Origin: Desulfovibrionales bacterium
GTDB lineage: Bacteria > Desulfobacterota > QYQD01
NCBI GenBank assembly: GCA_028715605.1
Contig: JAQURM010000011.1
Location: 2,840 to 66,839, forward strand
Direction: 5' to 3'
DNA: 64,000 bases
Positions 1 through 64,000 of the stretch are shown piece after piece (the stretch's first letter is position 1; every line of letters starts with the position of its first letter). The notes under the pieces were generated by a model that saw nothing but the letters and a program-made list of their open reading frames with translations, had not been told where the DNA came from and did not search any database. A program made the translations under genes and the position numbers.

Positions 1-909
1 ACAATGTTCACCGACAGATCTCCGAGGCTCAGGGTATGTAGTTCTTTTACCAGCATGGCCACCTGTCTTTCCATGTATTCCCGCTGCTCATCGGCCTCTT
101 TCTGCAGGCGTTTGACCTCGGTTATGTCTATGATGACCTCCATGCCGCCGTAGGGCTTGCCCTGTTCGTCAAACAGGGCGGAGCAGGCCGCCTGGATGGG
201 GATCTTTTTGCCGTCCCTGGCCTCGGCCACCGTCTCGCCGTTGATTACCTCGCCGGTGCGCATACAGTTCTTGATCGTACACTGGTTGGTGCCGCAGAAG
301 GGTGTCTTGGAGAACTGGGCGCAGGTCATCTTCCCCACCACCTCATCCCGGGCATAGCCCATGGCCTTGAGGGCCGCATCATTTATGGAGGTAATGACCA
401 GGTCCTTATCGGTTACAAACATGGGTGCGGCTACGGACTTAAGGATATTATCCGTCTCCCACTTGGCGCGGACCGCCTCAGACCGATCTATAATAACCTC
501 CATGCCGCCGTAGGGCTTACCCTGTTCGTCAAACAGGGCGGAGCAGGCCGCCTGGATGGGGATCTTTTTGCCGTCCCTGGCCTCGGCCACCGTCTCACCG
601 TTGATTACCTCACCGGTGCGCATACAGTTCTTGATCGTACACTGGTTGGTGCCGCAGAAGGGTGTCTTGGAGAACTGGGCGCAGGTCATCTTCCCCACCA
701 CCTCATCCCGGGCATAGCCCATGGCCTTGAGGGCCGCATCATTTATGGAGGTGATGACCAGGTCCTTATCGGTCACAAACATGGGTGCGGCTATCGAGGC
801 TACGATATTTTCGCATTGCCTGGCCCTGGCTTTGGCCTCGTTAAGTTCCCTTACCAGTGCATCATTGGTTCCGACCTTTTTAACCTTGCTCTTACTCTTG
901 GTAGGCATA
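1..909 (-). CDS. PAS-PAS sensory protein, probably a methyl-accepting chemotaxis protein. Only the N-terminal part is present and the 3' end runs off the left edge. The start region is ambiguous.
   Basis: The minus-strand frame is open from the stop at 987-989 to position 1. It encodes two PAS-like modules (..APMFVTDKDLVITSINDAALKAMGYARDEVVGK..) followed by ..EVKRLQKEADEQREYMERQVAMLVKELHTLSLGDLSVN, which looks like a signalling-protein linker. A strong SD plus ATG (AAGGAGGataaaggtATG, ATG at 909-907) is 1 nt out of frame with this ORF. The gene is absent from the ORF track because it has no stop inside the window. Confidence 0.7.
136..793. repeat. Tandem 360-bp direct duplication inside the PAS sensor gene (copy 1 at 136-433, copy 2 at 496-793)
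   Basis: I compared the two 298-nt blocks line by line. They differ at only 5 positions (159, 237, 252, 393, 414 against 519, 597, 612, 753, 774). All five are third-codon, synonymous positions of the minus-strand frame. Confidence 0.95.
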
Positions 910-1071
910 CCTTTATCCTCCTTGATTTTGGTGGCAGGCTTACACGCCTGCATCCCTTCTTTTGTCTTAGTTACGGCTGCATGAACTCATAACATAATAG
1001 GGGAAAATACTGAATTCTGGCTTCTATATATCTGAATTTAAGGTTGACAAACTCGCAACAAGTCCAAAATA

Positions 1072-1245
1072 TCACGCAAGGCCGCTAAGGACGCAAAAAG
1101 AATAAAATTTGGAACTCATAAACTCATGAAAAAATCTTTTATTACTGATTTTTCGCCTAGGCGAATCTGCCTGTGGCACGACCTTTGGCACGACTTGATT
1201 TCCAGATTTTCATTTTTCCTTCGCGGTCTTCGCGCCTTGGCGTGA
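1072..1245. repeat. Intergenic mosaic palindromic element ('word-repeat' family C)
   Basis: The outer arms tcacgcaaggccgctaaggacgcaaa (1072-) and ttcgcggtcttcgcgccttggcgtga (-1245) are imperfect reverse complements. Inner words are ggaactcataaactcatgaa and ttccagattttcattttt. Related words recur at 54661-54813 and 56312-56336. Confidence 0.6.
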
Positions 1246-1302
1246 GAAATTAACTTTTTATGAAGCCGTCAAGGTGGATAAGGTATAAATGACGGTCCTG
1301 AT

Positions 1303-1950
1303 TTAGATAAAAATCAGGCCTTCGCGGATGGCAAGCTTGACCAGTTCGGCTATGCTGTGGATTTTAAGTTTTTTCATGATCTGCTGGCGATGGGTCTCGA
1401 CCGTCTTTGTGCTCACGTGCAGGGCAGAGGCGATCTGCTTTGTGGATTTACCCTCTGCCATAAGCTGTGCTACCTCGCGCTCCCGGTTGGTCAGGGCCGA
1501 AAAAATCGAAAATTCCGCCTCTGACATCTTATGAAGATAGTCCTTGACCACGATATGGGCTATGGTGGGGGACAGGTAGGTCTGGTTGTTTGTTACGCAT
1601 CTAACGGCGCGGACCAGTTCGGCGAAGGTGCAGTCCTTTAACAAATAGCCCGAAGCGCCGGCCATTAGCATCCCCAGAACGAGCCGCCGGTCGGAATTGA
1701 TGGACAGGGCCAGTACCTTGACGTCCGGTGCCTCGTTCATGATCTGACGGGTGGCCTCGATGCCGTTCATATTAGGCATGGCTACATCCATAAGGATCAC
1801 GTCCGGCCGCAATTCCCGGGCCAAACGCACGGCTATCCTCCCGTCTTCTGCCTCGCCCAGTACCTTCATATCCGGCTGTTGTTCCAGCAGGGCACGAATA
1901 CCTTCGCGTACGATAGTATGGTCATCAACCAGGAGGATATTTATGTTCAA
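1303..1950 (-). CDS. NarL/FixJ (LuxR-type) response regulator, REC plus LuxR HTH
   Basis: 215 aa. The REC motifs are [21 protein letters not shown] and KVLALS. The C-terminal part [43 protein letters not shown] is a LuxR-type HTH. Confidence 0.92.
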
Positions 1951-2111
1951 ACCCGTATACCACTTTCTTCCGAACGAAGCATAGACGTCCGTTTTTATCC
2001 TACAACTACGGCTAGATGCACCTATAAGATAATAGGTAAAAGTAATGAATAATGGCTTCTAATTAGCTGAATTTTCGATCAGCAAAAATATTAGATATAT
2101 GTAGGGCGGAT

Positions 2112-2683
2112 TCAGGCAGAAATCAGGCCTTCGCGGATGGCAAGTTTGACCAGTTCGGCGAAGGTGCAGTCCTTTAATAGATAACCCGAAGCCCCTGCCT
2201 TGAGGATATCGAGCACGAACCGCCGGTCCGAATATATTGACAAGGCCAGTACCTTGACGCCGGCAACCTGACGGGTGGCCTCGATGCCGTTCAGATTAGG
2301 CATGGCTACATCCAAGAGGATCACGTCCGGCCGCAGTTCCCGGGCCAGGCCGCCACACCGGATACACGCCAGAATACCATCTGCCTCCCATCGGCCCCGA
2401 TGACCTCCGTTTCATGGTCGTGAACTCTTCCATCCCCAAAACACCTTCGCGCCACGCACGGTTCACAGGGTTTATCATGCCCATGGTAGGCCCTGTAACA
2501 CTTCTTGCCGACCAGATCCGGCCCGAACAATTCCCTGGCGACATCGTTTGCCCATATAATATTGTGGTTTTCATCGATCATGCTCATGTGGTCTGTTATC
2601 GAGACAATAATCCCCGCCAATATCTCCTCACTCGTCCCTGATATCTTCTCCGCCCGACCGGGCTTGTCCTCCGCTGCCTCCAA
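2112..2683 (-). pseudogene. Chimeric remnant: a truncated PAS domain (2321-2683) joined out of frame to a deleted copy of the neighbouring response-regulator gene (2112-2340)
   Basis: 2112-2340 aligns with 1303-1830 of the intact regulator but lacks 273 bp (the whole HTH region) and a further 12 bp. The REC frame (..[27 protein letters not shown]..) is shifted relative to the upstream PAS ORF (..IIWANDVARELFG..CYRAYHGHDKPCEPC..), which stops at 2321. Confidence 0.65.
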
Positions 2684-2808
2684 TTCAGCAACTCTCTTGC
2701 GCAGTTGTGCCAGTTCATCTGTGAGTTGGTCCTTTGCCTTGCACCTTTCTCTCAGGATAAGCCTCCTAACATATTGCTATTGCTATGGCTATGGCAATTA
2801 AACAGATT

Positions 2809-2852
2809 AAATCCCCCCATCCCCCCTTTAGTAAAGGGGGGTGAGGGGATTT
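2809..2852. repeat. REP-like hairpin, family A (AAATCCCCCC..CCCC / GGGG..GGGGATTT)
   Basis: The sequence is aaatccccccatcccccctttagtaaaggggggtgaggggattt. Other members lie at about 6995-7030, 7092-7123, 8116-8161, 36763-36841 (double) and 45436-45479. Confidence 0.85.
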
Positions 2853-2918
2853 GCAAATTCATGTAGTTAAATGCCGTTTAATAGTAAGCCGAAACGCCGT
2901 TGAGCCGTCCGTAGCGGG

Positions 2919-4121
2919 TTAAGCACTGCGACCTTCCTTAATTTTACGGGAGAGTTGTCTTCCTATCTCAACTATCTTTTTATGATCCTCATCTGATGGA
3001 GGGCCATTTACCTCAAGGGTGTCGATTACCTCTATCTTTGTCGGCCCTAATACTTCCAGGGCCTGTCTGCGCGCTCCCCCGCCCCAGCCGTAAGAGCTAA
3101 GGATAACGCCGTATTTCAACGGCGGGCGCAATGCCTTTGCCAGATTTGCGGCGTGCGCAGCCACCGGATGCATTCCTCCCAGTACGGTCGGTGTCCCGAG
3201 TACAATGGCGCGCGCATCGACCAGGTCTCTGGCTATATCTCCGATATCCGAATTGACAACGTTATATAGGCTCACCTCAATACCCTCGGCTAAGAGCGTC
3301 TCCACTATGGTTTTTATCATGGCCTCGGTAGATTTCCACATACTGACATAAACTATGATCGCCTTTTCCCTCGTCTCTCCGGCCGTCCATTTACGGTAAA
3401 CCTCCAGGATCTTTTCCGGGTTTTTATAAACAGGGCCGTGGCTGGGGGCAATGACCTTGATCTCTAAATCCTGTATCTTTTCCAGGGCCTTTTGACCCAT
3501 CTTTCTGAAGGGCATCATGATCTCCCCGAAATATCTCTTGGCCAATGGCAGTATGTCTTCAACTTCGTTGTCATAGAGCCCAAAGGCGGTATGCGCCCCA
3601 AAAAAGTCGCAGGAGAAAAGAATCTTATCCTCGGCAAGATATGTAAACATGGTCTCCGGCCAGTGTAAAAAAGGCGCCTCGATAAATTTCAGGGTCTTGC
3701 CGCCGAGTTCAATCGCATCCCCGTCCTTAACCGCCTTTATCCTTTCTGCCGGCACGTTATAGTAAATCTGCGCCATTTTTGCGCCCTTCTCCGTGGTAAT
3801 AAGCCGCGCCCCTTTATATAACTCCGTCATGACAGGGATGGCGCCGGCATGATCCGGTTCGGCATGATTCATTATAATGTAATCTAACGGGGTTTCACCT
3901 GTTACCTGCGCCATCTTTTCTTCCAGCTCCCTCTCAAATCCGGGATTCACCGTGTCAATGAGCGCTGTCTTTTCTTTTCCTCGCACCAGATAAGCGTTGT
4001 ACGTTGTCCCCTGAGGAAGTGGAATCAGGGCGTCAAAGATTCTGCGGTTCCAGTCCCTTATTCCCACCCAGTATATACCTTCAGAGATTTCAGGTACGTT
4101 GTATGTTTTCATAGCCATCAC
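2919..4121 (-). CDS. fprA: Flavodiiron protein (rubredoxin:oxygen / NO oxidoreductase, class A; metallo-beta-lactamase fold plus flavodoxin domain)
   Basis: 400 aa. It has the di-iron motif NHAEPDHAG, and the C-terminal flavodoxin-like half is KAIIVYVSMWKSTE..LGTPTVLGG. Confidence 0.9.
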   Translation of the reverse strand: MMAMKTYNVPEISEGIYWVGIRDWNRRIFDALIPLPQGTTYNAYLVRGKEKTALIDTVNPGFERELEEKMAQVTGETPLDYIIMNHAEPDHAGAIPVMTELYKGARLITTEKGAKMAQIYYNVPAERIKAVKDGDAIELGGKTLKFIEAPFLHWPETMFTYLAEDKILFSCDFFGAHTAFGLYDNEVEDILPLAKRYFGEIMMPFRKMGQKALEKIQDLEIKVIAPSHGPVYKNPEKILEVYRKWTAGETREKAIIVYVSMWKSTEAMIKTIVETLLAEGIEVSLYNVVNSDIGDIARDLVDARAIVLGTPTVLGGMHPVAAHAANLAKALRPPLKYGVILSSYGWGGGARRQALEVLGPTKIEVIDTLEVNGPPSDEDHKKIVEIGRQLSRKIKEGRSA

Positions 4122-4136
4122 CTCATAGTCTCGTTA

Positions 4137-4412
4137 CGTAATGTCAAAACTTTTGCCACAGAGGTCACAGAGAACACAGAGATATCAATGGGTTACAGCC
4201 GGATTTGGTTCCCCCCTCCCTTGCCATCTCGAACGTTCTCGCTTGTCGCCTGAAATACCTCAGCTATAGCCTCGGATCACATACGATTCCGAAGATGCTT
4301 GGGAAACTGCTTCTTTCTTAACCGCACTGTCTTTTTCTTTTGATTTCTTTATGTTGCTCTGTGAACTCTGTGCGCTCTGTGGCTTATTTTCATAAAATTC
4401 TTGACATTACCT
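4137..4412. mobile_element. MITE-like element with about 45-nt imperfect terminal inverted repeats ('CACAGAG' family B)
   Basis: The left end is gtaatgtcaaaacttttGCCACAGAGGTCACAGAGAACACAGAG (core 4155-4181). The right end is CTCTGTGAACTCTGTGCGCTCTGTGGCttattttcataaaattcttgacattac (core 4357-4383). The cores match 23/27 as reverse complements. Related ends occur at 8019-8062 and 55581-55658. The element has no coding capacity. Confidence 0.55.
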
Positions 4413-4416
4413 CCCA

Positions 4417-5664
4417 TTATTTCTTACGGCTCCGGCAACATTTCCGGAACTCGTCAGCCATCTCCGTGATCTCTGTGAGGTCCCGCTGCATCTCACTCCA
4501 GCCGTACCAGAGTGCATAATCAGGATTGGCGTGGAATGTACCCTGGAATGTTCTCATCCGATGTTTTAGAAACATCACAAAGAGCTTCTGTTCGATGACC
4601 GTGGGGGCATCGTGGAAAGTCAGTAAGTCCGGGAAGACATAGGCATAGTTTTTCGGTTTGGGAAGGGTTCCGTCCTTGTATAAGGCAGCCACCGTGCGGA
4701 TGGCCTCGGCCAGGAGATGATCCGCCTCCTTGATCATCCGGTCGCCTTTCTCCATCTCCCTCCCGGCAAAATTGACAGAGTGGCACTGATTGCAGGTTTT
4801 GATCGTCTTGTCGCGCTCCTTCTGCCAATCTTCCGGCGTGAGCCTGGCCACATCTGCCGCCTTCACCACATCCAGCCGCGGTGTCGGTTTCCCCTCCGGG
4901 TCGAGCACTCCGAGCCCCTGAAGAATGGTGACCCGGTCGGCCGCCCACTCTTTGTCTTCGGGCAGCGGGAGCCTCACTGCCAGAAATCCCCAGGCGGTTC
5001 GGACCGCATGGTTGCCTTCCTGCATATGACAGGTCTGGCAGGTCGGCGCCGCGGTAGTCTCGGGAAGTGTCTTGTTCTGTTTTAATAAGTACCTGACCCC
5101 ATGCTTGGAAGACGAATACATCTCCCATTGAGGGTGATCAAAGCCCATGTGACAGGTCTGGCAGGCCTGAGGCTGTCTCGCTTCCTGAACCGAGAAGGTG
5201 TGACGGGTATGACATGCGTCACAGGAAGCCACGCCAAATCCGGCACCCTCCTTTCCCAAATCCTTTATCTCCTGTTCTGTCTTCAAACCGATCTTGTGAC
5301 ATCCGCCGCAACCCTTCAACCCTTCTGTCAGGGCCATGGGCTGCCAGTGAGCGGTGGGCATGGCCTTCATCGCCGCCCAGGCCATGGCGTGTTTCCCTTT
5401 TTTGAACTGCTGAACGCGGTCTTCATGGCAGTTACCGCAGGTCTCCGGAGTTGGGATCCGGGCCTTTGCGACATCCTGAGCCGATTTGTGTTGGCCGCCA
5501 TGACAGGCCGGGCAGTCGATGCCGTTCTCGCTATGCTTGCCGGCCTGCCAGTCAGAGACGATATGGGCCGTGACCTTCCGGTGGCAGTCCGCGCATTCCT
5601 GCGCTGAGGCGCCGAGAGAAAAGAGCAGGGCCACGAGTAACATTAGGCTAACTCTGTACACCAT
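4417..5664 (-). CDS. Secreted octahaem cytochrome c, hydroxylamine-oxidoreductase (HAO)-like family
   Basis: 415 aa. There is a Sec signal (MVYRVSLMLLVALLFSLGASAQE) and eight CxxCH motifs (CADCH, CPACH, CGNCH, CGGCH, CDACH, CQTCH, CQTCH, CNQCH). The stretch CHTRHTFSVQEARQPQACQTCHMGFDHPQWEMYSSSKHG resembles the conserved HAO-family core. GGAGGTG lies 6 nt upstream of the ATG. Confidence 0.85.
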   Translation of the reverse strand: MVYRVSLMLLVALLFSLGASAQECADCHRKVTAHIVSDWQAGKHSENGIDCPACHGGQHKSAQDVAKARIPTPETCGNCHEDRVQQFKKGKHAMAWAAMKAMPTAHWQPMALTEGLKGCGGCHKIGLKTEQEIKDLGKEGAGFGVASCDACHTRHTFSVQEARQPQACQTCHMGFDHPQWEMYSSSKHGVRYLLKQNKTLPETTAAPTCQTCHMQEGNHAVRTAWGFLAVRLPLPEDKEWAADRVTILQGLGVLDPEGKPTPRLDVVKAADVARLTPEDWQKERDKTIKTCNQCHSVNFAGREMEKGDRMIKEADHLLAEAIRTVAALYKDGTLPKPKNYAYVFPDLLTFHDAPTVIEQKLFVMFLKHRMRTFQGTFHANPDYALWYGWSEMQRDLTEITEMADEFRKCCRSRKK

Positions 5665-5699
5665 AATGCACCTCCATCATTTTGTCTTAAAAAATTTTT

Positions 5700-5942
5700 T
5701 TAAAGGCTCTCCGCCTCTACTGAATGCACCTTGTCTCCGGTCCGGCATTGCTCGGCGTAGGGACACCACCCGGCACAGCCCGGATCGAGACGGGGGTTCC
5801 TGAATCTGAGACCGCAGACAAGGCACTTGCGCGAACTGTCGTCCTTGAAAAATTCCACGGGCGTGCTGCACACGGGACAAGCTACCTCGAAGATATCTTC
5901 GGGCTTCCAGTACATGGTATCCTGGCCGGGGCATCTGGACAT
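5700..5942 (-). CDS. Small Cys-rich zinc-ribbon-like protein (80 aa), function unknown
   Basis: AAGGAGG lies 7 nt upstream of the ATG. The protein has CPVC..x17..CLVC pairs plus GCAGWCPYAEQC, 9 Cys in 80 aa. It lies 35 bp upstream of the cytochrome gene on the same strand. Confidence 0.65.
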   Translation of the reverse strand: MSRCPGQDTMYWKPEDIFEVACPVCSTPVEFFKDDSSRKCLVCGLRFRNPRLDPGCAGWCPYAEQCRTGDKVHSVEAESL

Positions 5943-5990
5943 AATTTGTCCTCCTTAAATAGTTCAGCCTAACGGTTATTCCATTTCCGT

Positions 5991-6128
5991 TTATTTTTGC
6001 GGCGCATGTTTTTTTAACCAGGCCAGCAACTTCATTTTCAATTTTGTGCCGGGGCACCCTTTCTGCCCCATCATTTTTCCCAAGGGACAGACCCGGCATG
6101 TTGAACCTTCTGATTTTTGCATGGTCAT
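5991..6128 (-). CDS. Unlisted small ORF, 45 aa (MTMQKSEGSTCRVCPLGKMMGQKGCPGTKLKMKLLAWLKKHAPQK)
   Basis: I translated it by hand from the reverse complement. AAGGAGGAGACAAG precedes the ATG at 6128 and the TAA is at 5993-5991. It contains CxxC plus a third Cys and has a basic C-terminus. It is below the size cut-off of the ORF track and is the first gene downstream of the FNR-type palindrome. Confidence 0.45.
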   Translation of the reverse strand: MTMQKSEGSTCRVCPLGKMMGQKGCPGTKLKMKLLAWLKKHAPQK

Positions 6129-6187
6129 CTTGTCTCCTCCTTATTTTTTCTTCACCTGTAATATAAGCACTAAGGAGACAAATAACC

Positions 6188-6201
6188 TTGACTTAAGTCA
6201 A
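6188..6201. promoter_or_regulatory. Perfect CRP/FNR-type palindrome TTGAC-N4-GTCAA
   Basis: TTGACTTAAGTCAA lies about 60 bp upstream of the small-ORF start (6128) and 6 bp downstream of the Crp/Fnr gene stop. It has the half-site geometry of FNR/CRP-family boxes. Confidence 0.5.
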
Positions 6202-6206
6202 AAGGC

Positions 6207-6896
6207 TTACATAGGGGTCAGGCCGGTCGATATATCCGCTAACGCCTGCCGATTGAGTATGCAAATGGTGTCCTGTTCTATCTCTATGATGCCTTGATCC
6301 TTCAATTTCCTGAAGCTCCTGGAAAGCGTTTCGCTTATGGTACCCAATCTTGAGGCCAGTTGGTTTTTACTTATCTCCAAAACAAACTTATCCCCTTTGT
6401 ATCTGTCTGCTGTGTTCAGCAGATAGGCAGCCAGTCTGGAGGAAACATTCATCAAAGAGAGTTCTTCTACCAACTTAGTGAAATACCTGAGCATCATGGC
6501 TAGATTAGCCATCATGTTCAGACTGAGTTGAGGCTGCTCCTGAATTAGCCGTAAAAATCTCTGTTTAGGGAAAAAAAGGAGATCCGTATCTGTTAAAGCC
6601 TCGGCTGAGGCCGGATAGGTAGTCCCGTGGAATAGGGCTACCTCGGCAAACATGTCACCCGTAGAGAAAAAATGGATGATCTGCTCCTTGCCCTCCGGAG
6701 ATGTTTTAAATATCCTTACCTTACCGGCCAGGATTACATAAAATCCCTTAGCCGCATCTCCTTCTGAAAAGATAAGCTCCCTTTTTGCATAACTTTGCCT
6801 GACATGTACGGAAGAAACCTGCCGCAAGTCTTCAGGGGCCAGCCCGGCGAAAAGTGGGCATCTATTTAGCGCGCCTTCTAATCCCAATCCACCCAT
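6207..6896 (-). CDS. Crp/Fnr-family transcriptional regulator (cNMP-binding-like sensor plus C-terminal HTH)
   Basis: 229 aa. The beta-barrel region is FSEGDAAKGFYVILAGKVRIFK and the HTH is LASRLGTISETLSRSFRKLKDQGII. Confidence 0.9.
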   Translation of the reverse strand: MGGLGLEGALNRCPLFAGLAPEDLRQVSSVHVRQSYAKRELIFSEGDAAKGFYVILAGKVRIFKTSPEGKEQIIHFFSTGDMFAEVALFHGTTYPASAEALTDTDLLFFPKQRFLRLIQEQPQLSLNMMANLAMMLRYFTKLVEELSLMNVSSRLAAYLLNTADRYKGDKFVLEISKNQLASRLGTISETLSRSFRKLKDQGIIEIEQDTICILNRQALADISTGLTPM

Positions 6897-7461
6897 GAAT
6901 TATCTCCTGACATAAGCTTGTCCTAAAGGACCACGTCGATTTTAACATGAAGGGTCTTCGCGTAATCAAGCGAGTAATTTTTTACTCTTCTCTATTCCCC
7001 CTCTTTGGAAAAGAGGGGTGGGGGAGATTTTATAAATCATAACTGTTTCAGGCTGTTATTATACGAAAGCATGGTTACTGCCAGGAATTTTCAAATCCCC
7101 CTCGCCCCCCTACTAAAGGAGGGATAATAAGAGGCACGCCTTATTTTAAAGGGAATTTACCCACACTCTTTCACGATGAACCTTATTAAATTTTCGCTAT
7201 ATACAATGATATTGTCAAATATTTTGTAAAAGCGGGCCGGTCAACAGATAAAATTCCATATCATTTTTGTACTTACTACTATTTCTGTGATAAAGTAAGC
7301 TATAATGAGATCGAAAGCAGTGTCAAGCAAATCCATATTACCTTCAGGCGAACTTCCCGCAAATGACAAGGGCCGGTGGGAGCTAACGTCTCCAACATGC
7401 AACTATTATTATGGCCGCAGGTTGGGCCGAAAACGGGCGGCTGAAAACAGTATGAGGATAT

Positions 7462-8016
7462 ATGGCCGAACACATTTACATCCAACCAATCTCCTCAGCG
7501 AGAGCTAAAGAACCCGAGGCGTGGCTATCAGAACAAATAGCCCGGCGGCTCGCCGGGCTATTTAATGCGAAGGTCATCATAGAAAAGGAACCCATACCTA
7601 TCCCGGACACGGCTTATAATCCCCGCCGCCACCAATCCAGCGCCGAAATGATCGTCCAGTTTTTTGAAAGAGAAAAGAAATCCGGAAAGGTGCTGGCCGT
7701 CGCCGACTTTGATCTCTATGCGCCTTCTCTGAATTTTGTCTTTGGCCTGGCCGGCCTGCTCACGGATATAGCCGTAATCTCCATTTCCCGTCTCAGGCAG
7801 GAGTTTTATCAACTGCCGGCAAATCCGGCTCTGCTCACCACGCGGGCAATCAAGGAGGCAGTGCACGAGATAGGACATCTCTACGGGCTATCCCATTGTC
7901 CGGACACACGCTGCGTCATGCATTTTTCAAACAGCCTCCAGGATACCGACAGGAAAAGTGAAGAGCCCTGTGCGAAGTGTAGAAAAATGATAAAATGGAA
8001 AGAGGAACCAAAATAA
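7462..8016 (+). CDS. amzA: Archaemetzincin-like zinc metallopeptidase (peptidase M54)
   Basis: HEIGHLYGLSHCPDTRCVMHFSNSLQDTDRKSEEPCAKC fits the HExxHxxGxxxCxxxxCxM...CxxC archaemetzincin signature. Confidence 0.85.
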   Translation: MAEHIYIQPISSARAKEPEAWLSEQIARRLAGLFNAKVIIEKEPIPIPDTAYNPRRHQSSAEMIVQFFEREKKSGKVLAVADFDLYAPSLNFVFGLAGLLTDIAVISISRLRQEFYQLPANPALLTTRAIKEAVHEIGHLYGLSHCPDTRCVMHFSNSLQDTDRKSEEPCAKCRKMIKWKEEPK

Positions 8017-8115
8017 GTAATGTCAAAAGCTCTATGAAAAACAAACCACAGAGTACACTGAGGAAAGACGACTTGAACCGTTTGAACAGTTTATTACTCC
8101 GGCAATTAAAAACTT

Positions 8116-8161
8116 AAATCCCCCCTCACCCCCCCTTGGTAAAGGGGGGATGGGGGGATTT
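8116..8161. repeat. REP-like hairpin, family A
   Basis: The sequence is aaatcccccctcacccccccttggtaaaggggggatggggggattt. Confidence 0.85.
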
Positions 8162-8211
8162 GGCGAGTTTTTATATTTAATCGCCGGAGTAATAACCAGG
8201 TTGAACTGTTA

Positions 8212-9609
8212 TTGATGAGGCAAGATGATATGAAGAAATATAAAGTAATCGTTATAGGCGCCGGACCGTCCGGTCTCTTTAGCTGTCTGGAATTGACCAA
8301 AGCCGGGATCGGCCCCATACTGCTTATTGAACAGGGCAAAGACATTTACGAGAGGACAGATCGCTCCGGTAAAGACCTCCTATGCGGATGGGGAGGCGCC
8401 GGGGCCTTCAGTGACGGCAAACTCACCCTTTCCCCGGATGTAGGGGGATTTCTGGGTGAGATTATACCCCGGAAAGAAGTAAAAAACCTCCTGCAGCAGG
8501 CCGATGATATATTCCTTTCCTTCGGCGCCCCTGCTAAAACCTACAGCCCGCCACGGGAGGTCCTGGATAATCTGGAAATACAGGCCAAGCTGGCCCAGAT
8601 GGAGTTTATCTATTCACCCATAAGACATCTGGGCACGGAGAACTGCGTCAGGGTCCTGACCAACATCCGGGAATATCTACAGGGCAAAATCGGCATCCGG
8701 ACAGAGACCAAAGTGGATCAGATTGTGGTGGAATCAGGCCAGGCAAAGGGAGTGCGATTACCTTCCGGGGAGGTCTTACGGGGAGAATATGTGATTGCCG
8801 CTCCGGGCCGGGTAGGGGCTAGCTGGATGAAAAAAGAAGCGGCCCGCCTGGGTCTTACGGCCACGCCCAATCCGGTGGACCTCGGCGTCCGGGTAGAAGT
8901 GCCCGCGGTAGTGATGCAAAGGCTGACGGATGTGGTTTATGAGGCCAAGCTTATCTACTATTCACAGACCTTTGACGACCGGATTCGAACCTTCTGCATG
9001 AATCCCTATGGCGAGGTGGTCAGTGAGGCCGTCGATGGCCTCATCTCCGTAAACGGCCATAGTTACGCGGAAAAACGCTCGGAAAACACAAATTTTGCGC
9101 TTCTGGTTAGCAGCCGTTTTACCGAACCTTTTGATGATCCTATAGGCTATGGCCGGGCTATTGTTTCCCTGGCCAATCTGTTGGGCAAGGGGGTGATAGT
9201 CCAACGCCTGGGCGATCTGCTGGCCGGGCGGCGCACCACCGAAAAAAGAATTTCCCGATGTATCACCCGTCCGACTCTGCCCGAGGCCACACCCGGCGAC
9301 CTCAGCTTTGTTTTCCCTTACCGCCACCTTAAAAATATCATGGAAATGCTGGAGGCCCTGGAAAGGATTGTGCCCGGTGTATATTCCCGGCACACACTCC
9401 TCTACGGAGTGGAGGTTAAGTTTTACTCACATCGTATTCGTTTGAATACCGAACTGGAATCAGAGGCCAGAAATCTCTTCATCACAGGAGATGGGTCAGG
9501 CATTACCCGGGGACTTATACAGGCTTCGGTGAGCGGTCTGGTAGCCGCCCGGGCCATTATCAAACGGCGCAAAGGTCAGCCTAGAAGAAATTCAAGCCCA
9601 ATATCTTAG
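8212..9609 (+). CDS. FAD-dependent oxidoreductase (COG2509-like uncharacterised dehydrogenase)
   Basis: The N-terminal Rossmann motif is KVIVIGAGPSGLF and the C-terminal motif is ITGDGSGITRG. The true start may be the ATG at 8215 or 8230 (MKKYKVIVIG). Confidence 0.8.
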   Translation: MMRQDDMKKYKVIVIGAGPSGLFSCLELTKAGIGPILLIEQGKDIYERTDRSGKDLLCGWGGAGAFSDGKLTLSPDVGGFLGEIIPRKEVKNLLQQADDIFLSFGAPAKTYSPPREVLDNLEIQAKLAQMEFIYSPIRHLGTENCVRVLTNIREYLQGKIGIRTETKVDQIVVESGQAKGVRLPSGEVLRGEYVIAAPGRVGASWMKKEAARLGLTATPNPVDLGVRVEVPAVVMQRLTDVVYEAKLIYYSQTFDDRIRTFCMNPYGEVVSEAVDGLISVNGHSYAEKRSENTNFALLVSSRFTEPFDDPIGYGRAIVSLANLLGKGVIVQRLGDLLAGRRTTEKRISRCITRPTLPEATPGDLSFVFPYRHLKNIMEMLEALERIVPGVYSRHTLLYGVEVKFYSHRIRLNTELESEARNLFITGDGSGITRGLIQASVSGLVAARAIIKRRKGQPRRNSSPIS

Positions 9610-10855
9610 AGATACGCCACAGCTTACCGGCAGACTCTGTCTCTTCTTCCGGTCCGGTTGATGGGTCGAGCAAGACCTTGGCCAGGGATTCAATAGAACG
9701 GGAAAAGCCCGAATGAGAAAATTCGGTAAAAAGCGGCCTTTTTTTTAGCTCGGCCCTGTTAATAACCTCAGACTCATAAGGCAGGGAGCCTATATAGTTC
9801 GGCTTTAAAACAAACTCTGTCTCGTTGGCATTTATGTTCTCGTCCGCGGTTTTTACGATATTCTCAAAAACCATCCTGCCCTGCCGGGGATTCCTCGTCT
9901 GATTGACGACTATGTAGGGCGCGAAACAATCTTTGGCCTCATATTTCTTATCGCGTCTGAGTTTATTCTCGATTTCCATAAAACGCTGGAACGCGGCTTT
10001 TACACACGCATATCCGCTGATTATATCCTGAGGCGTGGTCACAATGATTATCTCATCCATGGCCATGGCGAAGTCGAGCACCGCATAGCTGATACCCGCC
10101 CCAAGATCAAATATGGTCATATCATAATACTTGCTTGTGGCCAAAAAATGTTTAATAAACTTATGCCGCTGGGTATAATTGAGATTAGCCAGTTTGTACT
10201 CTCCGGCGACCCCTCCTATTAGTTCAAAACCGTAAGCAGTCCGGTAAATAATCTCCTCTATTTTTTTTGCATGGCTGAAAAAATGCTGGAGGCTGCATGA
10301 AGGGAATATCCCCAGTTTGCTGGAGACATCGGCATTGGCCAGATCGCCGTCGATGAGGAGGATGTGTTTACCCAGTTTAGACAGGGCACAGCTCAAGTTA
10401 ATGGAGACATGCGTCTTGCCCACCCCTCCCTTATTCGAGATAACCGCGAGGGTCTTATGGGTAGGCCGAATGTCCTCCAGGCATGATACTTCGGCATCAT
10501 TATATTCCAGGTCTCCGTAAAATGTATCAATCGCCGTTAATATATCGGAAGCAGGCACGGTTACCGGTATCACGTCCTTACCGGTATAAGATTTAACGGC
10601 CTCCAGGGTTTCATAATCGTCAGGGTCGGCCACGGCCACCTGAAGTTTTTCATCCATGACCTTTAACGGCATGCATATAAAATTCCGGGCAAAAACGCCG
10701 TTAAGCTGTCTCACTGCCTCATTTTCAATGCCCATAGCCGCCAGGCCTGTAATTGACGGCCCGGCCCCGGCAGATACAAAAATTTCTCCGCTTTCCATTG
10801 AATTCCCCTCGTTTTGAGCTGATAAGCGATCAGCAGGAAAAGGTTTTTGGTACAT
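9581..10855 (-). CDS. MinD/ParA-type P-loop ATPase with an N-terminal T2SS-E N-terminal-like (GspE_N) domain
   Basis: The deviant Walker A is ISNKGGVGKTHVSINL. The N-terminal part FICMPLKVMDEKLQVAVADPDDYETLEAVKSYTGKDVIPVTVPASDILTAIDTFYG resembles T2SSE_N. A better SD (GAGGGG) precedes the internal ATG at 10798 (MESGEIF..), which is the probable true start. Confidence 0.75.
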   Translation of the reverse strand: MYQKPFPADRLSAQNEGNSMESGEIFVSAGAGPSITGLAAMGIENEAVRQLNGVFARNFICMPLKVMDEKLQVAVADPDDYETLEAVKSYTGKDVIPVTVPASDILTAIDTFYGDLEYNDAEVSCLEDIRPTHKTLAVISNKGGVGKTHVSINLSCALSKLGKHILLIDGDLANADVSSKLGIFPSCSLQHFFSHAKKIEEIIYRTAYGFELIGGVAGEYKLANLNYTQRHKFIKHFLATSKYYDMTIFDLGAGISYAVLDFAMAMDEIIIVTTPQDIISGYACVKAAFQRFMEIENKLRRDKKYEAKDCFAPYIVVNQTRNPRQGRMVFENIVKTADENINANETEFVLKPNYIGSLPYESEVINRAELKKRPLFTEFSHSGFSRSIESLAKVLLDPSTGPEEETESAGKLWRISKILGLNFF

Positions 10856-11137
10856 TTGATAGCTGAACGCTTACTTATAGAAATCGGCAGGAAAAACAAT
10901 TAACTTTAAATAGAAAGGTAATTAATTGAAATGGGGCTCATTCTGCGCCCGGCCACGGTCCGCCTTCGGCGGGCCACGTGCGCCAGAGGCCAACGGAACG
11001 GTGGGTAATAGAATACCACATTGTGGAAAACATTTTCCCTCGAAAGGGTAAAATATTACACACAGAACGCCGCGCTACTAACAAATATCAATTAAAACAA
11101 TAGATTACGAACAACGGAGTGATGGCATGAAATATGC

Positions 11138-11539
11138 TTGCCCATAGCAAAGAGGGAAAAGGGCATGCCACAAAGAGGTAACGGGAACAATACCAGTCTA
11201 ACATCCGCATTCGCCGGGGGGCGAACATCTCCAACCGGGGCGGAATATAAAAAACCGGTAATATGTATTGTATGCCGTAAAAAATGGGAGGTGGTCTGTT
11301 CTACTCCTTATCAATCCAACAGCCCATCCTCCGGGCTGTGTGATATCTGTCAGGTACAAACCGTAACCCCGGTTATTCGCAGAAGGCAATTAAAAGAAGG
11401 TAATTTTGATTGTTTTGGTAAGGCCGCTGGCGGGTTTTGTGACCAGTCTAACTGCAAGTATTTACTGCCATGCCTTCACCTTTCCGCCGTTGCAGCGTCT
11501 TGCAAAGAAAGCTCAGCCACTTTCCATGAGAGAATTTAA
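11138..11539 (+). CDS. Cys-rich hypothetical protein
   Basis: 133 aa with 12 Cys by my count, arranged as CIVC..x8..C, CDIC and CFGKAAGGFCDQSNCKYLLPC. The start is uncertain (the ATG giving MPQRGNG.. is also possible). Confidence 0.5.
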   Translation: MPIAKREKGMPQRGNGNNTSLTSAFAGGRTSPTGAEYKKPVICIVCRKKWEVVCSTPYQSNSPSSGLCDICQVQTVTPVIRRRQLKEGNFDCFGKAAGGFCDQSNCKYLLPCLHLSAVAASCKESSATFHERI

Positions 11540-11561
11540 GCAATAGAGTGGGGAGAGAGAA

Positions 11562-11930
11562 ATGTTGACCAAAGAATCTGTTGCCGCCAAGTGTAACAAG
11601 AACAGTCGGACAGCCGTGATGACGATACCCATGGGATACCGCCTGCCTTTTTTTGTGTTATTTATCCTCTCCTGCTCAATACTTGATTATCTCTTTACCG
11701 TAAGACACATGATAGCCCTGGGACTAAGAGAATTGAACCCGATCATGTATTATCTCTTTACACTGGGCGGGTATCAGGCCTTCCTCTTCAAATATCTTAT
11801 GACCGCCGGGGGACTGCTCCTGCTCTGCGCCCTGAACAGGCATCTGCGTATCAACTGGTTGATTACCGGCATCGCCGTCTTATACAGCATACTTACTCTA
11901 TATCATCTGTGCCTGCTTCGTTTTGCGTAA
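11562..11930 (+). CDS. Small integral membrane protein (DUF5658-like)
   Basis: 122 aa with 3-4 hydrophobic spans. The motif LDYLFTVRHMIALGLRELNPIM resembles DUF5658. Confidence 0.55.
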   Translation: MLTKESVAAKCNKNSRTAVMTIPMGYRLPFFVLFILSCSILDYLFTVRHMIALGLRELNPIMYYLFTLGGYQAFLFKYLMTAGGLLLLCALNRHLRINWLITGIAVLYSILTLYHLCLLRFA

Positions 11931-11975
11931 CAAACAAGCCCTTTCAGCTTTAAGCTTTTACCTATCTTGCCTGTT

Positions 11976-14666
11976 TTATTTCTTCTCCTTGAGCCTTTTC
12001 AGCACATCCCCCAATTTCCTTAGTTCTTCACCGTAGGCGGACCAATTTTCCTCTTTCAGATAGCGCCGGGCGCTTTCAAAATGACGCCAGGCCGACTCCC
12101 CAAGCTCAGAAGGCCGCTCTTCGGCTGCGGACGGGACGGATGCCGACGCCTGGACTGTCCTGGAAAATCCCGATCCAAAGACCCTGGCCAGAGATTGCTC
12201 CAGTGTCTCTTCCATCGCTATAGAGTTTTCGTAGGCTACGATAATACGCTTTAATTCAGGTATCTGTCCGGTTTCGGCCTTGAGATATATGGGCTGCACA
12301 TAGATCAATGACTCCTCGACGGGAATAACCAGAAGCGTCCCGGGGATAACGTTTGAGCCTCGCTGATCCCAAAGCGAAAGCTGCCGGGAAATCTCCGGCT
12401 CCTGATTGATTCTGGACTCGATTTGTCGTGGTCCGTATATGAGTTTCTGTTTGGGAAATCGATAAACTACCAACTTTCCATACTCTTTGGGATCGCATTT
12501 GGCGCACATCCAGGCGGACAGGTTATCTTTCTTACTGGGATTAAACGGCGTCATGAGGATGAACTCTTCTTTGTTCTCGCCCGGAAGCCGCATGATGGTA
12601 TAATAAGGCTCCATCTGGATATTCTCGGCGCGTAAGCTGCCCGGTATTTCCCACAGATCCTCCTTGTTGTAAAAGGCCTGGGGCTCTGTCATGTGATATG
12701 TGGCATATATGCTTGCCTGGGTGCGGAACAACCAGTGCGGATAGCGGAGATGATTCTGAAGATCGGCATCCATGGCGGAAAGAGGCTTGAATACACCGGG
12801 GAATATCCTGGCATAGGTGCGAATTATCGGGTCGCCGGCATCCTTGATAAAAAATTCCACATTCCCATTGTAAGCATCGACCACGGCCACTACCGAGTTG
12901 CGTATATAATTATCTCCGCCTTTCACCCGTCTGGAGTAGGGATACAGATCGGAAGAGGTATAACCGTCTATAAGCCAATAAAGCCTGCCGCCGGAAATTA
13001 CCATATATGGGTCACGATCTATCCGGAGGAAAGGGGCCAGTTTTTTTACCCGCGAATAGACATCGCGGTCAAACAGAATGCGGCTTCCGGGTGTTATATC
13101 CGTGGAAAGAAGTATCTTCAAAGAACCAAACCGAAACGCCCACAAGGCCTTGTCCAATACTGAATTTATTGTGATCCCGTCCCTGCCCTCGTAGCGGGCG
13201 AATACATTTTGTTCCCCGGAAGGATAATCAAATTCCTTAAGCCTGGTATTGACAAAGACATAGTCGTTATCAATCTCTCCGAAGTATATCTCAGGCCTGT
13301 CCACCTTGAGATTGGTCTTGGAAACCGGCGGGATATCCTGAATCATGAGCGCCGGCAGCCCCTCCCGGGTCACCTGATTAACCACGCCCAGGGTCAGCCC
13401 ATAACCGTGGGTATAAATCTGGTGCTCGTTAATCCACACCCGGCTGGGGAGATCGTCATAGGAAAGCTCCCGCGGCGAAAGCATGACCTGACGGTATTCG
13501 CCGTTTATATAGTAGCGGTCATTATCCACAGACAGGAACTTGTAATAAGTCCGTATCTCCTGTATCTGGCCATACGTCTCAAGCAAAGGCTGGTGATCCC
13601 AGAGCCGTATGTTCTTGATGGTCAGGTCGTTTCTGGCCAGGCTGTCCGGCGTCAAGGATGCGGCGGCGGAAAGGTCACGCTCCTCGACACTCGTAATGCC
13701 GTACCCGGCGCGCGTAGCCGCTATATCACGCATGAGGTATGGGGTTTCCTTGGCTATCTCGTTCGGCAACACCACCAGGCGCTGGAGGGCCATGGGGTAG
13801 ATGTGGATACCGAGGAGGTAGATGCCGGCAAAGGCGGCCAGCGTGCCGTAGATGGCCTTAACATTATAGCGAAAGAAGTTGTAAAAGAAAGCGCCGGCTG
13901 TGCCCAGGGAAATCGCGACCATTACATTCAAGGCCGGAAGAAGCCCGTTTTCATCTGCATAACCGGCCCCGAAGACGACGCCGCGGCTTGCATAGAGCAA
14001 GTCGTACCGTGCCAGGAAAAAATAACCGGCTATAATAACAAAAAACGGCGCGCCAAACAGGACCAGATATCTCTTGGCCGGCAGCCGGAAATCGACGCCT
14101 TGCGGCGACAGCACAATCTGCAGGCGGAGGGCGAAGATTCCCAGGGCAGCTAAAAACATTACAAACAGGAGTCTGAACAGCCACCCGAACAAAAATTCGA
14201 TAAACGGCAACTTAAAGATATAAAATCCGATATCATGTCCAAAAAGCGGGTCGCTCTTGCCGAATGGGACTCCGTAAAAGAAACTGAGAAAAGCCTCCCA
14301 CTGAGCCGCCCCATAAAAGGCCATTACTACACCTATCAGAATGGACGCGCCTTTCAAAAGATAGGGGATCTTTTCTGACAGGCGATCCATGGCCGAAAAC
14401 TGTAGATACTCACCGGAGCCAAAGACCGCCGGTCCGCCCCAGCGCTGAGCAAAAACCCCGTTCAGATAAAACAGCAGGCCGGAGACCAGACCAAAGACCA
14501 GCCCCAACAGGGCCTGGATGTTGAATATCCGGGTAAAGAGCAGAGAAAAATCGAGGGACTCAAACCACAACCAGTCCGTATAAAGGGCTGCCGCCGTCTG
14601 CCCAAAGATCAGGGCCAGGAATGCGACCACTGCCGCTATAATAAGAAGACGCCTTGTTTTCTCCAC
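11976..14666 (-). CDS. UPF0182-family large membrane protein (COG1615)
   Basis: 896 aa. The N-terminus has multiple TM spans and the YTDWLWFESL motif, followed by a long soluble domain. It abuts the upstream nifS-like gene. Confidence 0.8.
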   Translation of the reverse strand: MEKTRRLLIIAAVVAFLALIFGQTAAALYTDWLWFESLDFSLLFTRIFNIQALLGLVFGLVSGLLFYLNGVFAQRWGGPAVFGSGEYLQFSAMDRLSEKIPYLLKGASILIGVVMAFYGAAQWEAFLSFFYGVPFGKSDPLFGHDIGFYIFKLPFIEFLFGWLFRLLFVMFLAALGIFALRLQIVLSPQGVDFRLPAKRYLVLFGAPFFVIIAGYFFLARYDLLYASRGVVFGAGYADENGLLPALNVMVAISLGTAGAFFYNFFRYNVKAIYGTLAAFAGIYLLGIHIYPMALQRLVVLPNEIAKETPYLMRDIAATRAGYGITSVEERDLSAAASLTPDSLARNDLTIKNIRLWDHQPLLETYGQIQEIRTYYKFLSVDNDRYYINGEYRQVMLSPRELSYDDLPSRVWINEHQIYTHGYGLTLGVVNQVTREGLPALMIQDIPPVSKTNLKVDRPEIYFGEIDNDYVFVNTRLKEFDYPSGEQNVFARYEGRDGITINSVLDKALWAFRFGSLKILLSTDITPGSRILFDRDVYSRVKKLAPFLRIDRDPYMVISGGRLYWLIDGYTSSDLYPYSRRVKGGDNYIRNSVVAVVDAYNGNVEFFIKDAGDPIIRTYARIFPGVFKPLSAMDADLQNHLRYPHWLFRTQASIYATYHMTEPQAFYNKEDLWEIPGSLRAENIQMEPYYTIMRLPGENKEEFILMTPFNPSKKDNLSAWMCAKCDPKEYGKLVVYRFPKQKLIYGPRQIESRINQEPEISRQLSLWDQRGSNVIPGTLLVIPVEESLIYVQPIYLKAETGQIPELKRIIVAYENSIAMEETLEQSLARVFGSGFSRTVQASASVPSAAEERPSELGESAWRHFESARRYLKEENWSAYGEELRKLGDVLKRLKEKK

Positions 14667-15803
14667 CTAATAGCTCCTTTTTTTTGTTTTTTTGACCGCG
14701 GCCACGATCCAGGAAACGGCCCGGTAAATCTCCTCTTCGGTTGTATATCGGCCCACGGTCAGGCGTATAGCCCCCATCCCAACTTCCCTGGATACCCCCA
14801 TGGCGGCCAGGACGTGTGACAGGGTAACCGAACGGTCATGACAGGCCGCGCCGGTAGAGGCGCATAGACCGGGGATACCGTCCAGTATTTCCCCGCCGGA
14901 CAGGCCGGGGAAGGCGATATTCAGGGTATTGGGGAGTCTTTTATCCTTATGCCCGTTGAGCACTGCGTCCGGAATCTCTGAGGCGATTTTTTCAAAGAGT
15001 TGATCCCTCAGTCTCCTTTGCCGGCCTGCCTCATCATGCAGCCGCCGGGCGGCAACCGCGCAGGCCGCACCCAGGGCCACCGCCAGGACAACATTTTCCG
15101 TGCCGGCGCGGCGGCCCCCTTCTTGTCCCGCGCCATGCAGGAGCGGCTCCAGCGCGGCCCCCTCGCGTATATAGAGGGCGCCGATCCCTTTAGGCGCATA
15201 AACCTTGTGGCCGGCTACGGTCAGAAAATCTACGCCCATATCTTCAACGTAAGTCTCGACCTTTCCTACGGACTGCGCGGCATCACTATGGGAGTAAACA
15301 CCATGCTCCCGCGCCATCGCCCCTATCTCAGCCACGGGCTGGATAGTTCCGGTCTCATTGTTGGCGTGCATGATACTGACCAGAACGGTGTCCTTGCGTA
15401 GCGCCCGGCGGACATCATCCGGATCAACCATGCCATAGCTATCTACGGGAAGAAAGGTGGCTTCCCAGCCATTCTCCATCAAAAAAATAGCCGGCTGCAG
15501 GATGGAAGGGTGCTCAATCCCCGAGGTAATGATATGCTTTCCCTTCTTGCGCAGGGCGTGAGCTACGCCCTTCAATACGGCGTTATTGGATTCCGTACCC
15601 CCACTGGTAAAAACCACTTCTTGCGGCCTGCACCCAAGGAGGCCGGCAACCTGACCCCTGGCAGTTTCCACCGCCGCCCGGGCCTCCCGGCCCATTTGGT
15701 GCGAACTGCCGGGATTGCCCCATTTCTCTTCCATAAAGGGCAGCATGGCCGCAGCTACTTCGCGGTCAACCGGGGTAGTGGCGTTGTAGTCAAGGTAGAT
15801 CAA
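14667..15803 (-). CDS. nifS: Cysteine desulfurase (NifS/IscS, class V aminotransferase)
   Basis: IYLDYNATTP, the PLP-lysine context VAGHKVYAPKGIGALYIR and the active-site loop STGAACHD are present. Confidence 0.9.
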   Translation of the reverse strand: MIYLDYNATTPVDREVAAAMLPFMEEKWGNPGSSHQMGREARAAVETARGQVAGLLGCRPQEVVFTSGGTESNNAVLKGVAHALRKKGKHIITSGIEHPSILQPAIFLMENGWEATFLPVDSYGMVDPDDVRRALRKDTVLVSIMHANNETGTIQPVAEIGAMAREHGVYSHSDAAQSVGKVETYVEDMGVDFLTVAGHKVYAPKGIGALYIREGAALEPLLHGAGQEGGRRAGTENVVLAVALGAACAVAARRLHDEAGRQRRLRDQLFEKIASEIPDAVLNGHKDKRLPNTLNIAFPGLSGGEILDGIPGLCASTGAACHDRSVTLSHVLAAMGVSREVGMGAIRLTVGRYTTEEEIYRAVSWIVAAVKKTKKRSY

Positions 15804-15971
15804 TACAATTCCCTGCCTGTACCGGAAACTCGGAAAATCCCATTACGCCACTCATACTATTGACTGTAACACATAGAGTCAAGAATAAACGACATCCTTG
15901 AATCCACCGCCTATCTTCGTACGAGTTAGCTCTTGACCGTAAACACACTATGGTTGCTGTGCAGCGGTTAT

Positions 15972-16123
15972 TTCAAATCCGAAATCCGAAGCACGAATCT
16001 CGAAACAATATCTAATCACTAAAATTCAAATCCAAAACAATCGGCGTCGCTGCTGTTTGGAACATTGGGAATTTGGACATTTGAATTTGTTTCGGATTTC
16101 GATATTCGATATTCGGATTTGAA
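15972..16123. repeat. Intergenic element with 36-nt inverted arms built from GAAATCCGAA-type words (family D)
   Basis: ttcaaatccgaaatccgaagcacgaatctcgaaaca (15972-16007) pairs with tgtttcggatttcgatattcgatattcggatttgaa (16088-16123). Confidence 0.7.
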
Positions 16124-16378
16124 CCCGGCGGCCTGGTAATCGGAGATCACCGATTGCTCTCTATCAACATTTCGATGGTGTATCAAGGACATCCTTGATA
16201 CATCCCTAAAAAGGGGCATTTTGCGTTACCCTGCGGAGTATTTACCCAAAAATAATGTCTTGGGAAAACAGGCTGCAAATAAATATATAATATAACCAAC
16301 TAGTTATATATAAACGCAGGGGTTGGCATAGAAATGGCAACTTATAAAGATGGAGTATAAGAGAAGGCAGGGCAACAA

Positions 16379-17116
16379 GTGACATCCGGTTTTGAACCCC
16401 GCATACTGACTTTTACATGTACCGGCCATCCTTTGGACTTAATGAAACGCTTAAGAGGCCGGGCGCCGGTTGATATCCGCTTAGTCAAGGTGACTTGTTC
16501 ATACCGGATTGAGCCGGAGATAATGCTGGAGCCGTTCCTGGCCAATTTTGACGGCGTCCTGATATTGGAATGCCCTCCGGATTACTGCCGCAGCCGGACA
16601 GAGACTGACTCCGGCGCTGAAAGATTCCGCGAGATAACCGCCGTACTTGCTGCGGCACACATACAAACAGACAGATTATGCCTTGACAGGATCCCGGCTA
16701 TAAAAGGCAGAGGACTGCATGACATAGCCGGAAAATTTACAGAGAAGATAATATCCCTGGGTCCATTACATCTGAACAAAGTGGCCCGCGAAAAACTCAG
16801 AACGTTACAAAACAATCTTGAGACCAAAAGAATCCGGGGCCTTGTTGCCGCCGGGCTTAGTCAGGTGAACTCCAGGAAAACCGGAAAGAAAAGACTATGT
16901 CCATCCTCAGGGGCCGCCCGCCGGGACGAATACATCAAAAACTGGCTCTCCGTCCTCATCGAAGAAAACCCCGTAACCCTCACGCACATCAGTGAAGTAA
17001 TGGATATTGACGTAGAGTATATATCCAAATACTTACTGGCCATGGAAAAGGAACAGCGTATCAAGATTCCAGCCGTGCTGAAAAAAGAAATTTCAAATCT
17101 CAAATTTGAGATTTGA
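16379..17116 (+). CDS. MvhD/FlpD-like domain protein with a degenerate Cys pattern and a C-terminal winged-helix-like region
   Basis: PRILTFTCTG..VDIRLVKVTCSYRIEPEIMLEPFLANFDGVLILECPPDYCRS follows the FlpD/MvhD layout, but the CxWC and GCxxGxCH cysteines are largely replaced. The C-terminal part is NPVTLTHISEVMDIDVEYISKYLLAMEKEQRI. The start is GTG. Confidence 0.55.
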   Translation: MTSGFEPRILTFTCTGHPLDLMKRLRGRAPVDIRLVKVTCSYRIEPEIMLEPFLANFDGVLILECPPDYCRSRTETDSGAERFREITAVLAAAHIQTDRLCLDRIPAIKGRGLHDIAGKFTEKIISLGPLHLNKVAREKLRTLQNNLETKRIRGLVAAGLSQVNSRKTGKKRLCPSSGAARRDEYIKNWLSVLIEENPVTLTHISEVMDIDVEYISKYLLAMEKEQRIKIPAVLKKEISNLKFEI

Positions 17117-17123
17117 AATTTCT
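17086..17123. terminator. Perfect 38-nt palindrome overlapping the stop codon of the MvhD-like gene
   Basis: agaaatttcaaatctcaaa|tttgagatttgaaatttct (19+19, no mismatch), followed by tggttttt. Confidence 0.5.
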
Positions 17124-17251
17124 TGGTTTTTATCCGGCCTAATGCCGGGCGGAGCATTCAGCTTTCAGAAACTGGAATGGCGCTTTAAGCTGACCGCTGA
17201 TAGCTGATGGCTGATCGCTATTTCGTAGCAAATGGACTTTTTACGAAGCCG

Positions 17252-18556
17252 TCAATACATAAGATGGCAGACAGCCAGGGCAGCGCCCATACCGGCAACG
17301 TCGGCCGTGAGAGCGGCCGCCAGGGTATGGCGTATCCGGGTAACCCCTATGGCGCCGAAATAAATAGCCAGCACATAGAAGGTGGTTTCCGTAGATCCCT
17401 GCATGGTTGAAACCAGAAAAGATGTAAAACCATTCGGGTCACGGCTGACCACCTCGCTGACCAGACCAAAAGCGCCGGTCCCGGAAAGCGGCCGCATGAG
17501 GGCCACCGGCAGGGCATCGACCGGCATACCGATCAGAGCGGTAACCGGCTCCAGTATCCTGACCAATACATCAAATGCCCCGGAGGCCCGGAACATGCCG
17601 ATGGCCACCAGGATCATAACCAGAAACGGGATAATGCGAATGGCTACCTGAAATCCCTCCTTGGCCCCGTCCGTGGCCGCCTCGTAAACCCTGACCCCGC
17701 GCATATAGCCAAAGAGTAAAAGTCCGCACATGATAAGAGGCACCAGCCAATAGGTAATGACCTCTTTACCCAGGGCCAGGGCGTCGCCGTCCCTGGTAAG
17801 CCGATAGATGAAGGCGCTGACTATGGCCGCCATGATGGAGATGGCCACCACCTTGCCCAGACGGCCGGGCGGTGAGAGATCCGTTTTTTCAGGCGTTTCT
17901 CCTCCTGAAGAATCTGAGGCATCCCCGGGATGAACAACGAGATCTACCGCGTATCCCTCCGGTTCGCTACGCCGGGCCAGGACCTTGGCCATGGCAATAG
18001 CTACCGTAGTCGAGCAAATAGTGGCAATAAGCGTAGGGATAATAATGGATGCCGGATCGGCCGCCCCGGCGGCCGCCCGCACCCCGATTATTCCAAGGGG
18101 CAGGATAGTGACGCTGGAGGTATTTATGGCCAGGAAAAGGGCCATGGCGTTTGTTGCCTGCCCTTTATTCGGATTGAGCTTGTCAAGCTCCATCATGGCC
18201 TTTATGCCCATCGGCGTGGCGGCATTGCCCAAGCCGAGGACATTGGCCGAGATATTCATGATCATGGCCGACATGGCAGAGTGACCGGGCGGCACCTCCG
18301 GGAACAGCCGCACCATTACCGGCCGCACTGCCCTGGCCACCAGAGAAAGCAGTCCCCCGACCTCGGCCACCTTCATTAATCCCAGCCAGAGGGCCATAAT
18401 GCCCACCAACCCAATGGCCAATTCCACCGCGCCCTTGGCCGCCTCAAAAGAGGCATCCAGGGTCTCTTTCATCCTTCCGCTATAGGCCGCCGCCACCACG
18501 GACAGAAGGATCAGAAAAAGCCAGATGATATTGATTGCCGCTGGTTTTTTATTCAT
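17252..18556 (-). CDS. Nucleoside-recognition (Gate) domain membrane protein, fused SpmA/SpmB-like
   Basis: 434 aa, polytopic. Two Gate-like halves are separated by a charged linker (..DASDSSGGETPEKTD..). Confidence 0.7.
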   Translation of the reverse strand: MNKKPAAINIIWLFLILLSVVAAAYSGRMKETLDASFEAAKGAVELAIGLVGIMALWLGLMKVAEVGGLLSLVARAVRPVMVRLFPEVPPGHSAMSAMIMNISANVLGLGNAATPMGIKAMMELDKLNPNKGQATNAMALFLAINTSSVTILPLGIIGVRAAAGAADPASIIIPTLIATICSTTVAIAMAKVLARRSEPEGYAVDLVVHPGDASDSSGGETPEKTDLSPPGRLGKVVAISIMAAIVSAFIYRLTRDGDALALGKEVITYWLVPLIMCGLLLFGYMRGVRVYEAATDGAKEGFQVAIRIIPFLVMILVAIGMFRASGAFDVLVRILEPVTALIGMPVDALPVALMRPLSGTGAFGLVSEVVSRDPNGFTSFLVSTMQGSTETTFYVLAIYFGAIGVTRIRHTLAAALTADVAGMGAALAVCHLMY

Positions 18557-18727
18557 TGCCGGTTCTCAAGGTTCCTGACGGGAATGGATAAGGCATAACC
18601 GGGGCAAGAGTTTCATATTCCGGATGGTTTGTCAATGATAAGCGCTCGGACATCGATAGGAGATTATGCAATAAATAATTAGAGTGGGATGAATTGAAAA
18701 ATAGCCCTTGACTTGCTAATGTTATAA

Positions 18728-18739
18728 ATGCTATAGCAT
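18728..18739. promoter_or_regulatory. 12-bp perfect palindrome ATGCTATAGCAT upstream of hsdM (candidate operator)
   Basis: It lies 23 bp upstream of the hsdM ATG (18762), between a TTGACT hexamer (18708-18713) and the GGAGG SD (18751-18755). Confidence 0.3.
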
Positions 18740-18761
18740 AATCACCGTCACGGAGGTTGTT

Positions 18762-20591
18762 ATGCTCGATAGCAAGGATATAAGTAAGGTCGTCAAAGAG
18801 CTCAGAAATAGATTGAATCTTAGTCAGGAAGAATTAGCGGCAAAACTAAACGTTTCTTTTGCCACTGTGAACCGCTGGGAAAACGAGAAGATATCGCCCC
18901 GCGGAAAGGCCAGGGAAGCTATTTTAAAGTTAATAGAAGAGTCGGGCTTCGACCTGGAGAGCGCAGGGGATATTGGCATCAATCATAAGAATCGACGCCG
19001 GAAACTGTCCAAGGAGGATGTTTTGAGTACGAAGTCTATGGAACAGATGCTCTGGAGCGCCGCTTGTTCCATCCGCGGTGAAAAAGACGCGCCGAAGTTC
19101 AAAGACTACATCCTGCCCCTTGTTTTTATCAAGCGCTTGTCTGATGTCTTTGAGGATGAAGTTGAACGGCTTGCCGAAACTTACGGAGACGAGGAAACAG
19201 CGCTGACAATCATCGAAGCCGATCATCAACTGGTCCGGTTTTATATTCCCGCCGAGGCGCGCTGGCCGGTGGTCAGCGGTCGGGAAAAGTTTGACTGGCC
19301 TGAAGACCGCAAACCAAAAACACTGGGTGAACAGCTCACGATGGCCGTCCGTGCGATCGCGAAGACCAATCCATCCCTGACGGGCGTCATCGACATCGTG
19401 GATTACAATGAGACCCGCAGCGGGGAGCGGGAAATCAGCGACGCGGCGTTGTCCGGCGTGATCGAGGCCCTTTCCGATCCCCGCTACCGCTTGGGACTGT
19501 ACGATGTGGAGCCGGATTTCCTAGGCCGCGCCTATGAATATCTTTTGCGCAAATTTGCCGAAGGCCAGGGACAGAGCGCCGGTGAATTCTTCACGCCTAC
19601 GGAGGTGGGATGGCTGATGGCCTATATAATGCGCCCCCGCCAGGGAGAAGAGGTTTACGATTTTGCCTGCGGCTCCGCGGGCCTCTTAATCAAATGCGAA
19701 CTCGCTTTACAGGAACGTGAGATCAAGGTGCAGAGGCCGCTGAAACTCTATGGGCAGGAGCTGACCGGCTCCAGCTATGCCATTGCCCGGATGAACATGG
19801 TCGTTCATGACATGGAAGGCGAGATCGTCCGCGGCAACTCCATGACCAATCCGAAATTCAAGGATTCCGATTCCAGTCTGAAGAAATTCGACATCGTCGT
19901 TTCCAATCCCATGTGGAACCAGCCTTTTGATCCGGCCATTTATGAAAATAATCCCTTCGAACGCTTTGAAGCCCAGGGCGGTGTTACCACCGGCAAGGCC
20001 GACTGGGCCTGGTTACAGCATACGGTCGCATCGCTGAATACCCATGGCCGCGCCGCCATTGTCCTTGACACGGGCGCCGTCACGCGCGGCAGCGGCAGTA
20101 AAAGCGAGGACCGGGAGAAAAAAATCCGCCAGAGGTTTGTCGAGCGCGATTGGATTGAAGGCGTAATCCTCCTGCCCGATAACCTTTTCTATAACACCAC
20201 CGCCGCCGGAATCATCATCATTTTCAACAAGGCGAAACCGAAGGCGCGGCAGGGGAAGATCATCCTGGTAAACGCCGGACGGGAATTCAAGAAAGGCAGG
20301 CCGAAAAATTATATTCCCGATGAGAATGTCCGCAAGATCGCCGATGCCTTCATCAAAGGGGAAGATGTCGAAAAGTTCGTCAAAGTCATCACGACAGCGC
20401 AGGCGGCAGAAAACGATTTTAACCTGTCGCCGTCAAGGTATGTGGATGTGAATGAAGGAAAAACCTACCGGCCGATTCCGGAAATTCTGGAAGAATTGGA
20501 TGCTTTGGAAAAGAAGACTGAGGTGGTGAATGCCGATTTGCAAACGATCTTTAAAAAGGTGCAATTCAGTTACGAAAAGGAGACAGGGTAA
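18762..20591 (+). CDS. hsdM: Type I restriction-modification methyltransferase subunit HsdM with an N-terminal XRE-family HTH domain
   Basis: The N-terminal part LRNRLNLSQEELAAKLNVSFATVNRWENEKISP is an XRE HTH. The HsdM_N-like part is LWSAACSIRGEKDAPKFKDYILPLVFIKRLSD. The SAM motif is DFACGSAGLL and the catalytic motif IV variant is SNPMWN. Confidence 0.92.
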   Translation: MLDSKDISKVVKELRNRLNLSQEELAAKLNVSFATVNRWENEKISPRGKAREAILKLIEESGFDLESAGDIGINHKNRRRKLSKEDVLSTKSMEQMLWSAACSIRGEKDAPKFKDYILPLVFIKRLSDVFEDEVERLAETYGDEETALTIIEADHQLVRFYIPAEARWPVVSGREKFDWPEDRKPKTLGEQLTMAVRAIAKTNPSLTGVIDIVDYNETRSGEREISDAALSGVIEALSDPRYRLGLYDVEPDFLGRAYEYLLRKFAEGQGQSAGEFFTPTEVGWLMAYIMRPRQGEEVYDFACGSAGLLIKCELALQEREIKVQRPLKLYGQELTGSSYAIARMNMVVHDMEGEIVRGNSMTNPKFKDSDSSLKKFDIVVSNPMWNQPFDPAIYENNPFERFEAQGGVTTGKADWAWLQHTVASLNTHGRAAIVLDTGAVTRGSGSKSEDREKKIRQRFVERDWIEGVILLPDNLFYNTTAAGIIIIFNKAKPKARQGKIILVNAGREFKKGRPKNYIPDENVRKIADAFIKGEDVEKFVKVITTAQAAENDFNLSPSRYVDVNEGKTYRPIPEILEELDALEKKTEVVNADLQTIFKKVQFSYEKETG

Positions 20592-21767
20592 ATGCCTGAG
20601 AGTTGGCCTGTAAAGAGTTTTGCAGAATTTGCGACATTACACAGAGGTTATGATTTACCTATTCAAGATCGCAAGAAGGGTTCTATACCAATTGTTGGGT
20701 CAAATGGCATTGTTGGTTATCACAATGAAGCTAAAGTTAAAGGTCCGGGTGTAGTGACTGGCCGAAGTGGTTCAATTGGCATTTCATATTATGTCGGGGA
20801 TGATTATTGGCCATTGAACACAGGGTTATATGTCGAAGATTTTCATGGAAATAATCTATTTTACGTTCATTATTTTTTCCAATCATTCAATTTTGGTAAA
20901 TACGCAGCAGGAGTAAGCGTTCCCACTTTAAATAGAAACCTTGTTCATGAAGCCTCGGTATCTGTTCCCCAAATTCTTGAGCAGCAAAAAATCGCCGCTG
21001 TTCTCTTCAAGATTCAAAAAGCGATTGAGGTTCAGGAATCCATTGTCGAGAAGACGCGGGAGCTGAAAAAATCCACCCTGCATCATGTCTTTACTCACGG
21101 TCTGCGCGGAGAAAAGCTGAAAGAAACAGAGATCGGGCCAATGCCGGAGAGTTGGCTTATTGGAAAAATAGGTGACATCGGTAAGATTGTAACCGGAACA
21201 ACGCCGCCAACAAAACATAAAGAATATTATCAAGGTGGTCATTATCAGTTCATTGCGCCTAATGATATTGGAAAGACGACGAGAATTTACGAAACTGAGA
21301 AAAAAATAACGGATAAAGGATTGGAAGTATCGCGATTACTACCAAAAGAATCTGTCTGTTTCGTCTGCATAGGATCAACCATTGGCAAGGTAGGTATTAC
21401 TGTCGAGGAAAAGACGACAACAAATCAACAAATCAACTCTGTTATCGTGAATAATGATTACGATCCCTACTTTGTGACGTATCTTATGGATTACAAATCT
21501 GAATATATTGCCTCCTTTGCATCCCCAAGTCCTGTGCCAATTTTGAGCAAGGGCAAATTTGAAGAAATCAACATTATGTTGAGTTCCGATATAGAAGAAC
21601 AAAAAGAAATTGCTCGTGTTCTGATGATCATCGACGAAACAATAGAGATCCACACCGCAAAGAAATCCGCTCTGCAAGACCTCTTCAAAACCATGCTGAA
21701 TAAGCTGATGACCGGCGAGATTCGGGTGAAGGATCTGGACATTGATGTGTCCGAGGTAAGCGCATGA
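20592..21767 (+). CDS. hsdS: Type I R-M specificity subunit HsdS (two TRDs)
   Basis: 391 aa. Two target-recognition halves are separated by conserved helices (EQQKIAAVLFKIQKAIEVQESI.. and EQKEIARVLMIIDETIEIHTAKKSALQDLFKTMLNKLMTGEIRV). The start abuts the hsdM stop. Confidence 0.9.
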   Translation: MPESWPVKSFAEFATLHRGYDLPIQDRKKGSIPIVGSNGIVGYHNEAKVKGPGVVTGRSGSIGISYYVGDDYWPLNTGLYVEDFHGNNLFYVHYFFQSFNFGKYAAGVSVPTLNRNLVHEASVSVPQILEQQKIAAVLFKIQKAIEVQESIVEKTRELKKSTLHHVFTHGLRGEKLKETEIGPMPESWLIGKIGDIGKIVTGTTPPTKHKEYYQGGHYQFIAPNDIGKTTRIYETEKKITDKGLEVSRLLPKESVCFVCIGSTIGKVGITVEEKTTTNQQINSVIVNNDYDPYFVTYLMDYKSEYIASFASPSPVPILSKGKFEEINIMLSSDIEEQKEIARVLMIIDETIEIHTAKKSALQDLFKTMLNKLMTGEIRVKDLDIDVSEVSA

Positions 21768-22762
21768 AGGAAGAATCCAAAGGCGAAATAGTCATCTATC
21801 GTACCAAGGACGGCAAGACTGCCCTTGACGTCAACCTGAGCGGAGAGACCCTTTGGTTGAATCAAGGTCAGATGTCCATCCTTTTTGACAGGGACCGGTC
21901 CGTCATCACAAAGCACTTGAGCAATATATTCAAGAGCGGGGAATTGGATAAAAAAAGCAATGTGCAAAAAATGCACATTGCTGATTCCGATAAACCGGTA
22001 GTTTACTATAATCTGGATGTCATTATTTCACTTGGTTACCGCGTGAACTCAAAACGCGGCACCCAGTTCCGCATCTGGGCCACGCAGGTCCTCAAAGATC
22101 ATATCCTGAAAGGCTATTCGCTCAATGAGAAGCGGCTAAAGGAACAGAATGTCCGCCTGCTGGAATTGCAGAAGACAGTCAGCCTGATGCAGCGGGTCAT
22201 GGAAAGCCGGGAACTGGCCCGCGATGAAGCCACTGGACTTCTCCAGGTGATCACGGATTACTCGTATGCCTTATCGCTCCTGGATCAGTACGATCACCGG
22301 CAGTTGAAAATCCGGCATACCACCGAAAAGACCCCTTTTGCCCTGACCTACGAAGCAGCGAGGAGAGCTATTGACAAGCTCGGAGAACAATCGATGAAAA
22401 AGGGGCGGCCCGTTGCATTATTCGGACGGGAAAAAGATCAATCGTTCAAAGGCTCCCTGGGCGCGATCTACCAGACGCTCGACGGGAAAGAGGCCTATCC
22501 CAGCATCGAAGAAAAGGCCGCTCACCTTCTCTATTTCGTGGTCAAGAATCACTCTTTTATTGACGGAAACAAGCGCATCGGGGCATTCCTGTTCATCTGG
22601 TTTCTGGATGCCAGCGGAATTCTTTACGCTGGTGACGGCCGCAAGCGGATAGGCGACAATACCCTCGTCGCTCTGACCCTTATGATTGCGGAGAGCCGGC
22701 CCGAAGACAAGGACATCATCGTCAAGGTCATAGTGAACCTGATCAACAGGGACAATATATGA
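21764..22762 (+). CDS. RhuM-family protein with a C-terminal Fic/DOC domain
   Basis: The RhuM-type N-terminus is IVIYRTKDGKTALDVNLSGETLWLNQGQMSILFDRDRSVITKHLSNIFKSGEL..YNLDVIISLGYRVNSKRGTQFRIWATQVLKDH. The Fic motif is HSFIDGNKRIGAF. The start overlaps the hsdS stop by 4 nt. Confidence 0.88.
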   Translation: MKEESKGEIVIYRTKDGKTALDVNLSGETLWLNQGQMSILFDRDRSVITKHLSNIFKSGELDKKSNVQKMHIADSDKPVVYYNLDVIISLGYRVNSKRGTQFRIWATQVLKDHILKGYSLNEKRLKEQNVRLLELQKTVSLMQRVMESRELARDEATGLLQVITDYSYALSLLDQYDHRQLKIRHTTEKTPFALTYEAARRAIDKLGEQSMKKGRPVALFGREKDQSFKGSLGAIYQTLDGKEAYPSIEEKAAHLLYFVVKNHSFIDGNKRIGAFLFIWFLDASGILYAGDGRKRIGDNTLVALTLMIAESRPEDKDIIVKVIVNLINRDNI

Positions 22763-22775
22763 GAAGGGCGAAATC

Positions 22776-25691
22776 ATGACGCCGACTTTAGGCACAGAAA
22801 AACCAACCGTGCAGGACCCGATTGTTAAGTATGCAGACGAAATCGACTGGAGAGTCGTCCCCCAGGAGGAGGCCCTTTCCCTGAGAAAGGGGGAAAGCGG
22901 GCCTCTGTTCTACCGGGTCCTCGAAGAAAAGCTGATTGAACTGAATCCGGGATTGGTGTGCCGTGAAAATGTGGATGACATTATTCACCGCATGGAAGCC
23001 GTCCGGAATAATATCGAGGGGAATGCGGAAATCCTGTCCTGGCTCCGGGGGGAGCAGGCGATTTACGATGAAAACGAAAAGCGGCGCCGCAACGTGACGG
23101 TTGTTGATTTTGCCCGCGCCGGGCGTAACCTGTTTCAGGTGACCTCCGAGTGGCAGTACACGAACGGCCGTGAGACAAACCGCGCGGACATCATGTTTCT
23201 CATCAACGGGATTCCCGTTGCCATTGTGGAGACCAAAAGCGCGAAAAAAGCCAATGGGATGGAAGAGGCGCTCATTCAAATCCGGCGGTATCACCGGGAG
23301 ACCCCGGAAATGCTGACGGCGCCGCAGGTCTTCGATATGACCTATCTGGTTGATTTTTTCTACGGCCCCACCTGGAATCTGAACCGGAAAAATATCTTCA
23401 ACTGGAAGGATGAGGAAAAGGGAAACTTCGAAAAGAAGGTAAAGCGATTTTTTGACCGGGGGCATTTCCTCAAGATGCTGGGGGAATGGATCCTGTTCTA
23501 TGTCAAGGATGACGAACTCCAGAAAACGATCCTGCGCCAGCATCAGACCAGGGCTATCGAGAAAATCGTTCAGCGGTGCAGCGATGAAAAGAAAAAAACC
23601 GGCCTGATATGGCATACCCAGGGATCGGGAAAAACCTTCACGATGATCACGGCGGCACAGCAGATTCTTGAGAAAAAGGATGTCTTCGGGAAGGCGACGG
23701 TTATCCTGATGATCGACCGCAATGAGCTGGAGGGCCAACTTTCCGGCTGGGTGGAGCGGATTCTCGGCGAGATGCAATCCCATGATATCAGCATTGAACA
23801 GGCTTACAGCAAGATTCGCCTGAGGCAACTCCTCAAGGCGGACTTCAGAGGGCTGATTATTTCGATGATCCATAAGTTTGAAGGGATTCCCAAGAACATC
23901 TGCACCCGCCCCAACGTCATCGTTATGCTGGATGAGGCCCACCGGTCTGTCGGGGGAGACCTGGGCAACTACCTGGTCGCCGCCCTCCCGCAGGCAACTC
24001 TTATCGGGTTTACGGGCACGCCCATCGACAAAACGGCCTATGGCAAGGGAACCTTCAAAATCTTCGGAAAAGAGGATGATAAAGGTTACCTGGACAAATA
24101 TTCCGTTGCGGAATCAATCGAAGACGGCACGACGCTCCCCCTCAATTATATGTTGACCCCCAATGAAATTCGTGTACCCAGAGAAGAACTGGAAAGGGAA
24201 TTTCTCGACCTTGTTGAGGCGGAAGGGGTCAGCGATGTCGATGAATTGAATAATATCCTAGACCGGGCGGTAAAGCTCAAGACCTTTCTCAAGTCGCCGG
24301 ACCGTGTGGAGAAGGTCGCGGCCTTCATTGCCGGGCACTTTCGTGAGAATGTCGAGCCCCTTGGTTATAAGGCCTTTGTGGTTGGTGTGGATCGGGAGGC
24401 TTGCGCCCTTTACAAAGAGGCCCTCGACAAGCTCCTGCCGCCGGAATATTCAACGGCCATTTATACGGCCGCCCACAATGATAGTGAAAAATATCCCCTC
24501 GTTTACAAACACCAGCAGACAGCGGAAGAGGAGAAGAAAGCCAGAAAGGTTTTCCCCAAGCCGGACGCCCTGCCGAAGATCTTCATTGTAACGGATAAGC
24601 TGCTCACCGGTTTTGACGCCCCCATTCTGTATTGCATGTACCTGGATAAACCGATGCGCGACCATGTCCTTCTTCAGGCCATCGCGCGGGTCAACCGGCC
24701 CTACGAGGAAGAAGGGGACATCAAGAAACCCTGCGGTCTGGTGGTTGATTTTGTAGGAATCTTTGAGAAACTGGAAAAGGCCTTGGCCTTTGATTCCGAT
24801 GTCGTCAGCGGGGTGATCAACAACCTTGATGTCCTGCTCGCTCGCTTTATCGAATTGATGAAGGGACAAGCCCGACCGTACCTCGATCTGACCCGCGGCA
24901 AGGTCGATGATAAGATGGTCGAAAGGGCAATAGATGCCTTTGTAGATCAGAGCAAGAGAGAGGAATTTTATAAATTTTTCAAAGAGCTGGAAACGCTTTA
25001 CGAGATATTATCTCCTTCCCCCGCCCTTCGGGACCATATGGAAGACTTCGGCCTGCTTTCAATACTCTACCAGGTTGTCCGCAATGCCTTCAGGAAAAAA
25101 ACGGGGTTCTACGGCGACATCGCAAAAAAAACAGAACAACTGGTCAGGGAAAAGGCCGAAACCTTTGGTCTGGAGACCACGACGCCGGCAGTCAAGATCG
25201 ATGAGACGACCCTGAAGGCGCTGAAAGACAGCAAAGCATCGACCAATATAAAAGTCATCAATCTCATCAACAGTATCATCAAAACGGCAACGGATGAAGG
25301 CGACGGCAGTCCCTATCTGAAACCCATCGGGGAACGAGCAGAAGCCATTCAGGAGGCTTTCGACGACCGGCAAATAACGGCGCTCGATGCGCTCAGAAAA
25401 GTAGAGGCGCTGATCAATGAGGTTCTCGAAGCCCGGAGACAGCAGGAAGAGACAGGTTTTGACATAAACACCTTCACGATTTACTGGCTGCTCAAACAGG
25501 AAAACGTGAAGTGGTTTGAAAATCTTGCACCGATTGTCAATAACGCATTTCTCCGCTTCCCGAATTTCAAGGACAACATTGCGGAACTGAGACAGCTCAA
25601 GGCGGAACTATACAAGCTGATGCTCCCTGTCGTCGGCAAGGATTTGATGCTGGGCATAGTTGAGAAGCTCTTGAGGCTGGAACGCAAATGA
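22776..25691 (+). CDS. hsdR: Type I R-M restriction subunit HsdR (SF2 helicase/nuclease)
   Basis: 971 aa. Walker A is HTQGSGKTFTM and the DEAH box is MLDEAHRS. The N-terminal PD-(D/E)xK-like region is DIMFLINGIPVAIVETKS. Confidence 0.93.
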   Translation: MTPTLGTEKPTVQDPIVKYADEIDWRVVPQEEALSLRKGESGPLFYRVLEEKLIELNPGLVCRENVDDIIHRMEAVRNNIEGNAEILSWLRGEQAIYDENEKRRRNVTVVDFARAGRNLFQVTSEWQYTNGRETNRADIMFLINGIPVAIVETKSAKKANGMEEALIQIRRYHRETPEMLTAPQVFDMTYLVDFFYGPTWNLNRKNIFNWKDEEKGNFEKKVKRFFDRGHFLKMLGEWILFYVKDDELQKTILRQHQTRAIEKIVQRCSDEKKKTGLIWHTQGSGKTFTMITAAQQILEKKDVFGKATVILMIDRNELEGQLSGWVERILGEMQSHDISIEQAYSKIRLRQLLKADFRGLIISMIHKFEGIPKNICTRPNVIVMLDEAHRSVGGDLGNYLVAALPQATLIGFTGTPIDKTAYGKGTFKIFGKEDDKGYLDKYSVAESIEDGTTLPLNYMLTPNEIRVPREELEREFLDLVEAEGVSDVDELNNILDRAVKLKTFLKSPDRVEKVAAFIAGHFRENVEPLGYKAFVVGVDREACALYKEALDKLLPPEYSTAIYTAAHNDSEKYPLVYKHQQTAEEEKKARKVFPKPDALPKIFIVTDKLLTGFDAPILYCMYLDKPMRDHVLLQAIARVNRPYEEEGDIKKPCGLVVDFVGIFEKLEKALAFDSDVVSGVINNLDVLLARFIELMKGQARPYLDLTRGKVDDKMVERAIDAFVDQSKREEFYKFFKELETLYEILSPSPALRDHMEDFGLLSILYQVVRNAFRKKTGFYGDIAKKTEQLVREKAETFGLETTTPAVKIDETTLKALKDSKASTNIKVINLINSIIKTATDEGDGSPYLKPIGERAEAIQEAFDDRQITALDALRKVEALINEVLEARRQQEETGFDINTFTIYWLLKQENVKWFENLAPIVNNAFLRFPNFKDNIAELRQLKAELYKLMLPVVGKDLMLGIVEKLLRLERK

Positions 25692-26150
25692 TTGAAGCTC
25701 CCCGCAGCCCGCCTGCGGCGGACGGGGAATCTCCGTATGCAAGGTAAAATGCATCATATTCGCTCGCTAACCCCGCCGCAAGCAGCGGGGAATGCGCTCG
25801 CTATGCATGTTCAACCATCCAATAACAAAGGAAAGGGCTTGTCTGCGAAAGAGCAGTTTAAATCTGACATTACCCGCTGGGCTGCCATCATGAAGGTGAA
25901 CCCCGTGCAAATTCGAGTCCAAATCATGAAAAAAAAGTGGGCGTCATGCTCAGCCAAAGGACGGATATGTTTCAGTACTGATCTTCTTAAGGAATCCAGA
26001 ACTTTTCAAGAATACGTCATCATCCATGAACTTCTCCATCTCCAGGTGCCCAATCACGGCAAGCTTTTCAAGAGCCTTATGAACGCCTATTTGCCGGGGT
26101 GGGAGACGGTTGTGGCGGCACGAAACGGAGACACTACAAGAAGCCTATGA
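25692..26150 (+). CDS. Short DUF45/YgjP-like (M48/WLM-type) metallopeptidase. Its 5' region is occupied by GC-rich hairpin repeats.
   Basis: The core WASCSAKGRICFSTDLL..YVIIHELLHLQVPNHGKLF..LPGWE has an HExxH motif. The first ~37 codons of the listed ORF consist of two hairpins (25700-25727, 25771-25790). The ATG at 25803 is a more plausible start. Confidence 0.7.
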   Translation: MKLPAARLRRTGNLRMQGKMHHIRSLTPPQAAGNALAMHVQPSNNKGKGLSAKEQFKSDITRWAAIMKVNPVQIRVQIMKKKWASCSAKGRICFSTDLLKESRTFQEYVIIHELLHLQVPNHGKLFKSLMNAYLPGWETVVAARNGDTTRSL

Positions 26151-26224
26151 ATATGAGGCATTATTGGGACAAAATACGATTTCTTCAAAACGATGAACAT
26201 TAATCTTATGGAGCCAAAACATCT

Positions 26225-29200
26225 ATGAGTAGAGCCGGCACTAAATCCAACCAAGGAGACGACTACCAACGTCTGGTAGCATTGCATTGGCTTATCCGAC
26301 TCATAAATGACGAAGATGGGATATCTTACATACAAGCTGAATCCAATGGCCTTCCCGGTATTGACGAGAAAATCAGTGTCGATGACGTGGTGGTTGTATA
26401 TGCTGATGGCCGACGTCGCCACATTCAAGCCAAAAAAAATCAGCCGCAGAATCGTACCTGGTTATTATCTGATGAAAGCATCTCTACCGAATTACCAAAG
26501 ATCCGAAACCAGTTAGAAAGTAAGGACGATACACTTGTTGAACTTTATTCCGCCACACCATTCGGCGACCTCAAATCCCTTGCCGACGCAAGTAGAGAGT
26601 ACCCTGACCTTAATGCATTCCGGCGAGAGAGCGGCAAAAACCTGAAAACCAGCCTGACCACAATAGCCAATAAATGGGAACGTTCCGAGGCGGAATCTCT
26701 CAATCTGCTGCGTCGCCTTGAATTCGGATCACATCACTCTCATGAGGACTGGAATAGGCAAAACAGGCAGGATCTGGCAAGATTGGTTACCCATGTGGAC
26801 ATTGCACTACCAGTACTTGAATCTTTTCTAAACGCCCATCAGTCCAAGCTTCAGGCCGCGACATCAACTATTCGTCGTGACGATGTTATTCAGCATCTGG
26901 CGCAAAAGGGCGTTGTGAAAGCGATCATGAAAAGTGAGGCAGAAATCCTTCAAGAATTTCGACATGCATCCCGCATCGGCAGAGCATGGCAGCGAACCGT
27001 TGGCGGTCGTCGAATTGAACGAACCGAGCTGAAGGAACTGATTCGTTTGATTGAGGAAGGTACTGACACCATACTTGTCACCGATCGCCCAGGCAGTGGC
27101 AAGACGTGCTTGCTGCTGGATCTTGCAGACCGCATCGAGCAAGATCCTCGCTTTGGTCTGCTCTTCCTCAAAGGAGATCGCTTCGCCAAACTTCGAAATG
27201 AGAGCGAGCTGAAAAGTGCTGGCCTTCCGGAAGACATCCTAGGTCTCTGCGGTCGGCTTTCAGAACACCGTCGGGTCGTGGTGATTATCGATTCTTTGGA
27301 CGTTCTGTCGATGAACCGTGAGCACGGAGCCCTCTCCATGTTCCTTCGGCTGATTGACCGACTGAATCCCATACTGAATATCACAGTGGTGGCTGCCTGC
27401 CGTTCATTTGACCTTCAGTACGACCCGCTCCTCCGTGATCGCGAATGGAAGCATAAAATTCGTGTGGCGAACTTTGACTTTGACACGGTTGTGGCCCCTC
27501 TGTTAAAGGAATGGGGCGTTCCAGAGGAGAAGGTGGATGCGGATTTGCGGCGTCTTCTGGTGCTCCCTCAAAATCTGCGGTTGTTCGAGGCTATAGCCAT
27601 GCGCGGTGGGCGCTTCAACATACGAACGGCCTATGAACTGCAAGAGGTATACCTCCAAGAGGTGGTCGCTAAGGATTCTGACCTCGGTGCACCTGCGATG
27701 GGGGCTTTACAGACCTTGGCTGATCGAATACTCCGTGAACGCACTCAATTGATACATCCCGCCACTTTTTCAATTGGTGAATCGATTCGTCGTGCGCTCG
27801 TGAGTAACGGGGTGTTGTATGAAGACCCCATCGGTGGTCTCGGATTCAGTCATCAGACCCTTTTTGACAATTTGGCAGTCTATTCATCACTAGCACGCGA
27901 CGAGAACCTTGTCGGGTTTATAAAGTCACACCCTCCCTTTCCATTCTTGCGTGCTGCGGTGCGTACCTTCATGTTTCATCTTCGGACCCATGCCCCTGAC
28001 CTTTTCCATAGACAAGTATGGGCTGCCCTGCATGACACGGAGATCGCCTATCACTTCAGGCGCCTGATCGCCGAGTCCTTGGCAGAAATCGATCCGCAGA
28101 CAGATGATTGGCCATTGCTGCGGAGGCTCTTTCAACATGAACCGGAGCTTTTTCGCCGCTTGTTTTGGCGTCTCGAAGGTGACGCTTGGTGGAAAATGCT
28201 TCTCGATCACTGGCTGCCCTCGCTCTCGTCACCTGCTTCTGATGGCAACTGGTACAGTTTGCTTGTCTCTAGGTTCGACCTCTGGATGAACAGCCATCCA
28301 GTCGAAGTAGTTTCTTTATGGAGGCGTGCATTTTCCGACAATTGGGGAGATAAGAATGATCTCGCAATGCGAATCACCATCCAACTCCACAAATTCCAAC
28401 ACTGGAACACTGAAGGCATCCCGGAACTGATCGAAACTTTGTTAGCTGAAAATAGAGCTGAGCGGGATTTGTTTGGACAGGTCCTCAACCTCTATACAGA
28501 AGCCACGAACCGCGGCGACGAGTTGTTGTGGCAATATATCATTAAAGATGTCGACCCGCAGGATGTTCGACGTTTCGATATTTCAAAAAAACTGCACTGT
28601 GCTCCCCACGTTTTCCATTACAAAGAATTTTTGAAAGACAGGTTGATCCGTTCGGATTGGTTTTTGGATGCTGTTATCAATACCTTGGAGGAGTGGGCAA
28701 CTAAAGATAGTATTTATTCCAGCAAGCATCGGCTAAGATCAGCGTTCCTACACAGCTCGTCCTGGGAATATCGACACAGCCACCACGATGCGCACCCTGC
28801 TGACGATCTTACCGTTTTGCTTGCCGGTGTTGAGCATGCTCTCAAGTACCATGCTCAGGCCAATGATGACTGGTGGAAAAGAAGTGAACCGCAGCTCAGA
28901 GCCCTCCGGGAAGTGACACTGCTATACTTCCTTGCCCTTGTCTATAAGGAAAATCCGGAAACCAATGTGAATGGCATGGTCCATCTCCTGACGGATGTGG
29001 AACTGCTTCGCTATGGCCACATTGAGCATGAACTGGGCGAATTGATTCAGGCTGGTTATCATCTGTTGCCTTCCGAAGTTCAGGAGACCAATCAGCGAAC
29101 CGTCCTCAAGCTTTATGAAGACGAGATTCAGGGCGAGGAAGGCATGCCTTTATGGGTACACCGCACCATCTATGATTACCTCGTCTGGATACCCGCGATA

Positions 29201-30823
29201 TTCAGGCTCCCTGACAGCCAAGACTTCGTCGAACGTTTCAAGCCGCAGTTCGGCACCGCCTTACCTGAGCCGCACATCCACTCTTGGGGAGGATTCGTTG
29301 GGTCTCCGGTTCCTCTCGAAAATTTTATAAAGCTGAATAATACCGATACGATCCGTCTGCTCGATTATTACACCAATTACAATGACCGCAGCAGTCATCC
29401 CGCAGATTTCAATAAGGGCGGTCGTGACAGTGTGGCGCATGTTCTGAGCGAGGCGAGTGCCATAAACCCGATGCGCTACTTTACCCTGCTGCTCACTCTT
29501 GAGCAGCAAGGCTTTCGGTCGGCTGGGTATATTACCAGCCTCCTCGACGGCATAGCCCATCATCTTCGCTACCGCTTCGGACGATTACAGCCACCACAAG
29601 GTTGGCAACCGGTTGAGCCTCTGCCGGATGGACCAAGCCTAGCTCGTTCGTTATTAGATCTGATTGAGGGCCGCCCTAAATTGTGGGATGATGGTCATGC
29701 AGTTGCCCGCCTACTGGAGGCCTGCTGCGAGGTCCTGGAGGATCATGATTCGGTAGAACGACTTGTTTTTCAACTGTTCCGGCTGCTCCACCACCCCGAT
29801 CCTGAAGAAGAACGACAAAGGATCTTCAGTCAGAATAAGCAGGGTATCACAGCCCAGGATCTCATGTCTGACGCTATCAACACCGTTCGCGGTGTTGCGG
29901 CCGGCAATGCCATCACATTGTACAATCGACTCCTGGAAAAGGAGATTGAACCGCCCGAATTGCTCTTTCCCCTACTGCGTCATTTTGCACGCGACCCTAT
30001 CGGGGCTGTCCGTGCGGCCGTACTGGACCATTTACTTTTTTTGACTTCCAGACGCCATACCCTAGGGTGGCAGATTTTCCACGACATCTTTCGCGAGACC
30101 CAAATCCATCTGTGGCCTCTCGCTGAAAAGCACCTCTATCACCAGTATCACGAATATTTCGAGGAAGTCGCTCCTTGTCTGAACAGAATGCGTAACGAAG
30201 CTCCAGATGAAGCAGGGGGAGCGTGGGGCCGAATTGCTACCTTGGCGGTACTTTCCGGACATATAGAAGAGGACAATCTATTTCAGCAGTTGGAGTCGAT
30301 GAACTTAACCGAAGCTTGGCTGGGCGCTTCTCAGGTATTCGCGGCCAATCTGGATCAGCATCTGCATGACAATCTTTGCATTAATGGGCTACGACGTATC
30401 CTTCAAACAAAGAATCTGGACCAGAATGTATATAGACGTATCGAGCACGCCTTTGACCCGAAGAATCAAGGCCGTCACCTCGGTCCTGATGTTGCTTTAA
30501 ATTTTATTGATAGTATTGCACCTGATGATCAACATTTTGACCTCCATATTCTCCTCGACTGGATTGCGGACTTTGCCGGGAGAAATCCCGTCGCTGCTCT
30601 TGACATTTGTGAACGACTTGCTGAAAGACTCGGCACGATGCCCACCCCATATCGGATATGGCATACCGAACCGCTGATCGCCGCTTTGTCCAGCATTCTG
30701 AGGGAAGCAGACGAAACCGACGATACGAACCTGATCCACCGGGCCATTCGTCTGCAGGATCAATTTCTACGCATGGACATTCCAGGGATGGACGATTATT
30801 TCAAGCTGGCAAGTCAACTCTGA
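26225..30823 (+). CDS. 1532-aa STAND-type NTPase with an N-terminal DUF4297/Cap4-like PD-(D/E)xK nuclease domain and a ~1100-aa helical-repeat C-terminus. It is a candidate Avs/NLR-like antiphage sensor.
   Basis: The N-terminal part is GDDYQRLVALHWLIRLI..IQAES..VDDVVVVYADGRRRHIQAKK (E39, D53/D54, Q68-x-K70). Walker A is DRPGSGKTCLLLDL (nt 27092-27106). Walker B is RRVVVIIDSLDVL (nt 27275-27301). The sensor-like arginine context is VVAACRSF. The remainder is Leu/His/Trp-rich, helix-like sequence with no motif I recognise. Confidence 0.75.
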   Translation: MSRAGTKSNQGDDYQRLVALHWLIRLINDEDGISYIQAESNGLPGIDEKISVDDVVVVYADGRRRHIQAKKNQPQNRTWLLSDESISTELPKIRNQLESKDDTLVELYSATPFGDLKSLADASREYPDLNAFRRESGKNLKTSLTTIANKWERSEAESLNLLRRLEFGSHHSHEDWNRQNRQDLARLVTHVDIALPVLESFLNAHQSKLQAATSTIRRDDVIQHLAQKGVVKAIMKSEAEILQEFRHASRIGRAWQRTVGGRRIERTELKELIRLIEEGTDTILVTDRPGSGKTCLLLDLADRIEQDPRFGLLFLKGDRFAKLRNESELKSAGLPEDILGLCGRLSEHRRVVVIIDSLDVLSMNREHGALSMFLRLIDRLNPILNITVVAACRSFDLQYDPLLRDREWKHKIRVANFDFDTVVAPLLKEWGVPEEKVDADLRRLLVLPQNLRLFEAIAMRGGRFNIRTAYELQEVYLQEVVAKDSDLGAPAMGALQTLADRILRERTQLIHPATFSIGESIRRALVSNGVLYEDPIGGLGFSHQTLFDNLAVYSSLARDENLVGFIKSHPPFPFLRAAVRTFMFHLRTHAPDLFHRQVWAALHDTEIAYHFRRLIAESLAEIDPQTDDWPLLRRLFQHEPELFRRLFWRLEGDAWWKMLLDHWLPSLSSPASDGNWYSLLVSRFDLWMNSHPVEVVSLWRRAFSDNWGDKNDLAMRITIQLHKFQHWNTEGIPELIETLLAENRAERDLFGQVLNLYTEATNRGDELLWQYIIKDVDPQDVRRFDISKKLHCAPHVFHYKEFLKDRLIRSDWFLDAVINTLEEWATKDSIYSSKHRLRSAFLHSSSWEYRHSHHDAHPADDLTVLLAGVEHALKYHAQANDDWWKRSEPQLRALREVTLLYFLALVYKENPETNVNGMVHLLTDVELLRYGHIEHELGELIQAGYHLLPSEVQETNQRTVLKLYEDEIQGEEGMPLWVHRTIYDYLVWIPAIFRLPDSQDFVERFKPQFGTALPEPHIHSWGGFVGSPVPLENFIKLNNTDTIRLLDYYTNYNDRSSHPADFNKGGRDSVAHVLSEASAINPMRYFTLLLTLEQQGFRSAGYITSLLDGIAHHLRYRFGRLQPPQGWQPVEPLPDGPSLARSLLDLIEGRPKLWDDGHAVARLLEACCEVLEDHDSVERLVFQLFRLLHHPDPEEERQRIFSQNKQGITAQDLMSDAINTVRGVAAGNAITLYNRLLEKEIEPPELLFPLLRHFARDPIGAVRAAVLDHLLFLTSRRHTLGWQIFHDIFRETQIHLWPLAEKHLYHQYHEYFEEVAPCLNRMRNEAPDEAGGAWGRIATLAVLSGHIEEDNLFQQLESMNLTEAWLGASQVFAANLDQHLHDNLCINGLRRILQTKNLDQNVYRRIEHAFDPKNQGRHLGPDVALNFIDSIAPDDQHFDLHILLDWIADFAGRNPVAALDICERLAERLGTMPTPYRIWHTEPLIAALSSILREADETDDTNLIHRAIRLQDQFLRMDIPGMDDYFKLASQL

Positions 30824-30826
30824 ACC

Positions 30827-30868
30827 TCCGATTGGCACATCGGTCGCGCCCTGTATGGCCGTAAACGG
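30827..30868 (+). pseudogene. 42-bp fragment homologous to codons 7-20 of sbcD (SDWHIGRALYGRKR)
   Basis: tcc gat tgg cac atc ggt cgc gcc ctg tat ggc cgt aaa cgg aligns with sbcD 31755-31796, tcc gac tgg cat att ggc cgc gcc ctt tat ggc cgc aag aga. That is 33/42 nt identical and 14/14 aa identical. There is no start codon, and the fragment lies directly after the STAND stop codon. Confidence 0.8.
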
Positions 30869-30920
30869 TGCATGTCGATACTTTGCTCGATAGATTACAT
30901 CATATTTATGGTCAAAATAT

Positions 30921-30946
30921 GTCGGCAAACTTGACAATTTGCCGAC
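30921..30946. promoter_or_regulatory. Inverted repeat GTCGGCAAA-N8-TTTGCCGAC enclosing a TTGACA hexamer. It is a candidate AbiEi operator/promoter.
   Basis: The 9-bp arms are perfect (30921-30929 and 30938-30946). The spacer cTTGACAa contains a consensus -35 hexamer. The repeat lies immediately 5' of the abiEi reading frame. Confidence 0.45.
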
Positions 30947-31571
30947 GTTTATGTACCATGCCTCCATGAAGAGCGCTAAAGAAAAAGCAATCGACATTAT
31001 CCAGAATCGGGGTGGGTTTATCCGCACTCATGAGGCATTTCAGCAGGGAATACACAGAAGGACCCTATATGGTCTCCGTGATGAAGGGGCGCTGATTTCA
31101 ACTACCCGGGGAATTTACAGGCTTGCTGATATGGATATCCCGGCGGAGATTAATCTTGTTGAGGTTGCCAAGGCTGTTCCCAACGGTGTCATCTGTCTGA
31201 TTTCGGCCCTCTCTTTCCACGGCTTGACTACGCAGATTCCTCATGAAATCTGGATCGCTATAGAAAGAAAAACAAGAAAACCAAAAATAATCTATCCACC
31301 GGTCAGGATCATTTATTACAGCAATTCGCCATTCCAGGCGGGTATCGGAATTCACCGCATTATGGAGCAGGAAATCCCTATTTACGATGCGCCAAAAACC
31401 GTGATTGACTGTTTCCGTTGGCGCAATACGGTGGGGCTCGATGTCGCTCTTGAGGCGGCTCGGGACTATCTTAAACAGCGTTATGCAAGCCTGGCCAAGC
31501 TGATGGAATACGCGAAAATCTGCAAAGTTGAGAAGCTTGTTATGCCGTATCTTCAGGCCATGATCTCATGA
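30939..31571 (+). CDS. abiEi: AbiEi-family type IV toxin-antitoxin antitoxin / transcriptional regulator (COG5340-like)
   Basis: The N-terminal wHTH pattern is IIQNRGGFIRTHEAFQQGIHRRTLYGLRDEGALISTTRGIYRL. The C-terminal pattern is GVICLISALSFHGLTTQIPHEIWIAI. The real start is probably one of the ATGs at 30951 or 30966. Confidence 0.8.
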   Translation: MPTFMYHASMKSAKEKAIDIIQNRGGFIRTHEAFQQGIHRRTLYGLRDEGALISTTRGIYRLADMDIPAEINLVEVAKAVPNGVICLISALSFHGLTTQIPHEIWIAIERKTRKPKIIYPPVRIIYYSNSPFQAGIGIHRIMEQEIPIYDAPKTVIDCFRWRNTVGLDVALEAARDYLKQRYASLAKLMEYAKICKVEKLVMPYLQAMIS

Positions 31572-31696
31572 AAAATATTTCAGCGATCATGGAAAAAATA
31601 AGGACATTTTTACATCCCGTCATCAATGCAATCGAGAAAGATGCCCACTTTAACAAGTCTTGGCCGCCCGGAGGGCCATGGCAAGAGGCCCTGTGA
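31568..31696 (+). pseudogene. 42-codon ORF coupled to the abiEi stop (ATGA overlap). It may be a remnant of the cognate AbiEii toxin gene.
   Basis: The product is MKNISAIMEKIRTFLHPVINAIEKDAHFNKSWPPGGPWQEAL*. The position and 4-nt overlap are those expected of a toxin gene, but a full AbiEii is several-fold longer. I cannot verify sequence similarity to AbiEii. Confidence 0.3.
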
Positions 31697-31736
31697 CCGT
31701 ATCGGGTTCGAAGAAAAACACAAGGAAGGATAAGTA

Positions 31737-32966
31737 GTGAAGCTTCTCCACACATCCGACTGGCATATTGGCCGCGCCCTTTATGGCCGCAAGAGATACG
31801 AGGAACTCAAAGCGTTCCTTGACTGGTTGGCCGGTCTTATCGAAGACGAAAATATTGATGTGCTGCTCGTGGCGGGCGACGTGTTCGACAACAGCACGCC
31901 GAGCAACTATGTACAGACGTTGTATTACCGTTTCCTGTACCGTGTGGCGGCCGCTCCAAACCGTCATGTGGTGGTCACGGCAGGAAATCATGATTCGCCG
32001 TCTTTTTTAAATGCCCCCAGGGAGCTCCTGAAATTTCTGAACATCCATGTCGTGGGGTACGCATCCGATTCTCCTGAAGATGAAATAGTCATGCTGACCG
32101 GGCCGGATGATGATCCCCGGCTCATTGTTTGCGCCATCCCGTATCTCAGAGACCGCGATATCCGCACCGCCGAGGCCGGTGAGAGCCTTGAGGACAAGGA
32201 GAGAAAAATCATAGAAGGGATCAGGGCTCATTACCGGATGGTGTATGAGGCGGCCGAACAGAAACGCTCCACGCTGAAAAAGCCCGTTCCGATTGTCGCC
32301 ATGGGGCATCTGTTCACCGCAGGCGGCCAGACCATTGATGGCGATGGAGTGCGCGAACTGTATATCGGCTCCCTTTTAAAGGTCGGAACAGATGTGTTTC
32401 CCGAACATATCGACTACCTTGCCTTGGGGCATCTTCATATTCCTCAAACGGTGGGCGGTTCAGATTTCATACGCTATTCAGGTTCACCCCTGCCCATCGG
32501 CTTCGGGGAGGCTGAACAGGAAAAGAGCGTGGTCCTCGTGGACTTTTCGGGTAATGCGCCCACTGTCGCAACTATTCCAGTACCCAGGTTCCAGGAACTG
32601 AAGACCCTGCAAGGGGATTGGCCAACCATCGCACGAAATATCGAAGAACTAAAGTCCGGGGGGAGCAACGCCTGGCTGGAGATAGTATATGAAGGAGATG
32701 AGATAGCCGGCAGCCTCCGCGAGCGCCTGGATGAGGCAATCGAAGGGACCGGCATAGAGATCCTCCGCGTCAAGAACAACCGGGTGCTGGAACGCGCCAT
32801 GAGCGGAATGGATGTGGATGAAACACTCGACGATCTGGATGCAACAGACGTGTTCAAACGCTGCCTTGAATCGCACGAAGTCCCGGAGGATCAGCGGCCG
32901 GCGCTTTTGAGCGCCTACCGGGAAATCATAGTCTCCCTCAACGAGCAAGACCAGATGGCTGAATAG
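31737..32966 (+). CDS. sbcD: Exonuclease SbcCD, nuclease subunit SbcD (Mre11-type metallophosphoesterase)
   Basis: LHTSDWHIG, VAGDVFD, GNHDS and GHLH motifs are present. It is collinear with E. coli SbcD along its whole length. The start is GTG. Confidence 0.93.
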   Translation: MKLLHTSDWHIGRALYGRKRYEELKAFLDWLAGLIEDENIDVLLVAGDVFDNSTPSNYVQTLYYRFLYRVAAAPNRHVVVTAGNHDSPSFLNAPRELLKFLNIHVVGYASDSPEDEIVMLTGPDDDPRLIVCAIPYLRDRDIRTAEAGESLEDKERKIIEGIRAHYRMVYEAAEQKRSTLKKPVPIVAMGHLFTAGGQTIDGDGVRELYIGSLLKVGTDVFPEHIDYLALGHLHIPQTVGGSDFIRYSGSPLPIGFGEAEQEKSVVLVDFSGNAPTVATIPVPRFQELKTLQGDWPTIARNIEELKSGGSNAWLEIVYEGDEIAGSLRERLDEAIEGTGIEILRVKNNRVLERAMSGMDVDETLDDLDATDVFKRCLESHEVPEDQRPALLSAYREIIVSLNEQDQMAE

Positions 32967-32977
32967 GAGAAAGGGGA

Positions 32978-35900
32978 ATGAAGATACTTGGTGTCCGGTT
33001 CAAGAACCTGAACTCACTCACGGGCGAATGGCAGGTTGATTTCACCCACCCGGATTATTCGTCTAACGGCATATTCGCCATCACAGGCCCCACGGGATCA
33101 GGAAAGACGACCATCCTGGATGCCATCTGCCTCGGGCTTTACGGCCGGACGCCCCGCCTGGACAAGGTTACGAAAAGCAGCAACGAGATCATGTCGCGTC
33201 AGACAGGTGAATGTTTTTCCGAAGTTACATTTGAGACGCAGAAGGGCCGTTACCGTTGCCACTGGAGCCAGTATCGCGCCCGGAAAAGATCCGATGGTGC
33301 ATTACAACAGGCAAAACATGAAATAGCCGATGCCGATTCCGGGGCCGTCCTGGAATCAAAAATAAACCAGGTAGGTGAATTTATCGAGAAGGCCACGGGC
33401 ATGGACTTCGAGCGTTTCACCCGTTCGATGCTGCTGGCCCAGGGGGGATTCGCGGCCTTTCTCCAGGCCCCTCCCGACGAGCGGGCGCCCATCCTGGAGC
33501 AGATCACCGGGACCGAAATCTACAGTCAGGTATCCATGAAAGTTCATCAACGCCGCACGGAAGAACACAACAACCTTGAGATATTGCAGGCCGAGCTGAA
33601 AGGAATCCAGGTTTTAAACGAAGATGAAGAAAGGGGACTGCAATCCGTCCTGAAAGAAAAGCAAGGCCAGGAGACGGAACTTGCCGGAAAAGTGAGTGAA
33701 ATGCGCAAGGCCCTGACCTGGATCGAGGGGATGGTTGCCTTGGAGAAAGAGCTGGTAGAACTGGACAAGAAACAGCAGGATTTTGAGAAGCGCCGGCAGG
33801 AGTTTGATTCGGAATCAAAAAAGCTGGAAAAATCCCGCAAGGCCCTCGGTCTTGAAGGAGATTACAGAGGGGTTGCCGCTTTACGTGCGGAGCAGGACAA
33901 TGAGACAAAGGAGGTTAATGGCGCAATTGCGATTCTGCCTGAAAAGGATAAGGCCTGCGCAGCCGCGTTGACGGCAAAAAAAACCGCTGAGGCCCGGTTG
34001 GATGAGGCGCGAGCCAGGCAGACATCGGAAACTGAAGTCATCAAGAAGGTGAGGGAGATCGACGCCCGGCTGGGTGAACAGAAAAAGCAGCTCGCAGAGA
34101 AAAACAAGGCAATCGGAGAAATCGAAAAACAGGGGGAAGGCTACAGAAGCCTTGTCAAAAGCGGTGAACAGGAACTGAAAAAGGCTCATGCCGCCCTGAA
34201 AGCTATCCGTGAATACCAGGCAAAACACGCTGCCGATGCCGCGTTGATGACCAACCTCAGCGCCATCGAGAGGGGATTTGCGTCGTTTCGGAATGTTGAG
34301 ACAAAGCATGTGGAGGCATTGAAAGAACTTTCCGCTACGGCGGGGAAAAAGGAGTCCGCCCTTGCCGGTTGCCGCAAGATAGAAGCCGATCATGAAAAAT
34401 CCCGCCAGGAATTTGAGAAAGGACAAAGTGAACTTAAGCACCTGACTGATGAAATCACGGCCATCCTCAGGGGACGTGAAATCAGCCAGTGGCGCCATGA
34501 TATGGACGTCTTTAAAGACCGCGAGCGTCTTTTGATCCAGACAGGCGAGACCATTGCACGGATTGACAAGACATACACTGCGCTGGACAGCCTGAAATCG
34601 GGCATTGAAAAATTAAAAGCCGGTAATGTGAAACTCTTAGATGAGATAAAATCAAGCGCCGATAAAAAAGCGCTTCTGGAAAAAACTATTGTAACCCTGG
34701 AAACGCAGGTATCGCTTCTCAGCCGTATCCGTGACCTTGAGGAAGAAAGGAAACAACTTGAAGACGGCAAACCATGCCCGCTGTGCGGCGCTACCGATCA
34801 TCCTTATGCGAAGGGGAATGTCCCGGTCTTGAACGAGGCGGAGGCGGAGCTTCAAAAAACGAAGGATGAATGCAAAAAGGCGTCTCGTCATCTGAACAAG
34901 CTGGAAGCCGACCGGGTTCGGACCGCAACTGAAATCCAGCATACTGAAAAAGAGATGACGGAGAAGAATGCGACGCTGGACGCCGACGAAAAACAGTGCG
35001 CTGACGCCCTGTTGAGACTGAATATCAAGGCCGCGCCGGAAGAACGCGCCAGTAAGGTGCACGAAGAGATTGCAGGCGGTCAGGCGAAAATTGCTGAAAC
35101 ATCCGGCATTATCGCCATCGCCGAAGAGAATGGCAAAAAGGAGAAGTCAGCGCAAACTGCCCTGGAAAAAATAAGGGAGAAGTTTGACAACTCAGACAAG
35201 GCCTTACAGGAGGCCAGACACAACCTGGAGACGGCCGATCGTGATCATGAACGGCTGACCAAAGATTGCGCCTCCCTGGCGGAAGAGACTCAAAAGGCCC
35301 GTAACGATACCCTTAAGGATGTTGAACCCTTTGGAGTCAGTCAGATTCCGTTAGACAGCCTTGACACTATACTGAAAAACCTGAGAACGCGCAAAGAAGG
35401 ATGGCAGGCGAAGGAGGCTGAAAAAACCACGCTGGAGAAACAGATCCATGAACTGAAAGCGGAGATTGAGAAATATAATGCCCTCCTGGGCAGCCTGGAA
35501 GAAGACTTGGCGGCAAGGCGCAAAGATCGTGACGATCTAAAGATGGAGTATGAATCATTGTGTGCTTCACGCCGGGAACTCTTCAGAGAGAAGAACGCTG
35601 ACCAGGAGGAAAAGCGCCTGGGAGATGCCGTGGATAACGCGGGTAAAGCCCTTGAAAAAGCACTCGAAGAATATGGGCAAATTGGAAAAGAGATCAGCGC
35701 CCTGAAAGAGAAGATAAATTTATTGAAAGTAAAAATAGGAAATCGGGCCAAGGAACTGGCGCAGGCCGGGCCGAAACTGATGGAGCGGATCAAAACGGCA
35801 GGATTTGAAGACGAGGCAGACTACCTTTCATCACGCCTGAGTGAAGAAGAGCGGGACATCCTCGCTGACAAAGAGAAACGCCTGATCAAGGAAAAAACGG

Positions 35901-36649
35901 AACTTGACGCCCGCCGGAAGGACAAGTCGGAGGCGCTTGCCTCCGAGCGTGAAAAAAACCTGACAGATCAATCCATGGAGGCGCTTAAAGAAAATATAAG
36001 CGCCTGTGATTCGGAACTGAAACAGATAAGACTTGATATTGGCGGAATCATAAAGAGTCTAAGTGAAAACGAGAAACTAAGGGAAAAGCAGCAGGAACGC
36101 ATAAAGAGCATTGAAACCCGGAAAAAGGAATGCGCACGCTGGGATGACCTGCATCAACTCATCGGCTCCGCCGACGGAAAGAAATTCCGTAACTTTGCAC
36201 AGGGGCTGACGTTCGAGATGATGACGGCGCATGCCAACCGCCGGCTCAGGAAGATGACGGATCGCTATCTGCTCATACGCAACTCATCACAACCGCTGGA
36301 GTTGAATGTTATCGACAATTACCAGGCGGGTGAGATACGTTCTACGAAGAATCTCTCCGGCGGCGAAAGCTTTATTGTGAGCCTTGCCCTGGCGCTCGGC
36401 CTTTCTCATATGGCAAGCAGAAATGTGCGGGTTGACTCACTCTTCCTTGATGAAGGGTTTGGGACCCTCGATGAAGATGCACTTGAAACAGCCCTGGAGA
36501 CTCTTGCGGGATTGCAGCAGGGCGGCAAGTTAATCGGCGTGATATCGCATGTCACGGCGCTTAAGGAGCGCATCAACACACAGATACAAGTAATCCCCGA
36601 GACAGGCGGTCGCAGCAACCTGAGCGGCCCCGGTTGCCGGAGAATTTGA
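32978..36649 (+). CDS. sbcC: Exonuclease SbcCD, ATPase subunit SbcC (Rad50-type SMC-like)
   Basis: Walker A is ITGPTGSGKTTILDAI. A long coiled coil carries the zinc hook CPLCG. The signature motif is LSGGESFIVSLALAL and Walker B is LFLDEGFGTLD. Confidence 0.93.
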   Translation: MKILGVRFKNLNSLTGEWQVDFTHPDYSSNGIFAITGPTGSGKTTILDAICLGLYGRTPRLDKVTKSSNEIMSRQTGECFSEVTFETQKGRYRCHWSQYRARKRSDGALQQAKHEIADADSGAVLESKINQVGEFIEKATGMDFERFTRSMLLAQGGFAAFLQAPPDERAPILEQITGTEIYSQVSMKVHQRRTEEHNNLEILQAELKGIQVLNEDEERGLQSVLKEKQGQETELAGKVSEMRKALTWIEGMVALEKELVELDKKQQDFEKRRQEFDSESKKLEKSRKALGLEGDYRGVAALRAEQDNETKEVNGAIAILPEKDKACAAALTAKKTAEARLDEARARQTSETEVIKKVREIDARLGEQKKQLAEKNKAIGEIEKQGEGYRSLVKSGEQELKKAHAALKAIREYQAKHAADAALMTNLSAIERGFASFRNVETKHVEALKELSATAGKKESALAGCRKIEADHEKSRQEFEKGQSELKHLTDEITAILRGREISQWRHDMDVFKDRERLLIQTGETIARIDKTYTALDSLKSGIEKLKAGNVKLLDEIKSSADKKALLEKTIVTLETQVSLLSRIRDLEEERKQLEDGKPCPLCGATDHPYAKGNVPVLNEAEAELQKTKDECKKASRHLNKLEADRVRTATEIQHTEKEMTEKNATLDADEKQCADALLRLNIKAAPEERASKVHEEIAGGQAKIAETSGIIAIAEENGKKEKSAQTALEKIREKFDNSDKALQEARHNLETADRDHERLTKDCASLAEETQKARNDTLKDVEPFGVSQIPLDSLDTILKNLRTRKEGWQAKEAEKTTLEKQIHELKAEIEKYNALLGSLEEDLAARRKDRDDLKMEYESLCASRRELFREKNADQEEKRLGDAVDNAGKALEKALEEYGQIGKEISALKEKINLLKVKIGNRAKELAQAGPKLMERIKTAGFEDEADYLSSRLSEEERDILADKEKRLIKEKTELDARRKDKSEALASEREKNLTDQSMEALKENISACDSELKQIRLDIGGIIKSLSENEKLREKQQERIKSIETRKKECARWDDLHQLIGSADGKKFRNFAQGLTFEMMTAHANRRLRKMTDRYLLIRNSSQPLELNVIDNYQAGEIRSTKNLSGGESFIVSLALALGLSHMASRNVRVDSLFLDEGFGTLDEDALETALETLAGLQQGGKLIGVISHVTALKERINTQIQVIPETGGRSNLSGPGCRRI

Positions 36650-36762
36650 GCGGACTCTCGCGGGCCTTTTACTTTGACTTGCCTCGATCGTTTTGTTACA
36701 ATTTAGCGGATAGAGGAGCTTGCTCGTACCAAATACTAAGTTGTAATCAAAAATATACCCAT

Positions 36763-36841
36763 AAAATCTCCCCTCACCCCTCTTTTCCAAAGAGGGGGAT
36801 ATAATCTCCCCCTTTGAAAAAGGGGGATCAAGGGGGATTTG
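36763..36841. repeat. Two adjacent REP-like family-A hairpins
   Basis: The sequence is aaaatctcccctcacccctcttttccaaagagggggatataatctccccctttgaaaaagggggatcaagggggatttg. Confidence 0.8.
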
Positions 36842-36901
36842 AATGGAACTTGATATAAGGGACCTACGCTAAATAATAACAAAGGCAAGGCGGGAAAATA
36901 A

Positions 36902-37915
36902 TTGCCAGAGCTAAGACAAAATCCAGCCACACGCTTCTGGGTAGTTATAGCCAAGGAACGTTCAAGGCGTCCGCATAACTTCATCCAGGTCAAGCCCGCC
37001 ATGTCCACAGAACCCTATCTGACAGAATGCCCTTTCTGTGAGGGCAACGAACACCTTACCCCGCCGGAGACCCTGGCTTATCGAAGCGGAGGCCAGTCCA
37101 ACGGCCCGGGGTGGTGGGTACGGGCGGTTCCCAATAAATTTGCCGCCTTTGTCTCTGAAGGAGATTTAGAGCGGCAGCATGACGGGGCCAACTTCTTTCA
37201 TCGTATGGATGCCGTAGGCCACCATGAGGTCATTATCGAATCCAATAAACATAACGAGCACCTATTCCTGATGGATGATTGGCATGTGCAAGAGGTTGTT
37301 CTGGCCTACCTGGAACGCTACCAGATGCTGCACATCGACCCCCGCTGCAAATTTATCATTATCTTTAAAAATCATGGCCTTTCCGCCGGGACCTCCCTTG
37401 AACATCCACATTCCCAGTTAGTGGCCACACCCATTGTACCGACAGATATCCGCATCCGGTTTGACCGCGCCGCATATTATTACGACGACACCGGCAAGTG
37501 TGTCTATTGTGATATAATCCGGGAAGAAAAGCAGGGCGGCGAACGGGTCATATTGGAGACCGATAAATTTATCGCTGTCCACCCTTTCGCCTCCCAGGTG
37601 CCCTTCGAGACCTGGATTATGCCCAAGGAACACAGCGCCTCGTTTGGCCTTATCACTATGGAGGATGCCAAGGCCTTTGCCGTTATACTGAAGACAGTTC
37701 TTAAAAAACAATACATCGGCCTGCATGACCCGGATTTTAATTACATAATACATACCGCACCGGTAAAGGATGAGCACGAGGATTACTTCCACTGGCACCT
37801 GCAGATCCGGCCCCGCCTGACCACCGCAGCCGGTTTTGAGATGGGAACCGGCATATACATTAATACCGCCATACCGGAAGAAACCGCTCAATTCATGCGC
37901 AGTGTACAGGTCTGA
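36902..37915 (+). CDS. GalT-like HIT-superfamily nucleotidyltransferase (galactose-1-phosphate uridylyltransferase / ADP-glucose phosphorylase family)
   Basis: It has the N-terminal zinc motif CPFCEGNE and the active site LEHPHSQL (HxHxQ). The duplicated half-barrel layout is present. The start is TTG. Confidence 0.85.
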   Translation: MPELRQNPATRFWVVIAKERSRRPHNFIQVKPAMSTEPYLTECPFCEGNEHLTPPETLAYRSGGQSNGPGWWVRAVPNKFAAFVSEGDLERQHDGANFFHRMDAVGHHEVIIESNKHNEHLFLMDDWHVQEVVLAYLERYQMLHIDPRCKFIIIFKNHGLSAGTSLEHPHSQLVATPIVPTDIRIRFDRAAYYYDDTGKCVYCDIIREEKQGGERVILETDKFIAVHPFASQVPFETWIMPKEHSASFGLITMEDAKAFAVILKTVLKKQYIGLHDPDFNYIIHTAPVKDEHEDYFHWHLQIRPRLTTAAGFEMGTGIYINTAIPEETAQFMRSVQV

Positions 37916-37919
37916 CGAT

Positions 37920-38933
37920 ATGCCATTAACAAAAACTAACGTCACACGCTCAAAAAACAAAAATCCTTCAGTAGAACGGCTGCAAAATCTCGTGAAAATT
38001 TTCGACAAGACTGATCGCGTACTCATCGTCATTAGCGCCGATCCGGACTCCATAGCCAGCGCCCTGGCTATGAAAAGGCTTCTGTGGAGACGCGTACAGG
38101 GTGTGACTATAGCCCATAACAACGAAATCAAACGGCTCGACAACCTGGCTATGATAAAACTCCTTAATGTCCCTCTGCAACGCCTGCAGACGCTGGCGCC
38201 CGAGACCTTTACCCGCAAAGTAATGCTTGATTCACAGCCTTACCACAATCCGGACTTTGCCCACATTGACTACGATGCGGTGATCGACCACCACCCTGCC
38301 GTTGAACCGGTCAAGGCCTCCTGGGTTGATATAAGGCCGGAATATGGGGCCACGGCCTCCGTCATGTTTGAATATCTGCGCGCCGCACGCATAAAGCCCT
38401 CGGTACGGATAGCTACAGCCCTTTTCCATGCTATAAAGGTGGATACGGAAAACTTTACCAAACGGGCTACGAGTCAGGACATCGCGGCATTTACCCGTCT
38501 CTTTGACCAGGTAAACCAGGCGCTTATCCGAAAGATCGAATCGTCCGATATTAGACTAAGCGACCTGGCATATTTCAGGCTGGCTTTGGATAAAATGCGT
38601 TATTCCCGAAAACGTATTTACTGCCATGTAGGAAAAGTGGAGCACCCGGATATCCTGGTGCTTCTGGCCGATTATTTTATGCGTGTGTATGAGATTGGCT
38701 GGAGCATTGTTTCGGGTTTCTGCGGAGAAAAGTTCATAGTAATTTTTCGCTCTGACGGATACCGGAAAAATGCGGGTAACTTGGCCATGCAGGTCTTTGG
38801 CGCCATGGGCTCGGCCGGCGGACATCGCCAGAGCGCCCGCGCCGAAATCCCGAAAACTAATATGCCGCCCTCCGGCCGGGAATTTTCCTCCCGGAGTTTA
38901 GAGAGATTAATCGTCCGACACTTAAAGACCTGA
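37920..38933 (+). CDS. DHH-family phosphoesterase (NrnA-like)
   Basis: I chose the ATG at 37920 (MPLTKTN..), directly after the GalT-like stop. The listed ORF start at 37836 lies inside the upstream gene. Motifs are VISADPDSIASALA, DHHP and GGGH-like SAGGHRQSA. Confidence 0.8.
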   Translation: MPLTKTNVTRSKNKNPSVERLQNLVKIFDKTDRVLIVISADPDSIASALAMKRLLWRRVQGVTIAHNNEIKRLDNLAMIKLLNVPLQRLQTLAPETFTRKVMLDSQPYHNPDFAHIDYDAVIDHHPAVEPVKASWVDIRPEYGATASVMFEYLRAARIKPSVRIATALFHAIKVDTENFTKRATSQDIAAFTRLFDQVNQALIRKIESSDIRLSDLAYFRLALDKMRYSRKRIYCHVGKVEHPDILVLLADYFMRVYEIGWSIVSGFCGEKFIVIFRSDGYRKNAGNLAMQVFGAMGSAGGHRQSARAEIPKTNMPPSGREFSSRSLERLIVRHLKT

Positions 38934-38942
38934 AAGGGGTTT

Positions 38943-40166
38943 ATGCCGATTAAAGTATTAGGCATCATACTGGCGGGGGGCTTAGGCAGGAGACTTTCCC
39001 CTCTCACCCGGCAACGCGCCAAGCCCAGCGTTCCTTTTGGTGGAAAATATAGAATTATTGACTTTGTGCTCAGCAATTTCATTAATTCCGGAATCTACTC
39101 CATCTATGTGCTGATGCAATTTAAGTGTCAGTCGCTCATGGAGCACTTACGAAACGGATGGACGATAGGGAGCGCTGTCAGTGACTTTTTCATTATGCCG
39201 GCGCCGGCCCAGATGCGCACCGATGAAGACTGGTACCGGGGGACAGCGGATGCGGTATATCAGAACCTGCACCTCATCGAGAAATTTTATCCTGAAGTGG
39301 TGGCCATATTCAACGCCGACCATATCTACCGTATGGATATCAGGCAAATGCTGCAATACCACCGGGAAAAAGAAGCAGAGGTGACGGTTGCCGCCATACC
39401 CTTGCCTATAGAGAAAAGTCACCCTTTCGGAGTCATACAGGTTGACGATAACTGGCGGATCATCGGTTACGAGGAAAAACCGGAAAACCCGCATCCCATT
39501 CCCGGAAGGCCGGATACGGCCCTGGTTTCCATGGGTAATTACCTGTTTAATACTACAGTGCTTTGTGAAACATTGAAAAAGGACGTTGAATCAAGCGGCA
39601 AATATGATTTGGCGGGTGAGATTATCCCTATTTTATTCCAGAAAAGGCGGGTTTTTGCCTATGATTTTCGAATAAACAGAATCCCCGGGGCCCTTAATAA
39701 TGGAGAAAATATTTATTGGCGGGATATAGGAACCATTAAGGCCTACTACGAGGCCAACATGGACCTTACAACCCCCGTGCCGTCTTTTAATCTTTATAAC
39801 CGGCGCTGGCCGCTTAGAACCGCCAGCTACGCCACGCCACCGGTAAAGCTTATCTACGACCAGTATGGCCGGGAAGCCATGGTCAGAGATTCCCTGATCG
39901 CCGGCGGAACGATTATAAGCGGCGGCGAGATAAGAAATTCTATTGTGGGAAGACACGTCTTTGTGGGCAGCCGGTGTGTAATCGAAGACTCCATTATATT
40001 CGATCACGTTACCCTGATGGAAGACGTAATGATAAAAAAGACGATCGTCGATAAGAATGTTACTCTGCCTCCGGGCACGCGCATAGGTTATGATATGGAA
40101 CAGGATCGCCGGCGTTATTTTGTCGATCCCTCCGGCATTGTGGTGGTGCCGAAAGCTGAGATATAA
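38943..40166 (+). CDS. glgC: Glucose-1-phosphate adenylyltransferase (ADP-glucose pyrophosphorylase), paralogue 1
   Basis: ILAGGLGRRLSPLTRQRAKPSVPFGGKYRIIDFVLSNFINSGI and WYRGTADAV are present, followed by a C-terminal left-handed beta-helix. Confidence 0.9.
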   Translation: MPIKVLGIILAGGLGRRLSPLTRQRAKPSVPFGGKYRIIDFVLSNFINSGIYSIYVLMQFKCQSLMEHLRNGWTIGSAVSDFFIMPAPAQMRTDEDWYRGTADAVYQNLHLIEKFYPEVVAIFNADHIYRMDIRQMLQYHREKEAEVTVAAIPLPIEKSHPFGVIQVDDNWRIIGYEEKPENPHPIPGRPDTALVSMGNYLFNTTVLCETLKKDVESSGKYDLAGEIIPILFQKRRVFAYDFRINRIPGALNNGENIYWRDIGTIKAYYEANMDLTTPVPSFNLYNRRWPLRTASYATPPVKLIYDQYGREAMVRDSLIAGGTIISGGEIRNSIVGRHVFVGSRCVIEDSIIFDHVTLMEDVMIKKTIVDKNVTLPPGTRIGYDMEQDRRRYFVDPSGIVVVPKAEI

Positions 40167-40176
40167 AGCGGTCAGC

Positions 40177-40313
40177 ATGAAGCCGGTTTACCGTTCACTG
40201 TTGACCGTTTACCGAAAGAAAAAGTCGGACAACGGTTAACGGATAACGGATAACAAACATGCTGATAGCTGACTGCTGACCGCTCCATTCGAAACTCCAG
40301 GAGTTTCGAATGG
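40177..40313. repeat. ~105-bp intergenic element (family E) followed by a 14-bp-stem palindrome
   Basis: atgaagccggtttaccgttcactgttgaccgtttaccgaaagaaaaagtcggacaacgg..gataacaaacatgctgatagctga.. is repeated at 50356-50462 with few differences. A partial tail occurs at 17183-17219. The hairpin is ccattcgaaactcc-a-ggagtttcgaatgg (40285-40313). Confidence 0.85.
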
Positions 40314-40332
40314 AAACTAGTCAAGGAGCATT

Positions 40333-41586
40333 TTGATGCAAAAGATTCTGGCTATGATTTTGGCCGGGGGCCGCGTGGACGAGCTGAATGTATTAACCTT
40401 CTACCGGCCTAAATCCGCTGTCCCCTTTGGCGGGATCTATCGCGTCATCGACTGCCCCTTGAGCAATCTTCGGTATTCAAACATCGAAAACGTGGGCATC
40501 CTTTCCCAGTATCGATCTTACTCCCTGATAAACCACATCGGCCAGGGAGGCTCCTGGGATATGGTGGGCAGGCATCGCGGGGTCACCATGCTCCCCCCCT
40601 TTCAAGGACATAAGGCCTCTGACTGGTACAAGGGAACGGCGGACGCCGTATTCCAGAATCTGGATTTTATCGACTACCATAAGCCGGACATGGTTATGGT
40701 CCTGTCCGGCGACCATATTTACAGGATGAGCTACCAGCCTATGATTGCCTATCACCTTAAAAAAAAGGCCGATCTTACGGCAGCCTTCGTAGCGGTAGAA
40801 ACCAGAGAGGCCCCGCGTTTCGGCCTGGCGCAGATAGCAGATGAGGATAGGGCGGGCGGGAGAATTTTATTATACCAGGAAAAACCGGCCGAACCGGCCT
40901 CAACGTGGGCCTCCATGACCATTTATTTATTCCGGCCCGAGGCCCTGAGAGAAGCGCTGCAGGAAAACGTTAAAAGTGATTCCCATGAGTTTGGCCGGGA
41001 TATCATACCCGCTATGCTGGGGCGCTATAAGGTATACGGGTACAAACATACGGGATACTGGGGCTATAGCCGTAAGATCGAGGAATACTGGCAGGCTAAT
41101 ATGGATACACTGGGCCGAAGGCCGAAGATCGTCCTCAGGGAATGGATGCTCAGGACCAATCTGGAGCATCAGGCTATTTGCGACCGTCAACCCGCCGTCA
41201 TCGGGAAAACGGCGCGCATTAACAATTCCAGTTTTTACCACGGCTGCCGCATCGAAGGGCAGGTGGAAAATAGCGTGCTTTTCCCCGGCGTCAGGATAGC
41301 AAAAGGGGCCATCGTAAAAGACTCTGTATTGTTTTTTGATGCCACCGTGGAAGAAGGGGCCTTCATGGAAAAGGTCATATCCGATGTTGATGTCGTGATC
41401 GGCGCGCATACGGTCATCGGCAAAAAAAATGGGGCGGACGCGCCTCAGGGCGGGATCACGGTCATCGGCCGCTCTACCCGGATACCGGCCGGTATGGCCA
41501 TCGGACCAGGGTGCACTATCTATCCGGACCTCGGGTCTAAGCAGTTCACAAAGAAAGAAATCCCATCCGGTGAGGCCGTACAATGA
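40333..41586 (+). CDS. GlgC-family paralogue 2, GlgD-like (degenerate N-terminal nucleotide-binding loop)
   Basis: ILAGGRVDELNVLTFYRPKSAVPFGG stands in place of the GGxGxRL..RAKPAV motif. The rest is collinear with GlgC (WYKGTADAV, beta-helix). Confidence 0.8.
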   Translation: MMQKILAMILAGGRVDELNVLTFYRPKSAVPFGGIYRVIDCPLSNLRYSNIENVGILSQYRSYSLINHIGQGGSWDMVGRHRGVTMLPPFQGHKASDWYKGTADAVFQNLDFIDYHKPDMVMVLSGDHIYRMSYQPMIAYHLKKKADLTAAFVAVETREAPRFGLAQIADEDRAGGRILLYQEKPAEPASTWASMTIYLFRPEALREALQENVKSDSHEFGRDIIPAMLGRYKVYGYKHTGYWGYSRKIEEYWQANMDTLGRRPKIVLREWMLRTNLEHQAICDRQPAVIGKTARINNSSFYHGCRIEGQVENSVLFPGVRIAKGAIVKDSVLFFDATVEEGAFMEKVISDVDVVIGAHTVIGKKNGADAPQGGITVIGRSTRIPAGMAIGPGCTIYPDLGSKQFTKKEIPSGEAVQ

Positions 41587-42848
41587 ATGAAGCACTCGTC
41601 ATGCTGCTGGCCGGCGGCGTAGGGAGCCGCCTCAATATTATGGTGGAGGCCCGTGCCAAGCCTGCGGTGCCATTCGGCGGGATTTACCGCATCATAGACT
41701 TTACACTCAGCAATGTGATGAATTCCGGCATTAACAACGTGGCCGTTCTTACCCAGTATAAGCCCCTGTCCCTTATGGAGCACATCGGCACCGGCGCTCC
41801 GTGGGACTTTATCGGCCGCGGCCGCGGGGCCAAGATACTCCCGCCGCGCACCGGACAGAAGGATTCCGACTGGTACAAAGGCACAGCCGATGCCATGCGT
41901 CAGAATATAGATTATATCAATTCTCATCCCTCGCGGGAGGTACTGGTCCTCTCCGGCGACCATATCTACTACATGGATTATCGTCCTGTGATCCAGTTTC
42001 ACCGCAGGAAAAGGGCGGATATGACCATCGCCATGATGACCGTCCCCATGGACCAGATAAGACACTTTGGCACGGCCATCACGAACCGGAAGGGACGCAT
42101 AATGGAATGGGAAGAAAAGCCGGAAACGCCCAGAACCAACCTGGCCTCTATGGGCATCTATGTCTTCAAGACCTCATATCTTCTCTCTGTATTGCAAAAA
42201 ACCGGGGAACATGACTTTGGTAAACATATTATACCCATGGCCATCAACAAAGACGCGGTCTATGCCTATCCTTTTCAGGGATACTGGCGCGACGTGGGCA
42301 CTCTCGACGCCTACTGGAGGGCGAATATGGATCTCCTCGATCCATCAAGCGGGCTTACCCCCGAGGCCTGGGGAGTCAGACCAAACCTGGAAGAAGCCGG
42401 TTTAATGTCTGACTGGCCGCCGGCCATGATCCTGCCCGGGGCAAAGGTCTCCAATTCGGTTATATCTGCCGGCTGCGTCATAGAAGGGACGGTCGAACAC
42501 TCTGTCCTGTCACCGGGCGTTTATGTGGCAAGGGGGGCTAGAGTAAAAGACTCGGTGATCATGCACGAATGTCAGATTATGGCCGGCAGCCGTATAGCAA
42601 CGGCTATCCTGGATAAGAAAGTAAATACGGGGAAAAATGTTATCGTCGGGTCTGGCCCCAGAGACACACCTAATCAGGAGTTCCCCGAACAACTGTTTAC
42701 CGGGCTGGCCATTATCGGCAAAAAAACTGCATTACCCGCAGGTGTATGCATAGGACCGAATAGTATTGTCTATCCGGGGTGCGGCGAGGCTGATTTCGGC
42801 CGGAAAGAGGTCTTGCCCGGTTCAGTGATCCGGCCGCTTACGCCATAG
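41583..42848 (+). CDS. glgC: Glucose-1-phosphate adenylyltransferase, paralogue 3
   Basis: LLAGGVGSRLNIMVEARAKPAVPFGGIYRIIDFTLSNVMNSGI and WYKGTADAM are present. There is a 4-nt overlap with the upstream paralogue. Confidence 0.88.
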   Translation: MNEALVMLLAGGVGSRLNIMVEARAKPAVPFGGIYRIIDFTLSNVMNSGINNVAVLTQYKPLSLMEHIGTGAPWDFIGRGRGAKILPPRTGQKDSDWYKGTADAMRQNIDYINSHPSREVLVLSGDHIYYMDYRPVIQFHRRKRADMTIAMMTVPMDQIRHFGTAITNRKGRIMEWEEKPETPRTNLASMGIYVFKTSYLLSVLQKTGEHDFGKHIIPMAINKDAVYAYPFQGYWRDVGTLDAYWRANMDLLDPSSGLTPEAWGVRPNLEEAGLMSDWPPAMILPGAKVSNSVISAGCVIEGTVEHSVLSPGVYVARGARVKDSVIMHECQIMAGSRIATAILDKKVNTGKNVIVGSGPRDTPNQEFPEQLFTGLAIIGKKTALPAGVCIGPNSIVYPGCGEADFGRKEVLPGSVIRPLTP

Positions 42849-43328
42849 GACTCCGTCGTTTTCCCCCTGGTATTTTTCGACCATACCTGCCGTCTCCATC
42901 TCGCCCAGGAGGTACGTCAATCTTTCTCCGGCGCAGCTTATCTTTTCCCGCAGCTTGTCCTGATCGAGGAAATTCTCTGCATCAAGGTGGGACAGGACTG
43001 ATGCCGCGAGTTCCTTACATTCCTGCGCGAGGGCGTAAAGATCGGTAAGGGTTTTTATTTGGTTAGCGACGAAACGGTCGGTCAGACGCCCACCGTAAGC
43101 GCCCTGCCTTCCCAAGTCGCGCAGCCGTATCCACGCATCCCGGGACTGGAGCGCACTTTTCCCGGCCTGATCATAGACGGCCTGGCGCAGATAGCTCATG
43201 GCCTCTATATGATGGTTGGTCGCCTCCTTCTCCAGTGCGGATAATTCCGCCGATGGGACCTTTGCCGCCGTGTTGCGGCCGGAAGCAGGCCTAACCATCT
43301 TTAGCAAAAAACTAAACATTCCCCACAT
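42822..43328 (-). CDS. Hypothetical protein (168 aa)
   Basis: It is an open frame convergent with glgC, with no motif I recognise. Confidence 0.4.
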   Translation of the reverse strand: MWGMFSFLLKMVRPASGRNTAAKVPSAELSALEKEATNHHIEAMSYLRQAVYDQAGKSALQSRDAWIRLRDLGRQGAYGGRLTDRFVANQIKTLTDLYALAQECKELAASVLSHLDAENFLDQDKLREKISCAGERLTYLLGEMETAGMVEKYQGENDGVLWRKRPDH

Positions 43329-43434
43329 AATATTTTATAGATAACCTTAAATTGTGCCGGCGGTCAATATCTTATCGGAGCCACAAGCTGTCAGCGATTA
43401 ATGCCCGGCGTCCAACGTTTGATGTTCGAGGAAT

Positions 43435-43487
43435 GTAGGGTGGGCTTTGCCCACCAAGGGAATGATGGTGGGTAAAACCCACCCTAC
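43435..43487. repeat. Composite hairpin GTAGGGTGGG..CCCACCCTAC containing two GGTGGG-N-CCCACC sub-hairpins
   Basis: The sequence is gtagggtgggctttgcccaccaagggaatgatggtgggtaaaacccaccctac. Confidence 0.7.
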
Positions 43488-43599
43488 TGCTGCTCCAGCA
43501 AGTTACGCTCAGAGACATAGGGTGTTCACTAAGAAGCGGGGAAAGTCCTATTACGATTTCTCTTGTAAATCCCGGTCGGGGTTGCTATATGTATAAATC

Positions 43600-45420
43600 T
43601 TGCAGAATCAAGCAGTTGAGTCCATCGGTAACGTGTCATCCGTGGAAAGAGAATTAAAACAGGCCCTTTTTGAGAGAAATATACTCGGCCAGATCAGTCG
43701 CGATCTTTACTCGGCCAGCACCCAGGACGAGGTGCTCGATGCAGCCTACCGGAGCGTGGAAAAACTTGGACGGGAAATAAGCAATATATGCATGTTTACC
43801 GAAGACGGCCGCTATATACAACTGGTTCGCGTGGGCATCGAATCCGGATTGGCTAAGAATATAGAAAGAATCGCATGGCGTGTCATACCGGGCACTTCCC
43901 TCCTCGGCTATAAGATACCCCTCTATGAAGAAAGCATCTACAAAAAGATGCGGGATACAGGGAAACCCATTGTTACCGGGAACATCGTTATGCAAGATAA
44001 AGATAGTGTTATCAGAACCACTGTAGAACGAATAGCCATGGATTATACCTCTCCTGGCAGTCCCCTGCGTCTCCTTATCAAGACACTCGTCGTTCCCATG
44101 CTCCCCTATAAGTCGGTAATAGATATGCCCATTGTGGCGGAAAATAAGGTGACAGGGGCCATAGCCCTGACCAGTGACACAGACCTCACGGAAAATGATC
44201 TGGAGCTGCTGAGGACTCTGGCCCTGATGGCCGGAAGCGCCCTGGAGCGGGTCCGTCTTCTGGAAAAATGGAAAGATCACCTGGTGCAACTGGAAAAATC
44301 AGAGGCCAAATATCGAAGCCTGTTTGAAGCGGCCAAGGATATGATCTTCATCGCCGATCTAAGCGGTAAGCTTATTGATGTCAATCCCTCGGCCTGCCAC
44401 TGCCTTGGTTTTAGTCCCAAAAGACTCCGGAATCAGTTTATGCAAAATATCTATGCGGACGAGGCGGACTGGACAAACATGATGCGGGCAATCGAGGCCA
44501 GAGGTTCTCAGACGATAGAGATAAATTTCAGAAGAAAAGACGGTACTACCCTGCCGGTAGAAGTAAACGGAACCGTCTCCTCTCAGGCAGGCAGTAAAGT
44601 GGTACAGATCATAGCCAGAGACCTTACCGAAAAAAAGGAGGCGGAATACGAACTCAGGAAGACGAATGCCCAACTGATCCAGTCGGCCAAACTGGCTTCT
44701 ATCGGAGAACTGGCCGCCGGTGTAGCCCACGAACTCAATCAGCCTTTAACAGTTATTAAGGGCTTTGCCCAATCCTTACTGCGGAAAACCAACCAAGAAA
44801 TTCTAAATAAAGAATTATTGCAGGAAGTACTCCCGGTCGTCGAGAAAAATGCCATGCGCATGGGAGAGATTATAGACCATCTACGCACCTTCTCACGTCT
44901 GCCCCATACGAAGATGGAAGCGGTAAACATTAACCAGGTAATAGAAAACGCCCTGCTCCTTATGGGGAGGCAGCTCGAGCTGTATGGCATAATGGTAATT
45001 AAGGACTATAGTTCGCAAGGCCTCTTCTGTCATGGCCATCCCGGGCAACTGGAACAGGTGGTATTAAACCTTCTGAGCAATGCCAAAGACGCCCTGATGG
45101 AACGGGAAACGTCTCTGGAAAGGCCGGGGAGAGCAAAAGACTACAAAAAAATATTAACTATAAAGGCTGAAACAGGCGATAACGACCATATAATCCTTAG
45201 CGTAAGAGATAACGGCATAGGCATCGCCCCGGAAAACCTGGATAAGGTTTTTGACCCATTTTTTACTACCAAGGAGGCAGGCAAAGGCACGGGCCTGGGC
45301 CTCTCCGTAAGCTACAACATAGTCGAGGAACACAAAGGTGATATCGAAATAATTTCCGGCCAGGGGGAAGGCACGGAAGTAAAGGTAATATTGCCCGCTT
45401 GTTATTACGACGGCATTTAA
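43600..45420 (+). CDS. Sensor histidine kinase (GAF-like, PAS, HisKA, HATPase_c), cytoplasmic
   Basis: The H-box is [15 protein letters not shown], the N-box is LLSNAKDA and the G-boxes are DNGIGI and GKGTGLGLS. The PAS region is [23 protein letters not shown]. The start is TTG. Confidence 0.88.
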
Positions 45421-45435
45421 ATACATGAATTCGCC

Positions 45436-45479
45436 AAATCCCCCCATCCCCCCTTTTCTAAAGGGGGGATGGGGGAGGG
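45436..45479. repeat. REP-like hairpin, family A
   Basis: The sequence is aaatccccccatccccccttttctaaaggggggatgggggaggg. Confidence 0.8.
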
Positions 45480-45530
45480 AATATAGGGGTTTCCGGATGA
45501 GCACTAATTAGAAAGGATTAAAAACAGGTC

Positions 45531-47177
45531 ATGAACGGAAAAATCTTGGTAGTTGATGATGAAGCCGATATCCGGCTGCTTCTGCGCATGGAACTCGAGG
45601 AAAGGGGATTCACTGTCCCGGAGGCTGGAAATGGTCCGGAGGGGATAGAGAGGTTCAAAGCCGAACATCCCGATCTGGTAATCGCCGATCTCAGGATGTC
45701 CGGGATGGACGGCCTGGCCATGATCCGGGAGATGAGAAAATTGGACGACATGGCCCAGTTTATAATACTGACCGGGTATGCCTCTATTGAGTCCGTTTTA
45801 CAATGTATTCATCAGAACTTGGTTTATGATTACCTGGTAAAGCCTTTGTCAAACATGGAGGATTTTATCTATACGGTACAACGGGCCATAGAGAAGAGAC
45901 GGCTCATCATAGAAAAAAATAATTATTTAGAGGCCCTGAAACAGACGAATAAAAAGCTGGAAAAAGCCGGGGCAGAGCTTGAAGAAAAAGCGGCTGCTAC
46001 GGAAAATGCCTACCGGCAGTTGAAAGAAACACAAGAGATGCTCATTCGTTCCGAGAAACTTTCGGCCATAGGGGAACTGGTATCTGCGGTTGCCCACGAG
46101 ATTAACAACCCCCTTACCTCTATCCTGGGGTATGCCCAGCTTCTGTCTCAAGTGTCTGATACAGATAGGATTAGAAACGGCCTGCGCACAATCGAGAAAG
46201 AGGCCTTGCGCACGGCCAAGATAGTTAAGAATATGCTTGCCTTCTCTGATACAGGGAAAATTCGGCAGGAAGCCGTCAATATAAATACATTAATAGAACA
46301 AACACTGGATTTTCTATCCTATGACCTGCACAATCACAATATCCGGGTAATGAAAGATTTCGACAAAACCCTCCCCGTTATAAAAGGTGATGGACATCAG
46401 ATACAACAGGTATTTGCCAATATTATCATTAACGCCAAGCAGGCTATAACCCAGGCCTTCCGTATGGGGACACTGGAGGTGAGGACTCGTTACGAACCAG
46501 AACGCGCAGTGGTCATAGCGGAAATTGCAGATGACGGCCCGGGGATACCGGATGACATCCGAAAACGCATATTCGAACCTTTTTTTACGACGAAAAGACC
46601 GGGACGCGGAACGGGATTGGGACTCAGCGTCTCGTACCGTATAATTAAGGAACATGATGGCGACATATTTGCAGATTGGCGCGAACCGCATGGCACCATA
46701 TTTACCATAAGGTTCCCGCGCCCGGTTGGAAAGGAAATCGCCTCCGGGCCGGCTAAAACAGTCCCCAAAAGACAGGGAGAATATCGGGTGCTGGTTGTGG
46801 ATGACGAACCCATAATCCTTAAACTCACATGCGATATACTGACAGGGGAAGGATACGATGTGGAAACGGTTACAGCCGGTAAGATGGCCCTGGAAAAGCT
46901 GGAAACGAGGCGATATGACCTGATGCTGACGGATATAATAATGCCGGACATTGACGGTAAGGAACTTTTTAACACCGTCAGGGATATGGGATTGCTGCCG
47001 CCGGGAGGGGTGATATTTATGACCGGCGATACCATGAATTATGAGACAAGTAGATTTCTTGAGTCCAGCGGCGTAACTTACATAACCAAGCCCTTTACCG
47101 TTGAAGATATCAAAAATATCGTCTCAGCCAGAATAGCTTCTCTGGCCGCCCGGCCCAGGCCGACCGTAGGCCGGTAA
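45531..47177 (+). CDS. Hybrid histidine kinase / response regulator (REC, coiled coil, HisKA, HATPase_c, REC)
   Basis: The first REC is ILVVDDE..DLVIADLRMSGMDG. The H-box is LVSAVAHEINNPLT and the G-boxes are DDGPGIP and GRGTGLGLS. The second REC is VLVVDDEP..DLMLTDIIMPDIDG. Confidence 0.9.
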   Translation: MNGKILVVDDEADIRLLLRMELEERGFTVPEAGNGPEGIERFKAEHPDLVIADLRMSGMDGLAMIREMRKLDDMAQFIILTGYASIESVLQCIHQNLVYDYLVKPLSNMEDFIYTVQRAIEKRRLIIEKNNYLEALKQTNKKLEKAGAELEEKAAATENAYRQLKETQEMLIRSEKLSAIGELVSAVAHEINNPLTSILGYAQLLSQVSDTDRIRNGLRTIEKEALRTAKIVKNMLAFSDTGKIRQEAVNINTLIEQTLDFLSYDLHNHNIRVMKDFDKTLPVIKGDGHQIQQVFANIIINAKQAITQAFRMGTLEVRTRYEPERAVVIAEIADDGPGIPDDIRKRIFEPFFTTKRPGRGTGLGLSVSYRIIKEHDGDIFADWREPHGTIFTIRFPRPVGKEIASGPAKTVPKRQGEYRVLVVDDEPIILKLTCDILTGEGYDVETVTAGKMALEKLETRRYDLMLTDIIMPDIDGKELFNTVRDMGLLPPGGVIFMTGDTMNYETSRFLESSGVTYITKPFTVEDIKNIVSARIASLAARPRPTVGR

Positions 47178-47182
47178 TTTTA

Positions 47183-49276
47183 TCAGGCCAATGTCCTCAG
47201 GAAATTAAAGGTATTCACCCTATCCCCCGGTTTTTTACCCGGCTTACCGCCTAAAATCTCAGAGAGCACATTTTTAGCAGGGCGCTCCCAGGTGAAATCA
47301 GCCGTCACAAAAGAAATCCCTATCTTCTTCAAATCCTGCATACAGGCCAGGAGAGAATACGGGTGCGAGGAGTGTACCAGGGTCAATTCCCGATAGCAGT
47401 TAATGAAAAAACTCTCTTTCTTAGGGCTTCGTATGGTGGTACCCGGTTTTAGGCCGGGGGGAAGCAGCCGGGAAGTAAAAAGGGGCGGATGGCCATAGAC
47501 GGCCAGCCCCACCGGGCACCCGCCGGCATGGGCCAATGCCTCTTTAAGGTTTTCCCGGTCTGTTTCTATGGAAAACTCCACCTCCGTGATCCCGAGATCG
47601 CAAAAGGCCCTGACGGACAGGGAATTAAGCGCGTTGGCCGTATAACCGGCGGAAAGGTGTATGTCTCTGCCTTTATGTAAGAAAAATTGCCGCTGGCTTA
47701 TATGGCCCAGGTGCCAATACGTAAACCCGGCCCGGCGCAATCCATCTATCGCTTTCTCATAAAACCGGCATTGTTTTTCCTCTATGACAGGCGGCAGCAT
47801 CCAGGAAAATCGATGCCGCATCTGCAAAATCTGTTTGTGGTAACGCCTGTATTGGGCGAATGTCTTCTCGTCCAGGAGGACCAGGAGGCGATGGATGCCA
47901 CGGTCTGGCACATCAGACAGGTGATTCAGATCGCCCAATTTCACCCACCACTTAAGGTCTTTCCTCTGCATGGCCCCGGGACCCTTCTCCGGGAATAATT
48001 TTGAAACAACCGGGTCCATGCTTAACCCTTTTTTTGTTGCCGGGCTGATAACGCAGCCTCTGGTAGCGGCAAAAATGAGATTTCTTATCCGGCCTGCGCC
48101 GCGCACAAGCGCGGCGTCCTTCGCATCTACCTTAAAAAGCAGATCTCCCTTGCGGCAAGGGACGGGCATCTTAAGCGTGATCTCCTGACCTTGTGCTGCA
48201 TTTATCAGTTCTTTCCCCCCGGCAATCATTTTTCCCAGAGTAAATGAGTGTCTCCCGTCATGGGCAGGCCTTACCAGGCGTAGCCGGTCCCCAACGCCGA
48301 CATTAGCAGCGAGCTTCACCAGGGCCTCTTCTCCGCGTGCGGTTATGATCTTCCCCAGAAAAAGGCCGGCCGTGCCTGAAAAATGCGGGGTGACGATATC
48401 CATAAGGCGCGGATACAGAAAGTACCCGGAAGTCGGCTTTCGGCCCAGACACTGCCTTATTAAATCTTCAGCCCGGCCCAGGGCCTCTTCGTCGCCTTCC
48501 GGCGCATCCAGTACCATACGGTAGGCTTCTACTATAGAGCTTACGTAGTAGGCGCTGCGCATCCTCCCCTCGAGCTTGATGGAGATGACACCAGCCTTTT
48601 TTAGTTCAGGCAGCAACCTGATAGCCGAGAGATCATTCATGGAAAAAAACGAGCCGTGTTTTTTGCCGCTTTCGTACAACCGGCGGCAGGGCTGGACGCA
48701 CCGGCCGCGCATACCGGACTTTCCGCCCAGATAACTGCTCATCAAACAAAGCCCGGAAAAGCTGTAACAAAGGGCTCCCTGGACAAAAACCTCCAGCTCA
48801 ATCGGAGAATGCCGGTGTATGGCGCTTATCTCATCTATGGATAACTCGCGGGCCAGGACCACCCGCTGAAATCCAAGCCCGCGCAGATGCTCGGCTCCCG
48901 GGTGGTTGTGAATGGTCATAAGGGTGCTGGCATGGAGACGAAAGGCCGGAAAGTATCTTTTGATCAAATAATACAGCCCCATATCCTGGATGATCAGGGC
49001 ATCGGGAGAAAGCTCCTTTAATATCCTGAGACCCTCTACTATCTCCGGCAGGTCTCTTTCCTTGAGCAGGATGTTCAGGGCTATATAGACCTTTACGCCG
49101 TGCTTATGGGCGAAAGGGATCGTCCGGCTGATGTCCTCTAGGGAAAAGTTCTCGGCCTGGACGCGGGCGTTAAAGTCACCCCAACCGATGTAAACGGCAT
49201 CGGCCTTTTTCTCCACAGCCGCCCAGAATGCCTCCAGATTCCCGGCCGGGGCTAAGAGTTCGGTTTGTTTTTGCAT
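47183..49276 (-). CDS. Peptidase-U32-family protein, long form (RlhA/YdcP-like putative Fe-S hydroxylase)
   Basis: 697 aa. The N-terminal part ELLAPAGNLE..ADAVYIG is characteristic of U32. The Cys cluster is CYSFSGLCLMS..GRCVQPCRR. Confidence 0.8.
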   Translation of the reverse strand: MQKQTELLAPAGNLEAFWAAVEKKADAVYIGWGDFNARVQAENFSLEDISRTIPFAHKHGVKVYIALNILLKERDLPEIVEGLRILKELSPDALIIQDMGLYYLIKRYFPAFRLHASTLMTIHNHPGAEHLRGLGFQRVVLARELSIDEISAIHRHSPIELEVFVQGALCYSFSGLCLMSSYLGGKSGMRGRCVQPCRRLYESGKKHGSFFSMNDLSAIRLLPELKKAGVISIKLEGRMRSAYYVSSIVEAYRMVLDAPEGDEEALGRAEDLIRQCLGRKPTSGYFLYPRLMDIVTPHFSGTAGLFLGKIITARGEEALVKLAANVGVGDRLRLVRPAHDGRHSFTLGKMIAGGKELINAAQGQEITLKMPVPCRKGDLLFKVDAKDAALVRGAGRIRNLIFAATRGCVISPATKKGLSMDPVVSKLFPEKGPGAMQRKDLKWWVKLGDLNHLSDVPDRGIHRLLVLLDEKTFAQYRRYHKQILQMRHRFSWMLPPVIEEKQCRFYEKAIDGLRRAGFTYWHLGHISQRQFFLHKGRDIHLSAGYTANALNSLSVRAFCDLGITEVEFSIETDRENLKEALAHAGGCPVGLAVYGHPPLFTSRLLPPGLKPGTTIRSPKKESFFINCYRELTLVHSSHPYSLLACMQDLKKIGISFVTADFTWERPAKNVLSEILGGKPGKKPGDRVNTFNFLRTLA

Positions 49277-49408
49277 AATTCCTAAAATCGGCTATAATGC
49301 CAACCTATCCCGTGGCCATGGCGTGATAAGGATTATTGTATCCACAGCGGATATATGCTAATCGCTAAAGACCGGGAAGTCAAAGGATAGTGTGAGCAAG
49401 ACATTATT

Positions 49409-50347
49409 ATGTCCGTCGATAGCCATCTCTTAAACATAATTAAAGTAATCAGCAACGTTACCGACGCCTTTACTACCGCCTTGTTTTTGGCCGACCCCAA
49501 AGATGAGAGCCTGACCCTGCAATCATACTACAGTTTGAGCAAAAATGTCATCCCCCAGGTACAATTCGGCTACGGAGACGGCATGGTGGGCTGGGTGGCT
49601 AAAAACAACAAACCTATCATCGCCAACCAATTTGACAGAGACACCACTACATTGCAGTTCTACTCGGCAGACGAGGATATCAAATCCTTCATGGCTGTTC
49701 CCCTTCCCCGCGGAAAGGGTGTTCTTTCCGTGGACAGTAAACATAAATACATATTTACTGAAAAAAGCCAGAAGCTGCTCTTGGGATTCGCCGATCTTAT
49801 CGTACATGAAACAGAAGTCTCCGCCTTACAGGCCAAAGAACGCCTCTATGACCGGATACTCAATCTCCACTACCAGGCCGATCGCATAGGACAGCAAACC
49901 GGAGATTTTAATGATTATCTCATCAACATCCTGACCTTATGCCTTTCTTTTACCCGGGCCGAGATGGGATTTATGGCCTTTCTTTCATCCCCTGAACCAG
50001 ACGCTAAATACAGCCTTCCGGCCCTGATCGGTACGATAAAATCCAACCTCCAGAGACAGCAGTTTTCAGTAGAAAAGGGCCTGGTGGGCTGGATCTTTAG
50101 AAAGAGAAAGCCGCTGGTTCTGGAGAAGATAGGGCAAGAACCGAGGAAATCCTACCTTTTTACAGCAGAAGAACCTTTCAAGGGCTTCAGCGCCTTTTTA
50201 GGTATCCCTTGCCTATTTCAGGATTTCATCCCCGGGGTAATGGGTTTCACCAGTTACAGCAGTTGTACGTGGGAGACAGAGGAGATCGATGCCCTCTTGA
50301 GTATTGGGCAAAGGATTATCTTGACGAAAATGTCCATGCAAGGATAA
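49409..50347 (+). CDS. Tandem GAF-domain protein
   Basis: 312 aa. Two GAF-like modules are present (..GDGMVGWVAKNNKPII.. and ..EKGLVGWIFRKRKPLVL..). Confidence 0.7.
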   Translation: MSVDSHLLNIIKVISNVTDAFTTALFLADPKDESLTLQSYYSLSKNVIPQVQFGYGDGMVGWVAKNNKPIIANQFDRDTTTLQFYSADEDIKSFMAVPLPRGKGVLSVDSKHKYIFTEKSQKLLLGFADLIVHETEVSALQAKERLYDRILNLHYQADRIGQQTGDFNDYLINILTLCLSFTRAEMGFMAFLSSPEPDAKYSLPALIGTIKSNLQRQQFSVEKGLVGWIFRKRKPLVLEKIGQEPRKSYLFTAEEPFKGFSAFLGIPCLFQDFIPGVMGFTSYSSCTWETEEIDALLSIGQRIILTKMSMQG

Positions 50348-50355
50348 TCTGCCTT

Positions 50356-50485
50356 ATGAAGCCGGTCCACCGTTCACTGTTGACCGTTCACCGAAAGAAA
50401 ATGTCGGACAACGGATAACAGATAACAAACATGCTGACGGCTGAAAGCTGATCGCTGAAAGCTTGAATCCGGCCCAGGGCCGGAT
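50356..50485. repeat. Second copy of the family-E element plus a 9-bp-stem hairpin
   Basis: See 40177-40313. The hairpin is atccggccc-a-gggccggat (50467-50485). Confidence 0.85.
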
Positions 50486-50514
50486 GAACACTAATTAGGG
50501 AGGACACACCATAT

Positions 50515-51537
50515 ATGCTATTTGATCGCTTGTTCGGCTTTCTGTCTAAAGATGCCGCTATGGACCTGGGCACAGCCAATACCCTGATTTATATGCCGGG
50601 GGAAGGCATTGTTTTAAACGAACCTTCCGTTGTGGCTATAAATAAAGACACGGACCAGGTCATAGCCGTCGGCCGGGAGGCCAAGGAATACCTGGGGCGT
50701 ACACCGCAAAAGATCCGAGCCGTCAGGCCGATGAAAGACGGGGTCATTGCCGACTTTGAGGTCACCCAGCAGATGATCAAGTATTTCCTCCGCAAGGTAA
50801 ATATAAGCCGCTTTATTCGGCCCAAGATGGTTATCTGCGTCCCCACCGGCATCACCCAGGTAGAAAAGCGGGCGGTCGTCGAGGCGGCGGAGGAATCTGG
50901 AGTCCGGAAGGTGTTTTTGATAGAAGAACCTATGGCCGCCGCCATAGGCGCCGGATTGGAAATTGAGAAGCCCAGCGGCCAAATGGTAATAGACATCGGC
51001 GGGGGGACGACAGAAGTAGCCGTAATATCTGTTTCCGCCATAGCCTGCAGCGAGTCCCACCGGGTAGCCGGAGATGAGATCAATGAGTCTATCGTCCGTT
51101 ATATGCAAAAAAAATATCAGATACTCATTGGTGAAAATACATCCGAACATATCAAAATAAACATAGGTTCTGCCTATCCCCTGGATGAACCTCAGAGCAT
51201 GTTTGTATCCGGCAAGGAAATCCTTACCGGATTTCCCAAAGCCATACCCGTCACCGATGCCGAGATCCGCGAGGCCATAGCCGAGCCGGTAAATGGCATT
51301 ATCGGGGCTATCAGGCGCACCCTGGACAATACACCGCCGGAACTGGTGGCCGACATCCACCAGTCCGGGCTTCACATGGCCGGCGGGGGCTCCCTCCTTA
51401 AGGGATTGGATCGCCGCATCACCGAGGAAACACGCCTCAAGACCATAATGACCGAAGACCCCTTAACCACAGTAGTTATGGGCTCCGGCAGGGCCTTGGA
51501 AGAAATCAAGGATTATGCCAGGGTCTTTATTAACTGA
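50515..51537 (+). CDS. mreB: Rod-shape-determining protein MreB
   Basis: DLGTANTLIY, EPMAAAIGAG and DIGGGTTEVAV are actin-fold motifs. Confidence 0.95.
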   Translation: MLFDRLFGFLSKDAAMDLGTANTLIYMPGEGIVLNEPSVVAINKDTDQVIAVGREAKEYLGRTPQKIRAVRPMKDGVIADFEVTQQMIKYFLRKVNISRFIRPKMVICVPTGITQVEKRAVVEAAEESGVRKVFLIEEPMAAAIGAGLEIEKPSGQMVIDIGGGTTEVAVISVSAIACSESHRVAGDEINESIVRYMQKKYQILIGENTSEHIKINIGSAYPLDEPQSMFVSGKEILTGFPKAIPVTDAEIREAIAEPVNGIIGAIRRTLDNTPPELVADIHQSGLHMAGGGSLLKGLDRRITEETRLKTIMTEDPLTTVVMGSGRALEEIKDYARVFIN

Positions 51538-52321
51538 TACAGACAGCTTTATAGAAACGGCCATAACCGCAGCCCGGGAAAGTGGCCGGTTACTGAAGGA
51601 AATCTTCGGCCGGAAGCGAGAGGTCTATTTTAAAGGGGAGATCGATCTGGTCACTGACGCCGACCTCCGGGCCGAAGATCTCATTGTAAAGACTATTCAC
51701 GCCAGATACCCGGAGCACACTATTGTCAGTGAAGAAAAGCAGTCCCGGGCGGGCCTGTCACCTTACAAATGGATCATTGATCCCTTGGATGGGACCACTA
51801 ACTATGCCCATGGGTTCCCATGGTTCTGCGTCTCTATCGCCCTTGCTGTCCATGACGAACCGGTTCTTGGGGTGGTCTATCACCCATTTCTGGACCAGCT
51901 TTTCCGGGCCGGGAAGGGCGCGGGGGCTTATTTGAATGAAGAGCCTATTTGCGTATCCACCACCGGCAAGCTCAGGGACAGCCTCCTGGCTACCGGATTT
52001 CCTTATAACATACACACTGAACCGGAACCGGCGGTTTTCTACTTCAAGAAATTTCTTACACGCTCCAGGGGCATAAGACGAGCCGGGGCCGCCGCGCTGG
52101 ATCTGTGTTATGTGGCCTGCGGCTGTTTTGATGGTTTCTGGGAGACCAATCTGAAACCATGGGATACAGCGGCCGGGGCGCTGCTGGTTCGGGAGGCCGG
52201 CGGATTGGTAACGGACTTCCAATCCCGGCCCTTTGCCCCGGCCATGCCTGAGATATTGGCCAGCAACGGCCACATACACGGGCAAATGGCCGCTGTCTTT
52301 CAGGAAGAAAGGGCGGGCTGA
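51515..52321 (+). CDS. suhB: Inositol monophosphatase family protein (SuhB-like)
   Basis: VSEE, WIIDPLDGTTNY and WDTAAG motifs are present. Confidence 0.9.
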   Translation: MPGSLLTDTDSFIETAITAARESGRLLKEIFGRKREVYFKGEIDLVTDADLRAEDLIVKTIHARYPEHTIVSEEKQSRAGLSPYKWIIDPLDGTTNYAHGFPWFCVSIALAVHDEPVLGVVYHPFLDQLFRAGKGAGAYLNEEPICVSTTGKLRDSLLATGFPYNIHTEPEPAVFYFKKFLTRSRGIRRAGAAALDLCYVACGCFDGFWETNLKPWDTAAGALLVREAGGLVTDFQSRPFAPAMPEILASNGHIHGQMAAVFQEERAG

Positions 52322-52608
52322 GCGGCTATTACTTTTTTCACTTCCTCAATAGAGATCCCTTCCATCTCTATGAGTTTCAAGCGGGATTTATGCCCGGTCT
52401 TGATGGATAGATTTGTTTGAGGCAGGCCAAACAGAGAGGCAAGAAATCGAATACAGGCGGCATTAGCCTCTCCTTCTACCGGAGGCGCTTTTAATCTGAT
52501 TTTAAGGGCATCGCCGTGATAGCCGGCTATACCCTCGCGTGAGGCCTTTGGTTGTACGTAAACCCTTAAAAGTACCCCGTCAGTTGATGGTTGGAAAAAT
52601 AGGGTCAC
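52300..52608 (-). CDS. DUF167 (YggU) family protein
   Basis: The pattern LLRVYVQPKASREGIAG..LKIRLKAPPVEGEANAACIRFLA..GHKSRLK matches this family. Confidence 0.85.
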   Translation of the reverse strand: MTLFFQPSTDGVLLRVYVQPKASREGIAGYHGDALKIRLKAPPVEGEANAACIRFLASLFGLPQTNLSIKTGHKSRLKLIEMEGISIEEVKKVIAAQPALSS

Positions 52609-53162
52609 TTTGCCGGGTCTTCACCCTCTAAATCCACTCCAGAGATAATTTCGTTGATAGCGCTCATAGCCTGCTGTGCCTCGTTCGCATCGGCCCCCTT
52701 TTCTTCCGCTACTTCTTTCTCTGCGGCCAGCCATTTCGAAAGGCTTTCGATAAAAGCCTTAACCCGATACTCCATCTGGGCCTTTTGACGTTTCAACTGG
52801 TTGATCTCTTCCTGTACCTGGGCCGCCTGAACATGGGCGCTTTCCACCATCTTTCTGGCTTCAAGTTCGGCTTGAGTTACTATAAGCTTGGCCTGACGCT
52901 CGGCATTGGATTTCATCTCATCCACTACACGCTGGGCAGAAACAAAGGCCGTTTGAAAAGTCTTCTCCTTCTCTTCAAAATTAGCCTGGGCTTCCCTGAG
53001 CCTTTTTACCTCATCCTTAAGGGCGCTATTTTCGTGGAGCGCCTCTTTGAGTTCTTCCGCTACCAATTCCAGGAAGGAATCTACTTCCCGCGCATCAAAA
53101 CCGCGGAAACGGACTCGGAACTCCTGTTGTTGAATGTCCATAGGTGTAATACGCATATACAA
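52605..53162 (-). CDS. divIVA: DivIVA-domain cell-division protein
   Basis: MRITPMDIQQQEFRVRFRGFDAREVDSFL is followed by a coiled coil. Confidence 0.88.
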   Translation of the reverse strand: MYMRITPMDIQQQEFRVRFRGFDAREVDSFLELVAEELKEALHENSALKDEVKRLREAQANFEEKEKTFQTAFVSAQRVVDEMKSNAERQAKLIVTQAELEARKMVESAHVQAAQVQEEINQLKRQKAQMEYRVKAFIESLSKWLAAEKEVAEEKGADANEAQQAMSAINEIISGVDLEGEDPAK

Positions 53163-53184
53163 TCACCCTCTTTGGATGGGTTAA

Positions 53185-53502
53185 TCAACCAAGCTGTCCG
53201 GCTACATCGACTAGGGTTGGCACGAGGAAACTTTGCAGGAAAACAATGATCAATATGATAATTATTGGTGAAAAATCTATGCCGCCAAGGCTGATGGGAA
53301 GAAGACGGCGCACCCGGTAAAGGACGGGTTCGGTTACCCCGTAAAGGAAGCGAACAAGGGGATTGTACGGATCAGGACTGACCCAGGAAATGACTGCCCG
53401 GGCGATAATAACCCACATATAAAGTGATAATACTATGTCGATTATCTTGGCCAAGGCATGCAAAAAATTTCCAAAAACGAACATAAGCACATCCTTATGC
53501 AC
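53185..53502 (-). CDS. yggT: YggT-family membrane protein
   Basis: 105 aa with two TM pairs. The motif is IIARAVISWVSPDPYNP..TEPVL.P.R. Confidence 0.85.
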   Translation of the reverse strand: MHKDVLMFVFGNFLHALAKIIDIVLSLYMWVIIARAVISWVSPDPYNPLVRFLYGVTEPVLYRVRRLLPISLGGIDFSPIIIILIIVFLQSFLVPTLVDVAGQLG

Positions 53503-53585
53503 AGGGACCGGCCCCGAATTAAAAATGCTACGGATTATATCGGCATTTCTGAAAAATAGTCAAGGAGTAAACAGAAATAAATATC

Positions 53586-54494
53586 TCAGGCCGGATTACA
53601 GCAGGCCGCCACTACTGCCTTGGCTACTCCGGACATAAAATTGAAGTCCAGGGCCTCCAGTCTGTCATAAGGCGTGTGATAGTTAGGGTTGCGGAACATG
53701 GCGGTATCGGTGAGCATCAGGGCCGGATACCCCTGATCCCAGAAGGGCGCATGGTCGCTGAACCTGGTCTCCGGTATCAGGCGGCCTGAAAAAGGTACCT
53801 TATAGCCCACCACTTTAAGTTCCGGCGCCCATTTAGCAGCAGACCGGCAAAAGCCGTCTAAAAGATTTCTCGATCTTCGGTTGGCGACAACCCCCAGGAA
53901 ATCTCCCGTATCCGGCACATCGATTCTCATCAAGGCTGGAATGGACTGGCTCCGGGGTTTTTCGCTTGTGTAGCCGACAGACTCTAAGATGAGTACGCCT
54001 TTATATTTCACTCCTTTTTTTCCGGCATCCTGGGCAAAATGACGGCTCCCGATGAGAAAGGTGAGGGTCATTACCGGGAGCTGGGGCTCTTCCAGGGTAA
54101 AAGCTACGAACTGTATGGTATTATCAGGATTACATTGAGACAGAATACGCGCCGCCTCCAGGAGCACGGCCACCCCGCTGGCGTTATCATCGGCGCCCGG
54201 GCTGCCCAGGGCGGCGTCGTAGTGGGCGCCGACCAGGAGCAAATCGGTATCCTTCCTTCCCTGGAGCGTGCCGACAATGTTCCGATAAGTCCTGCCGTGA
54301 AACGGCACTGCCTGGCTCTGTACGGCAAGTCCAAAAGACGCAAAGGCCTCCTCCACATAACGCGCCCGCTCCTCCAGCGCCTCCGGCTCCTTCCAGGCAT
54401 GGCGCAGACCGGTTACGGACGAGGTGTAGTACCTTAGATTCCCGATATCTACCTGGGCTATCAGATTCTCTACGTCATAAGACATGCAAACCAT
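53586..54494 (-). CDS. M28-family zinc aminopeptidase
   Basis: VGAHYDA, GADDNASGVAVLLE, FVAFTLEE and SDHAPFW are metal ligand motifs. Confidence 0.88.
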   Translation of the reverse strand: MVCMSYDVENLIAQVDIGNLRYYTSSVTGLRHAWKEPEALEERARYVEEAFASFGLAVQSQAVPFHGRTYRNIVGTLQGRKDTDLLLVGAHYDAALGSPGADDNASGVAVLLEAARILSQCNPDNTIQFVAFTLEEPQLPVMTLTFLIGSRHFAQDAGKKGVKYKGVLILESVGYTSEKPRSQSIPALMRIDVPDTGDFLGVVANRRSRNLLDGFCRSAAKWAPELKVVGYKVPFSGRLIPETRFSDHAPFWDQGYPALMLTDTAMFRNPNYHTPYDRLEALDFNFMSGVAKAVVAACCNPA

Positions 54495-54660
54495 GTTAAT
54501 CTAAAATGCCCTCTTTTTGTCAACAAGATTTTAGCTATTAGCTATCTGCTGGTCAACTATTAAGAAAAAACAAGGACTTATACCAAAATACAATTAAATA
54601 ACTTTTATCGTAACACTTTACGTATTTGAAACCGCCCTACATTCAGAAATGGCTATTAAT

Positions 54661-54813
54661 CTGGAACTCACGAACTCATGAAAGAACAGAGCAACCAGAA
54701 GCCGAACTGCTGAAAATCAATTTCTCAAAAATACTTTCCTGATTTTCTGAGTTCCTGATTCAAGCGTCTTCCTGAATTCTTTCAAGCCCCCTCCTTCCTG
54801 ATTTCCTGATTTG
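54661..54813. repeat. Intergenic 'word-repeat' element, family C
   Basis: ggaactcacgaactcatgaaagaac opposes ttcctgattttctgagttcctgattc and ttcctgatttcctgatttg. Confidence 0.6.
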
Positions 54814-54978
54814 ATATTTTTCTTTGCACTTTTTATCATGCATTTTCAAAACGCTAAATTGTTACCTTTTATCAAAAACTCCCTGCTCCTCTTTGCGCTG
54901 ATCGCTAAAACGGTTGAATTCTCTATGCCTTTCTGATACTGTCCGCTCTGTATGTAATCTATCAAGGAATTAAATCTT

Positions 54979-55563
54979 ATGTCAGACTGGTCAAAAGGAA
55001 GGGTAAAACGCAACGAGCGGTTGAAGCTCCATCGCCATGAAAGCCTGCTTCTCTGGTTCACGGGCCTCCCTGGAGCGGGCAAGACGACTCTGGCCTATGC
55101 ACTGGATAGGTGCTTATATAGCAGGGGCTTTCACACCTATGCCCTGGATGACGACAATGTCGGCTACGGACTGTGCGGCGGGCTCGGATCAGGCCGGGAG
55201 GACCACAAAGAAAGCGCCCGGAGGGTGGCCGAAGCAGGCCGGCTCTTTGTGGATGCCGGGATCATAACCATCGCCGCCTTCACTGCTCCCTATCGCGAAG
55301 ACCGGAAGTTTGCCCGCAACCTATTCCGGCCCGGTGAATTTGTCGAAATCTATATAAAATGCCCCCTGGCAGAATGCGAAAAAAGGGATGGCAAGGGATA
55401 TTATGAAAAGGCCCGCTCCGGCCGCATCAAAGGTTTTACTGGTGTGGATTCTATTTACGAGGAACCGGAGAATCCTGAACTGATCCTGGAAACAGATAAG
55501 TACGACATCCCGACCTGCCTGGAAAAGATACTAAACTACCTGGAGGAAGAATTGATAATATAA
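54979..55563 (+). CDS. Adenylylsulfate-kinase-fold P-loop kinase (CysC-like, with a divergent substrate-binding motif)
   Basis: LLLWFTGLPGAGKTTLA is the P-loop. The protein is collinear with CysC, but LDDDNVGYGLCGGLGSGREDHKESARR replaces the canonical LDGDNxRxGLxxDLGFSxxDRxENIRR. Confidence 0.7.
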   Translation: MSDWSKGRVKRNERLKLHRHESLLLWFTGLPGAGKTTLAYALDRCLYSRGFHTYALDDDNVGYGLCGGLGSGREDHKESARRVAEAGRLFVDAGIITIAAFTAPYREDRKFARNLFRPGEFVEIYIKCPLAECEKRDGKGYYEKARSGRIKGFTGVDSIYEEPENPELILETDKYDIPTCLEKILNYLEEELII

Positions 55564-55580
55564 AACCTAAAAGGGCGATT

Positions 55581-55658
55581 CACCACAGAGAACACAGAGA
55601 ACTACTTGAAATTATTATATTTTAAACTATTAAAATCTTTCTCTGTGCACGCTGTGGT
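55581..55658. repeat. 'CACAGAG' family-B hairpin
   Basis: caccacagagaacacagagaa ...(37 nt)... ttctctgtgcacgctgtgg. Confidence 0.7.
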
Positions 55659-55748
55659 TTTTAAATCGCTTAATTTAGGTAAAACATTTCCAGGCGGGAG
55701 AGACATCGATTGCAGCGGCCGTTTTTGCACATTTTGGGGCCTATAAGA

Positions 55749-56006
55749 TTACGGCTTCTTTAGAATATCATGGCTGCCGACTTTTCTCATGATATAGGTG
55801 TCGCCTTCAATCTGAAAGGTAAAACGGTAAGAGCCGCTTACCCTGCCTTCCCAGATGTTCCTCGGATCTTGCATCTTTTTAATGTTTAGGGAAGGGTGTT
55901 GTGGATCAGATAACAAAAACTCCAACTGTTTGTCGATTGCTTTCTGCACTGGCGGGGGCAGATTACGGTAATCCCGGATAAAGTTTTTGGTAAAAACCAG
56001 CCTCAT
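55749..56006 (-). CDS. Type II toxin, RelE/ParE superfamily
   Basis: 85 aa. FTKNFIRDYRNLPPPVQKAIDKQL..GRVSGSYRFTFQIEGDTYIMRKVGSHD is typical of RelE/ParE. There is a 4-nt overlap with the antitoxin gene. Confidence 0.85.
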   Translation of the reverse strand: MRLVFTKNFIRDYRNLPPPVQKAIDKQLEFLLSDPQHPSLNIKKMQDPRNIWEGRVSGSYRFTFQIEGDTYIMRKVGSHDILKKP

Positions 56007-56287
56007 ATTTTAGTCTTCTTGAGGGCCCGGACGGCAGCTTTAATATTATCAAAAGGACCAACCACATCACCTTTGGCCATGTCTTTGTCTGCCTGGGCCT
56101 CCCCTTCCTGCCACTCTTTGGTGTAAAAATACTCCTGGTCAGGATGAACCAGCTTGACCGGCTTCATGATTATGTCGCCATCCTTATTCTCCACTTCCAC
56201 ATAATCTCCAACAGCAAGATTAAGCTTTCTGCGTAGGCCCTGTGGAATAGTAATCTGATAGTGTCTTTTGACCTTAACCAGCGGCAT
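56003..56287 (-). CDS. AbrB/MazE/SpoVT-family antitoxin
   Basis: The N-terminal part RHYQITIPQGLRRKLNLAVGDYVEVE is a swapped-hairpin AbrB-type motif. Confidence 0.85.
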   Translation of the reverse strand: MPLVKVKRHYQITIPQGLRRKLNLAVGDYVEVENKDGDIIMKPVKLVHPDQEYFYTKEWQEGEAQADKDMAKGDVVGPFDNIKAAVRALKKTKI

Positions 56288-56784
56288 AAAAATACCTCTT
56301 CCGTTCTTTCCTATGAGTTTATGAACTTATGAATTTTGTAATTTTATAATATCAGAGAGCTAACTTTTGTCAAGTGCTGAAATTTTCTTTCTTTACTTTT
56401 TCCCCCATTTTCATCAATAATGCGGAGAAAGAAACGATATCAAGGCGGGATTGTCGCAGCATGGAGGTGTGCTATAGAATTTATTTCCTTCTGTCAGGCA
56501 TTGTGCAACGTAAGAAACAACCTCCCCATCGGTCATCTGCTGCCACCAAAAGCATAACGAGAAGGTCAGTATCCAAAGAGTCAGAGAATTACGCATCAAG
56601 ATTCAAAATGAAGTACGCAATTTCACTGCCTGTGCGGTACACGCAAACAGGGAAAATGATCTCACAGCCAACAATGCCAAAGATCAACGGGAATACTTAT
56701 ATGCAAAAACCTAACCGGACAAAGCTGGCTATTCTTATGCCTTAATAAGTAGTATAAGAGGATTAAAAAGGTACGCGGAGGTCC

Positions 56785-57765
56785 ATGATGAAAAATTGCG
56801 TGAATTATTCTTTTAAATTGGTCATTTTATTACTTATTGTTTTTTCATTTTTTACTGTTAGCGGCTGCACAAAAGATAAACCTGCTCATGTTCGTATTGC
56901 ATATTTGCCAAGTAGTTCATGTTTGCCTCTGTTTGTCGCTGTGGAAAAGGGGTACTTCAAGGAGGCTGGCGTTGATGTCGAATTGCTGAAATTCGGGGCC
57001 ACCAATGATGCACTTAACGCTGTATTGGCGGGGCGTGCTGATGGGACGCCGGGCTTTGGGATTTCGTCGTTCTGTGCTATTGAGGCGAAGACTCCGGGCT
57101 CATTGAAGATCTACATGCCTTGCGCCGAGGATGAACATAACTATGCAAATAACCTTCTGGTACCGGTCAAGTCTCCAATTCAATCTATAGAGCAACTCAG
57201 TGGCAAAAAAGTGGGCACCTTTACAAGCTCAACACAAACCCTATACCTCAAATTAATCATGTCCAAGGTTTTACCCGCAGGAAAAGAATGGCAGATAGTT
57301 CAGGTAGATGACAAGCTCCAGCTTCAGGCATTGACTGCAAACCAGTTTGATGCGTTGTTTGCTATTGAACCCTTAGGCACTAAGGCAGTAAGCGAGGGCA
57401 TTGCTCGTGTCCTGGTTGCTAATCCACGAGGAAAATATCTTTTTTCTCCCTTCCCGGCAGGCGCCAACTGTTTTTCCAGTGAGTTCATAAAATCGAAACC
57501 TGATCTGGCTACCAAGGTTGCACAGGTATTTATAAAAGCTGTTAAAGATATTCGGAATGATCCAAAAGCCGCACGCTTGATTCTTACGAAGTATGCGCCA
57601 ATCGAACCGGCTATCGCCGATAAGGTTGGGCTGTACACGTGGTGGCTGCCCGGTGAGGAGGATTGGGGAGCGGTACAACGACTTTCTGACATGCTTTTTG
57701 ACAATAGACTTATGAAGTCTCGCGTACAGATAAAGGACATGCTTTATAGTGTATCGGCACAGTAA
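56785..57765 (+). CDS. ABC transporter substrate-binding lipoprotein, NMT1/SsuA/TauA-like (NitT/TauT family)
   Basis: It has a signal peptide with a lipobox-like FTVSGC. The pattern IAYLPSSSCLPLFVAVEKGYFKEAGVDVELLKFGATNDALNAVLAGRAD is typical of this family. Confidence 0.8.
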   Translation: MMKNCVNYSFKLVILLLIVFSFFTVSGCTKDKPAHVRIAYLPSSSCLPLFVAVEKGYFKEAGVDVELLKFGATNDALNAVLAGRADGTPGFGISSFCAIEAKTPGSLKIYMPCAEDEHNYANNLLVPVKSPIQSIEQLSGKKVGTFTSSTQTLYLKLIMSKVLPAGKEWQIVQVDDKLQLQALTANQFDALFAIEPLGTKAVSEGIARVLVANPRGKYLFSPFPAGANCFSSEFIKSKPDLATKVAQVFIKAVKDIRNDPKAARLILTKYAPIEPAIADKVGLYTWWLPGEEDWGAVQRLSDMLFDNRLMKSRVQIKDMLYSVSAQ

Positions 57766-57818
57766 GATTGCATAGAATGATTGGCTCACAGGTTGCTAAT
57801 ATGGAGGGGGAATAATAT

Positions 57819-60248
57819 ATGGCTCTCGTATGTCGCATACTGCATTTGTCGGATTTGCACTACGGAGTTCTAAACAAGAAATTCAAACATAGATTCCGAA
57901 ATTTTGAATTTGTCCGCAAATGTGCCAAAGCCGTAAATGATTATTGCAATAAATCAGAAGAACAAAAAGTCCCGCTTTATATAGTAATCACAGGGGATCT
58001 TGTTTGCAAAGGCGAAATAAAAAAACAACACACAAGAGCACGCGAGAACTTATCAAAACTTTATACGGCATTGGAGAAAAAATATCCGGTCGATATATTT
58101 CTTGTGCCAGGTAATCATGACGTTAATCGTAAGGCTGTAGAAGAAGGACAGGATCCATTGGCTTATTATGTCACGGAGGTAAATAACCATTTTTGCCGAA
58201 CGAAGATTGAGCGCGAACTTACTACCAAGTTTGGACTAAAGAACTTTCGCAAAGAAAGAGGCCAGAAATGGATACACACGGTAAAACCGAGAAGAGACTT
58301 AAATTTAGATTCAGACTTGGCATTCATAACATTTTATTCGCCGATAACTGATAAGAAACTACTGAAAAATCCATATACTGGTTCTTTATTGGATGGCGAA
58401 GACTGCTGGCTTTACGACCGTGGACTCATAGACAATGGCCAATGGAAGGATGTCAAAAGAGAGATCAAGAAACTCGGAAATAATAAAAATCTACTTAAAA
58501 TTGCTATTTGTCATCATAATCCTTTGCCACTACGCAGGTATTATAAGAAGCCAAGAACTGCCAATGAATATACAGAAATAGATGCTTTCTCTAATCCTGA
58601 AGTAAATTTACTTGCCAATGGTCCGGAGCTTCTCACTCTTTTGACCGAGCAAGGTGTTAACTTGCTGCTTCATGGTCATCGACATCAAGACGCAATTGCC
58701 GAGTCCTTTCCTAAGAAAAAACTCGTTATAATAGGGGCACCCAGCGCAGGCCTATCGGATGAAGGATTAATGGAAAAGCTTGGTAAAAATAATACTGAGC
58801 TTACACCCCCAAAATGGCAGGGCTTTAACGTGCTTGATATTTACAAAAACGAGCTAGGATTTTCGATCAACGTGAATACATTTAGCTTCGATGGGAATGA
58901 AAAAAAGTATATATTAGCCGAAGGGAAAGATTCTAATGAAACCAAATTAATACCACTCTACTCAGAACCGATCTTTCCATTTGAGCCATTAAGTGAATCT
59001 GAAGGCGTAAAAAGTGCGATAGAACATTTGACCCAATCAAAACACGGTACAACCAGTCTGCATTACACTTATGAGGCCGTTTGGGACGACAAACCAGTAT
59101 CTAGAAAAAGCGACCAATTGAAAATTACGCTATCTTCTAAAAATACTCCCTTGTATCATCTTTTGAAAGGGATAAAAAACAACGGGGAAATCGCAACACA
59201 TTTCACTAAGTACTTGGCAGGCAAGAATGGCTTCACTCAAGACCGCATTGAGGAACTTAGATACCAAGTTACTGAATCAATAGTGCGTGGATTTATTGTG
59301 CCGGCTCTAAAGAGCGATATTCAGGATGAAAATAATAAGGGATCTATTACATGGAATCACTTGACAGCCAATCCTGAGGCTCCTGAAAAGAATCTTTTCT
59401 ACAAGGCCTTAATTGAAATTGGCAAAAAGGGTGATCGCAATGCTATCTACGCCTTAGAGTTGATGAAATTATTAGACAATAAGAATTATATTTTAAGACG
59501 ATGTGTATATTTCTGGCCAATTTCAGAAGACAGGCGAAAGGGAGGTGTAACGTTAGATAACCTTCGCCAGTTCACCGCAAAGAAATTTCTGTGGCTTCTT
59601 AATACACTTCTCGCATACCGAGGCCTTGAAAATGCTCATATTGCATGGTTGCCCTTAGCCTTCGAAGGCTGTGACGGTCAGACGATTTTGTGTATGGAAC
59701 CGCCCGATATGCGGCAGAAAACTACCCCCAGTGTATTACTTGGTTTTGGAGAAGATCTTGATGCGAAAAGAGAAGATCGTATTTCTGTCTATAAAGTTAC
59801 TGCTGTACCTGGCAATAACGCTGTTGGCAACAAACTGGGAGAAAATCTTCGTGGTATGCTCACCCATATTGTGCATCCTCTTGCACGACGTCTAATGGAG
59901 GCATTCCCACTGATGAGAGAGGGCAAAATTTGTTGTCGTAATGTTCAGAATTTGATCCTTGTTTTTGGGTTGACCGATGACCTTAAGGGAGCTTTAAAAA
60001 CTTTTAAGAGAGAAATAGAGACCTATGATTCCAGATTCAAAAGTAATGAGGAAGACGAAGAGGGAACTCTCGCTTTCAATAGCGAAGGGCGCAATAATTG
60101 GGCCATTCGACTCAAAGAACTCTATGAATGGAAATACTGGAATATCGAGAAGACTACAAATGACAGTGTTCTGCAAAAAGGACGCCCACCATGGAATGAG
60201 CATGATTATAAGTGGTTAAAAGAACGATTAGAAAACAGTGGTTATTAA
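57819..60248 (+). CDS. 809-aa protein: N-terminal calcineurin-like metallophosphoesterase plus a ~440-aa C-terminal region of unknown function
   Basis: MPE motifs occur in order: ILHLSDLHYG, VITGDLV, VPGNHD, ICHHNP and LHGHRHQD. GGAGGGGG lies 9 nt upstream of the ATG. I recognise no motif in the C-terminal half. Confidence 0.8.
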   Translation: MALVCRILHLSDLHYGVLNKKFKHRFRNFEFVRKCAKAVNDYCNKSEEQKVPLYIVITGDLVCKGEIKKQHTRARENLSKLYTALEKKYPVDIFLVPGNHDVNRKAVEEGQDPLAYYVTEVNNHFCRTKIERELTTKFGLKNFRKERGQKWIHTVKPRRDLNLDSDLAFITFYSPITDKKLLKNPYTGSLLDGEDCWLYDRGLIDNGQWKDVKREIKKLGNNKNLLKIAICHHNPLPLRRYYKKPRTANEYTEIDAFSNPEVNLLANGPELLTLLTEQGVNLLLHGHRHQDAIAESFPKKKLVIIGAPSAGLSDEGLMEKLGKNNTELTPPKWQGFNVLDIYKNELGFSINVNTFSFDGNEKKYILAEGKDSNETKLIPLYSEPIFPFEPLSESEGVKSAIEHLTQSKHGTTSLHYTYEAVWDDKPVSRKSDQLKITLSSKNTPLYHLLKGIKNNGEIATHFTKYLAGKNGFTQDRIEELRYQVTESIVRGFIVPALKSDIQDENNKGSITWNHLTANPEAPEKNLFYKALIEIGKKGDRNAIYALELMKLLDNKNYILRRCVYFWPISEDRRKGGVTLDNLRQFTAKKFLWLLNTLLAYRGLENAHIAWLPLAFEGCDGQTILCMEPPDMRQKTTPSVLLGFGEDLDAKREDRISVYKVTAVPGNNAVGNKLGENLRGMLTHIVHPLARRLMEAFPLMREGKICCRNVQNLILVFGLTDDLKGALKTFKREIETYDSRFKSNEEDEEGTLAFNSEGRNNWAIRLKELYEWKYWNIEKTTNDSVLQKGRPPWNEHDYKWLKERLENSGY

Positions 60249-60335
60249 AGTATCCCATAGCTGACTTCTTAATATCATTAAGAGTATGCGGAGTGTATTC
60301 AACATAGGAAATTTATTTTGATGAAATTCTAAACT

Positions 60336-61088
60336 ATGATCCAACTCAACAATATCTCGAAATCGTTTCCTGTTACCGGTAAAGTACTCGAACGTTTTTC
60401 ATTGCATGTGGAACAAGGAGCATTCCTTGTTTTGTATGGGCCAAGCGCTTCGGGTAAGTCTACGATTCTAAATCTTATAGCGGGACTCGACGCACCAGAT
60501 AATGGCACTTTACTTTGGTTTGGCGCCAATGTGCCTCCCGGCATCGGTTACCAGTTCCAAAACTATGAATCAACTTTATTCCCTTGGCTAACCAATGCAG
60601 CGAACATTGAACTCCCATTGCGAGTGAACGGGACATTGAATGTTGTAGAACGTCAACAACGCGTCAATCAAACAGTTGAGCGGCTTCGTCTGCAAATACC
60701 TCTCAAGAGTCAGCCGTTTAAACTGAGTGGAGGCGGCAAACAGAAAATCGCCCTCGCGCGTGCTCTGGTATCGCACCCTCAGATTCTTCTATTAGATGAA
60801 CCTTTCAATTCCCTTGACCTTAATGACAGGGAATTCATGCATCAAGAGATTGTTCGTATTTGGCGAGAGTTTGGATTGACGATTATCTTTGTCACGCATG
60901 ATCTTGATGAGGCATTAATTGTCGGCCAGAAATTAGTAATAATAGGGGGAAAACCAGCACAAATTATCGGAGAGCCTTTTCCGATTAACATGCCCTATCC
61001 ACGTGATGCAAAAGTCAAGATGTCTGAAGACTATTTCCGCCTTCGCGTCAAGGCATTAGAACTATTTGAGCGTGCCAAAAATGGATAA
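60336..61088 (+). CDS. ABC transporter ATP-binding protein (NitT/TauT family)
   Basis: Walker A is GPSASGKST, the signature is LSGGGKQKIALARAL and Walker B is LLLDEPFNSLD. Confidence 0.9.
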   Translation: MIQLNNISKSFPVTGKVLERFSLHVEQGAFLVLYGPSASGKSTILNLIAGLDAPDNGTLLWFGANVPPGIGYQFQNYESTLFPWLTNAANIELPLRVNGTLNVVERQQRVNQTVERLRLQIPLKSQPFKLSGGGKQKIALARALVSHPQILLLDEPFNSLDLNDREFMHQEIVRIWREFGLTIIFVTHDLDEALIVGQKLVIIGGKPAQIIGEPFPINMPYPRDAKVKMSEDYFRLRVKALELFERAKNG

Positions 61089-61857
61089 GATTCAGTCGCA
61101 ATATTTCGGAATCAGGAGTTGGAGATGGCTCATCGGCCCAGCTGTTCTTGTATTTATATGGTGGTTAATCACGGCGGTTGGATTAGTTAAACCGATTTTT
61201 CTCCCTCCGCCAGCGCATGTTGTAAATGCGCTGTGGCATATGATGACTATTTCGGGTAGAGGGATAAGAAGCGATGTGGTGGCTACACTTAGCCGAGTAC
61301 TTGTTGGGTTGGCAGTAGGCATCGGGATTGGCCTTCCCATAGGATTATTCTTGGGATACTTCAGTTGGCTGCACGATATTTGGGAATTACCGCTTGATTT
61401 TTTCCGGTCTACTCCCGTGACCGCACTTTTCCCATTTTTTCTATTGATCTTTGGAATCGGTGACACAGGTAAGATTGCGATAGCTTCCTGGGCGGTTGCG
61501 CTGATTATTGTTATCAACACCATCTATGGTGTGAGGTCATGTAGCAGCGTTCGGTCACGGTATCTAAAAAGCATCGGTGCCAACTCATATCAGACGATTG
61601 TCTGGCAACTTATCCCGGAGGCCCTGCCTCACATAATCGGCGGGGTCCGGATTGCAATATCGCAGGCATTCATAGTAGTTGTTGTTACGGAAATGTTTTA
61701 CGGGAGTGACAAAGGGTTAGGCTATCAGCTCTATTCAGCCGCTCTTATGTACCGAAGCGATGAAGTCATTGCATTAATTCTGATTTCGGGAATACTCGGC
61801 TATATAATCAATAAAATAGCTGAGAAGGCAGGTAAGAAAATTGTTTTCTGGCTGTAG
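61066..61857 (+). CDS. ABC transporter permease (SsuC/TauC-like)
   Basis: 263 aa with about 6 TM spans. It overlaps both neighbours. The start is uncertain. Confidence 0.82.
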   Translation: MSVPKMDKIQSQYFGIRSWRWLIGPAVLVFIWWLITAVGLVKPIFLPPPAHVVNALWHMMTISGRGIRSDVVATLSRVLVGLAVGIGIGLPIGLFLGYFSWLHDIWELPLDFFRSTPVTALFPFFLLIFGIGDTGKIAIASWAVALIIVINTIYGVRSCSSVRSRYLKSIGANSYQTIVWQLIPEALPHIIGGVRIAISQAFIVVVVTEMFYGSDKGLGYQLYSAALMYRSDEVIALILISGILGYIINKIAEKAGKKIVFWL

Positions 61858-62881
61858 TAAGGTGACCATCTCGTTGGATGGACTCGACATTCAAAAGCCG
61901 ATAGCTCCTAGTCCAGAGGTGTTATTACGAATTGGCCTCGGACTAACAAGGGCGTGCAATCTTTCGTGTCTTTACTGCGTGACCGATGCAGGGATTGCGG
62001 GTTCAGAGATGACGATGCATGAATATGCTGACCTGCTGCAACAGGCGAGGGCACTGGGTGTAAGAACTGTAGCGCTTGTCGGTGAAGGTGAACCTCTGCT
62101 TTTTACGGCCCTCACTGAGTTATTGGATATCCTCCAGAACTTCAATATGAAGCCAATCCTATTTACGAATGGGCTCATGCTGAATGTGGACCTTGCGCAT
62201 AGATTATGGGATGCAGGCGCCAGCGTGATCCTGAAAATGAATAGTCTTGATCCGCGTATTCACGATGACCTCGTGGGCTGCGTCGGTGCGCACCATGGTG
62301 CCATGCGCGCTCTTGATATTTTGTTAGCAGCAGGGTTTTCAGATTGTGAACCTACGCGACTTGGCATCCAGACAGTAATCGTCCCAAGCAATCTGAAAAA
62401 TATTGAGGACCTATGGAGATTCTGTCGGCAAGGGAACTATTATCCCTATTTTGAGACACTCAGACGTTGCGGTCGAGCCGCGTCACGGCCCAGCTTGGTT
62501 GTTCCTAAAACAGGATTAGCGAAGTTGTTTTTGCGGTTACAGTCGATTGACCTGGAAGTTTTCGGTCTGACGTGGGATGCTCATCCGCCACACGTTGCAC
62601 ATACATGTCAGCAGCATTTCTATTCTTGCTATGTTCGAGCTGATGGCAGTGTAACCCCGTGCTCAGGCCTTTCTATTGTCCAAGGCAATGTCTGCGGTAG
62701 CTCACTTAGACACATTCTCAACCAACCTCTTTTTCAGCGCCTTCGCAAAATGCACGAGAACATTCAAGGAGCTTGTGCTATGTGTAGATTTGGGAAGGGA
62801 TGTTACGGCTGCCGTGCAAATGCATGGGCAAGCAGCGGAGACGTCTTTGGGAATGATCCGGATTGTTGGGTGAATCAATGA
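61841..62881 (+). CDS. Radical SAM enzyme with a C-terminal SPASM domain
   Basis: It has CNLSCLYC (CxxxCxxC) and a C-terminal Cys cluster, CSGLS..GNVCG..CAMCRFGKGCYGCRANA..DPDCW. The start is uncertain (TTG at 61841 or GTG at about 61861). Confidence 0.85.
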   Translation: MFSGCSKVTISLDGLDIQKPIAPSPEVLLRIGLGLTRACNLSCLYCVTDAGIAGSEMTMHEYADLLQQARALGVRTVALVGEGEPLLFTALTELLDILQNFNMKPILFTNGLMLNVDLAHRLWDAGASVILKMNSLDPRIHDDLVGCVGAHHGAMRALDILLAAGFSDCEPTRLGIQTVIVPSNLKNIEDLWRFCRQGNYYPYFETLRRCGRAASRPSLVVPKTGLAKLFLRLQSIDLEVFGLTWDAHPPHVAHTCQQHFYSCYVRADGSVTPCSGLSIVQGNVCGSSLRHILNQPLFQRLRKMHENIQGACAMCRFGKGCYGCRANAWASSGDVFGNDPDCWVNQ

Positions 62882-64000
62882 AAATTCAGCTCATTAATCC
62901 CTGTATGAATTCTGATTATGAGGAGAATTCTCGCAATGGCGTTATTCATCCTCTTGGCTTATTGTCTGTGGCCGCCTATGTTAAGCAGTGCATACCATCT
63001 GTGGAAATTGAAGTTCTCGATGGGAGCATTATGTCCAGAGAGGAAATCAACGCTAGGATCGCTGGTGACATTGTCGGATGCACGACGGGAGTATTGAATT
63101 ATGACCACACATTAGAGATTGCACGAATTGCAAGAGACGGTGGGGCAAAAATAGTATTTGGCGGTGCTCTGGCAAATGAGTTAGCGACTGCAATTCTGAC
63201 TAACCGTCCGGAAGTTGATTGGGTAGTGAGAGGGGATGGTGAACATGCAATGGCTGCGCTGGTTATGGGCGTTGCTCCAGAGTCCATCCCGAATTTGGTA
63301 TGGCGTGGAAGCTCGGGTATTGTGGTAAATGAAATGAAGCAAGTATTATTGGATGCTATTCCGATCGCTGATCGAGATCTATTAACTATCAGTCAATATT
63401 ATGAAAACTATATAGGTATTAATGTGACTGGAAAGTTCCAGCATCCAATGAGTTTCTACAGTGGGAAGGGATGCAGTTATGCCACGACACATGGGCGCTG
63501 TGTGTTCTGTGCGCGCATGGACCGCGGATTCCGGTCACGAAAGCCTGAACTTGTATGGGCAGAATTGAAATATCTTGCGGACAAGTTTGGCGCAGACGCA
63601 TTTTGGGATGTGGCGGACAGTGTCTTGAGTGATGAGGTCTGGATGCAACAGTTCGAGGCTCTAAAACCTTCAGATTTTTCTCCTCATTTCCTCATTTATG
63701 GAAGGGCGGACGCAGTTACTTCTGAGTCGGCGCAGAGATTGAGGCGGCTCAATTGTCATTTGGTCTTTATTGGTTTTGAGTCGGGAAGCGATGAAATCTT
63801 AAGCCGCGTTGGTTATGGTAAGACAATACGCCAAGCAAAAAAAGCTGCCCTACTTTTGGCAGATAATGGAATTCAGATCATGGCATCATTCGTTCTCGGA
63901 CTTCCGGGTGAAACGCAGCGTAGCATTGAGCAAACCATAGAGTTTGCACACTGGCTCGGATCACTGGGTAATTTGGAAACAGTTTCTGGGTCAGTCATTA
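62878..64000 (+). CDS. B12-binding-domain radical SAM enzyme (class B), truncated by the right edge of the window
   Basis: The ATG overlaps the upstream stop (ATGA). The N-terminal B12-binding-like part is IQLINP..HPLGLLSVAAYV..GCTTGVLNYDHTLEIARIARDGGAKIVFGG. The cluster motif is GKGCSYATTHGRCVFC. The frame is open to position 64000, and the gene is absent from the ORF track because there is no stop. Confidence 0.8.
   Translation, partial: MKIQLINPCMNSDYEENSRNGVIHPLGLLSVAAYVKQCIPSVEIEVLDGSIMSREEINARIAGDIVGCTTGVLNYDHTLEIARIARDGGAKIVFGGALANELATAILTNRPEVDWVVRGDGEHAMAALVMGVAPESIPNLVWRGSSGIVVNEMKQVLLDAIPIADRDLLTISQYYENYIGINVTGKFQHPMSFYSGKGCSYATTHGRCVFCARMDRGFRSRKPELVWAELKYLADKFGADAFWDVADSVLSDEVWMQQFEALKPSDFSPHFLIYGRADAVTSESAQRLRRLNCHLVFIGFESGSDEILSRVGYGKTIRQAKKAALLLADNGIQIMASFVLGLPGETQRSIEQTIEFAHWLGSLGNLETVSGSVI

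What the first reader, a model, noticed from the sequence alone, without database searches (positions are those of the whole stretch)
26225..30823. Single-gene STAND NTPase with a Cap4/DUF4297-like nuclease head and a ~1100-aa unrecognisable sensor tail: candidate new Avs/NLR-like antiphage protein
**Seen in sequence**
- The 1532-aa ORF has three parts.
- Residues ~8-75 fit a PD-(D/E)xK nuclease of the DUF4297/Cap4 pattern: GDDYQ..(helix)..IQAES..DDVVVV..HIQAKK.
- A P-loop NTPase follows, with GSGKT (290-294), hhhhDSLD (351-359) and a downstream Arg (CRSF).
- The remaining >1100 aa are helical-repeat-like sequence.

**Established knowledge**
- Effector plus STAND NTPase plus repeat sensor is the architecture of Avs/AVAST and bacterial NACHT defence proteins.
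- Such genes cluster with R-M and abortive-infection genes. Here the gene sits between a type I R-M system and abiEi.

**Inference**
- The protein may be a pattern-recognition nuclease. Its C-terminal sensor matches nothing I recognise, so its trigger could be new.
Basis: partly seen in the sequence, partly recalled or inferred. Interest (0 to 1): 0.8.

Follow-up and report, generated by a model that had tools for sequence, protein, structure and literature searches.

The report
Avs7 antiphage sensor, already described family
The 1532-residue gene is a real single-gene antiphage protein, but it belongs to the Avs7 family, whose structure, trigger (the phage major capsid protein) and DNA-cutting mechanism were published in 2026, so it is an ordinary new member, not a new kind of sensor.

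Summary
The three-part reading holds: a Cap4-type PD-(D/E)xK nuclease head, a STAND NTPase, and a long all-helical sensor.

The sensor is not unrecognisable. The whole protein aligns end to end with PDB 9N00/9N01/9YIX (phmmer E=1e-210; family profile E=0, 1170 bits; 31-32% identity). That entry is Salmonella enterica Avs7 (Lee et al., Nature 2026, PMC13581612).

In SeAvs7 the bilobed TPR sensor clamps a newly made HK97-fold major capsid protein, helped by host EF-Tu. ADP is exchanged for ATP, the protein tetramerises, and the Cap4 domains degrade dsDNA. All nucleotide-binding residues and the nuclease motif are conserved in the window protein. So are two of the three tested capsid-contact residues.

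Homologues are numerous (811 clusters at 50% identity). They swap the effector head (caspase, GT4 glycosyltransferase, EAD7) and sit in unrelated neighbourhoods, as expected for a mobile single-gene defence.

The gene lies between a type I R-M operon and a lone abiEi.

Verdict: a new member of a known kind, of low interest.

Still open: which capsids this Syntrophales-type copy recognises, and whether it uses EF-Tu.

The parts
26225..30823 (+). avs7-family gene, 1532 aa plus stop codon
   Evidence: ORF confirmed. End-to-end match to SeAvs7 PDB 9N00: phmmer E=1e-210 and profile E=0. Global identity 31-32%.
26210..26213 (+). GGAG Shine-Dalgarno-like motif, 11 nt upstream of the ATG
   Evidence: Read directly from the sequence. 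Function is inferred.
26225..26974 (+). Cap4-type PD-(D/E)xK nuclease effector domain (residues about 1-250). Motif residues D53/D54 and Q68-x-K70.
   Evidence: PADLOC LmuA (Cap4 nuclease) E=3.8e-13 over residues 7-247. D53, D54, Q68 and K70 are invariant in 32 homologues. The best fold match of the N-terminal model is Avs3, which carries a Cap4 nuclease. 31% identical to the SeAvs7 Cap4 domain.
26975..27898 (+). STAND NTPase module NBD-HD1-WHD (residues about 251-558)
   Evidence: Pfam AAA, residues 285-412, E=2e-5; weak nSTAND5 and AAA_16 hits. 39% identical to the SeAvs7 NTPase. Fold hits to Avs3, Avs4, NLRC4, NLRP3, NOD2 and Apaf-1. H543 aligns with SeAvs7 H545, the ADP-contacting histidine.
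27092..27106 (+). Walker A motif GSGKT (residues 290-294)
   Evidence: Aligns to SeAvs7 G288-T292. Invariant in 187 family members.
27275..27301 (+). Walker B motif VVVIIDSLD (residues 351-359). D356 aligns with SeAvs7 D358.
27401..27403 (+). R393, equivalent to SeAvs7 R395, which contacts the ATP gamma-phosphate in the active tetramer
   Evidence: Alignment. Invariant. Role taken from the paper.
27899..30820 (+). Avs7-type TPR-like alpha-helical sensor (residues about 559-1532), ending in the short terminal helix
   Evidence: Residues 880-1532 alone match SeAvs7 885-1520, E=1.7e-71. 30% identity over the sensor. AF2 model is all-alpha, mean pLDDT 87.6, with a terminal helix at residues 1522-1531. 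SeAvs7 capsid contacts N1204, Y1289 and N1361 correspond to N1219, Y1305 and D1377.

Best explanation
The gene encodes a member of the Avs7 family of antiviral STAND (NLR-like) pattern-recognition nucleases.

**Mechanism, by homology with SeAvs7**
1. The protein rests as an autoinhibited, ADP-bound monomer. The Cap4 nuclease is held against the NTPase and the C-lobe of the sensor.
2. During infection, the bilobed TPR sensor (residues about 559-1532) closes around a newly synthesised HK97-fold major capsid protein monomer. Host EF-Tu may bind the outer face of the sensor.
3. The clamping motion pushes the C-terminal helix against the nucleotide-binding domain. ADP is released and ATP binds (K293/T294, D356, R393).
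4. The protein assembles into a tetramer, which brings the Cap4 PD-(D/E)xK domains (D53/D54, Q68, K70) together.
5. These domains degrade double-stranded DNA indiscriminately, which aborts the infection.

**Shown here**
- The ORF, the three domains, end-to-end homology to SeAvs7, conservation of the catalytic and nucleotide-binding residues, family size, effector swapping and variable genomic context.

**Inferred from the published work on SeAvs7**
- The trigger, the oligomeric state, DNA cleavage and defence.
For: **Homology to SeAvs7**
- phmmer against PDB sequences finds a single hit, 9n00_A (also 9n01 and 9yix): E=1.1e-210, query 1-1529 against chain 1-1520.
- The sensor half alone gives E=1.7e-71.
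- A profile of 34 homologues gives E=0, 1170 bits, positions 1-1527 against 1-1522, and nothing else in the PDB at E<=0.01.
- 9N00/9N01/9YIX are apo SeAvs7 and its complexes with the capsid protein and EF-Tu. The mechanism is described.

**Conserved residues**
- Global identity is 32%: Cap4 31%, NTPase 39%, sensor 30%.
- SeAvs7 K291, T292, D358, R395, H545 and R367 correspond to K293, T294, D356, R393, H543 and R365. K, D and R are invariant in 187 full-length members; the histidine and R367 positions vary in a few SeAvs7-like or other members but are kept in 99 and 98 of the 99 window-like members.
- Capsid-contact residues N1204 and Y1289 are conserved; N1361 is Asp here.

**Domains**
- Cap4 head: PADLOC LmuA E=3.8e-13; nuclease motif invariant.
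- The residue 1-700 model (pLDDT 88.1) matches Avs3 8dgc best (E=8e-16), then Avs4 and then the eukaryotic NLRs.

**Family behaviour**
- The sensor alone finds 811 clusters at 50% identity with E<=1e-3.
- Homologues replace the nuclease with a caspase, a GT4-conflict glycosyltransferase or EAD7. The paper reports at least 20 effector types.
- Neighbourhoods of six homologues share no partner gene but often hold toxin-antitoxin pairs, BrxR, RhuM or IS elements.
- Here the gene lies between a type I R-M operon and abiEi.
Against: - Identity to the only characterised member is low (31-32%). Specificity and accessory-factor use cannot be transferred with certainty.
- The bilobed shape of the sensor could not be verified by superposition. 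The Foldseek PDB library stops at 2026-04-08 and lacks 9N00, so the sensor model hit only generic karyopherin and CAND1 solenoids with TM below 0.25.
- The EF-Tu interface is only partly kept: Q999 and D1059 are identical, D1003 is Glu, K1044 is Arg and H1048 is Tyr. The paper restricts EF-Tu use to a clade of 192 of 1757 homologues. I could not place this protein in that tree because no supplementary tables are held.
- No experiment exists for this protein or its host.
Confidence: 0.88

Rival explanations
1. It is a genuinely new Avs/NLR-like family with an unknown sensor and a new trigger.
For: - Pfam recognises only a marginal AAA domain.
- PADLOC v2 (2023) recognises only the nuclease head.
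- The Foldseek search of the sensor returns only generic solenoids.
Against: - There is a collinear full-length sequence match to SeAvs7, including the sensor: E=1e-210 for the whole protein, 1.7e-71 for the sensor half, and profile E=0.
- The libraries that fail predate the 2026 description or exclude the entry.
- Seven representatives are at least 33% identical to both this protein and SeAvs7, so the two are linked through intermediates.
Confidence: 0.03
2. It is an Avs7-family protein whose sensor has drifted to a different ligand, or which does not use EF-Tu. The scaffold would be the same but the specificity or co-factor different in this Syntrophales/cyanobacterial/Bacteroidota branch.
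For: - The sensor is only 30% identical to SeAvs7.
- One of three tested capsid-contact residues and three of five EF-Tu-contact residues differ.
- The paper limits confident EF-Tu complexes to 192 of 1757 homologues.
Against: - The paper finds capsid-protein sensing shared even with the much more distant Dsr1 sensors. It states that recognition rests on overall shape complementarity rather than individual contacts.
- N1219 and Y1305 are nearly invariant across the family.
- The changes at the EF-Tu positions are mostly conservative, and the same residue types occur in SeAvs7-like sequences.
Confidence: 0.08
3. It is the LmuA-type effector of a Lamassu system, working with the SMC-like protein encoded downstream (32978-36649).
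For: - The best PADLOC hit of the protein is LmuA, E=3.8e-13.
- The downstream 1223-aa protein hits LmuB, E=1e-25.
Against: - The LmuA match covers only the Cap4 nuclease domain: residues 7-247 of 1532, against profile positions 10-237 of 373.
- The downstream protein has the SbcC architecture (AAA_23 plus SbcC Walker B). It is paired with a canonical SbcD (Metallophos plus SbcD_C).
- abiEi lies between the two genes.
- None of the six homologue loci examined has an SMC partner.
Confidence: 0.01

Closest known systems
SeAvs7 (Salmonella enterica Avs7; PDB 9N00, 9N01, 9YIX; Lee et al., Nature 2026, PMC13581612)
   Same: - Same length (1532 against 1523 aa) and same domain order: Cap4 nuclease, STAND NTPase, TPR sensor.
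- Collinear alignment over the whole protein.
- Same Walker A, Walker B, Arg and WHD-His residues, and the same autoinhibition Arg (R365, equivalent to R367).
- Same nuclease motif.
- A terminal helix is present.
- It is a single-gene system.
   Different: - Only 31-32% identical.
- The regulatory loop of the Cap4 domain (SeAvs7 199-215) is shorter by about 7-10 residues (10 in the alignment; two 3-residue inserts plus a one-residue gap).
- EF-Tu contact residues are partly substituted: D to E, K to R, H to Y.
- The host is an anaerobic Syntrophales-type bacterium, not an enterobacterium (closest genomes 69-72% identical).
- The trigger, EF-Tu use and defence are untested for this copy.
SeAvs3 / EcAvs4 (Avs1-4; PDB 8DGC, 8DGF)
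   Same: - Tripartite antiviral STAND proteins.
- Avs3 also carries an N-terminal Cap4-type nuclease.
- They are the best fold matches of the residue 1-700 model, E=8e-16 and 1e-12.
- Activation is by direct binding of a conserved phage protein followed by tetramerisation.
   Different: - No detectable sequence similarity at E<=1 with a single sequence or E<=0.01 with a profile.
- Their sensors recognise the large terminase (Avs3) or the portal (Avs4), not the capsid protein.
- The paper reports a different Cap4 tetramer arrangement.
Dsr1 (defence-associated sirtuin 1)
   Same: According to the paper, Dsr1 carries a homologous Avs7-type sensor and is also triggered by the major capsid protein.
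   Different: - Dsr1 has a SIR2 effector and no STAND NTPase.
- No PADLOC model other than LmuA and SAVED_PDDEXK matched this protein at E<=1.
- The paper needed 9-16 PSI-BLAST iterations to link the sensors.
- The relationship was not tested here.
CBASS Cap4 / Lamassu LmuA nucleases (DUF4297)
   Same: The N-terminal PD-(D/E)xK fold and motif are the same.
   Different: There is no SAVED domain, no CD-NTase operon and no LmuB/LmuC partners. Here the nuclease is only the effector module of a STAND protein.

Membership tests
Avs7 (antiviral STAND 7) | Sensor domain homologous to the SeAvs7 TPR sensor (SeAvs7 residues 561-1523) | tested here: met
   Residues 880-1532 alone match SeAvs7 885-1520, E=1.7e-71. 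30% identity over 943 aligned sensor positions. The profile match runs to the last residues.
Avs7 (antiviral STAND 7) | Central STAND NTPase with Walker A Lys/Thr, Walker B Asp, the ATP gamma-phosphate Arg (R395) and the WHD His (H545) | tested here: met
   K293/T294, D356, R393 and H543 align to SeAvs7 K291/T292, D358, R395 and H545. K, D and R are invariant across 187 members; H is kept in 186. Fold hits to Avs3/4, NLRC4, NLRP3, NOD2 and Apaf-1.
Avs7 (antiviral STAND 7) | N-terminal effector; in SeAvs7 a Cap4 PD-(D/E)xK nuclease (variable across the family) | tested here: met
   PADLOC LmuA/Cap4 E=3.8e-13. D53, D54, Q68 and K70 invariant. 31% identical to the SeAvs7 Cap4 domain. Other homologues carry a caspase, GT4 or EAD7 head.
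Avs7 (antiviral STAND 7) | Bilobed, sharply bent sensor that envelops the capsid protein | tested here: inconclusive
   The AF2 model of residues 441-1532 is confident (pLDDT 87.6) and all-helical.
Avs7 (antiviral STAND 7) | Short C-terminal helix of conserved length that clashes with the NBD on activation | tested here: met
   The alignment reaches the C-terminus. The model has a terminal helix at model residues 1082-1091, which are protein residues 1522-1531.
Avs7 (antiviral STAND 7) | Activated by direct binding of an HK97-fold major capsid protein; ATP-dependent tetramer degrades dsDNA; protects against phage | not testable with these tools
   Known only for SeAvs7. Here only conservation of N1219 and Y1305, with D1377 in place of Asn, can be shown.
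Avs7, EF-Tu-associated clade (192 of 1757 homologues) | Conserved EF-Tu interface residues (SeAvs7 Q999, D1003, K1044, H1048, D1059) | tested here: inconclusive
   The window protein has Q, E, R, Y, D: 2 identical, 2 conservative, 1 changed. Similar residue mixes occur in SeAvs7-like and window-like groups. The authors' tree and tables are not held.
Avs3 (terminase-sensing Cap4 STAND) | Sensor homologous to the SeAvs3 TPR sensor | tested here: not met
   No sequence hit to 8DGC at E<=1 or with the profile at E<=0.01. Fold similarity is limited to the nuclease and NTPase part.
Lamassu (LmuA-LmuB-LmuC) | A short LmuA effector encoded with an SMC-like LmuB and LmuC | tested here: not met
   Only the Cap4 domain matches LmuA. 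The downstream SMC-like gene is SbcC, paired with SbcD. Homologue loci have no such partner.
CBASS Cap4 | Nuclease fused to a SAVED sensor, in an operon with a CD-NTase | tested here: not met
   The SAVED_PDDEXK models match only weakly (E=0.0022 and 0.027), and the match lies within the N-terminal region (residues 9-222). No CD-NTase is found among the neighbours.
Avs8 (PD-lambda-4), bNACHT | Match to the PADLOC models of those families | tested here: not met
   No PADLOC hit other than LmuA and SAVED_PDDEXK at E<=1.

The most novel reading that the evidence does not exclude
This 31%-identical branch of Avs7 is found in Syntrophales, cable bacteria, filamentous cyanobacteria and Bacteroidota. 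It may have retuned the shared scaffold. It could recognise a capsid class, or another phage protein, that SeAvs7 does not see. It could also work without EF-Tu or with a different abundant host protein as a structural co-factor. If so, it would be a natural comparison for how NLR-like sensors change specificity and host-factor dependence.
Probability: 0.1. Interest if true: 0.45.

Novelty: new member of a known kind. Interest (0 to 1): 0.15.

Why it matters
- **Annotation:** a gene labelled at best 'AAA family ATPase' can be named an Avs7-type capsid-sensing nuclease.
- **Defence island:** the stretch 18.7-31.6 kb can be read as a small island holding a type I R-M operon with an embedded RhuM/Fic gene, Avs7, and a lone AbiEi.
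- **Host range of the family:** Avs7 reaches strictly anaerobic Syntrophales-type bacteria.
- **No new principle:** the architecture, trigger and activation mechanism were published in 2026.
- **What is left to ask:** which capsids this divergent copy recognises, and whether it uses EF-Tu.

Tried and rejected
1. The Foldseek search of the sensor model against the PDB gave only karyopherin, CAND1 and HEAT solenoids with TM 0.1-0.25. The library is cut at 2026-04-08 and does not contain 9N00, so this says nothing for or against Avs7 membership.
2. Megablast of the gene against plasmids found no match. tblastn found 40-42% homologues on cyanobacterial plasmids, some with caspase heads.
3. The paper's supplementary tables (the Avs7 list and the EF-Tu clade) are not held. 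I therefore could not check whether homologues are on the authors' list or where this protein falls in their tree.
4. A literature search for 'Avs7' mostly returned unrelated uses, including a phage named AvS7.
5. The Lamassu reading was prompted by LmuA and LmuB hits. It was rejected because the downstream gene pair is canonical SbcCD.
6. The CBASS Cap4 reading was rejected: there is no SAVED domain and no CD-NTase.
7. I looked for an AbiEii remnant after abiEi. The 42-aa ORF at 31568-31696 has no Pfam hit.
8. The promoter and terminator scan of 25500-31800 found no more sites than shuffled sequence, so it gives no evidence for or against co-transcription with the hsd operon.
9. Model coordinates are not exposed to the sandbox, so lobe geometry could not be measured.

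Full report
**1. The observation**

The window holds an uninterrupted ORF at 26225-30823 on the + strand, with an ATG start, encoding 1532 aa. A GGAG lies 11 nt upstream of the start.

- GDDYQ at residues 11-15.
- IQAES at 36-40.
- DDVVVV at 53-58.
- HIQAKK at 66-71.
- GSGKT at 290-294.
- VVVIIDSLD at 351-359.
- CRSF at 392-395.

They are not chance. In an alignment of 32 full-length homologues (44-84% identical over the first 700 residues), these residues are invariant: G11, Q15, D53, D54, Q68, K70, K71, G290-T294, D356, D359, R393 and H543.

The neighbourhood is as described:
- Upstream, on the same strand, is a type I R-M operon. It comprises hsdM 18762-20591, hsdS 20592-21767, a RhuM/Fic gene 21764-22762, hsdR 22776-25691 and a YgjP-like peptidase 25692-26150.
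- Downstream are abiEi (30939-31571), then sbcD and sbcC.

The rest of the window is ordinary chromosome of an anaerobe. It encodes multihaem cytochromes, an FlpD-like hydrogenase subunit, UPF0182, MreB and two-component systems.

**2. What the libraries say**

- Pfam sees only a marginal AAA domain (residues 285-412, E=2e-5) and sub-threshold nSTAND5 and AAA_16 hits.
- NCBIfam sees nothing useful.
- PADLOC v2 recognises only the head, as LmuA (the Cap4-type nuclease of Lamassu), E=3.8e-13 over residues 7-247. It returns no Avs or NLR model.

**3. The decisive result**

A sequence search of the PDB returns exactly one hit. It is 9n00_A (also 9n01 and 9yix), an 'AAA family ATPase' of 1523 aa. 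The match has E=1.1e-210 and aligns query 1-1529 to chain 1-1520.

- The C-terminal 653 residues alone give E=1.7e-71 against chain residues 885-1520.
- A profile built from 34 homologues gives E=0 and 1170 bits, positions 1-1527 against 1-1522. Nothing else in the PDB reaches E<=0.01.

[quoted passage not shown] 9N00 is apo SeAvs7. 9N01 and 9YIX are the monomeric and tetrameric complexes of SeAvs7 with the ZL19 major capsid protein and EF-Tu.

**4. What Avs7 is, from the paper**

- SeAvs7 has a Cap4 nuclease, a STAND NTPase (NBD-HD1-WHD) and a bilobed TPR sensor (residues 561-1523).
- It protects E. coli against nine Drexlerviridae phages.
- The major capsid protein is its only activator in a 73-gene screen.
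- The sensor envelops the HK97-fold capsid protein. Host EF-Tu binds the outside of the sensor and enhances assembly.
- ADP is exchanged for ATP.
- An asymmetric tetramer forms and degrades dsDNA.
- Inactivating the nuclease abolishes both defence and toxicity.
- The sensor is shared with Dsr1.
- The family carries at least 20 different effectors and shows extensive horizontal transfer. The authors verified 3,272 Avs7 sequences in nr.
- EF-Tu use is predicted only for a clade of 192 of 1,757 representatives.

**5. How well this protein fits**

I rebuilt the SeAvs7 sequence (residues 1-1520) from the printed alignments and aligned it globally to the window protein.

| Region | Identity |
|---|---|
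| Whole protein (1490 aligned positions) | 32% |
| Cap4 domain | 31% |
| NTPase | 39% |
| Sensor | 30% |

(a multiple alignment gives 31%)

Functional residues map as follows:

| SeAvs7 | Window protein | Role |
|---|---|---|
| K291/T292 | K293/T294 | Walker A |
| D358 | D356 | Walker B |
| R395 | R393 | ATP gamma-phosphate contact |
| H545 | H543 | ADP contact (WHD) |
| R367 | R365 | Autoinhibition |
| N1204 | N1219 | Capsid contact |
| Y1289 | Y1305 | Capsid contact |
| N1361 | D1377 | Capsid contact |
| Q999 | Q999 | EF-Tu contact |
| D1003 | E1003 | EF-Tu contact |
| K1044 | R1044 | EF-Tu contact |
| H1048 | Y1048 | EF-Tu contact |
| D1059 | D1061 | EF-Tu contact |

- Across 187 full-length members the Walker A Lys, the Walker B Asp and the Arg are invariant. 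The WHD His is kept in 186.
- The EF-Tu positions show similar residue mixes in SeAvs7-like and window-like groups. Clade membership therefore cannot be decided.
- The Cap4 regulatory loop (SeAvs7 199-215) is shorter here by about 7-10 residues.
- Seven representatives are at least 33% identical to both proteins, so the two are linked through intermediates.

**6. Structure predictions**

- Residues 1-700 fold confidently (pLDDT 88.1, pTM 0.80). The best matches are Avs3 8dgc (E=8e-16) and Avs4 8dgf (E=1e-12). NLRC4, NLRP3, NOD2, Apaf-1, SAMD9 and AVAST5 follow. This confirms a Cap4-type head on a STAND NTPase.
- Residues 441-1532 fold as an all-helical solenoid (pLDDT 87.6) that ends in a short helix.
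- The Foldseek search of the sensor gave only generic solenoids with TM below 0.25. The library is cut at 2026-04-08 and lacks 9N00, so the bilobed shape remains unverified here.

**7. Family behaviour, checked independently**

- The full protein finds more than 451 relatives. Most are about 1520 aa. They come from Desulfobulbaceae (Electrothrix, Electronema), Thiothrix, many filamentous cyanobacteria and Bacteroidota.
- The sensor alone finds 811 clusters at 50% identity with E<=1e-3, and 230 with E<=1e-30.
- Relatives with other heads exist: a caspase (P0054, P0114), a GT4-conflict glycosyltransferase (P0183), EAD7 (P0136), or no head at all (P0255, P0132).
- Cyanobacterial plasmids carry copies.
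- The closest named genomes are Syntrophales and Smithellaceae MAGs, at 72% and 69% identity.

Six homologue loci share no neighbour with the window or with each other:

| Locus | Neighbours |
|---|---|
| L002 | PemK, HicAB and an IS element |
| L003 and L006 | Housekeeping genes |
| L004 | TonB genes and an antitoxin |
| L005 | BrxR directly upstream, then RhuM and HipA |
| L007 | Ribonucleotide reductase and TetR |

This is the pattern of a mobile, self-contained, single-gene defence.

**8. Rivals**

- **A truly new family.** Excluded by the end-to-end homology to SeAvs7.
- **Lamassu.** Suggested by the LmuA and LmuB hits. It fails because only the nuclease domain matches LmuA, and the downstream SMC-like gene is SbcC next to a canonical SbcD.
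- **CBASS Cap4.** Fails for lack of a SAVED domain and a CD-NTase.
- **Retuned specificity or co-factor.** This divergent branch may have changed what it recognises or whether it uses EF-Tu. I rate this at about 0.1. The paper finds capsid sensing conserved even in the far more distant Dsr1 sensors, and it attributes recognition to overall shape rather than to single contacts.

**9. Verdict**

The architectural and defence interpretation is right. The claim of novelty is not: the gene is a new, uncharacterised member of the described Avs7 family. Interest is low, at 0.15. The open points are the capsid range of this copy and its use of EF-Tu.

Noticed in passing
window 21764-22762 (+): A 332-aa RhuM plus Fic/DOC protein lies inside the type I R-M operon, between hsdS and hsdR. 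It matches the PADLOC candidate defence family PDC-S23 at E=8e-137. A RhuM gene also follows the Avs7 homologue of Thiothrix (L005 14598-15599).
   Followed up: partly
window 18762-20591 (+): The HsdM methyltransferase carries an N-terminal Xre-type HTH_3 domain (residues 11-49) ahead of HsdM_N and N6_Mtase. This suggests a fused regulator. Its best PADLOC model is matched only over profile positions 725-1228 of 1236.
   Followed up: no
window 25692-26150 (+): A short (152 aa) YgjP-like/SprT-like metallopeptidase starts immediately at the hsdR stop. It matches only the C-terminal half of the Pfam model (positions 111-199 of 207). It has no PADLOC hit.
   Followed up: no
window 30921-31696: abiEi (PADLOC AbiEi E=7e-74) has no abiEii toxin gene after it. 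Only a 42-aa ORF (31568-31696) with no Pfam hit follows, and sbcD starts at 31737. A palindrome with an 11-pair stem (GTCGGCAAATT GTCA AGTTTGCCGAC, 30921-30946) overlaps the TTGACA -35-like hexamer at 30931. It could be an AbiEi autoregulatory operator. The likely true start is the ATG at 30966.
   Followed up: partly
window 56000-62000, esp. 57819-60248 (+): This stretch has low GC (0.40-0.44 against about 0.50 elsewhere). It holds an 809-aa calcineurin-like phosphoesterase that hits PADLOC PDC-S60 (E=3e-13) and an 'Effector endonuclease' model. It may be a second acquired or defence-related island.
   Followed up: no
window 38943-42848 (+): Three consecutive paralogous nucleotidyltransferase genes of the GlmU/GlgC type (NTP_transferase plus hexapeptide; 407, 417 and 421 aa) lie here. 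They follow a GalT-like gene and a DHH-family gene.
   Followed up: no
L005 9080-9985 (Thiothrix MAG): A BrxR-type WYL regulator (WHD_BrxR, WYL, BrxR_CTD) ends 16 bp before the Avs7 homologue. This hints that some Avs7 genes are under BrxR-like control. There is no such gene in the window.
   Followed up: no
homologues P0054, P0114, P0183, P0136; plasmids H2-H6: Avs7-type NTPase-plus-sensor bodies occur with a caspase, a GT4-conflict glycosyltransferase or an EAD7 head instead of the nuclease. Several are on cyanobacterial plasmids.
   Followed up: partly
paper PMC13581612 against the PDB 9N00 sequence: The paper lists the ATP-contacting residues as 'Thr291, Lys292'. In the deposited sequence, whose numbering agrees at D358, R395 and H545, the order is K291, T292. 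This is probably a slip in the text.
   Followed up: yes
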